Shown here piece by piece: positions 1 to 64,000 of a stretch of DNA of 64,000 bases. Every line of letters begins with the position of its first letter. Positions within the stretch are counted from its first letter, which is position 1. Below the pieces are notes generated by a model. It was not told the origin of the DNA. It made no database searches and saw nothing but the letters and a program-made list of their open reading frames with translations. The DNA is taken from contig NC_058368.1 in assembly GCF_018350175.1 (NCBI RefSeq), positions 104,968,001 through 105,032,000 on the forward strand. Reading direction: 5' to 3'. The stretch is from Felis catus (Eukaryota). Both the position numbers and the translations under genes were made by a program.

Positions 1-31
1 TACTTAAGTAAATTTTAAAAAATGAATTTGA

Positions 32-250
32 GGGGCACCTGGGTGGCTCAGTCAAGTTGAGCGTCCGACTTCGGCTCAGGTCATGATCTCACAGTTCGTG
101 GGTTTGAGCCCCACGTCGGGCTCTGTGCTGACAGCTCAGAGCCTGGAGCCTGGTTCAGATTCTGCGTCTCCCTCTCTCTGCCCCTCCCCTGTTCATGCTC
201 TGTCTCTGTCTCAAGAATAAATAAGCATTAGAAAAAATTAAAAAAAAAAT
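32..250 (+). mobile_element. CanSINE (SINEC) element
   Basis: GGGGCACCTGGGTGGCTCAG tRNA-like head, CT-rich linker, A-rich tail; TSD aaaaatgaat(t/a)tgag. Confidence 0.95.
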
Positions 251-739
251 GAATATGAGCCACTTTTCATATATTTGCCATTTTGTTATCTTCCTTTATG
301 AAGTACTAAGTCTCCTATTTTCCCATTAAGTTTTTTCTATTTCTCAAATGATTTTTAGAAACTCTTTATATACTCTGAGTAATACATGTTACAGATACCG
401 CACACTTGTCTTTCCACTCCCTCTGTGGTATGCGTCACTGAACAAAAGTTTAGATTATAACAGAGAGGGCTATTTCTCTCTTCCTTTATGGTTAGTGCCA
501 TTTGTGTCCTATTAAAAAAAAAAAAAGGAAATAAAGGAAAATCTTTACCCCAAGTTCTTGAAGACATTCTACATTGACTTACACATTCTTCACTGTTGTT
601 GCTTTTGTATTTGAGATTGACAGACCCTCTGGAATCATTTTATATGTGTATAAAGGGCATGACATAAAGGTTACAAGTTTTTCCCCTCAATAGAAATATA
701 CAGTTTTGCTGATACCATTTGTGTAAAAGACCATCCTTA

Positions 740-970
740 GGGGCGCCTGGGTGGCGCAGTCGGTTAAGCGTCCGACTTCAGCCAGGTCACGATCTCACGG
801 TCTGTGAGTTCGAGCCCTGCGTCAGGCTCTGGGCTGATGGCTCAGAGCCTGGAGCCTGTTTCCGATTCTGTGTCTCCCTCTCTCTCTGCCCCTCCCCCGT
901 TCATGCTCTGTCTCTCTCTGTCCCAAAAATAAATAAACGTTGAAAAAAAAAAATTAAAAAAAAAAAAAAA
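740..970 (+). mobile_element. Young felid CanSINE (SINEC_Fc type)
   Basis: Diagnostic ggcgcagtcgg...cttcagccaggtcacgatc...tgggctgatggctcag; perfect TSD aaaagaccatccttag (725-740 / 968-983). Confidence 0.97.
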
Positions 971-1074
971 AGACCATCCTTAGATTTACTGACCTTACAG
1001 CACTTTAACTGGATTAAAGTCCTTCTACCATATGTGCTTCTCTTTCCTTAAAAAGAGAAATTTTGTGTATTTTA

Positions 1075-1275
1075 TTAATTTTTTAATGTTTCTTTTTGAG
1101 AGAGAGACAAAACACCAGCAGGGGAGGGGCACAGAAAGAGGGAGACACAGAATCTGAAGAAGGCTCCAGGCTTTGAGCTGTTGGCACAAAGTTTGGGGCT
1201 TGAACCCATGAACTGTGAGATCAGGACCTCAGCCAACGTCAGACGCCTTAACCAAATAAGCCACCCAGGCACCCC
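1075..1275 (-). mobile_element. CanSINE element
   Basis: Reverse-complement SINE ending ccacccaggcacccc. Confidence 0.92.
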
Positions 1276-1289
1276 TTTACGTATGTTAA

Positions 1290-2960
1290 ATCTCAGTATA
1301 CATCATTGGTTTTGTTTATAAAATCAACATTCATTTATATTTACCTATGATTTACTCTTTTTATTGCTCTTTATTTCTTTTTGTGTTTCTGAACTTTCTT
1401 CTGGGATTATTTTCTTTTTTACCCTGAAGAAACCGCTTTCTACAGGTCCTTTATTGTGCATCTTCTGGGGTCATCCTTTTTTTAAAAATGTATTCCATAA
1501 TTTTTTTCATAATTTTTGAAGGATGCTTTCCCTGGTTATAGAATTCCGGTTTCACATATGTTTTTCCTTCAACACTTTTAAGGATAACATACTTATATCC
1601 TCTGGCTTCTATTGTTTCTATTTGTAAGCCAGTTGTCAGTCTTAATGTTGTTTCTTTGAAGACAGGTGATACAGGCTTTTACTCGAAATGCCTTCAAGAT
1701 TTTCTCTTTGCCTCTGGATTTCAGCAGATGTACCATGATGTGCTGAGAATCCATTACTTCCAAATTCTGTAGACCTCTATTCTGGGACTATAGCTACATG
1801 TACAATAGACATTTTCACTGTGTCCCTGATCTCTGTTCTCTATTCTGTCCTTTTCACTCTGAACTTCAGTCTGGTCATTTTCTTCCAATTAGCATTCAGT
1901 TTACTAATTCCTTCCTCTCTTGTGCCTACTCTGTTACTAAACTCATCTACTGAGTTCTTGATACTCTCTTCTTCAGCACTACAATTTCTATTTTTGTATT
2001 TTTGATAATTTCCTTTTTTTTTTCAACGTTTTTTATTTATTTTGGGGACAGAGAGAGACAGAGCATGAACGGGGGAGGGGCAGAGAGAGAGGGAGACACA
2101 GAACCGGAAACAGGCTCCAGGCTCCGAGCCATCAGCCCAGAGCCCGACGCGGGGCTCGAACTCACGGACCGCGAGATCGTGACCTGGCTGAAGTCGGATG
2201 CTTAACCGACTGCGCCACCCAGGCGCCCCGGTAATTTCCATTTTTGGATAAAAGTCTCCATTTTTTCTTTTAGTTCCTTCAAAATATTAATTTTGGTTAT
2301 TTTAAAGATCCCATCTGGTAGCGTTATCTTCTGAACCTCCTGTGGGTCAGTTTCTATTGCTGATTCTTTTCTCTTAGTTTCTGGTAAAAACCTGTCTTCT
2401 TGTAACAGCTGCTCATTTTTGATTGAGGGCTAAACATCGTGTATGAGAACCGCCATGGTAATTTGAGACTCTGTATTTTCCTTCAGAGAGGATCTAGTTT
2501 TGCAAGGAACCAGGTTAGCAGCATATCAACTTAACCCACTAAGACATTAAAATAATTTAAGGTGCTTTTAATCCTTCTGAGGAGTGGGATGCTCTATTTT
2601 TGGCTCAGTCTTACTCCTGGAATGTACCTGAAACCCGTGGCAGGTCTCACACTCCGTTTCTCTCTCCCTAGTCCTGCGAAACTGACAAAAGCTGTGTTCC
2701 ATTTCTTACCTCAGCCACCGCTTTCATATTTCGCAATATTCCCAGTGATTCAATTGGTGCCAGGCTTATGCCTTTTTCTACATACATGGAAAATTTGTTC
2801 TCCCTTCACTCCTGGACGTTGGTTCCACAAGTTTTCACTTCTTTCGCAGCTTCCTGATTTCAACTAAATGTTTTTTGTTTTTGTTTTTGTTTTTTTATAC
2901 GATATGTTGTCTGGCTTTTCATTTGCTCTTTCTGGGAGGGTTGTATCTAAAAATCTCAGT
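1290..2960 (-). mobile_element. Ancient degenerate L1M fragment (ORF1/5' region), interrupted by a SINE
   Basis: T-rich sequence with antisense L1 ORF1-like motifs (gaaggatgctttccctggttatagaattc, tcaagattttctctttg, catctactgagttcttgat). Confidence 0.6.
2014..2229 (-). mobile_element. Young felid CanSINE
   Basis: Near-consensus and CpG-rich; TSD g(a/g)taatttcc. Confidence 0.97.
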
Positions 2961-3435
2961 TGCTGTTGCTAAAAGTAAAACTCACCTTGTCATTTAAATA
3001 AAAGCTATTGTGTCTCTAAGTATATGGTCAGGGAAATGCAGAGATTTATCATTTAATAGAATTTTCAAATCCAAAGTCCTTTGCAGAAAACCATTAAATT
3101 CCAAGCAAGTTCTTTTGAAATATATCAGAACAAGTAGAACTATAGAGGAGTCTATCGGAGTATTCAAATTACACCTCCACACACCCTGCACACCAGTGAG
3201 GTTATCGCATGTCAGAGGGGTAGGAGATACCTAGATTATCGCGGTTTGTGGTGGTGGCTTTTGCTCAGAAGCAGCCACTCGTCAGAGTACAGATTTAACT
3301 TCCTGACCACAACGCAGTACCTGCCCATCATCCTAAAATCTACTTGCCTCTTAGGAGGCTTTGTAATTAGCATTATTCCCTATCAATTCAATAATAGGTA
3401 CTAAGAGCCAGATGGTTTCTATGAGTGGTGCCTCT

Positions 3436-3647
3436 TTTTTAAAAAAAAAATTTTCATGGTTCTTTGAGAGAGAGACAGAAAGAGCTTGAACAGGTGAAGG
3501 GCAGCGAGAGAGGGAGAGAGAGAATCCCAAGCAGGCTCCACACTAGCAGTTCAGCCTGATGCAAGGCTCCAAGTCGTGGACTGTGAGATCATGACCTGAG
3601 GTGAAATCCAGAGTTGGACACAAGTGACTGAGCCACAAAGGCGCCCC
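3436..3647 (-). mobile_element. Older CanSINE
   Basis: Diverged SINE body ending gagccacaaaggcgcccc. Confidence 0.88.
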
Positions 3648-4000
3648 ACATACGACCCACTTTTAATGCCTAGTTCCAAATTCTTAGTGCATCCCTGCAA
3701 AGTGAGTGTTAGTATCATTTCACACATTTTTTAAAAAGGTTATTCCACTCAAAGGATGGCCCATGGAACACCAACACCATGGAGGTCCTATCTACCATTA
3801 TACTTCAGGGCTTGACACGATTATAAATATTAATAAATTTAATACAAAAATGGGTAAATATCTTGTGACTAAAGGAGCTCAAGTGTGTATGACCCCATAG
3901 GCCAGTTTTTTTTTTTTTCTGTACCATGCAGGATGATTATTTAATGCGTATGTTGTGCTCTTTCTTTTCAGTACGAAAACTTTTTTAAAATATCAAATGC

Positions 4001-4210
4001 GGGGCGCCTGGGTGGCGCAGTCGGTTAAGCGTCCGACTTCAGCCAGGTCACGATCTCGCGGTCCCTGAGTTCGAGCCCCGCGTCGGGCTCTGGGCTGATG
4101 GCTCAGAGCCTGGAGCCTGCTTCCGATTCTGTGTCTCCCTCTCTCTCTGCCCCTCCCCCGTTCATGCTCTGTCTCTCTCTGTCCCAAAAATAAACAAAAA
4201 AATTTTAAAA
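4001..4210 (+). mobile_element. Young felid CanSINE
   Basis: Near-consensus; perfect TSD aaaatatcaaatgc (3987-4000 / 4211-4224). Confidence 0.97.
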
Positions 4211-4404
4211 AAAATATCAAATGCAAGTCTGGCTTTGAAAGGACTGTCAGTCACTTAATGATGAAAGAAGGAGTTTAAATTGATTTAAAGATGACTGTCC
4301 ATCAGAAGTGTTCAACTTGAAACGACCAGACTACTGAAAGCTGCAGACTGAACTCCTGAGGAGTGAAGAACTGAAAGCAACCATTGCAGAATGGGAGAGC
4401 TCCA

Positions 4405-4575
4405 AGTTAGAAACTCTGGATTTGAAACACGGGCTCAGCCCTCAGGACCTGGGTAATTTCAAGCAAATTCTTCATCTCTTCAAGCCTCACATTTTTTATG
4501 AGTAATACACAAGTGCTGATACCACAGGCACAAGACCATTGTGGGAAATACATTAAGTGATATTCACAGTCAACT
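4405..4575 (+). mobile_element. MIR relic
   Basis: Core-like ctctggatttgaa...gcaaattcttcatctcttcaagcctcaca. Confidence 0.55.
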
Positions 4576-5921
4576 CCTTTAAGTCCATTTACTCTGAACA
4601 TCTGCCCACCATGATGATGGCTGTGATGTTGGAAAACGGGAATGTTTCATGTAATGGAAACCCTAAGTGCTAGCCAACCAGTCATCCACCCAGCACTGCG
4701 GCATGTGCTACGCTGGGCATAACATGACACGTCCACGTTGCTCTCCTCTATCAGTCCTTCAGGGCTGATTTTTCAAGGATGGTTTTCACCACACAGACAC
4801 TTCTATTGTGACTGGATAAATGTATTCCCAAAAACCTTTGCTTTCCGTATAATTGCGTCTAAGAAATAGAAGTTACATGAACGGATGGTGTTAGGGTCTG
4901 ATTATTCAGAACTCATCCCTCTTGGAAACCAGAGCAGTAAGAAATTTGATGACAACCTCAACTAGAATATCACACAATTAAAAACAAAACCAAACCAACT
5001 AAACAAACAAACAAACAAACAAAAACGTGTTACATTCCCAATAGGACAACAAGACAACTCTTACCGGAGTGCAAAAAAAAAAATGAGGTTCTGGTTGAAT
5101 ATGGTGACGAAGCAGATTCCTAAACTCACCTTCTCCTACATATGCACTGAAACTATGGCTCCATGCAGAAAAATACCTGCGTGTAACATCTGGATAAGTA
5201 CTGAATAATCAGACTGTAACATCTCCAGTCTTTGTATGAACAAGACCCGTGTGCCTGCCTTGGTGCTTTGGCCTGAGAAGCAGGCTTCTGGTCTGGCTCC
5301 CAACTAGGAACCTACTAAGACACTGTCTGCGGACAGAGGCCTGTGAGCACCATCTCTGTGACTCTCCTCTGCTTCGCTCTGGGTCACTGGAATCTCCTGG
5401 GGGTGGGGGTTGGGGAACCAGTCATCTGGTGCCCTGATCTCTGTGGCTGCCGCCAAGGTAAACACTTGTTAATTGCCTGGCTCTGGTGGCCAGAGGGATC
5501 TGCGCCAGCAGGCCCCATGGGACTGTTACAAATGGACAGTTTTTAACAACCTACCTCCCTTGCAGGGCAAGCGCAGAGACAGCAGAATGACACCTGTCCC
5601 CACAGTCTGTCTGTGAAAGAGTCCCCTGAGCTTATTCTCGCAGCTGCAGCCTGAGGGGCAGGTTTGTACTTAAACGTACATCCGGAGGCTGACAGCAGTC
5701 ATTTCCAGAGACTAGAGAGGCCAGAGGTGCGGACTTCATGCTCTTCTTTTGCCCCACCCTGGGCTGTTCAAGTCTCCAAAAAAAGACCTTATGTACATAT
5801 CTGGCAATTAGGCCATGATGTCTGTTGCCCGGAGGACATCCCTTGATAGTCTGGTTCTAGTGGCCAGTAGGGTTTGTGCTGACAGGTTCAATGGGATGGT
5901 AGTAAACCAAGAAGCAGTCCC

Positions 5922-5964
5922 TTTTTTTTTTTTAATGTTTATTTTTGAGAGAGAGAGAGAGAGA

Positions 5965-5995
<31 letters not shown>

Positions 5996-6163
5996 GGTGG
6001 GACGAGGAGGGGCAGAGAAGAGAGGGAGACACAGAATCCGAACCAGGCTCTAGGCTCTGAGCTGTCAGTCCAGAGCCAGGGGCAGAGCTCAAACTTAGGA
6101 ACCATGAGATCATGACCTGAGCCACAGTCAGACACTTAACCGACTGAGCCACCCAGGTGCCCC
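5922..6163 (-). mobile_element. CanSINE in L1 5'UTR
   Basis: SINE body; TSD aagaagcagt(c/t)c. Confidence 0.93.
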
Positions 6164-6279
6164 AAGAAGCAGTTCTTAATTGTGGGTCATTCCAGGGCTC
6201 AGCACAGAGGACACAAGCAGAAACATCACCCTCCCAGTCTTCTCCTGAAAGAAGTATTTTTGCATACTTTAAAAACTGC

Positions 6280-6403
6280 TGGAGGCTTCTAGGTGGCTCA
6301 GATGGTTGACTGTCCAACTTCAGGTCATGATCTTATGGCTAGTGGGTTCAAGCTCAGCATCAAGCTGTCTGCTGTCACCACAGAGCCTGCTTTGGATCAT
6401 CCG

Positions 6404-6439
<36 letters not shown>

Positions 6440-6533
6440 CCTCCCCTGCTTGTACTCCCTCTCCCTCTTTTAAAAATAAACATTAAATACATACATACAT
6501 ACATACATACATACATACATACATACATACATA
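6280..6533 (+). mobile_element. CanSINE with (CATA)n tail
   Basis: SINE body; tail converted to a tetranucleotide repeat at 6488-6533. Confidence 0.9.
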
Positions 6534-8042
6534 CTGCTGCCTAAGGATCTGGCTTCCACTCAGCCTACATTTAGGTGCTGAGATCTGCCTCTTTGGAACA
6601 GTGACAGCTCTTACACCCTCAACTACTAAAGCCACTAGAAAGAAATTAGTTGCTTGGAAAATTGCAAAGGTTTGGTAGACAACCAAGAACTAGGACAAGG
6701 TTGAATGTTGACGCCATTCCTTCAAGAATGGGAGAGGTGGCTGCTTTAAACAATGCAAAGAAGCCAAGACAGATAATCAAGGAAAATGAAGAAACAGAGG
6801 AATGTGTTCCAAATGAAAGGACCAGACAAAACTTCAGAGAAAGACCTTAATGACACGAAGTTACGTGACTTACCTGATAAAGAGTTCAAAATAATGGTCA
6901 TAAATATTCCCACTTAACTAAGGAGAAGAATGGATGAAAAGAATTTCAACCAAAAGGGAATACAATAAAGTATCAAAATAAAAGTCCAAAAGATAAAGAA
7001 TATAATAAGCCAACTGAAAAACACCGAGAGGTTCACAGAAGTCTAAATGAAGAAGAAAGGATCAATGAACTCAGGCTAAGGCAGTGAAACTCAATCACAG
7101 CAGCATAAAGAAAAAAGAATGAAAAGAGTAAACATGGCTTAACGGGTTAAGGGGATATCATAAAAAGACCACCATTCACATTACAGAGAACTCAGAAGGA
7201 AAAGACACAGAGAAAAGGAAGGAAACTTAATTGAAGAAAATCATGGCTGAAAATTTCCCTAACCTGGAAAGGCACAGATATGCAGAGCCAGGATGTCCAG
7301 CAAGTCCCAAACAAGAGGAGCCCCAGGAGACCCCACAGCAAGACACATTATAATTCAAGTGTTGAAAGTTCAAGACCAGGAAATAATCTTAAAACCCGCA
7401 AGAGAAAAACAACTTGTTACATACAATGAATTCACATAGACTATCTGCAGATTTTTAAGCAGATTTGCAGGCCGTAATGAAATGCAATATATTCAAAGGG
7501 CTGAAATGAAATTAAAGACAAAACCAAACAAAAAACAGGTGACCAAAAATACTCTACCTGGCAAAGTTGTCCTTCAGAATTTAAGGAAAGAGAAAGAATT
7601 TTACAGATAAGGTAAGGCTTAAAAGGTTTATCACCACCAGTCCAGCTTTACAAGAAATGTTAAAGGAACTTCTTTAAGGTGAAATAAAGGAATGATAATT
7701 AGTAACAGGAAAACCTATTATAAATCTCATTATTAAAGATAAATATTTATGTTAAAATTTAAAATAATCTAGTGGCGTGAAGGTTGTATGCTCATGACTT
7801 ATAAAGTTAGTATAAGCTTAGAAAATAAATTTAGTAAAAGTAACTATAACTACACTAAGTTAATGGATACACAAGATAAAACAATATTAATTGTGACATC
7901 AGAAACATAAAACATGGAAGCAGGGGAAGAATAAGAATGTAGAGCATTAGAACACATTCAAACTTAAGTTATTATCAATTTAAAATAGGCTAATAGAAGT
8001 TGTTTTATATAAGATTTAAGTTTACCACAAAGCAATAACCTG

Positions 8043-10151
8043 CATCAGAGCTGAAGAATTCAGCTCCTAAAATTGAAAATATACTAGAAGGTATCAACAT
8101 ATTAGAGAATTCAGAAGAAGAGATGAGCAATCTGGAAGACAGGGTAATGGAAAGCAACCAAGCTGAAGAGCAAAAAGAAAAAAAAGAATAAAAAATGACA
8201 ATAGGTTAAAGGAACTCAGAAACATCATCAAGTATAATACTATTGGCATACAGGGATTCCAGAGGGAGAAGGGAGGAAGGGGAGGGGACGGAAAATTTAT
8301 CTGCAAAATTAATAGGTGAAAACTTCCCTAATCTGGTTAAGTAAACAGACATCCCGGGCTAGAAATCACAGAGAACCCCTAGCGAGATGAATACAAGAAG
8401 GTACACATGAATACACATAATAATTAAGATGGCAAAAATCACAGAACTTTAAAATCAGCAAGAGAAAATAGTTACATATATACAAACAACAAGCCCCATA
8501 AAGCTAGGGCTGATTTGTCAGCAGAGACTTTGCAACCCAGAAGGGAATAGTATGATCTATTCCAAAAAATACATCATGAAAGGAAATAACCTACAACCCA
8601 GAATACTCTGCCTAGCAAGTTTATCATTCAGAAGAGAATGAGAAATAAAGAATTTCCTTGATCAAAGAAAGGAGATAAAGAGTTTACCCACAATAACCAG
8701 CCTTACAAAAAATGTTAAAGGGAATTCTTTCAATGCAAAGGCTACAACTAGGAGAAAATTGGAAGAGCAAAAAAATTTACCGGTAAAAGCAAATGTTTTG
8801 TAAAATAGTAGATCACTTGTAAACCCAGTATGGAGGTTAAAATACAAAAGTAGTAGAAGAGATTATTTCTACAAAAATTAGCCAAAGGATAAGCAAAATT
8901 AAAAAAAAGGAAAATATGGTATCATGTACCATATTCACAGAGGGAATAAAAAAGTAGTGCTTTTAGAATGTGTTTGAACTTTCTGTGACCCTCAAATTCA
9001 GATAGATTGTTATACACAATGATGCTATAAATAAACCCAATAGTAACTACAAATCAAATACCTGTAATATATACCCAAAAAATTAAGAGAAAGAAAGCCA
9101 TGCTTAACACCAATGAAAGCCATCAAAAACCACAAGGGAAGAAAGCAAGTGGAGAAGCAAACAAACAGAGACAAACTACAGAAACAACCAGAGAACAAGT
9201 AACAGAATGGCCATAAGTACAGATCAATAATTACTTTAAATGTAAATGGACTAAATGATCCAACCAAAAGACAGAGTGACTGAATGTGAGATCATGACCT
9301 GAGCTGAAATCAAGAGTTGGCTGCTTAGCTGACTGAGCCACCAAATACTCCCACAAAGTGGGTTCAGAGGGAACATACCTCAACATAATAAAGGCCATAT
9401 ATGACAAATTCACAGCTAACATTATGCTCTATGGTGATAAATACAACTTTTTTTTCCCTAAAATCAGGAAAAAGACAAGAATTTCCACTCTGACCACTTT
9501 CACTCAATACAATACTGGAAGTCCTGGCTACAGCAATCAGACAAGGAAAAATAAAGGCATCCAAATTATTAAGGAAGAAGCAAAACTCTCTATTTGCATG
9601 TAACATAACACTACACACTGAAAACCTTCAAGACTACACCAAACAAACAAACAAACAAACAAACAAACAAAAAAACTATGAGAATTGACAAATCAGTTCA
9701 GTGAAGTTGCGGGATAGTCAATTAAGACACAGAAATCTGTTGTGTTTTCACAGACTAGAAGAGAGTAGGAGAAAGAGAATTTAAGAAAACAAGTCTATTT
9801 ACAATTGCATCAAATACAACAAAATGCCTAGGAATAAATTTAGCCAAGGAGGTAAAAGACCTATCCTCTGAAAACGATAAGACACTGATGAAATTAATTT
9901 AAGATGACACTAATAAATAGAACGATATTCCGTGCTCATTGACAGGAATGTCAAAACTGGAAGTTTATAACTTACAAAGTCAGATAAAAATACTGCATAC
10001 AGAATATAGACAATATTACAATAATGTTGTATGGTGATAAGATGGGGACTATGCTTATCATGGTGAACATTAAGTAACTTATAGCATTGTCAAATCAGTA
10101 TGTTGTACGCCTAAAATATATGATTGTATTTAATTATACTTCAACAAAAAA
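8043..10151 (+). mobile_element. Nested, 5'-truncated, internally deleted L1
   Basis: Second copy of the ORF1 3' half and ORF2 start (8043-9284), mid-ORF2 piece (9353-9950; MGSEGTYLNIIKAIYDK), 3'UTR with A-tail; host resumes at cctatagtagatacac. Confidence 0.82.
9285..9352 (-). mobile_element. CanSINE head fragment at an L1 deletion junction
   Basis: tgtgagatcatgacctgagctgaaatcaagagttgg...gactgagccacc only; linker and tail absent. Confidence 0.85.
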
Positions 10152-10326
10152 TCCCAAAAGCCTATAGTAGATACACAATAGGTAAACCAAAAGAATTCTA
10201 ATCACATCACTGTGGAAAAATCAAACAACAAAAGCACAGATCGAGAATAGAGAACAAAAGCATTAAAAGACTGTCAGAAATCCATGAACAAAATTACAGT
10301 AAGTCCATACCCATCAATAATTACTT

Positions 10327-10535
10327 AAAAAATTTTTTTAATCTTTTTTATTTTTGAGAGAGAGACAGCATGTGAGCAGGGGAAGAGCAGAGAGAGGGAG
10401 ACACAGAATCCAAAGCAGGCTCCGGGCCCTGAGCTGTCAGCACAGAGCATGACACGGGGCTCGAACTCACAAACTGTGAGATCATGACATGAGCTGAAGT
10501 TGAACGCTCAACCAACTGAGCCACCCAGGTGCCCC
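10327..10535 (-). mobile_element. CanSINE
   Basis: TSD atcaataattactt near the host L1 ORF2 start. Confidence 0.95.
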
Positions 10536-11536
10536 TATCAATAATTACTTTAAAAGTAAATGGACTAAATTCTCCAATTAAAAGACAGACTGGCTGAATG
10601 AATTTAAAGGGAAAAAAAAAAAGACCTAACTACGTGCTGCCTGTCAGGGACTACCTCAGCTTTAAGAACATACACAGACTGGAAGTGAAGGGATAGAAAA
10701 AGATATTCCATACAAACAGAAAGCAAAGCAAAAGAAAACAGAGATAACTGTTCTTTATCAGGGAAAATTTACTTTAAATCAAAGACCGCATTAAGAGACA
10801 AAGTCATCATACAGCGATACAGCGATCAAATAAGAGGGTATAACACTCGTAAGGCTTATGCACCCCAAACCAGTAAGGAGCAATTAAACAGATAGGCAAA
10901 CATTAACAAGACCAAAAGAGACAAACAATAACACAGTAACAGTAGGGAACTTCAACACTTTATTTTCATCAATGGTAGATTATCCAGAACAAAAACCAAT
11001 AAGGAAACATTGGACTTACACATTGAGATGAATTAATAGATATTTATAAAACATTCGATCTAAAAGCAGAATACACACTTTTCTAAAGTGCACATGAAAC
11101 ATTCTCCAGGATACATCATATATTGAGCAACAAAAAACTCTTATTACATTTAAGGCTGAAATCATAACAAGCAGTTTTCCTGGTTCTAACAGTTTAAAAC
11201 TTTATTTATAAGAAAAAAAATGGAAACTTCACAGATATGTGGAAATTAAACAACATGATACTACGCAACCCATGGGTCAAAGAAGATATAAAAAAATAAG
11301 ATAAAAAGCAGCTCTAAACCTCATCAAACTGGGGGTGGGGGAAAAGAATATAGAAGTCTGAAGTTAGTAGAAGCAAGGTTGTAACAAAGACCAGAGCAGA
11401 AACGAATAAAATAGGGACAAAAAAGACAATAGAGAAGATGAAACGAAGAGCTGTTTTTTGAAAAGACTGACAAACCTTTATGTAGATTCATCAAGAAAAA
11501 TAGAAGAATCAAATAAATCAGAAATGAAAGAGGAGA

Positions 11537-11715
11537 GGGGCACATGGGTGGCTCAGTCAGTTAAGCATCCAACTTCAGCTCAGGTCATGATCTCGCAGTC
11601 TGTGAGTTTGAGCCCCATGTCAGGCTCTGTGTTGACAGCTCAAATCCTGGAGCCTGCTTTGAGTTCTGGGTCTCCCTCTTGCACTCTGTCTCTCTCTCAA
11701 AAATAAACAATAAAT
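11537..11715 (+). mobile_element. CanSINE whose tail is interrupted by a younger SINE
   Basis: SINE body; outer TSD agaaatgaaagagga resumes at about 11980. Confidence 0.92.
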
Positions 11716-11953
11716 TTTTATTTATTTTTCTTTTTTAAATTTTTTTTTCAACGTTTTTATTTATTTTGGGGACAGAGAGAGACAGAGCATGAACGGGGGA
11801 GGGGCAGAGAGAGAGGGAGACACAGAATCGGAAACAGGCTCCAGGCTCTGAGCCATCAGCCCAGAGCCTGACGCGGGGCTCGAACTCCCGGACCGCGAGA
11901 TCGTGACCTGGCTGAAGTCGGACGCTTAACCGACTGTGTCACCCAGGCGGCCC
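11716..11953 (-). mobile_element. Young felid CanSINE inserted antisense in the tail of the previous SINE
   Basis: Young diagnostic motifs in reverse orientation. Confidence 0.95.
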
Positions 11954-12423
11954 ATTAAATTTTTTTTTTAAATAAAAAAAGAAATGAAAGAGGATAGGTT
12001 ACAACCAATACTAGAGAAATACAAAGGATCATAAGAGACTACTAGGAACAATTATAGAACAAAAAATGAAAAATGTTGGAGAAACAGATTAATTCTAATA
12101 ATATACAACCTACAAAGAATGAATCATGAAGAAATAGGAAATCTGAACAGAGTAAGGAGATTTCATCAGTGATCAACAGTCTTCCAAGAATCCAAAGGCC
12201 ATGAGATTAGTTTGATTGGTGAATTCTATCAAACATTTAAGGAAAATTAATACCAAGTCTTCTCAAACTATTCCAAAAAATTCAAGAGGAGGGACCACTT
12301 CCAAACTCGTTCTATGAGACCAGCATTACCTTGATAACAAAACCAGACAAGAATACCACAAGAAAATAAAATTACAGGTCAATATCCCTAGTGAATATAA
12401 ATGCAAAAATGCAAAAGTCTTCT

Positions 12424-12540
12424 GGAGCACCTGGCTGGCTCACTTGGAAAAGCATGTAACTCTTGATCTCAGATTCACGAGTTTAAGCCCCATGTTGGGT
12501 GTAGAGATTACTACAAAAAATAAAAAGACTTAAAAAAAGA
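12424..12540 (+). mobile_element. Short ancestral-type CanSINE (SINEC_old-like)
   Basis: tRNA-like head + gttgggtgtagagattact + A-tail, with no CT-rich linker. Confidence 0.82.
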
Positions 12541-25804: not shown

Positions 25805-25990
25805 TCAGGGAGCACCCAGTTCCAATTAAGCCTAGGCACTTTACGTACATGAAGTAATTTAGTCTTCACCTGGCAGGGAAGTACTATCTCCATTCTACGT
25901 GGAACAACTGAGGTTCAAAAAGTTCAAGTATTTACCTAAGGGCACACAGCTATTAAGTGACAGCAAGACTCAAACCCTGTCCTGTCTGGT
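25805..25990 (-). mobile_element. MIR relic
   Basis: ccattctacgtggaacaactgaggttca...cctaagggcacacagcta. Confidence 0.8.
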
Positions 25991-26124
25991 GTGTGGAATG
26001 TCATACTCCTATTTTGACTGGTGAGAAATGGATAAAACGATGCTCATGTTCAAAATTGTGTAGTATCTTATACAACATATATACAATAGGTTTATATACA
26101 TATATACCTAGCTAAAGACAAAAC

Positions 26125-26460
26125 AACAGATGGGTGGTTGCCAGACGCAGGAGGTGGGGGTGGGGTGGGAGGGTGAAAGGGCTGAAGATCGTCAAAAGGT
26201 ACAAACTTCCAGTTATAAAGTAATGGGGATATCATGTGTCACATCATGACTGTCACCGTGTTTTGCGTATTTCAAAGTTGCCAATACGTCTTAAAAGTTC
26301 TCATCACCAGGGGAAAGGTTTTTTAACTCCATTCGTGACAGGTGTTAGCAACAGTTATTGTAGGGATCCTTACACAATATACAAACATTGCATTATGATG
26401 TTATACCCCAGAAACCAATAAAATGTTCTATGTCCTTTTTATCCCAAAAACAAAACAAAA
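26125..26460 (+). mobile_element. L1MA-type 3' end fragment
   Basis: ggtggttgccaga...caaaaggtacaaacttccagttataa...cttaaaagttctcatcac. Confidence 0.85.
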
Positions 26461-26468
26461 TCAAAAAG

Positions 26469-26672
26469 TGGGGCACCTGGAAGGCTCAGTCAGTTAAGCG
26501 TCTGACTTCAGCTCAGGTCATCATCTTGCAATTTGTGGGTCTGAGCCCCGCATTACTCTCTGTGCTGACAGGACAGAGCTTGGAGTCTGATTCTGTGTCT
26601 CCTCTCTCTGCCCTTCCCCTGCTCACCCTGTGTCTCTGTCCCTCTCTCTCAAAAATAAACATTAAATTAAAA
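26469..26672 (+). mobile_element. CanSINE
   Basis: SINE head, linker and tail. Confidence 0.92.
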
Positions 26673-29020
26673 ACTACATTTTATGCAGATTTTGCGCACT
26701 GTATTTTATATAATAAGGAAATCAGTTTTTAAATTAAAATGTAGAATTTTGCTCTGGAGGAGGTCAAAGTAGAGATAAATGCATAAGCAAGTGGCATAAG
26801 CAAGATTCCTGTGAGCAGTGCTGCTGTCCAAGCAGATGGTGTGAGATCATGGGCAGGAGCCATTGGGATACTGGGATGCTTCCTGGAGAGGACATGTGCA
26901 GGACACAAAGGATGGCCAGTGGTCTGTAGAGCTCTGCACCGAGGGCCAAGCCTGTGTGAGCACAGCAAGATGAGGAGGGGAAAGGTGAGAAGCCAATGAA
27001 GAAGTAAGGGGGGGGGGTCATTTCATTTTGTTGTACTTTCTCCTAAGTTCACCAGATAATACATTTTTGAGACAAACCAGTTAGTAGCCGTGTAAAAAAA
27101 GTCAGTGGGTGGGGGAGAAGATACCCAACTTGGGAGACATAAAAAAATTCACAATGGGAAATGACCAAGGCCTGAACTGAGGCGCAGTGTCCAGGACAGA
27201 TGAATGGGGGACGAAAGATGTCAACTCAGGAGGAATGTGGGCTCTGCCCTGGAGACAGGTGGGTACCAGCGATACAGATGATCCTCCAGGCCTAAGAGCC
27301 ATTTGTATGGGAACAAAGACCGGACAGCAAATAGCTATGTAGGGATACTTAGGTGGATATTAGCTCTGGTCTTCTGCTGGCTTGAAGGTATTTCAGCTCA
27401 CAAGAGGTCTGTGTTCTATTCTGGCTAGAGATAGTGCAATGTTTGAGTTATGTCCCCTTATTCCACCATTTCTCAGTGCCAAGAGCAACTGTGTGATTTT
27501 TAGAGCTTATTTCAATGATCAGAGACCACCTCGAAAACCTGTTTCCAGCTAGGAAGTCTCCCAGCGATACCAGGCAGAACAGCGTCTTCATCTGGGGACC
27601 CTTATCTTGTAAACCCAAGGATGCCCGCTGGCATTTGCCTTCTGAATTACAAAGGCACTCCAAAGCACCTTCTTGCCTTAGAGCTTCTTCATTTTCTCTT
27701 CCCTCCCTGTAAATCTGGGGTAGGATAAATTAGGAAGAGTGGATTTCTTCAAGCTTCAAAAGGAGAGGCTACAATGGCTGGAGATCACTCCCCGTCACTA
27801 GAGGGCACCAGCTGCATGTAGAATGTCTAAGCGTTCCCGTGCCAAGCTTTCTTCAAATACAACAATACGTCACATTAAAACAAGGCTCATAATGAGGTAG
27901 CTCTCCCACTACCCCATCCTTATTCGCTTCATTTCTGCTACTGAGGTTACAGTGTTTTCAGATTTTTCTTTTAATTCAGCAATCTAATAATACGGATGGG
28001 AGATACGAAGAAGGTATGTTTTTCACAGACTTGCATGCCTACACAGTCTATGCTATCCCTTACCTGCCTCTTCTGTGCTAGATAACGAGTGAAAACCATC
28101 AACTTTGCACATGGCTTTACTACAAATTCTGCAACCAAAGGGTTGGTGTGACAAGAATGTCTCTCCTGGACAGCAACACGGCAAAATGAAATTCCCCACT
28201 TTACGCATTACAGCACAGATGTCTCCAGGAAACCAAGATGACGGGTTCTTCCACGGAGATTTAGCAAAACTGCCCCGACATTTCATTTATGTTACTCTGT
28301 GAGTGACTGCACAGAAATACAGCGGCCCAAGCAAGCTGCTAACGGTCTAGTTTCCTTCTCCCGGCTTTGCCTCAGGAGGCTGACCCTTGTGTCAAGACTG
28401 CTTCAGTTCATTCAAGCAAAATTGGCTCATTGTTTTATCTGTGATGTTTTCCCTAACACGGAGTCTTGCATTTTTTAGGAGGGGGGAAGGAAGTGAGCAT
28501 TTACTACAAAACGATTTGATTCTGTTGAGTGCTGACAGGTCCTCTGTACTGAAAAGAATTGCAAGGACCTGGCCTAGCCTGGGCACATCCATTATCAGGT
28601 CAGGTGTAAGTGCCCTCTGGTGAGAGAGAACGGGCTGTGGGAGCCCTCCGTTAGGGGCTTCACGGCAGCTTCTGTGCATACAGAAGCCTTGTCAGGCGGC
28701 ATCTTTAATCACAGAGTGCTTTGTGCTTTATCCTCTAAAAATGGAAACGAAACCACTGGCTTCTCAATAGAGTGTGTGAGGCTTGATTGATGGGCTAAGT
28801 GAACCCAGGAGAAAGAAATTAGCCCAAGTAGAAGGCAAAAGAGGGATTAAGAAGTAGGAGATTTTCTTGCCCTTTGAATCCTCATTTCTTTTCCAGGACG
28901 GAAGCAAACGAGTTGAAGGGGCCTCACACTATCAGGGCGGGGGTGGCTGGAGGACAGGGTAACATCACATGCTGAGAAACCACTCAGTGCCTGACACTGA
29001 GCTAGGCTTAAAAAACATTC

Positions 29021-29229
29021 TTTTTTTTTTTTTAACGTTTATTTGTTTTTGAGAGACTGGGAGAGAAAAGGGAAGGGTCAGAGAGAGAAGGAGACACAGA
29101 ATCTGAAGGAGGCTCCAGGCTCCGAGCTGTGAACACAAAGCCCGACATGGGGCTTGAACCCACAAGCCGAAAGATCGTGACCTGAGCCGAAGTCGGACGC
29201 TTAGCCGCCTGAGCCTCCCAGGCATCCCA
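29021..29229 (-). mobile_element. CanSINE
   Basis: Reverse SINE body. Confidence 0.93.
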
Positions 29230-29249
29230 GAGCTAGGTTGGGTATCAAC

Positions 29250-29545
29250 TCAACCCTCTTAGAAAGGTAAAATATGATTCCTACTTTATAGAGAAAGAAA
29301 TGAGACTAGATGGATTTTCAAAAACTGTCCCCGGTCATCATGCTCATTTTAAGAACGAAGAGGATAATAAATAACAGCCAGCACTGACCACGTACATACT
29401 CTGTACCAGGTACCACCCTCCGCTCTGATTTTCACAACACCACATGGGAGATTTTATCGCACCCATTTTGTAGAGGGGAAACCTGAGGCTGCAAGGAGGG
29501 AGGTCACTTACCCAAGTACACCACCACCTCCGTCTGACTCAGCCC
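29250..29545 (-). mobile_element. Two MIR relics
   Basis: ctactttatagagaaagaaatgagact and cccattttgtagaggggaaacctgaggct cores. Confidence 0.7.
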
Positions 29546-29761
29546 TGCTGGCACCCTCAGGCATGCTCCCGGCTGTACCGGCTCTTTCTACAATTAAAAA
29601 CAACCCCACCCCCAACCCCGCCAAAAAAAAAAAAAAAATCCTGATAAACGAATTCACAGGCATACGCTACAAAAACTGTTTAAGTGAGATACACCATGAA
29701 TATAACTTGTCAGGGGTCTGGCAAATACGCAGCCCCCTGCTTCTAGCCACGCAAAAGACTC

Positions 29762-30199
29762 TGTGACCAAACACAAGTAGAAAATTTAGCATGCTTTATC
29801 TTCCACTTAGAGATTCCTATCCCTACCATAAGAAATCCGGGGACACAGAAGAAACTTTCTTGCTTAAGTGGGGTTGAGCCCCTCCCTACGGAATGTGGTG
29901 GAGACCTCCTCCGAACAAAGGAAAGCGATGGGGTCCAATCAACTCCTATACACGTCCCCCGTAGCTCTGACCCCAGTCTGCACCTTGGAATGTGTCCAAT
30001 CAGACTATACGTCACCATATATGGGAGACAAAGAAGTAGAAATTGCATAAAAGGCTACACCCGGCTGTGCTCAGGGCTCAGTTTTTAAGGTACGACCCCT
30101 CCCCCCCGCCCTTGACCCCATGCCAGCATGATGAATAAAGTAGCTTCCTGGACAGAAAAGCCTCCGTGTCCCGTCCCTCTGTGGGAGAGCCCTGCTACA
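29762..30199 (+). mobile_element. Solo ERV LTR
   Basis: TGT...ACA ends; CCAAT at 29935 and 29996; TATA-like cataaaa at 30046; AATAAA at 30134; about 440 bp; TSD not evident. Confidence 0.75.
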
Positions 30200-30449
30200 G
30201 AAGGACAGCACCTTTTACTTACTGGCACCAACCATGCCTCAGCGACGTCACCTCGCGCCTCAACCTCATCTGCGACACGGCTTAGCCCACGAAAAACCAG
30301 CCCGATCAGGTTCCCCATAAGCAGCGGGGTAATTGCTACCATCATCTGCACCTGTAAACGAGGCTTTCTGAGCACTTGGGCGATGCGTGGGCGGCGGCAT
30401 TCAAGGTCGTGGGCCAGGCTTCCCGAGGCCCTTTGCACGAGTGAAAGTG

Positions 30450-30620
30450 TGGTTGGAGAAAAGATGTCGCTTTTCAGTCAGACACTTATGGGCCGTGGGC
30501 TGCTTAAACTTTCTGTGCTTCACTTTCCTCATGGTAAGATGACGCTACAAGAGTCCCTTTCTGATAGTCTGGAGAAGATCAGGGGAGAAACAGCGCAACA
30601 GGTGCGAGCTGTTATTGTTA
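30450..30620 (+). mobile_element. MIR relic
   Basis: gcttaaactttctgtgcttcactttcctcatggtaagatg. Confidence 0.6.
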
Positions 30621-31987
30621 GAAGACCAAGGGAGAGCACCTGCCCAACCGAGGGTGTGACGCTCCTGGGGAGAAAGCTAACTTCCCTAAATGCGTCTGAG
30701 AAGCCATTCTGGTTAAGAGTTAGATTTTCTTCCCTATAAAGTTTATTTGGATGAAATCATATTATCATGGGATAAAGTATGATGAAGCAACGAAGGAAGG
30801 AATTGACTACTATGGAGGAGAAGGAATGAGGTTTCTGGCAAAAAAGCAGACGGCGCCCTTCCCTTTGGAATAGCCAGTCTGTGAAGCCACATCAGATCCT
30901 GTCTGTTGAAAGGCCCCAGGCTGCCTGGGAAGGTGTGCAGGGGACGCAGGCCAAGTGATGACAGCGGGGGTGTCGAGGAGAAAGTGGGGTCCGTATAAGG
31001 GACGCTGTGTATTAATATATCAAGATTCCACATAATCCTTTAAATAAACACAACCTGTTTCCATTTGAGTAACTGTCTTATTCCATAAATGTTTAATCTG
31101 AAGAAATAATAGATATTTCTCTGGAAAAGTACGGAGTAATCACACGCCTCTTCCTTGATTTCTCGGACCAGGTTCCCTTCCTGGGAACCGCACTCCTGCC
31201 TGGTGGAAGATGGGGCAGGAAGGTCTTCAGATGTCAAGCCCGGGGTAGCGGAGTGGGACAGTGGGTGAGGGCAAGAATAAGATGGGGAAGGGGAGAGAAT
31301 GGCATTTAGAAGGGCAGAGAAGCTGCTTTTCTCAACACTGTTCAAGATACTCCCCATTCCCAGAGGCTAATCAAGTCCTAGAAGGGGGAGGGGGAGATAG
31401 AGAACCCGCCACCAATAAAACTTAGCGTATGAAGTACAGAATGAAAAGAAAGAACATCTGTTCGTGTGTGTGCGTGCGTTTTTGTATGAAAAACAGAAAA
31501 AGTATTCTCTGCACATTAGTAGGTGGTGTAGCTTTTTAGATGCGGTTGGGCATATTAGTCATTCAGAGGACTCTGACATCTGTTGGCACGTCATAAATTG
31601 CATTAGTTACTTTTTGATTTCTACTAAAAGTGAGTTCACTGGAAGCATGGCAGGTCAGACTGAGCCAAGGGAAGGAATCCTTATAGTTGTTGAATAACAC
31701 ATGGAAAACTCTCATCTCAAAGCAGGAGCTCAATAAATGTTAGTATATTTCTGTTTCCCTTTCTTTCCTAAAAAAGGATGAAAAAGAAAAGAGCGGGTAG
31801 GTGGGAGAAGAGGGAGAAGAAGGAGGAAGGAAGAAAGGAAGCTAAAGAGAGAAAGGAAGATAATTTTCCCCCAAAAGACTATGGCAGCTGAGATCTGGAG
31901 GAAGTTTGTGTGTTTAAGTATTGATGAAACATGTCAGGGAATTTTCCACAGTATGTCCTATTAGTAAAATCCCATAATGTAAGGAGT

Positions 31988-32037
31988 CTTCCTTCCTTCC
32001 TTCCTTCCTTCCTTCCTTCCTTCCTTCCTTCCTTCCT

Positions 32038-32085
<48 letters not shown>
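31988..32085. repeat. (CTTC)n(TTTC)n compound microsatellite
   Basis: Directly visible. Confidence 0.95.
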
Positions 32086-33049
32086 TTTGTATTAGACTTC
32101 AGATTCAACTCACTATATAATTGCGTATCTCAGAGATAGGACCACAAATCAGATTAGATGTTTCTTCCACTGCTTGTTTCTTTTCTGAGCATTTGTTGTA
32201 AAGGAAAAGAGAATTTAGCAGCAGTTGTGTATTGTCCCTTTAAAAACTAATCTTTGATATCAGGCTGCAATCATCTTGTTGACCTTGGTTGGACCATATG
32301 ATTCTCTTGAAGTCCAAAGGCTTGAATGGATCTCTTTGTGTGCTCAGCCCTCCTCCAGGCCAACCCTGCACCGGGTTTTGTTTTGGCATGCTGAAGAGAA
32401 AGCCATAGACAAGTAGGTTTTGATTTACAGATACACATAAGGAGATGTGATTTCCTTTCCAGGAAAAGGGCGTGATGGGCTAATGTGCTTTAATTTACAC
32501 ACACGGGGCTCTTTTAGAAGCCTGTATTGTAGTCAGGGCTTGCTTAGAGTGACTCTTTAAGCAGGAAGCATTGCTCCCAAATGCTTACGGGTAGACAGGA
32601 AACCTGGAAAACCCCCAAGACGAGGAGGTGGGAAGGGAAGACATGGACACAGAATTTTTGAGGCCGGGACTTCAACATCTCACTCTAAAGGGTTCATAAC
32701 TTTCACATGCCTCCAAATTTTATTTGGATCTGGTTTTCTTTGTTTTAGCTATTTCCTGTTTTTCAGCCACGGGTGGTCCTTTTGCCTGGAAACACTGACT
32801 CCTAGATTTTTCCTAACATGTGGTTTTCTGGGGGATAAGATTTCTGTAATAAATGAGGCGGATTTGGTCTGATCGGCCAGGTGTCAATTTTCTGGCTGTG
32901 GACATGGTTCCTATTCATCGCCTAAGCAGAAGCCATAACCTAACCATCCTCAGAGCTCAACAACATTTATGGGGGCCCCAGGACAATGACTTTTTGGTTA
33001 AGTGAACTCTACTGAGTTTAGCAAAAACCTAAATAGGTAGTACCATTTA

Positions 33050-33232
33050 CCTACCTATCTATCTATCTATCTAGAGTGCGAGCAGGGGAGAGGGGAGATG
33101 AAGACAGAGAATCCTCAACAGACTATATGCTCAGCATGGAGCCTTATTGTAGGGCTTAATCCCACGACCCTGGGACCACGACCCAAGATGAAATTAAGAG
33201 ATGCTCAACCAACTGAATCCCCTAGGCACCCC
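33050..33232 (-). mobile_element. Older CanSINE with (ATCT)n tail
   Basis: Diverged SINE body ending cctaggcacccc. Confidence 0.8.
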
Positions 33233-34096
33233 AATAGTACCTTTCAAAAGCATGAAGACTCTTCTCAAACATTCTGGTGCACGGTTGAAAGCAGTTGTAT
33301 TGGCTACATGGTGAGCCCCAAAGCCCAGGGAAACGTCTGTGTTGCTCACAGGGGTTGTTAAAGAAAAGTATCCTTTGCAGCTTTTCTAACCCTATTCTAC
33401 GCGTTTGTCCTTTGTTCCCTGACAGGCCAGAGAGACAAAGAACACCTCTGTCCTTTGTTTGGTTGGCGTCTCCTGAGTGGAGAATTTCTGCCCCCAATTT
33501 GGATCCTACACTCCATTAAGACTATTCCTGTGACCGGAAGGTGATAAAAGAAACACATTTCAAATAGTAAAAACAAGCGGGTCCAGGAAGGATCTTGCCA
33601 GCAGGTTCAAACAAATGAAAAAGCCAGGCCTCCAGTTGCTTAGTCTGGATCTGGAACAGCTGAGGGAGGAGTATCAGCGAGGCTCTGGGCAGCTGTCTCA
33701 GGCACGGCGAGCCTGGCCACGCCACTGTGCGTGTCACAGGCTGGACATGCTGGGGGGCGGGGGGCGTGCGGGGAAGGACACATGTCTAGGGCAGCTGCTT
33801 CTCCAGTGACACGGACGGCTCTTGCTTCCTTTTGTCTCATGTCATTTCCCCCCCTCCTCCCTTTTTGACACTACTTCTCCCCCTTTTCCTTTTTTTTTAC
33901 TTGGCATTTTTGTACCCTCATCTCAAAGCTCTAAGCTCCTCTCGCCTGCCATGCACCTAGTAAATACTTTCAAGTCCCCACTCTTCAGTGTTTCTCCTAC
34001 ACATCATGGCTAAGATAACAAAGGCTATCAGTTACTGAGGGCTTATCACAGGCTTTTGATCTCCCTTAGTGTTCCAGCAAACTTTGACGTGGTATA

Positions 34097-34450
34097 CTAA
34101 TCAGGATAGGCTAACCGCTGCAGTATGTAGTCCCAGAATTGCAGCCAGGGTGTTTCTTGCTCTCGTGCAGTGTCTGGAGCTATGCTCGTGACTGCACGGC
34201 TCTCGTGAGTGCCGTCCTTGAAGCAGTGAGCAGAGGGTTGCAATGCACCTCCACTTTCCTGAAGTCTTTTGCATAGAAGGGAGGGAGTAAGTGAGAGATC
34301 ATAGGGGGGCTTTAGGGGCCAGGTCTCTGAGTGGGATTCCATCACTTCCTCCGCATTGTATTGGCCACAATCTGACATAGGGTCCCCTCTCCCCGCAGCT
34401 ATAGGAGAACCGTGAAGTACAGGATGAGGACGAAACTCTGTGGTGGGTGT
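34097..34450 (-). mobile_element. Old MaLR LTR (MLT1J/K-like) splitting a MIR
   Basis: tcaggataggcta...ccatcacttcctccgcattgtattggcca; MIR halves at about 34015-34095 and 34455-34600. Confidence 0.6.
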
Positions 34451-35166
34451 GGCAGGGTCCCTACGAGTAGGTGATGTCATTTCCTCCGGGTAAGGGAATT
34501 GAGGCTCGAAGATTCAGAGTCATCAGCTAATACAGGGTAAAAGCCAGATTCCAACCACATCAATAGGACTTCAGTACTACCTTCTCAACCTTGCATTCTG
34601 CTTTCTTGGCCTTCCGATAAAAAGTTACTCTCTCTTTTATCCCAACGCTTTACCTTTTACAATTTTTTACTCCCCTCCGTATCACACTGTGCTGTGCCTG
34701 TTGTAGCAGTCTGTGAAAGTCCCAGGGAGAGGGAGTGCTGTTTTTCATATCTGCACCATCAGCAGAGAGCATAATGCCTGAGACACGGTGGGGCTCAGTG
34801 TCAGAGTTTGACAAATAAAGGATAGCTGTGGTTTGTGTGCTGGCTCATGGAAAAGGCTCTGAGGTACTTCACAGTGATGGGATTATTCACTGTACAACTT
34901 TCCTAGATTAAAGTCAGGGAGTCTGGATTATTGCAATAATCACCCCCATGTAGCTATTTTCAACCCAGCCGTAAGAAGACTCATCATTTGAAAACATAAG
35001 TCAGAATGTGTATCTCTTCTCCCCAAATCTCTCCAGTGAGACACCTGCACCCAGATCTTGGGTTTTTAATACCATGCCCCAGTTAGAGGAACCAGGGTTG
35101 CTAAGAGCAGTGGGTAATTCTAGGGCTGGTATAGAGAAAATACAAGATGAGCCCGGAGTATCAAGA

Positions 35167-35373
35167 ATTTTTTTTTTTAATTTTATTGATTTATTTTGAG
35201 ACAGAGAGAGAGCACAAGCAGGATGGGGGTGGCTGGCAGAGAGAGAATCCTAAGCAGCCTCATGCTGTCAGCATGGAGCCTGACTCAGGGCTTGATCTCA
35301 CAAACCATGCGACTGTGACCTGAGCCGAAATCAAGAGTCAGGCACTTGCCTGGTTGAGCCACCACGTCACCCC
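35167..35373 (-). mobile_element. Older CanSINE
   Basis: Reverse SINE body. Confidence 0.88.
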
Positions 35374-35447
35374 TCAAGGAATCTTGTAGTACCAAGAAAA
35401 TACAACTATATCTTGTAGTACCAAAACGTAAGAATATGCTTAAAACA

Positions 35448-35685
35448 GGGGCGCCTGGGTGGCGCAGTCGGTTAAGCGTCCGACTTCACCCAGGTCACGA
35501 TCTCGCGGTCCGGGAGTTCGAGCCCCGCGTCGGGCTCTGGGATGATGATGGCTCAGAGCCTGGAGCCTGTTTCCGATTCTGTGTCTCCCTCTCTCTCTCT
35601 GCCCCTCCCCCGTTCATGCTCTGTCTCTCTCTGTCCCCAAAATAAATAAACGTTGAAAAAAAAATTAAAAAAAAAAAAAAGAAGA
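35448..35685 (+). mobile_element. Young felid CanSINE
   Basis: Perfect TSD agaatatgcttaaaaca; private GAT slippage (gatgatgatgg). Confidence 0.97.
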
Positions 35686-36557
35686 AGAATATGCTTAAAA
35701 CAAAAAAGGAAATGGAAGCATGTCAAATGGACACAGGAACTAATCTGAAAGAGTTCTCAATGTCCAAAGCCAGAAAAGTTGGAGAAACAAGAAAATAATG
35801 ACAGTATTGGATTATAATCCAAAGAACAAAATGATGATACACGAGTGTATCCTGATATCAGTAACTGAATAAATAGGGCAGAAGGGTTAAATCTTCCTTA
35901 CAGAAGAATTCCAAATAGTCAACATAGTAGGGATGAAGGAAATAGAAAATGAGCATAAGAACACTACTTGTCATAGTCAAGATCCACTGATAGATGCTAA
36001 TATTAGCAGGTAAAGCTTTAAGGAGAAGCAGGATACATCCATAGCCTCAACGTATCTGCTGCGAAATACTTATTAATTACTGTGGCAGTTTTATCATATA
36101 TTCACAAATTCTTTGATAACTCTTTACTACAGGAGCTGGAACTTAATTCCCTCGAGTGTGGGCTGAACGTAGGATTCACGTCCATTGAACAGCGTATGGA
36201 AAGGAGAAAAGAACTTCACAGTGGAGAATCCTGGCAGACACATCTTTAATCAAGTGATCAGAGTTAACACCACCGGTACTTAGCCATGGTGATATCGTGT
36301 GCCCCGTGATATATGAAAAGAAGGGCACTCACCTCCGTGGGAATCTTCTCCCAAACCTGTAATCGGTAACCTGTTTAGCTAATAGCTTTGTACCAACTTT
36401 AAATTACTTAGTTTTGATAAATGCCAGGGTAATAAAAGATGTTAATATGATCGGAAGCTGGGTAAAAAGTATATGGGGTCTTTCTGGATGATAATTGTAA
36501 TTCTTCTGGAAATCGACAATTATTTAAAAATAAAATTTTTCTAAAAATACTGAAGAT

Positions 36558-36741
36558 GAGGTGCCTGGGTGGCTCAGTCGGTTAAGCATCCAGCTCTTGA
36601 TTTCGGCTAAGGTCACGATGTTGGTCATGGGATCGAGCTCTGTGTTGGGCTCTGCACTGAGCATGGAACGTGCCTGAGATTCTCTCTCCCCCCTCTCTGT
36701 CCTTTACCTGCTCACATGTGTGTTCTCTCTCTCTAAAATAA

Positions 36742-36788
<47 letters not shown>

Positions 36789-36790
36789 AA
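36558..36790 (+). mobile_element. CanSINE with (TAAA)n tail
   Basis: SINE body plus tetranucleotide tail. Confidence 0.92.
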
Positions 36791-36809
36791 ACTGAAGAAA
36801 AAACCCCCA

Positions 36810-37229
36810 CCTCTCCATTTTATGCTAAACCAAATCCAAAGTCATTTTCATTAGCCTGCAAAGTGTGATGTGATGCCCCCCATTCCCACACTCTGTCCAT
36901 CTTCTTCTCTCATTCCCTCTGTACCTCAGACAGTTTCAGCTACCCTCTCCTTCTTCTGACCCTGGACACTCTCAGCCTGCCCTCACTTGATGCTAATTGT
37001 CCCCTTTGCAGGAAGGCTTTCCCCAAAGATACCTTCCTGGATACTTCCCTTATCTCTCAGAGATTTTTACTCACGAGAGTCAAATCATGATACCTTTTGG
37101 ATCAACCTGTATAAAAGAATACACCTGTCTAGCATACCCGATTCCTTCTCCTTTGTTGCTTTTCTCTATTGTTTTTATCATCATCTATCATTAAGTATAT
37201 TTTATTTGTGTTTTCCTTGTCTATCCCCC
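36810..37229 (+). mobile_element. L2 relic (continues at about 37686-37760)
   Basis: Pyrimidine-rich L2 3'-region motifs split by an MLT1 LTR. Confidence 0.55.
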
Positions 37230-37685
37230 TGTGGTAAGCAGAATAATGGCCCCAAAGATGTCTGCGTTCTAATCCCTGACACCTATGAATATGATAGGCT
37301 CCATGACAAAGGGGAATTAAGACTTCAGGTAGAAATAAAATGGCTAATCATCTGACCTTGAGATGGGGAGATTATCCTGGATTAGCTGGGTGGAAGAGGG
37401 AGGCAGAAAATAAATTGGAGCAACTTGATATGACTCAGTCCCTGTTTGCTGGTTTTGGAGGTGAAAAGGAGCCATGAGCCAAGGACCACGGGCAGCTTCT
37501 GGAAGCCAGAAAAGATGAGGAAACTCTTTCCTATGGCCTCCAGAAGGCCTAGCTGACATCTTGAGTTTAGTCCAGTGAGACTCACATCAGAATTCTGCTT
37601 ACAGAACTGTAAGATATGAAATTTGTGTTGTTTTAGGCTACGAAGTTTATTGTAATTTGTTACAGCAACACAGAAAACTGACTCA
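37230..37685 (+). mobile_element. MaLR solo LTR (MLT1D-like)
   Basis: tgtggtaagcagaataatggccccaaagatgtc ... gtaatttgttacagcaacacagaaaactgactca. Confidence 0.9.
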
Positions 37686-38917
37686 TCATATGAACAAAAT
37701 CACTGACTCATCCCTAATGTCCAGGTGGGACCTTGGGTCTCATGAGTGCTGTCATTTGGCCGGTGTGGAACTGATGTACAAGGCGAAGACTGGGTCATTC
37801 TCAGCCCTCTGGGGATTGGTCTGCAAGTCAGTGAGGCTCCATGAGCACAGGGAATGTCTGAGGGTGTGAATGAGCAAGGATGGGTGATGTCTGGTGTGGA
37901 GTTTCTGCCATATACTCAGAGACCTCATAGGGAAGGTGCCTACCTGTGGCATAAATGCCATCAGTGAGTCCTTGACCATTTCTTGTGTTCAAGATGCAGA
38001 ATCTCTAGTGGACTCGGAAAACACTTCCGGACCCCTCTGCCTGAGTACCACCTTTACTTTAGACAAGACAGAAATGTCTGCTTTAGACAAGACAGAAATG
38101 GTAGCCACAGCATCAGGGAACTTTATGTTTAGGGCTGACTGAGGCATTAAAGAAAGCTTACAAGCAAAAGTTGATTTATGAAGGCATTGCAAAAGCCTCT
38201 CCTGATTTTATCCAGAGTCCTTTTCAACTAGAGTCAGACCTCTGAGGGGTTGTAGATTGATGGGTGACTTTGCTTGTTTTTATTATGTAAAATAACAGAA
38301 GAGCCAGAAGCAATAAAACCAAAATACAAGAGAGCTTTATAAATAAACTAGAAATAACATATACTTGAAGGATAATGTCCTCAAGCACTTTAGAAATGAC
38401 GAAAGCGCTTAGAAATGTTTAAATGAATGACTCTGAATTCATCTGGGGATGGGGGTTTCATCATTAAATTTCTTTTCTGAGTCAGTCAGCAAAAGTTTTA
38501 ACTAGAGATAAAACGCAAATTGAACACCAAGAGCGTCCACCATAAATTGTTCATTGGTGTACTTCATTGAGCTATAAGCATGTTGTCTCAGTAGAAGATT
38601 TTGGTTTCCACATGACAAGAAAACGCGCCTCAGTGTGGCTTAAACAATAATGGGAATTTATGGGTTTATATAACCAAGACTCCCGAGGTAGGTCAGGCTT
38701 CGACAGAGTTGATCCAAAAGTTTACAACGTGGCCGGGACTGTGCATCCGTTCCCTGCAGTTATTTCCAACATTTGTTGGTCTTTCCCTTGGACTGGCTTC
38801 TCTCACTTCTACTGGTTTCCAGAGCGGTCAGATGCCTTACTCACATTTGGTAGACGGAGACACCCCAGAACTCCTATTCAAATCCCATGGCTGGGAAATC
38901 CAAGGTTTATAACAGAG

Positions 38918-39137
38918 CAGAGGTCACAAAACAAGACCAATGGGTGAAATCCAGCCAGCTTTCTGGTTTTGTAAATAACATTTTCCTGGAAGATAGCCAT
39001 GCCCATTCAGTTACGTATGGCTGATGGCTGCTTTCACACTATAATAGCAGAGTTGACCGGTTGCCACACAGACCTTTCATCTTGCGGAACCTAAAATATT
39101 TATTGTCTGGCTATTGACAGAAGGTTGCTGACCCCCA
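38918..39137. mobile_element. MER58A-like hAT-Charlie MITE within an older LTR relic (about 38580-39420)
   Basis: cagaggtc...ttttgtaaataa...gcagagttga...cctaaaatatttattgtctggc...ttgctgacccc. Confidence 0.85.
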
Positions 39138-39419
39138 GAGCAGAGTAATAGAAAAGAACTCCTTGAGGTCACACTTAGCCCAGAAACTGTTCTCTTCTCC
39201 TTAAGAACAGGTACTTGTTTCTTGCTATTATTCTCTTTTTCCCACCCAAGAACAGAAAGAAAATTTTTCTCCGGCAAGTACAGCAATTAGTTTTCAAAAA
39301 TCATGAGCTAGGTTTCCTGATGTCTTAGGATTTGCATGGGTCCTCGCAATAGCCAATAGTAACAGCAAGAAGCTATGGTCGGAGAAACAGAATTCTTGAG
39401 GATTAACACTGATTCACAC

Positions 39420-39625
39420 CAACAGCATGCACTAGAGGTCAGATTCTGTCTTAACTCCCCACAAAATCCCATGAAGTGTATTCTGTAATTGTTGCCACGT
39501 TATACGTGAGGCACTGAGAGTTGAAGAAATGCCCCCGGTTTATACAGCCGGGGCAGTGATCACTGAAAGCCAGGCCGTGGGACTCCAGAGTCCACACTGT
39601 CAGTCAGCACATGGGGCTGCCTCCT
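39420..39625 (-). mobile_element. MIR relic
   Basis: gaggcactgagagttgaagaaatgcccccggtttatacagc...gactccagagtcc. Confidence 0.6.
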
Positions 39626-41912
39626 GAACTGCAATGCCAACTGAACAAATGCAGAAAGAGGCTAAGAACTATTCGCACTCTGGGATGTGGCTCAGCACTA
39701 AACATGTGACATGCGCAGAACAGGAGCAAAGGGCCTTCCCATGACCAGAAGAGGAACAGAGCACAGAGGAAGTGAGGAACAGAAAATAAACATTTCCCTT
39801 AGAGGCCCCTCGCTGAAGGTTCAAGCAAGATCCTGCCGAGGAGGCTTTGGAAGGGAACGTGTGAACCACATCAACATCAGCCAGCATGAGTGCCATGGAA
39901 CACGCACCCCAGAACTCACGCCATAGGAAAATGGGCCTCTGGTCATCTCTGTTGCGGAAATACCCACATACGTACACTAACCCGCTCAGGGAGATCCCCA
40001 GTGCCAATGTTATGAAACTTCAAGAAAGTCTACACGAAAGACATCTGCTCATTTGACCCAGTATTTACTGATTGTATTTGACTGCTGTGTATTCTTTGCA
40101 GGTATGTCTGGTGTCTGTAAATATCCCAAAGAACAAATTTTTGATCCATTTTATTGTACAATTTAAATGTGTCATTTACATGCTTAGCAATACGATTGGT
40201 TCTATAGCCTGTAATGTGAAACTATTGCCTCTTAAGGTAACTTTCTTGGTTATTTTTTATGATGGTAGTAAAAGAACCCTTCTAAGTCAATTAAAATATG
40301 AATCTGAAGTAAATGGATCTCTGGGGATCAGATGGACTGACGACTGAACTCGGTGAGCTTCCTTGCCAGAAGATGCAGTCTAAAGTCCGCTCATGGGAGG
40401 GCCTGCATCATTCTCTCATTGCCACAGTGGCATCGTAAGTAGGATTGTAATGATATACTATAATATACCAAAGAGTTAAATTGTGCAGAACAACTAAGTA
40501 GAGAATCAGAGACAGAAAAAAACCCTGCAGATAGTACAAGTGATAAACTCAAAGAAATTTAAAGATGGAAGCTGTCGACATGGCATGGATGAAGGCTGAC
40601 AGGAGAGGGTGCATGGGAGGATGGGACACCTGATCTGGACCTTAAAGCGTCTAGTGGATGTGGGCAGTGGGGAGATGATGGGAGTGGGGGTCTCACTCCA
40701 GCAGGAGCAGAGGTAGCCCTAGGGCTGGGGCTGGAACATGGAGGGTGTCAGCTGTAGCTGGTGGGATCTGAGAGGTGAAGTAGCTGGTGTACGGAAGACC
40801 TTAAAAATCTTGCAGAGCCGTGTGGCTTAAATTCAGCTGTTAACACTGTATATTTCTGAAGACGGCCCAAGTGTGTGTCATCTGACATTGATCTTTCAGG
40901 CTAAAGCATAAAAATGGATTGGCAGGGAGGAAGCTAAGGGAGGAAGTAGAATTTCCTTATTACAGAGAAGAGCCAATTAAGGATGATTGATTTGAGTTCC
41001 ATCCTTCCAAGAGGGCTAACTTCCAAATTACCAAAGTCAGAGTCATTGATGTTATTCTTTGGAAATGTCCGTAGACATGGATTCTATAAGCAACTATAAT
41101 TGACTGACTGTTGAATCACTATTACAATTAAGAAGATGATTTGCTTGCTTTAAAAAAAAAATAACATGTGTGCCTATCAAAGGACTATAACCATGTATAT
41201 TATTTGTTTATCACAGTACATTTGGAAAATACAGAAAAATCCATGGAAGAAAATAAATCAAGCACAGTCAGAAATGGTTGTATATTTTGGGACTATTTCC
41301 TGGAAACAATGTGGTGGGGCCTGAGTGAGGTGATGTAGGTTCCAGCAGACATGGCAGGGCTCAGCCATCACTGAAAGGATGCACTGAGGGGAGAGGAGCA
41401 GGGGTGGACATGTGGGGGAGGTCATGTGGGTGCTCATCTGTCTTGCTCATAAGCACATGTGAGTTAGGGTCAAAGGCTCTTGCCAGGTTTGGGCCATTTC
41501 CATGACATTTCATTCTCAAGGGCAGGTCAACTGCCATCATCTCATTAATGTGACCCTTTCTCATTTGCCACCCAAATTGTGTCTATCAACCCCTGGTCTA
41601 AGATCTAGCCCAAGTCAATAGCATGTATAAAAGACACTTCCGCTTTCCACAAGTCTTGAAACATAACGTCTATAGTGAAGGTGTCTGAAGGAGGGTTGCA
41701 TCACGTAAGGGAAGACTGAAATGCCTGGAAACCTCTTTACCTGGTCCACTCTGTGAGGCCCCACCCTGCCCAGGAGTAGCTCTTTCAAAGCTCTCCCAAC
41801 AGTCTACAAATCTCCGGGACATGCTGGCTTTCTCTCCAGTGCTCTAGATACTTACACTTGCTTCCTCCTCTCCCTGATGTTTCTGGAAATTTTCCTTTTC
41901 AGAGAACTTGTG

Positions 41913-41913
<1 letters not shown>

Positions 41914-41971
<58 letters not shown>

Positions 41972-42062
41972 GCCTTTCTGCCTTTCTGCCTTTCTGCCTT
42001 TCTGCCTTTCTTTGTCTTTTTATCCTTCCTTCCTTCTTCCCTTCCCTTCCCTTCCCTTCCCT
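41914..42062. repeat. (TTTC)n/(TGCCTTTC)n/(CCCTT)n compound pyrimidine repeat
   Basis: Directly visible. Confidence 0.92.
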
Positions 42063-42176
42063 CTTTGAATTTATGTGAATATGAAGTGTCTCTAAGCACT
42101 TTTCTTCACTTTACCTATTGCCCTTAGAGTTCAAAGCTGAGCAGTTCAAAGATTCTTCCTTAGAAAGTTGAGGAGG

Positions 42177-42956
42177 TCATCAGGGAAATACAAACCAAAA
42201 CCACACTGAGATACCACCTCATGCCAGTCAGAGTGGCTAAAATGAACAAATCAGGAGACTATAGATGCTGGAGAGGATGGGGAGAAACGGGAACCCTCTT
42301 GCCCTGTTGGTGGGAATGCAAACTGGTGCAGCCACTCTGGAAAACAGTGTGGAGGTTCCTCAAAACATTAAAAATAGATCTACCCTATGACCCAGCAGTA
42401 GCACTGCTAGGAATTTACCCAAGGGATACAGGAGTGCTGATGCCTAGGGGCACTTGTACCCCAATGTTTATAGCAGCACTCTCAACAATAGCCAAATTAT
42501 GGAAAGAGCCTAAATGTCCATCAACTGACAAATGGATAAAGAAGATGTGGTTTATATATACAAAGGAATACCACTTGGCAATAAGAAAGAATGAAATCTG
42601 GCCATTTGTAGCAATGTGGATGGAACTAGAGAGTGTTATGCTAAGTGAAATAAGCCATACAGAGAAAGACAGATACCATATGTTTTCACTCCTATGTGGA
42701 TCCTGAGAAACTCAACAGAAGACCAGTGGGGAGGAGAAGGGGGGAGAGAAAAGTTACAGAGAGGGAAGGAGGCAAAACATAAGAGACTCTTAAATACTGA
42801 GAATAAACTGAGGGTTGATGGGGGGTGGGGGAGAGGGGAAAGTGCATGATGGACATTAAGGAGGGCACCTGTTGGGATGAGCACTGGATGTTGTATGGAA
42901 ATGAATTTGACAATAAATTTCATATTAAAAAAAGAAAAAAAAGAAAAGAAAAGAAA
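42177..42956 (+). mobile_element. Young 5'-truncated carnivore/felid L1 (ORF2 C-terminus + 3'UTR + A-tail)
   Basis: Uninterrupted ORF 42221-42706 ([33 protein letters not shown]...) matches the L1 ORF2 C-terminus; 15-bp TSD agaaag(t/c)tgaggagg at 42162-42176 / 42957-42971. Confidence 0.97.
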
Positions 42957-43534
42957 AGAAAGCTGAGGAGGGCAAAAGGTAGTGACTAACTATGTTTCCA
43001 TAGTCTTGTACCTGTCACAGAAACAGGTGGAGGTGGTCCATATTATTAATAGGCTGGAACTCTTTAATCCAGATTATCTACAGATTAACTCCAGGCAAAG
43101 AAGATCTCTGGAAAGTAGAAAGCTGATTACTGCTAGTAAATAAGCTGACTCTAAACTCTGCTCAATGCCTGAAAAAACCTCTGACTTCAAACTAGTTGGT
43201 TCCTTTGTTGATGTTTTCTGCCACTTAGAAGCACAGGCTTGGACACACTGATTTATAAGATGAAAAGACTCACACCAGGTCTGGGGCAACTTGCTTTTCA
43301 TATGGTTGTAATTTTCTGTAAAACTTTTCAGAAACTCCTGGGGGTTATTTGAGGGCTGAAATGATTACTTCTCAGCCTTAATATTCTTTCAGTCGCTATT
43401 CTCATCACACCCAAAGGAGGACCATATCAGGTGCACGGTCCAGGTCCCTGTATTAGTGTTATGACAGTTAAAGATGGCTGGGTATGGTCTCACTTTTGAA
43501 AAAGTCTGTGAGTCTCTCTTGCATTGGAAGGGAA

Positions 43535-43758
43535 TTTTTTTTTTTAAGTTTTTTCACTTTTGAGAGAGAGAGAGAGAGACAGAGCGTGAGCAGGGGAGGG
43601 GAAGAGAAGAGAGAGAGAGGCAGATACAGAATCTGAAGCAGACTCCAGGCTCTGACCTGTTAGCACAGAACCCGACACGGGGCTTGAACTCACAAACCGC
43701 GAGATCATGACTTAGCCGAAGTCGGATGCTTAACCAACTGAGTGACCCAGGCGCCCCT
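43535..43758 (-). mobile_element. CanSINE
   Basis: Reverse SINE; degenerate TSD ttgg(a/t)agggaa. Confidence 0.94.
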
Positions 43759-44077
43759 ATGTTGGTAGGGAAATCTTTATCTCCTATTATTTCTTAGGTC
43801 TATGGATCTGCTCTCATTTATGCCTCTCCTTGTCCCTCTGTCTGTCCTGCAGTTGTATATACTCCTAGCTGCATGTACTGATGTCTTCTCTATTGTGGAG
43901 CTTTGCCCAGCCTTGTCTTTGTGGTTTCTTTGAGAATCTTTTGAGCACAGAATGCAACCCTCCCCTTCTGCCATACAAGATGAAGTCTTGTATGACCCAA
44001 AGATGGGTCTGTGCTGTCCCAGTGGAGCCTCCAACCACAGAATAAAAGATGAGGTGCTAAGTACGTTAGATCCCATT

Positions 44078-45054
44078 TGTTAAGGAGATGGCAGACGCTC
44101 TGTGAAATAGACCAAGAATTCAGACATTTTCTTTGCAGGCAGTTCAAAGTGCTGTTGTATTTCTCTTCTCCCTCCCTCCCTCACCCCAAGTTTTGCTATG
44201 GAAAAGGGGAGAATTTACCCCGTAAGCCAAGTGAAGGGAGCTTCGAGGGAGCACGCAAATAGTGGTCTTTGTGTCTCGCACAGCCTGTCCCCAGGCTTGA
44301 CTCTCTGGCTAGGTCAGCCTGGATGTGGCAGAGGAACTGGAGGGTGTGCCTCCTGGAGAGGGAAGGAGCTGGAAGGGTAGAAGTAATGGTTTCCCTGGAT
44401 CAGTTCTGGGCCTCACATGAGAGAGCCAGCCTGCCCACAAGGATAGTCCGGATGAGTAAAAGGACCCTAAGGAGGTATAGACCTCTGAAGCCCAGAGGTC
44501 AACGGGGTGATAGGTGGCCAGGAAAAAGGCACCATGGCCAAAGGCTCCAGCTAGATTTTCCTAGGAACCTGTTGACATACCTACCAGAAAGAAGCCAACC
44601 TCAGATATGCCCCCTGCCTAAAGGGCACTGACACCAATTTATATCTGTGCCTTCTCTCTCTCCTCTACCCTTGGGCCTAGTCACGGAGCAATGAGAAACA
44701 GAAACGGCGGGGGAGAGATGGGAGGACAAGAGAGAAGAGGCCCAACATTTGCCCCTCTCCTTCCTCATGGCAGAATTCCAGGGTAGAACAGAACCGGATG
44801 GAGGGATAAGGAGAGGCTTTAACTCTGAATGAGTATGGAGTTTTGTTATTCTCCTAGAACAGACTGACCTCTATAATTTTCAGCTGGACTGGACTTAATA
44901 ATGTGTGAAGGTAACCAGAGAACTTTTATTATGTAAGCATTATTGGAAACCAGAGACATCCCTAAAATTTTATTTCAGGATCGGGAGACAGCAGGTGAGG
45001 GAGTTTAATCGGCAGAGAAAAATAAAAGGAAATTGGTTTCTAGATCAGTTAACA
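44078..45054 (+). mobile_element. Probable ancient long LTR (MamGypLTR-like)
   Basis: TGTTAA...TTAACA ends; AATAAA at 45021; gagaggcttt...ggagtttt...ctggactggactt motif recalled from mammalian Gypsy LTRs. Confidence 0.4.
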
Positions 45055-46680
45055 AGCTCGTTCCATGACCTGAACACACATTGAGACTGTGTGGCTTTGG
45101 GGTTCCAAGGAAAAGGTCGACTGCCAATGACCGGTGATGGTATTTGACTAACTTGCATTCTCTCTGAGACAGGGTCTGTAAATTGCTTAGCAGAGCGATG
45201 CAGCAGAATCTCTATAAACAATAGTATTAGTATGCTAGTTATCTTTAATGGTTATTACAGGGCATCTGCCTTAAGACATCTCCAACTAGACTCTCAACCA
45301 GCAGCTGAAGATGCAGAGAAATCAGGCCTCCAAAGAGATATCTCTGCAACCATCCATCCCCAGGGTAAGGAGGGGTGGGGACTCTACCAGCTGGGGCTTC
45401 CCTGGGAAAGTGGTTCAAGTGATGAGTTAGACTCCCGGGAGGTACCATACAGAAGGATTGGGCTATCTTGATTTGGAATCTCTAGTTCATAGTCAGTGGT
45501 GGCTCAAATTATTAACCTGTCTGAACTTCAGTTTTCTCATGCTTAAAAATCCCAAAATAATGAGTACCTACTCTAGGGGGATTAATACCTACTTAACTGG
45601 GTTGTTGTGGTACACTGTGGATATTCCATTTATTTGCTTCTTTCTCCTTCACTTAGCTGTGTGTCTCTTTTCATTCTTAATACCCAGCATTCTTGAACTT
45701 TCCTGCTCTGTGCCCTGTTTCCTCTACTTATTTGGGAAAGTAGTCTAGTAAACTAATCTCTAATGGTAGAAAGGAGTGGCAACTGCTTAGACTGGAGATT
45801 ACCTTTTAACAGAAGTATGTGGAAGATGAAAAGTAGAGAAGAAATCTCAGATCCTGAACTTTCCCACTGGTGTCACCCTGATGGCACAGGGTTAGGGTTG
45901 GAAGGACCACATTAAGCACCCCCATGAGGTTGGTGCTCCACAGATGGCAAACCTTTTTCCCAATGTGGGAATTTAGCTCTTACTTACAGTTGATGACAGC
46001 TGCCTCTTCTGTAAGCCTCCGAGCCTGGCACTGAGCTGGGAGCCTTGCGTCAGGATCTTTCTGCATCTTTGCAACATCCAGAGGGGAGGTAGGGTTGCCT
46101 CAGAGAGGTGCCTATTCAAACGTGAAACCAGACAGACTTCAAAGTAGTCCTTCAACCCTGTCACAACCCCATGAGAAGACGGTACTGGAGTGATTCAAGC
46201 AATACACGTGTGGGTGGGGAAAGCAAAAAGATGAAAGCTTTGCAAAGAGGAGCAGAGGGGGCTGGGGAAAAAGACGAGAAGTCCCAAACTTAAAATGCTT
46301 GAGATTGTCCTTGAACTCATTATCTTCCTTCCTTGTGAGCTAATACCCATTTCTGTTGGATCAGCACACAAGCTACTTTCCACAAATCTGCCAGGTACTC
46401 GACTGGTGACAAGAGGTCAAAGCGTAATGCATGCGCACACTCTTTAATCTGGAGCTGGCATTTGGTGGTGTTTGAGGGGACTTAACTTTAATTAATTGAC
46501 TCCTTAGGAATAGAGCTGACAGTTTTCCCCTCATGGATTTAAGAAAGTTGACATTTTTTCCTCAAAGAACTCTACAGTGCTCTAAATCCCTGGGCCTGTG
46601 GAGAAGGCTATTATAAAATAGACATCTTCTCTTTTAGAGGGTCTCTCTCTTCACACAGCAAACACGGCGTTACTCATCTG

Positions 46681-47227
46681 TGTGGGAAAGTGTAGGTCCT
46701 AAAGGAAAATCAAAAGGATATTTGGTGATGAAGCAAGGGCAAAATGAAAATATCATAACTGAGGGGTGGCCCCGGATCATTCCACCTCCTCGTCATCAGG
46801 AAGCTTTTAGGTGGCTTCTCCCTGTGTCCAAGGGAGAAGCACTGAAGTCAGACAGGGAAAAAGCTAATGAGCTCTTGGGGATGAGGAACCCGCAACAGAG
46901 GCCTCCAGAGCTGGCGTTGATGGAACGTAGCTCCCTCAGTGGGCACAGCACCAGCTTTGATGTGGCTTTGCTGGGAACCACCAGTGGCTTTGTCATATGC
47001 TAGGACCTGGCCAGGTGGGAGGCAGTGTGGCACGCTGGTGTTGCAGGCATTGATGTTGCTGACTGACGACGGGTTGCAGTTGGAACTAGGGCTTTGGATC
47101 AGCCACAACAAGAGAAAGTTTTGTGGTGAAGAGCCAGAAAGAGCTGTGATTGTTGAGAGAAGCAAAACCCGAATATTCAAAGAAGTGTTTCACCAAACAT
47201 GTGTAGGAACCCCTGAGAATTCCCACA
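46681..47227. mobile_element. Possible ancient LTR or element with 8-bp inverted ends
   Basis: TGTGGGAA ... TTCCCACA perfect inverted termini about 550 bp apart; family not recognised. Confidence 0.3.
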
Positions 47228-47948
47228 GGTGTCATGCTACATTTTGAGGGGAGAGGTACTCGAGTTCCCACAGACCTAGTGGAGCTGAATCAGAGAACTG
47301 TGTAATAATGCTATTTTAAGACTCCTGCTACTTACTCCTGGTTGATGCGTTATGGGGAATCAAGTCTGTGTGTGTTGGGATAGTGGGTCTATATTGTTGA
47401 TGGCAGGCCATGAATCCCGGTAGGTCAGGAAGTCGGTGGGCCCTGGAGTAGGAGGATGGAGAGATCTAATGTGGTTATTGACCTTCCCTTGGCTTTACGG
47501 AGCCTGGACTGTCGTCAGCGCCTCCGATTCGGTAGATCCTGGCCTATCACCATGCGTGTAGTAAAGCAGAACTGGGCACTCATTTTCCAAGGAGTGTTTC
47601 CTAATTAAGCCATAGTAGTAAGTGCCGTTTGGGTGGAGGATGCAATCCTGGGAAGAACATGTATTGGAAGATTGGACACCTCTGCCCCAGCTGCTTTACC
47701 ATCTTGAGTGACCTTGGGAAAGTGACAGAGTTTGTGTGTGGGGTGGGGAACTGTGTCTCTATAAAGCTATAGGTCTGAGAGCAATCTCAGCGAAATGAGA
47801 CACGAACGCTGCTCTTCCGTGAATGGGGAGAAACTCCTATCAGGTCAACATTGGCAGATGTGCTATGATTTCTCCAGCAGACAAAGACTGCATTGGCACA
47901 GTGGCAATAAAATCACTACAGCTAAAGAGAGCCACCTACTTGACTGAT

Positions 47949-48499
47949 TGCTGTAGATGAATGTTTGTATTCCCCCAAAATTCATATCTTGAAATCCTAA
48001 CTGCCAATGTGATAATAGTTGGAGGTGGGGGCCTTTGAGCGGTGATTCATTCCCTTATAATAGAGACCTCTGAAAGTTCCCTTGATATATCCACCATGTA
48101 AGGACACAGCAAGAAGACAGCCTTCTACGAACCAGGAAGAGAGCCTTCACCAGACACCAAATCTACCAGGGCCTTGAGCTTGGAATTCTCAGCCTATGAG
48201 AAACAAGTGTACCTATGTATGTATGTGTGTAGGTATGTATGTATTTGAGAGAGAAAGAGAGAGAGGGAGAGAGAGAAAGCACATGCAAGCAGGGGCACAG
48301 GGAGAGAGAAAGAGAATCTCAGGCAGACTCCATGCTCAGCACAGACACCGATGCGGGGCTCAATCCCATGACCCTGGGCCAAAATCAAGAGTCAGATAGT
48401 CAACCAACTGAGTCACCCATCCACCTAAATAAGTGTTTGTGTTTTAAGCCATATAGTCTATGGTATTTTTTCTTACAACAGCCTGATCAGACTAAGACT
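47949..48499 (+). mobile_element. MaLR solo LTR (MLT1A-like) with an internal SINE
   Basis: gaatgtttgtattcccccaaaattcatat...gaaccaggaagagagccttcaccagacaccaaatct...cagactaagac. Confidence 0.88.
48215..48425 (-). mobile_element. Older CanSINE inside the MLT1A-like LTR
   Basis: Reverse SINE; TSD-like aaa(c/t)aagtgt. Confidence 0.85.
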
Positions 48500-49639
48500 C
48501 TGACCAAGGAGGGTGTTCTATTTTCTCTCCTGGAAGAGTTGGTCATCAAAACTGGCCCATTGGACTCATCAAATGCCTCTGAGTCTTGGGAAAGAAAGAC
48601 CACAGGAATGGAAGAAATACTTTCCCCCACAGGTGGATTGGGGGTTAGGGAAACTTAATTTGAATATTAAAAAGAATGGCACCTTATTTTGGTTCCCTAG
48701 TTAGTAATGTAGGACAGACAATTCCATATTACACTGTGCAGATTGTTGGGAAGCCAAAAAATTGGTGTTCCCATTCAATGGCCACTTGTTTTTAGTGGTG
48801 ATATAATGGCTTCAAGAAAACTTTGAAAAACTAGAGAAATCAGTAGTCCCTGCTGGAAGCCAGGCTCATGTAAAGCTATGGAAGAGCCTGCAAACACAGG
48901 ATACACAAGTAAGAAAATAAGCCCGAAGCTTGTCTTCATGAATTAGTTATAAATGCCTGAAGTGGAAACTAGAACCTGTTTTGAAAAATAAGAAAGTCCT
49001 GTGGTTTGAATCATTGAGCTGTCTCCATACCATCAGATTCTAGCAGTGATCTCTGAATTCCATCTTTCTCTTCACAGTCTTTGTGAAATGATGAATCATT
49101 TTGGAAAAAAGACACCTGGATAAAATAAGAGATGAAACAACAAATAAAACATGAAATATTTGCTTTCAGGAAAAATGGAACAAATCTCATAAGCACCTTC
49201 AAATCTCATAAGCTTTTCTGTAAAAAGTCTTCTTTCTTAAACAGTCATAGCAGAATTCTATCTAAATTCTGCCGTGTATCCAAGACCACGACTTAGGAAC
49301 GGGTGTGGTCTTGTTTCAAGTGTTTCATTGCTAATGGCTTCATTTTTAACATTCTACAGACACATCATAGAGTGAAAGCTTCCCAAACCAGAATAGGTTT
49401 TTGGCAAGCAAATTAGATCATGCCCAGCAAGGATCAGCGTGAGTACAAGATGCCTTAAAGACTGGCAGGGAAACCATTTTAGAGTACAGGTAAGAGTCAG
49501 TTGGTTAGAAATTTTGTTCATGTCATTGTGAGAATCAGTGAATCTTTAATTATTATTGCTGTCTACTGAGAAAACCAGGGAATTACAGTACCTTAGAGCC
49601 TGACTTCACCTTCCTTTTCCATGGTAATTAACCCTTGAC

Positions 49640-50055
49640 TAAGTCCGGTCTTGGTTCAGGTTATCTGGAGACTGTCCTTGAAATGGAGATTCGTGTGTAG
49701 TAGTTTATTGAGGCAGACGTTCAGGCATAATACCTGTAAGGTAGTGAGGGAAGCAAGACTGAGCCAGGGAAGAAGTTGGATGGATACAGTTGCAACCAAA
49801 ATCTTAACCTACCCACCAAGGAACTCTGGAGCTGTGACGACCCTTCTGTGTGACCAGAATTAATGCAAGGAGGCCAGAGCTTCATATCCTGAGCCAACCA
49901 GTATTGGATGTGGGCTGTCCTTTGGCTGAGGACAATTCCTGGAAAAGGACACAGCTATGAGCCCTCAGCAGACAATATTCCTCTCACCTTGGGGAATGAG
50001 TTCTTTGGTTCTAAATGGGATGCAGAGAAATGGAGGCAGAATCTCATCACTATGC
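49640..50055 (-). mobile_element. ERVL LTR16-like relic
   Basis: gagattcgtgtgtagtagtttattgagg...gaactctggagctg...cagtattggatgtgggctg. Confidence 0.65.
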
Positions 50056-50119
50056 TATATAGATCTATTGCAAGGCCCCTTATTGAACAGGTCTCTTAAG
50101 AAAGGGAGAAGATAGTCTT

Positions 50120-50630
50120 CTTTCTGTTATCTAAAACTGTGTAACCTATTATCCCAAAACATAGTAGCTTAACACAACACAAATAATTTATTATTGCTCC
50201 TGGTTTCTATGGGTCAGGAATTCATAAATGGCTTGACCGGCAGAGGTGGGAGGGAGTAGGCTCTGCCTCAGGTTTCTTGTGTGAGTGTGGTCAGAGAGTG
50301 GGGGTTGGCCAGGCACCACTCTCTTTTCATGCAGAATCGGGGCCCCACCGTGAGGCCTCTTTGGCCAAATTTGGCCTTCCTCACAGCATGGTTTCCTGGT
50401 ACTTCTTACTGACATAGAGGCTTGGGGTTCCAGGAATGACTCTTCTAAGACAGACTGGAAGACACTGCGTTGTATTTTCTGACCTAGCCCCCGAGGTCAT
50501 GTGGCATTACATCTTCCACCTTTGATTGGTGAGAGGCCCACCCAGTTTCAAGGGAAAGAGACATAGATTCCCACCTCTGGATAGGAAGCAATAAGATCTG
50601 TAAGATCAGGTAAGGAGGGGACATTTTTGT
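50120..50630 (-). mobile_element. MaLR LTR (MLT1G/H-like)
   Basis: cccaaaacatagtagcttaacacaac...tgggtcaggaattc...cccacctctggataggaag. Confidence 0.7.
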
Positions 50631-52113
50631 GAATAATATAAAAGGTATAAAGCTTATATTTTCTGACAGTAATAAATCCAATGCAAAAGGGTTTTACGAT
50701 AGTGGTATAACTCAAATCCTTTTTTTTTTTTTTAACTATTCAATGTGTTAAGTTCAGCCTAGAATATTCTGCCAGTTGTAAGAAACTAGACATTGGCAGA
50801 TATCAAATCGAGCGTTATCATCTTCCATCAAGTACTGTATATAAGAGTATAGGAGACATTGGCTAAGCCAGGTCATTCCTGTGTCACAAAAGCCAGCTGA
50901 GTGAATTCTACATCAGTTTTTATCCATTATCACCCCGTATTTTTACGTATCACAATGCACAGGCTCCAATCTTCATTTTTTGCGGTTATGTTAGGAATTC
51001 ATGAGATCAGTACCCATGTTTTCAACACTTTGAACTTGCACTAGGACCACAGAAATACTTCGACTCCCCCTTGTCTTACTTGGTTGAAGAAACATGGTCA
51101 CCACCATGGGAACTGGGACCTCATATTTAGATTCCAAAGTGACATAAACTTTGAAATCAGACAAATTATGTTAGCTTTGACCAGGACAGACTCTTGGATT
51201 CCGATCAATGGTAATAGGTTTGTCTTTCTGAAATTTCTTTGATATTTCCCAGGAGGAACACAGAAGTACCTCCGAGTGATGCACACAAAAACCAGTCATT
51301 GTGCCTCAGAAGGGCAGCTCCGTGGGGATGGCATTCAGACACTTTCAACAGCTCTGTCATTCCCTCTGATCTCTTTCAATGCTGTTCTGAGTGACCAGGA
51401 TTACCAAAGGGGTGAAACAATTGAGGCAGGCACACAATCAGCATTTGTCTCCGGGGAACAAAAAGATTTGTTTTAGATTAGGAATCCACCAAATCATGCT
51501 TTTCCAAAAACTTGTGAACTGTTTTACTATAACATCTATTGTTTTAGATAGGAAAGGCTTTTTAGCATACAATATGTTGCCGACAAGTGTACAATGTACA
51601 ATTTAGATGATAATAAACAAGGCTCCAAATCCTTTTATGGTGCAGAGCATTTTTTTAAGCAGCATTTGGCAGTATAATCGATGTTGTTTTCACAACTTAA
51701 AGTAAAAAGCATTTGATGCAAAACCGCTGTTGCAGAATGACATTGTATTTTAGTGCTTTCTCCAAAAATGAACATCGTTAAAAATAACTTTTAAAAGAAA
51801 TGATTAAAACCCCAAAGATATAAACTTACCTTAAAGTAGTTAAATGATGGATATCTGTATATTTTAATCTACATCCCAAATTTGGAGATAATGAAATAAA
51901 AAGCAAAGAATGTTCGTGGTTGGACAAATAATTACATATTTTATTTTCTAAAGAGAGGCTTTTTCAAGTCTTTATCTCTTTGAGGCTGAAGTGACTGGTT
52001 GGAAGATGGGCTTGCATATTTATTTGAAAACCTTCAGGGCTGTTCTCCATTCAGCTTCCATTTGGCCCCAAGTCAGGGGCTCTCTGACTAAAGTTGCTGC
52101 ATTGTTACTCAGA

Positions 52114-52135
52114 ATGCTTAAAAACACAACAAAGG
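52114..52135 (+). CDS. Candidate exon A (coding part; in-frame upstream ATG at 52006, or internal acceptor at 52037)
   Basis: ATGCTTAAAAACACAACAAAGG|gtaagg. Confidence 0.4.
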
Positions 52136-52369
52136 GTAAGGCTTGGGAACCTTTTAAATTGCTGAATATTATCAGCAGGGCAAGTAAAATGTTTTGGGTG
52201 CTTCCCACAATACCTTTAAAGCTCCCTGAGGGGAAGGGGGACGTGGAAAGAGACTACAGGATGGGAAAGAAAGAGGAGACAAATGGTTCCCTGCTAGACA
52301 GGGCTAGTTGTCGCCATCTGGGGAGTGACTTAAGAACTCTTTACTGTGAGTTTGTGTGTGCGTGCCTGC

Positions 52370-52400
<31 letters not shown>

Positions 52401-53456
52401 TGCGCGCGCGTGCTGAAGGTATAGATTTAAGCTTGGTCTTTATTGCTCAGGAGATCACTATGAAGAAGATTGGTATGACACATACATACATTTTTATTTT
52501 TACTTTTTAAAGTTTATTTATTAGAGAGGGAGGAGGGGCAGAAAGAGAGAGGGGGAGAGAGAATTCCAAGGAGGCTACAAGCTATCAACACAGACCCCAA
52601 TACGGGGCTTGAACTCACAAACTGTAAGATCATGACATGCCCAGAAATGAAATTGAGAGTTGGATGCTTAACTGACTGAGCCATCCAGCCGCCCCCATTT
52701 TTATTTTTAATATTAAAAAAAAAAGGCCTCAATGAGCTTGGGTAATAAGGCTGGGGCCATAGATGCCAGCTCAGGGAACCCAGATCTGTCTTCTTAGATT
52801 CACCTTGGTCAGGGAGGCACCTCTTCCCTATTAACAATGATCCGGGTAAGGGTTTCCCTTTTTTCTTTCTTTACCAGTGAACTCCTAAGGGATTGTGAGG
52901 AAATGACCTTGAATGGTCTCTCAAAAGAAGATGGCAGGTGGTTCTGTTCTCTGTTTTCCAACCTCTGTCCTTTGCTCTCCTCAGACTCTCTGAAATTTGT
53001 CACTTTTGTCATTTTCATTTTCAGAAAGTGACAGTTCCCTGGAGATTTTTCACTCCACATCATCTCCTGACCTTTCTCTGAGAGGTTGTTTCTCATTTTG
53101 CTGCCAGCTTGCTGCATGGCCCTTTTTTATTTGCAAGTTTTTAGGGTGAATACTTTCTTGTGTGAACTTTCTGTACCTCAGGCTGTATTTTACACTGGGG
53201 CCAACTGTCCCGGGTAAAAAAATAAAATAAAATAGAGAGAGAGAAACTTACAACACGGATAAGATGAAACACTGACCTACGTTTTCCTGCAAACTCTGGA
53301 ATTCTACCATTTGGACTTTCATATCTCAAATCTTAGGCAAATTTCACTTTTCATGATTTCTCTTTATGTTTTGTAAGCACTTTCATGGAAACTGAAGAGA
53401 TAGCTGCTTCAAACTAAAGAGTCTGACATTCTCTTAACGTCCTTTTCTCCTTAAAC

Positions 53457-53498
<42 letters not shown>

Positions 53499-56400
53499 TA
53501 CGAAAGCCTAACATTAATAGATGATCAAAACCATGTGCATTTATATTTCACCCAACCTAGTTTGAAGCATCACTAATATAAGTAAGATACTAAGGAAGAG
53601 TCCTTCATTTAGGGATAAATTCTGACATAAGAAGGGAGAAAAAGAGTTTGGAGAGTATATGTTCCTGACAGCACAAAATTGTTCTTGAAGTTTTAATGAT
53701 GGAGAAAATATTTGACAGGTTTTGATTTAAAATAGCGAAATCACCTTACTTGTGGAAATGTGGTTGATTTGTATTTCAGTTGAATTACCTGATTCATTCC
53801 AAAGCAAACAGCAAAATATGTATTAAGTATGGGGGGAAAAAAACCCCTGGCAATATAATGTATGTATAAGGAAGAAAAGCTCACTGAGTCCCTTCCTTCT
53901 TGTTTTAGAAACTTCTATGCAGACCAAGGTAAGCAAAGGTAAGTCTGAGGAATTCTGAAAATTAGGACACTATTCAAGGAAGCCTGACTTACATATAAAA
54001 CTTCAGTTTATATATGTTCTGGTAAGTATAGTTCCTGTACTTAATCCAGTTTGGAATGTATTCTTATCTCTCTAAAATTTTTACTTCTCTGAAATCATCT
54101 ACTTTGCCTGAGATGTTATGTCAAAACATTTTTCCATCATGGGATTTTTCAGATTATTTGGGTGAGTGAGGGCATTTTTTCATCCTCCATTTTCTGCTTT
54201 TAAGTGAGGAGCAACTGGCAAAAATGGCCCAGGCTAAGGCCTTTTTGGTTTGGAAAAGTGGGGAAGGGGGTGGGAACCCTGTCACTGTTCTAAGAATCGA
54301 ATATATTCACCCAAAGTAAAAGTGATAGAAGCGGTTTCCCCTCTTTATTTTCATTCATTCTTTTAGGAGCTTGGTAAACGCATTAGTTTCTTATTGCTGC
54401 TGTAATCAATTACCACAAACCCAGGCACTAAAACAACACAGGGTTATTCTCTACTCTTCGGGAAGTCAGAACATTGTCATTGGGCCAGCCTCAAGGTTTT
54501 GATCAGGCTGTTTCCTGCTGGAAGCTTGAAGGGGAGAATCCCTTTCCTTGCCTTTTCCAGCTCCTTCTCTGCTGCCTGCTTTCCTTGCTCACGGCTCCTT
54601 CCTCCACCTTCACAGCAAGAGGCAGAACGTCTTGTTTCCTCTCTGACTCTTGCTTACAGCTTCTCTCTCTGACTTTGACTCCCCTGGTGCCTCTTTGGTG
54701 AGGACCCTTGTGATTTCTGGGCACAACCAGGTAGTAAGGATAACCTGCCCATATCAGGGTCCTTAACGTAATCACATCGGCTCAGTCTATTTTGCTACGT
54801 AAGGTTATACGTTCCCGGGTTCTGGAGGTTAGGACGCAGACACCTTTGAGGGGCCATTATGTATCCCATTCTGTACACCACAATAAACAAATACTGTCTT
54901 GTCTTTTCTCGCTGGGCTTACTTTTGAACACGAGGGCAGCAGGATGCCTTAGAGTTATCAGGCACTCTTCTCATAACTGAGGAGAAGAAGTTTAAGCTGC
55001 AGCCACTGTTATAATTTTAATATTTACACCATCTTGTCTCACAGGGGGTCTCTCTGCTGAAGGTTTATTTATAGAATCTGGGCTTAGGAGCTTCGCTCTT
55101 AAACCTATACCGCTGTTTGTAAAAGAGAATGAGGGCAGGAATATCTAGATGCTGTGAAATAAATTTTAGGAGTGCTTTACTTTTTTGGATTCCTTCCCAG
55201 CAAAAACATTTTCCATTTTCCATTTCCCATTTATAGTCTGTGCCATTTTGAAAATGACCTGTCAGGGCTTCTAGAGGCTGGCCAATGAGTTTCAAATATT
55301 CTTATTGATGGGCTAGATTAATTTTTACACCAAGATTTTTTCCAAAAGCATTAAATCAAGATGCAGGTACTTCAGTCATCTGTTCAGGTTTCACTCAGGT
55401 ACCACATTTGATGTTGATTTTGTATTCAGAAAAGGGGGGGGGCATTCAATGAAAGGGTTCCTTGAAGCAAGATAGGGACAAAAGAATTCCCAAGATTCTG
55501 GCAAACAGCAATGAAGGTTAGAGTGGTCCACAAAGGGCAAAATAGGCTGAATGGTCACAGTCAGAGAACTATACCCCAGACTGGCACAGGACATGACCCC
55601 ATACACTCAAGGTTATTTCAGAAGCGCGGGGGGGGGGGGGGGCTGTCAAGAAACACCTTCAGCCATCACTGCCCCACAGTCTCCCAAAGGTAAATCTATA
55701 GGTGTAACTTCTAGGTTTTTCATTCAGTTCCAGAGCAGCCCCTATGCTGGAGTTTTATTCTGCTGACATGGACTTCCATAGGGCATTGGAAGTGCACTCC
55801 TTCCCCAGCCGGATTCTCTGTGGAATCAACACGGGGAGCTGCCGAAGGTTCCAGAGTAAGGGTAAAGACCAGAAGAGCTTCTACTAAGTGCCCATATTTG
55901 ATGTCACTCATCAAGTTGCCAAAGATGTCTTTCTCCCCACTGAGTGTTATCACAGCTTTTGTCGTAAGGAAATAAGCCCTGGAAAGGCCTCTGTTAGGAT
56001 TTTTAAATCTCAATAAATCTGTCTGCATTTCGTTTTAATAAAAAAAAAAAATTTCAAATTAGTCATTAAAATGCCAACCAAGCCAGTTATCATAAATACT
56101 AATCTGAAAGTTTATTTAAGGTAAGTAAGATTTTTTTTTTTAACCCTTCAGCTTATAAAGTGACTCAGGGATATGATTTTCAAGAAGTCAGGAATGTGTT
56201 TTCCTTGTAGTAAAGTACCCATTTTTCTTGAAAAATATCAATATTTTTAAATGTCTGTCTATAAATTAGTTCACACAGATAGTCTTATTTCATTTTTAGT
56301 TAATCTAAGAATTGGATTTTTTTTTTTTAATATTTACTTATTTTTGAAAGAGAGAGACAGAGAGCGTGAGGAGGGGAGGGGCAGAGAGAGGGAGACACAG

Positions 56401-59400
56401 AATCCTAAGCAGGCTCCAGGCTCTGAGCTGTCAGCACAGAACCCTATGCAGGGCTTGACCTCATGAACCACCAGATCATGATCTGAGCTGACGTCAGACA
56501 CTTAACTGACTGAGCCACCCAGGGGCACCTAAGAATTAGATTTTACTTGTTATCATGGGTATTTGCTAATTGCTTATGAAAGTGCAAATATCAGGGGCTC
56601 CTGGGTGGCTTCACCGGGTGAGCATCCGATTTTGGCTCAGGTCATGATCTCGCGGTCTGTGAGTTCGAGCCCCGTGTCGGGCTCTGTGCTGACGGCTCAG
56701 AGCCTGGAACCTGCTTCGGATTCTGTGTCTCCCTCTCTCTCTGCCCCTCCCCTGCTCACACTCTGTCTCTGACTCTCAAAAATAAATAAATATTAAAAAA
56801 AATTTTAAGCGCAAATATTAAATTCATGCCTTCCATAAACAAAACAAAACACTTTTTTTGTTGTTGCAATCCACAGTAAGAGGTACATTTTACAGTGTAT
56901 CCAAATATATACATAGTATACATACACATTTACATAGTTTTGAAACAAAAGTTAATGAAAACTAATTTCCCTTCTTGCAGCTGTACTGTGATATTTCTAT
57001 TTTATTCTGTTTCTTTAAGAAGCCACTTGTTATGACCCACTAAATGGATTTCATGACCAGCAGTATGAAAACCACTGTGTTACGAAATGATACAAAAACC
57101 TATTTTGAGTTAGAAACAACAAAACAAAACAAAACAAAACAAAACAAAACAAAAACACATGATCCTGAGGAAGTGAAATGAATTATTGGAACACATTGTA
57201 TTATAAAAAGATTAAAAGTTAAATCCTTGAATCATGAAGATTATGGTTGAAATGCTTTTGTTAAAATTATTTTTGTTTGATTTATAATGACTTCTGAAAG
57301 AATGATATTGAGTGACCCAGACTATCAATAAAGATAATTATTTTTTTAAAAACTGCAGCGGTGGTTTTGCCCCGCCCACATTGTTGCTACGGTTTCCTCT
57401 GGAATCTGTTGTACTGCTTATAAACACCTGTGGTTCCATTTTTAGCATGAGGATTCCATCCAGAATGTCTACACAAGGTAAATGCATGTATCTAAGGGAA
57501 TCAGATGTTACTATGTTTTTTCTTTGTGGCCAGCAACCCCTGTCTCCCTCCCCAAAAGAAGTTACAAGGTCTGAGTATTTTTATTCTGGAAAAATACCAA
57601 GATTGTCAGTGTTCTTCTGTTGGGTCAGAGGAGAAGACATGACTGGGAAAGGTAAGGTTTAGACCAATGAAAGATGGAGTTTACTTTTGCAGGAGACCTG
57701 AATGGGCGTCTAGAAAAGCGTGGAATGACCATCTTGAGAACCTGAAGCCCAGAAAAGATTAAGATGCTTTTTTATTCTAGAATTCAAATGGAAAATAAGA
57801 CTAAACTGGGAAATAAGCATAACAAACCAGTTGACTTCTTATTTTTCCAAAGGTGAGTACTTCAGTGCCATCAATATCTATAATCATTTCAAGGTTTTTC
57901 TCAACCTCTTTGATGCCTCTGATTTGGAAGTGCCCCAGGCACATCCTCATTACCCTGCCTGCTGCCTGCCCCGGCTGCTTCTGGAAAGAAGCGAGGTTTG
58001 TAACTGTAGTTTGGTGGTTGGTGGCCCATGGGTATTTTGTAACCATGTATAAGGCATTTCTGCCAGAGAGACCACATTTTTCTTACCTTACTCCTCCGGC
58101 ACATTTTTACTGAATATAAATAACTTCAATTCATCTTCACTTTTATATTGCCTTAGTTGCTGCTTCCAAATGCATTTCACATCAACTGAAGAGTTTTCTA
58201 AATGGGTGACCTTCACATCCTTGTACGGGAGAAAATACAAAATGAGACCTGGGATTACCATTTTAAATGGAATTGCTATAGTAGAGAGAAAAATAGCTCC
58301 TCGGGGCCCTTGAAGCTGAGTTGATTAGTCACAAAGAGCTAGAGGCAGAACACATCTCCTCCTGCTATTTTAGCTGAATTTCTTGACTGGTTTTTAGGTT
58401 CTAGGCTTTAAAATGGAAATCCCCAAAGCAAAGAATGGTGTGTGAAGAATGAGAACATTTGTTCAGCGTCTGGGCCTTCAGATCTGCGCTCATTCACGTG
58501 GCCCAACAATACCATCCATTCTTTCGCCAAATAGTCATTGAGCACTACCTATGTGCCCGGTTTTTATACACACACACACACACATGCACCCACGCACACT
58601 CATGCACGCACACACACCACCTATATTTTACATAGGTATATAAGTATCTTTCAGAAAGTGCTAGAGAAAACAACAGTATGTCGAAAGAGGAAAAAGGAGT
58701 GTGGTAGGCAGGCAAGCTCGCTCAATTAGGGTGACCTGTGACCAGAATCCTAAAGTAAATGAGAAGAAACGTAAACGTGTGTAAACCCACATGTGGGAGC
58801 TGCTTGGCATGTTTAAGGAACAGCAGGACGGTCCCAGTATCTGGAGCTGAGTGAGTGAGTAGTATGGGATGAGGCCACAGAGATAAGGCCTTAACCTCCT
58901 TCTCTTCCTCTTCCCTCCCTTCCTCCTTCCTTCCTTCCTTCTGTGTATTCATTTGCCACACAGTTAGATTCATTTGTTTCAATTTGCTTCCAGTGTCAAT
59001 TTTATTTTTCTGTCCATATTGATTTAATTCCATTTTCAACTAGGTAGGATATTAAGATGCTTTCGAAACCCAAAACCATGCAAACTGATATACTCCGAGA
59101 AGTGTCGCCCCCTCCTGTCTCCCTTCTACCGTCCCTGCCTTATGGACCACCAGCTTCATTATTTTCTGGGTTTTTATTATTCCTGTGTGTTTTGTTTGTT
59201 TGATTTTTTTTTGGGGGGGGGTAAGGATAAGAAAACAGGTGCATATTTTCTTATTTTCTCTTCTTTGTTATGAAAATTTTGGCATTTTATTTTTTATTTT
59301 TTTATTTTTTTTTTCAACGTTTATTTATTTTTGGGACAGAGAGAGACAGAGCATGAACGGGGGAGGGGCAGAGAGAGAGGGAGACACAGAATCGGAAACA

Positions 59401-62400
59401 GGCTCCAGGCTCTGAGCCATCAGCCCAGAGCCCGACGCGGGTCTCCAACTCCCGTGACCTGGCTGAAGTCGGACGCTTAACCGACTGCGCCACCCAGGCG
59501 CCCCAATTTTGGCATTTTAAATATGGTCTTCTGTACTTTGCTTTTTTTCCACTTGCTAATATCTCCTGGAAATCACAGTTGAATAGACTCCCACCGGGTG
59601 TAGCACAATAGTTTATCTGATTAATCTCCTACTTGAACATTTAGGAAGTTACCAGCGTTTTACAATTATAAGTAATGCCGAAAACGAGTAACTCTGTGCA
59701 TATTTTGTATTGATGAATGTGTATCTTCAGGATACATCCCCAGAAGTGAGACCTGCTGGGTCAACAGCAAATCCGTTTGTAATTTTGTTACTTGTCCTCC
59801 ATTGGGGTGATATCATTTTATATTCCCAGCAGCAATGTATGAGAGTGCCTGTTTCCCCAAGGCCTTACCAAGAGACTATATTGTCAAGCTCTTGAATTTT
59901 TGCCAGTCTGTTGAATGAGAAATAGTATCTCAGTGTAGCTTTAATTTGTACTCCACTTATTGCTAAATGGAACATCTTTTCATATGGTTTTAACAGACAT
60001 TTTTAGATCCACTTTGTGAATCATCTGTTCATATCTCTTGCTGATTTTTCTATAGAATATTTTCTGTCAATTAAAAAAACTTACCGTGGGGGGGGCCTCG
60101 GTGGCTCAGTCAATAAGCGTCCAGCTCTTGATTTCTGCTCATGTTACGATCTCATGGTTCGTGAGTTCGAGCCCCACGTCGGGCTCTATGGTGACAGCAT
60201 GGAGCCTGCTTGGAATTCTGTCTCTCCCTCTCTCTCTGCCCCTATCCCTGCCTCTCTCTCTAAAAATAAATCAACATTTAAAACATTTATTGTATATTAG
60301 AGATGATAGCCTTTTTTTTTTTTCTGAGATCTATGTTGCAAACATTATCTTGCAGTTTGACACTTGTCTTTTGATTTTGTTCTTGGTGTTTTTGTTTGAA
60401 AGTAGATCAATTCCTGGACTATCTAGTCAATTCCATTGATCTTTCTCTCAATTCATGAACCTGGATGTGTTTTGAAGGTAGAGATGATAGGGTTTGGTGA
60501 TGAATTTTATGTGGGGCATCAGAAAACGAGGAGTGAGGCATGACTCTTAAGATTTTGACCTGAACAAGTAGAATGTTAGAATTTCCACTAGGGAGAATTC
60601 TGTTTTTGTGGAGAATACCAGGAGTTCTGCTTTGGCGATTTGAAATCTGAGATGCCCGTTAGACTCACTGGTGGAGATGTGAGAGGGCAGATGGCAGCAG
60701 GTATAGAATTTGGGAAAAGGCAGGACATAGACATGAAGGCGTAGCCACGTAGAGACAGAATTTAAAACCATAAAACTGTTAGGAGGTTTTGATGAAAGCA
60801 CTATGTCCACTTTGGGGATACATATCCTGATATCTTGAGGGTTTAAGTCACTCCCAAGGAAAGCGCACTTGTGGGCCATGAATCTAGGGCTTGGCCTCTG
60901 TATTAGTCACCCAGGGCTGCTGTAACAAAGTACCACTGACTGGGTGGCTTAAACAGCAGAAATTTGTTTTCTTCTAATTCTAGAGGTTGGAAGTTCGAGA
61001 TCAAGATGTCAGTGAGGGTGTTTTCTTCCGAAGCCTCTCTCTTTGGTTTGCAAGTAGCTGTCTTCTCCTATGTGTTCACACAGGCTTTCCTGGATAGCAT
61101 GTCCTTGTCCTAATATCTTCTTCTAAGGACGTTGGTTGTATTGGATTAGGGCCCATGCTGATAGCCTCAGATTAACCTAATCACCTCTTTATTTTTGTTT
61201 TTAAAAATGTTTATTTATTTATTTTGGGAGAGAGATTGAGAGTGAGATTGAGAGTGCATGTGCACATGGGTGTGTGCAAGAGAGAGTGGGGAGGGGCAGA
61301 GAGAGAGGGAGAGAGAGAATCCCAAGCTGGCTCTATGCTGTCAGCGCAGAGCCCAACGTGTGGCTGAAACTGACGAATCATGAGATCATACCTGAACTGA
61401 AACCAAGAGTTGGACACTTAACTGACTGAGCCACCCAGGGACCTCTAACATAATCACCTCTTTAAAGACCTCATTTCCAGATACAGCCACATTCTGAGCT
61501 ATCAGGGGTTAGACTTTCAACAAATGGAATTTGGGAGTATGCAATTAACCCCATAACACTCCTCTTTCCATGATATCAACTTGTTACGTGTTTGAGAGGA
61601 AATAGTGATTTAGAGTCTAAAGGAACTTATTGTTTCATAAAAGACTTAAAATGATGATTACTTTGATGCTCAGGAGTTAACATTTCTCCTCTATTTGGAG
61701 AATATTTAGGTGGATGATATAAACACAATTGATAAGTAATATGATCCCACAGTCCTCAGATCTGCTCTCAGGGAGAAGGCCTTGTCCTCTCCAGGAAACA
61801 CAAGATCTGGAAAAGCCCCTGACATAGAATTATCACAGCAGTAAATTTGGGTCTTGTCTGGGGGAAAGAAGGAGGAACATATTTTACAATTGGTGCTAAT
61901 GTTTATCTCAGAGAAGTTGTTCTTTGACTACTAACTAATGCGTATTAATGGAAGTCAGAAACATCTTTTAGGTAAACAACAAACAAACAAACAACAACAA
62001 AAAAACATATCCTAAACTCCATCCATACACTTTCAGTTAGAAGTAACCCCAAGGAAACTTTGCCTTTCAGCTCTAGTCTTTAGTTATATATAGAAATCAG
62101 GAGCCTAGACTTCTAAATTGTTGTAATTGATTTGTTAAACATTTGTATTTTTGGAAGTACATTAAGAAGAGAAGAACCAATCTGTCTGGGCCTCATGGAA
62201 TGTTTCCATAACGTCTCCAAGTCACCTTTACTTGTAAAGGTCCTAAAAGTACTTTTCTGCACTATTTTGTAATCTGTTTTTCAATATTTTTTGCTACTGG
62301 GTTATTATTCACTAGACTACAATGTCCTGGTGTTGGAAAACATCTTCATAAATTACAAACTGCAACTCATCGAGATTCTACAGGAGACAAATTGCTTCAA

Positions 62401-62540
62401 GTTTGCCTTCCAAGAATTTATAGTTATTTCCTAGTAACTTTGTCACTGACATCTGTGATAATGTTTTTGGAATTAGAATATGTTCTCTAACATTTTTGCT
62501 TCTCAGAATAAATGATCTGGATGGAGAAAAATCTGCTTGA
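52114..62540 (+). CDS. Candidate unidentified multi-exon small gene or decayed pseudogene (10 exon candidates)
   Basis: Chain of canonical AG/GT-bounded short exons in repeat-free DNA; spliceable to 118 aa (MLKNTTKDSPWSGRHLFPINNDPETSMQTKVSKDYLGAW...FSKE) or 105 aa (...HEDSIQNVYTRIQMENKTKLGNKHNKPVDFLFFQRINDLDGEKSA); no homologue recognised. Confidence 0.4.
52367..52413. repeat. Alternating purine-pyrimidine (CG)8(TG)n(CG)4 tract
   Basis: 47 bp of uninterrupted alternation. Confidence 0.92.
52490..52696 (-). mobile_element. CanSINE
   Basis: Reverse SINE body. Confidence 0.9.
52798..52845 (+). CDS. Candidate exon B (48 nt)
   Basis: ctgtcttcttag|ATTC...TCCGG|gtaagg. Confidence 0.45.
53458..53497. 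repeat. (TG)n microsatellite
   Basis: About 20 units. Confidence 0.95.
53909..53938 (+). CDS. Candidate exon C (20 or 30 nt; tandem donors)
   Basis: ccttccttcttgttttag|AAAC...CCAAG|gtaagc and ...CAAAG|gtaagt. Confidence 0.5.
54153..54161 (+). CDS. Candidate 9-nt microexon D (the true acceptor could lie further upstream)
   Basis: atttttcag|ATTATTTGG|gtgagt. Confidence 0.35.
54367..54373 (+). CDS. Candidate 7-nt microexon E
   Basis: About 30-nt pyrimidine-rich tract ...cattcttttag|GAGCTTG|gtaaac. Confidence 0.25.
54378..54881 (-). mobile_element. MaLR solo LTR (MLT1C/D-like)
   Basis: attagtttcttattgctgctgtaa...ggggagaatccctttccttgccttttccagct...ttctggaggttaggac. Confidence 0.85.
55782..55855 (+). 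CDS. Candidate exon F (74 nt)
   Basis: gctgac...cttccatag|GGCA...CCAGA|gtaagg; open in all three frames. Confidence 0.35.
56063..56120 (+). CDS. Candidate exon G (58 nt; alternative acceptor at 56087)
   Basis: Consensus donor TTAAG|gtaagt; weak acceptor tttcaaattag. Confidence 0.3.
56316..56530 (-). mobile_element. CanSINE
   Basis: TSD ctaagaatt(g/a)gatttt. Confidence 0.93.
56593..56805 (+). mobile_element. CanSINE
   Basis: TSD aag(t/c)gcaaatat. Confidence 0.93.
57446..57477 (+). CDS. Candidate exon H (32 nt)
   Basis: ttccatttttag|CATG...ACAAG|gtaaat. Confidence 0.45.
57781..57852 (+). CDS. Candidate exon I (72 nt)
   Basis: cttttttattctag|AATT...CAAAG|gtgagt; open in two of three frames despite being AT-rich. 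Confidence 0.55.
59290..59504 (-). mobile_element. Young felid CanSINE with an internal deletion of about 13 nt
   Basis: TSD aattttggcatttta; aactcccgtgacc versus aactcacggaccgcgagatcgtgacc in sibling copies. Confidence 0.96.
60088..60280 (+). mobile_element. CanSINE
   Basis: SINE head, linker and tail. Confidence 0.9.
60899..61558 (-). mobile_element. MaLR solo LTR (MLT1A/B-like) with an internal SINE
   Basis: tgtattagtc...gggctgctgtaacaaagtaccactgactgggtggcttaaac...caattaaccccataaca. Confidence 0.9.
61190..61446 (-). mobile_element. CanSINE inside the MLT1 LTR
   Basis: TSD taac(c/a)taatcacctcttt. Confidence 0.92.
62507..62540 (+). CDS. Candidate terminal exon J (coding part)
   Basis: Branch point ctaac (62487) + atttttgcttctcag|; all frames stop within 34 nt; AATAAA at 63010. 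Confidence 0.45.
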
Positions 62541-62613
62541 AGACATTAGGCTGGAATAGAGGCTGAGACGACTTCGATTTTAGCTGATATTTAAATATTT
62601 TAAAAAAATACCA

Positions 62614-62833
62614 TTTATTTATTATTTTTGAGAGAGAGAGATAACAAGAGGGGGAAGGGGCAGAGAGAGAGATTGAGAGAGAGAGAGAGAGAGAGAGGCA
62701 CAGAATCTGAAGCAGGCTCCAGGCTCTGAGCTGTCAGCACAGAGCCCGACGCGGGGCTCGAACTCACGGACCGTGAGATCGTGACCTGAGCCAAAGTCGG
62801 ACGCTTCGCTGACTGAGCCACCCAGGTGCCCCT
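62614..62833 (-). mobile_element. CanSINE
   Basis: Reverse SINE ending gagccacccaggtgcccc. Confidence 0.94.
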
Positions 62834-63741
62834 TGAATAATTTTTTTTAAAGTATAAGTTTGGAGGGCTAGTAAGACAGAATATTCCAATTGCCTTGGGT
62901 TGCTTAGGAAAGTGACACTGGGGCAGGGACGGTATTTGGAAAATGGCAGCCTATCAGCTGATATCATGGTGGGTAATGGACAGAAGAATGTATAGACACT
63001 GTAAAAGGAAATAAACACAAATCAGACCAAAATATCAATGTTGATCAGTCAATGAAGGTTAATTCATCCTTAAAAGTAAGAAAATACACCTTACTAAGAG
63101 CAAAATGTGAGAAAGAAATAACTTCTGATCACACGTACTGCCCGTCTTCGTTGGATGGACCTTCATCTTTAAGAACCAACCTTTGGTTCTCTCTTCTGTG
63201 TGGTGCCTAGGCTTCACTCACAAACGTTAGCTCCGCCTCGAGTTATTCAGGTAGTCACAAAGGTACACGGCCAGGACTGAATATTTCAAATGCGGACACA
63301 ACGCTGCATCCCTGTTTTGGCATTTCTTTTTTTGTCGGTAAACAAAAGTCGCCGCGGCTGCCGGAGACCTCTGGAAACGCTAGCGGATACCAATGACTTG
63401 AAGACTCTGCTAACGAAACCACCTCACTGGCCGTGTGCTCAGTGTGCCCTTTAGGAGCTGTGTTCCTCAAATGAAATGGTTTCAGAAGCATCAGGCTTCC
63501 CAGACAGGATGCCCCTCTCTCCTGTGGGCCTGACTCTGCTTCCTGTCCTTTGTCACCGTATTTTGGGGGAAAGTCATTCAGGACTCTCCTGTCCAGATGT
63601 TTTTAGTTCACTTGATTCTGGCTGCTCCCTTTCTGGCAAATTCTGAAAACATCTCAAACCCAACCTCACCCACCCCAACGAAAACGTCAAACAGGTTAAA
63701 TACAGGTCTCCCTGGCTCTATTGTGATCAGCCCTTCCTGCG

Positions 63742-63963
63742 TTTGTTGTTTTTGTTTGTTTGTTTTTAAGTTTATTCAGTTTTGAGGGACAGAGAGAGAC
63801 AGAGCATGAGTGGGGGAGGGGCAGAGAGAGAGAGGGAGACACAGAATCCAAAGCGGGCTCCAGGCTCTGAGCTGGCAACACAGAGCCCGATGCGGGGCTT
63901 GAACCCACGGACTGTGAGATCATGACTGGAACTGAAGTCAGTCGCTTAACCCACTGAGCCACT
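63742..63963 (-). mobile_element. CanSINE lacking its first 13 nt or so
   Basis: Reverse SINE body ending ccactgagccac. Confidence 0.92.
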
Positions 63964-64000
63964 GAGTATCAGAATTCATTGCTTGCTTTGGAGAGTTGTG

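What the first reader, a model, noticed from the sequence alone, without database searches (positions are those of the whole stretch)
52006..63015. Hidden small-exon gene: ten short exon candidates splice into a continuous unrecognised ORF
Seen: AG/GT-bounded segments lie in the unique DNA between repeats, all on + and mostly with near-consensus signals. They are at 52114-52135 (ATG...|gtaagg), 52798-52845, 53909-53938, 54153-54161, 54367-54373, 55782-55855, 56063-56120, 57446-57477, 57781-57852 and from 62507. The last has a CTAAC branch point and a downstream AATAAA at 63010. Joining all ten gives a stop-free 118-aa ORF: MLKNTTKDSPWSGRHLFPINNDPETSMQTKVSKDYLGAWALEVHSFPSRILCGINTGSCRRFQIIKMPTKPVIINTNLKVYLSMRIPSRMSTQEFKWKIRLNWEISITNQLTSYFSKE (154 aa from ATG 52006). 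The ORF track cannot show this because every exon is under 75 nt. Inference: an uncharacterised, fast-evolving gene or spliced lncRNA. Caveat: I chose the splice sites by eye, so an open path could partly arise by chance.
Basis: partly seen in the sequence, partly recalled or inferred. Interest (0 to 1): 0.75.

Follow-up and report, generated by a model that had tools for sequence, protein, structure and literature searches.

The report
Possible spliced non-coding RNA, cat
A cluster of short exon-like segments in a cat-family genome may be a weakly conserved spliced non-coding RNA or just a chance grouping of splice signals; the proposed 118-residue protein has no support and appears broken in another mammal.

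Summary
The coordinates are right: all 9 AG and 9 GT boundaries exist and the joined frame is open for 118 codons. Four of eight internal exons have good signals at both ends; three (54153, 55782, 56063) have weak acceptors and one (54367) a weak donor. The cluster is the best splice chain in the window, but only modestly so (scan p 0.03-0.18; 2% of Markov nulls). The open frame is weak evidence: 29% of null sequences give an open chain as long, and 70 of 192 alternative paths are also open. No listed RNA run holds the last exon beyond about its SINE share. No reads were laid, so splicing is untested.

The parts
52006..52135 (+). Candidate first exon, or internal exon from acceptor 52055 or 52113; in-frame ATGs at 52006 (A at -3, G at +4) and 52114; donor 5.7 bits; no CpG island
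52798..52845 (+). Core candidate exon, 48 nt, good signals at both ends (2.3 / 6.3 bits)
53909..53938 (+). Core candidate exon with two strong donors, 53928 (20 nt, 7.1 bits) and 53938 (30 nt, 8.1 bits), which give different downstream frames
54153..54161 (+). 9-nt microexon candidate; weak acceptor (-1.7), donor 4.6; doubtful
54367..54373 (+). 7-nt microexon candidate; weak donor (-0.6); abuts an MLT1-like LTR (recognised by eye); doubtful
55782..55855 (+).
56063..56120 (+). 58-nt candidate exon; strong donor (8.1) but an A-run in place of a pyrimidine tract (acceptor -9.2); doubtful
57446..57477 (+). Core candidate exon, 32 nt (1.4 / 4.0 bits)
57629..57651 (+).
57781..57852 (+).
62507..63030 (+). 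Candidate last exon: strong acceptor (6.8 bits), CTAAC at -20, antisense SINE at 62613-62854, AATAAA at 63010; the 3' end is a guess

Best explanation
The locus is a real but weakly constrained multi-exon RNA polymerase II transcript on the + strand that does not encode a conserved protein: a lincRNA, or the remains of a decayed gene. Inferred mechanism: a non-CpG promoter near 52.0 kb makes a low-level, tissue-restricted RNA. U1 snRNP recognises the strong donors (52135, 52845, 53928/53938, 57477, 57651, 57852) and defines the short core exons. The weak microexons and the 56063 segment are skipped or variable, and the RNA is cleaved after AATAAA 63010. The open frames are a by-product of short exons, free choice of splice sites and the known low stop density of spliced lincRNA exons. 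Shown: signals, their scores, the open frames, lack of constraint on one exon in one relative. Inferred: transcription, splicing, tissue, 3' end.
For: Best open splice chain of the window: 45.3 against at most 31.9 in 107 non-overlapping windows; reached by 2.1% of 5285 nulls. Donors cluster on one strand in gene order and end in a strong terminal acceptor with branch point and AATAAA. Strand skew of unique DNA is +0.066 +/- 0.027, the sign expected for + strand transcription (the expected sign is recalled). Non-coding side: no homologue in three frames; exon 57781-57852 differs at 7 of 25 residues against 16 of 106 in intron (Fisher p 0.15); inferred stop in the relative. lincRNA exons are stop-depleted, and a 5% false-positive ORF cut-off is 368 bp, above this 354-nt ORF (PMC7086181, abstract and section 15).
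Against: No RNA evidence: the 14 RNA or RNA-guess contig rows hold 0.26-0.45 of the words of 62490-63040, about the 0.41 share that lies inside the SINE. Scan-corrected clustering is weak (p 0.03-0.18; 0.26-0.99). The strand skew does not differ from upstream DNA (+0.036 +/- 0.014; +0.065 at 40-52 kb). Exon GC (0.406) is barely above intron GC (0.379), and stop-triplet density is 15 of 334 against 5.7% in introns. Most candidate exons are very short.
Confidence: 0.42

Rival explanations
1. Chance cluster of pseudoexons in intergenic DNA; nothing is spliced here, and the reader picked an extreme of background.
For: Scan-corrected p 0.03-0.18 and 0.26-0.99. A 13-exon, 432-nt open chain exists at 24-30 kb. 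Objectively chosen exons elsewhere in the window show a similar excess of open frames (118 against 106 +/- 5). No RNA run holds the last exon. Pseudoexons may outnumber real exons tenfold (PMC1935003, passage).
Against: The chain score is 13 bits above any non-overlapping window and in the top 2% of nulls; five donors of >=7 bits within 6 kb against 0.6 expected; ordered layout with terminal acceptor, branch point and poly(A) signal.
Confidence: 0.35
2. A fast-evolving, lineage-restricted small protein gene, read through a different exon set and frame than the reader's: skipping 56063 or 57446, reading 57781-57852 from 57782, and ending ten codons into the last exon (about 90-125 aa).
For: Many such paths are open. 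That frame of the 72-nt exon is also open in the relative, and an alternative donor would keep its length. Amino-acid change in the exon is higher, not lower, than in the intron (28% against 15%, not significant), as in positively selected reproductive genes (recalled). Objectively chosen exons have 20 open frames against 15.2 expected (p 0.019).
Against: No annotated protein in that frame among 1.84 billion representatives or among proteins of 83-265 aa. The frame is open in P0003 by construction, since it was called as an ORF. The relative has 4 extra bases at the exon's 3' end if the GTGAGT donor is used. No Pfam or Atlas signal.
Confidence: 0.14
3. The reader's exact ten-exon transcript encodes a functional 118- or 154-aa protein.
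For: Frame open through all nine joined exons; 12 of 20000 fixed-boundary shuffles; GC3 75% in this frame of the 74-nt exon; stop in the last exon, so compatible with escape from NMD; good Kozak context at 52006.
Against: Needs four weak sites used together. No homologue. Inferred stop, possibly two, and five other amino-acid changes against one synonymous change in this frame of the 72-nt exon in the relative. Chance gives such ORFs in 29% of nulls.
Confidence: 0.05

Closest known systems
Multi-exon intergenic lncRNAs of mammals (PMC7086181, abstract and section 15; PMC4338330, abstract)
   Same: Intergenic, several exons with good donors, long pseudo-ORF below the 368-bp threshold, no protein homologue, exon body not conserved above intron
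   Different: No transcript shown here; exons unusually short (7-74 nt); exon GC hardly above intron GC
Pseudoexons, i.e. background splice-site pairs (PMC1935003, passages)
   Same: Short AG/GT-bounded segments with fair signals and no evidence of use
   Different: Here they cluster on one strand with a terminal acceptor and poly(A) signal, scoring in the top 2% of nulls
De novo genes arising from lncRNA loci through gain of U1/splice signals (PMC9911349, search listing and start of abstract only)
   Same: Strong U1-type donors and an open spliced frame that is disabled in an outgroup would fit
   Different: Neither transcription nor translation is shown; the disabling change is inferred from one unnamed relative
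SRRM4-dependent neural microexons (features recalled)
   Same: 9-nt and 7-nt segments are in the size range
   Different: No TGC upstream of either acceptor; 7 nt shifts the frame; no known host gene

Membership tests
   but reached by 28.8% of nulls
   Inferred stop at codon 57840-57842 in P0003's source; one exon, one species, inferred from the protein of another frame
Protein-coding gene (any frame) | Exon more conserved than flanking intron | tested here: not met
   7 of 25 against 16 of 106 residue differences, exon 57781-57852 only
Protein-coding gene (any frame) | Homologous proteins or domain | tested here: inconclusive
None. Queries were single exons with flanks.
Protein-coding gene (any frame) | Translation (ribosome footprints, peptides) | not testable with these tools
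   no such data offered
Multi-exon lincRNA | Spliced transcript longer than 200 nt is observed | not tested
   No reads were laid; the run search gave no RNA holder above the SINE share
Multi-exon lincRNA | Intergenic, no overlap with a coding gene or structured RNA family | tested here: inconclusive
   No Rfam match in the window, no Pfam hit below E 0.2 for 22 window peptides; a long intron of an outside gene cannot be excluded
Multi-exon lincRNA | No conserved coding frame | tested here: met
   one exon in one relative
SRRM4-type microexons | UGC enhancer shortly upstream of the acceptor (recalled) | tested here: not met
   No TGC within 30 nt upstream of 54153 or 54367
WD40 / beta-propeller repeat | Match to a WD40 repeat profile | tested here: not met
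   Best of 576 path translations -1.8 bits, below shuffles at up to 6.1 bits; PDB hit E 0.35 only

The most novel reading that the evidence does not exclude
An unannotated, felid- or carnivore-restricted micro-exon gene that encodes a fast-evolving protein of about 90-150 aa with no known relative, either born de novo from a lncRNA (frame disabled in an outgroup) or under positive selection, and missed by gene callers because every coding exon is under 75 nt.
Probability: 0.15. Interest if true: 0.6.

Novelty: new member of a known kind. Interest (0 to 1): 0.17.

Why it matters
If it is a lincRNA or chance, it matters little: mammalian genomes hold thousands of each. It then serves as a caution that open frames built from hand-picked short exons are common. 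If a protein were shown, it would be an orphan or de novo gene made wholly of very small exons, with an outgroup in which the frame is closed, and so a testable case of gene birth from a spliced RNA and of an annotation blind spot.

Tried and rejected
Whole-genome search: none is held for this window. Protein searches of the 74-nt exon in two frames: 3 candidates and none at E<=10; no candidate. The tool calls such blanks weak evidence. P0002 (E 3.6e-13) is a 13-fold perfect tandem repeat from a metagenome whose summed weak matches inflate the score; rejected. Pfam: 0 families for 13 of 13 window peptides and 7 of 9; the other two, upstream ORFs, had E 0.24-0.25, below cut-off. ESM Atlas: no usable hit for two peptides. 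PDB: one E 0.35 hit to a CNH blade and none. The WD40 idea it prompted failed against a profile built from 7 plasmid WD40 repeats. Metagenome contigs: no relative of P0003 and no match to a 20-base exon pattern. Rfam: 0 matches. Hairpin in the 74-nt exon: z -0.81. Run search: six rows of unknown kind hold 0.51-0.64 of 47 words and 14 RNA or RNA-guess rows hold 0.26-0.45; none was laid, so they are no evidence. Known small-exon genes (CLNK, GCSAM, TEX43, CCDC192, MEIKIN, troponins) were compared from recall only, with no resemblance. Literature: no paper with ZNF608 + GRAMD3 + gene desert; nothing relevant in the listings; supplements were not opened. Earlier notes: none near, none in relatives, none by words.
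Full report
Setting. The window is cat-family genomic DNA. The first 23 kb are mostly old L1 and SINE sequence (20-22 kb not read), and no recognisable coding gene was found elsewhere. Earlier notes place it 104.8 Mb after a PTPN18 finding and 24.4 Mb after an ARHGEF7 finding on the same piece, and 83-90 Mb after CAB39L, ATP7B and SOHLH2 findings. From recall this is about 105 Mb on cat chromosome A1, syntenic with the gene-poor part of human 5q23.2 near ZNF608 and GRAMD2B; that placement was not tested. No whole genome is held.

Observation. All ten segments, their AG/GT boundaries and the 118-codon frame are as described; ATG 52006 is in frame. The branch-point motif, the AATAAA at 63010 and the absence of repeats from the exons hold. 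A position matrix from recalled splice frequencies rates 7 of 9 donors at >=4 bits and 6 of 9 acceptors at >=1.4 bits, but only 52798, 53909, 57446 and 57781 are good at both ends. Acceptor 56063 is worse than two thirds of the AGs in the window, and donor 54373 is weak.

Is the cluster more than chance? Strong donors are enriched at 52-58 kb (7 against 1.0 expected at >=6 bits; 5 against 0.6 at >=7). Corrected for scanning both strands of the window, p is 0.18, 0.041, 0.033 and 0.073 at four thresholds, and 0.26-0.99 for acceptor-donor pairs at five settings. A dynamic program that finds the best open chain of 5-80-nt exons scores the region 45.3, against at most 31.9 in 107 non-overlapping 6-kb windows; 2.1% of 5285 third-order Markov nulls reach it. 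The signal cluster is thus suggestive, not decisive, especially in a scan of very many windows.

Is the ORF more than chance? With boundaries fixed, 12 of 20000 shuffles stay open, and 70 of 192 alternative paths are open against a null mean of 0.85. With free choice, 28.8% of nulls give an open chain of >=352 nt and 46.9% give nine or more exons; a 13-exon, 432-nt chain exists at 24-30 kb. Exons chosen by score alone show 20 open frames against 15.2 expected (p 0.019), but the 79 such exons elsewhere show a similar excess (118 against 106 +/- 5). The 70 open paths give at least three different frames for the 74-nt exon and two for the 72-nt exon, so the sequence does not pick one protein.

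Homologues. Only contiguous stretches were searched. The 72-nt exon in the frame from 57782 found two of 1.84 billion representatives: a tandem-repeat artefact (P0002) and P0003, a single unnamed Logan ORF. P0003 is collinear with 57667-58120, introns included, so it is orthologous genomic DNA of another mammal and not a spliced product. Searching with its exon part found only itself among proteins of 83-265 aa. Pfam, Atlas, PDB, Rfam and metagenome scans were blank or insignificant, and a WD40 resemblance failed a profile test.

What the orthologue shows. In the exon, 7 of 25 residues differ; in the flanks, 16 of 106 (10 + 23 + 73 codons). The last 16 codons of P0003 were left out of that count because a frameshift there breaks the register. 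The difference is not significant (p 0.15) but runs against purifying selection. Of the other changes five alter residues and one is silent. The relative also has four more bases at the exon's 3' end, which shift the frame if the GTGAGT donor is used but not if an upstream GT is. The residues around both splice sites are compatible with their retention, as expected at this low divergence. This is one exon in one species, read through a protein sequence.

RNA. A run search with 62490-63040 listed 24 runs: 14 RNA or RNA-guess contig sets at 0.26-0.45 of 47 words, six of unknown kind at 0.51-0.64, and four unindexed raw-read runs. About 0.41 of the words lie in the SINE, so the RNA rows need nothing beyond SINE sequence. 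No reads were laid, and junctions remain untested. Strand skew in the putative introns is +0.066 +/- 0.027, the right sign for + strand transcription but no higher than upstream. There is no CpG island at the 5' end.

Reading. The most likely account (0.42) is a low-level spliced non-coding RNA, or a decayed gene, using the core exons. Multi-exon lincRNA exons are stop-depleted, 11.6% have ORFs of 300 bp or more, and a 5% error cut-off is 368 bp (PMC7086181, abstract and section 15); selection on such loci acts on splicing signals more than on exon bodies (PMC4338330, abstract). Chance is nearly as likely (0.35): pseudoexons may outnumber real exons tenfold (PMC1935003, passages). No paper on this locus appeared; it cannot be named in a search, and an existing automatic ncRNA model could not be checked. 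Interest 0.17.

Noticed in passing
window 44979-44994, 45301-45364, 49489, 50609 (+): Further strong + strand donors upstream (7.9, 5.7, 7.2, 8.2 bits), one closing a 16-nt AG/GT segment; they could be 5' exons of the same unit
   Followed up: partly
window 29700-30400: CpG-richest stretch of the window (o/e 0.66-0.69, GC 55%) with CCAAT, TATA-like and AATAAA motifs, resembling a solo LTR (recalled pattern); no convincing target-site duplication; overlaps a 207-codon open frame at 30116-30739 with no Pfam hit
   Followed up: partly
window 42164-42960 (+): 3' end of a young L1 with a 180-codon open frame resembling the ORF2 C-terminus (recalled), preceded by a long TCTT/CCTT tract
   Followed up: no
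window 56321-56802: Two SINEs in inverted orientation 34 nt apart (224-nt arms, 76% complementary) just downstream of the 56120 donor; would form a long duplex in a pre-mRNA
   Followed up: no
window 16460-16890: SINE with an internal perfect 70-nt tandem duplication
   Followed up: no
window 33368 (+): U12-type donor motif GTATCCTTT with no partner looked for; probably chance
   Followed up: no
window 62507-62512: The first six bases of the candidate last exon are themselves AATAAA
   Followed up: no
window 24264-29266 (+): 13-segment, 432-nt open splice chain, score 31.9; used as a background example
   Followed up: partly
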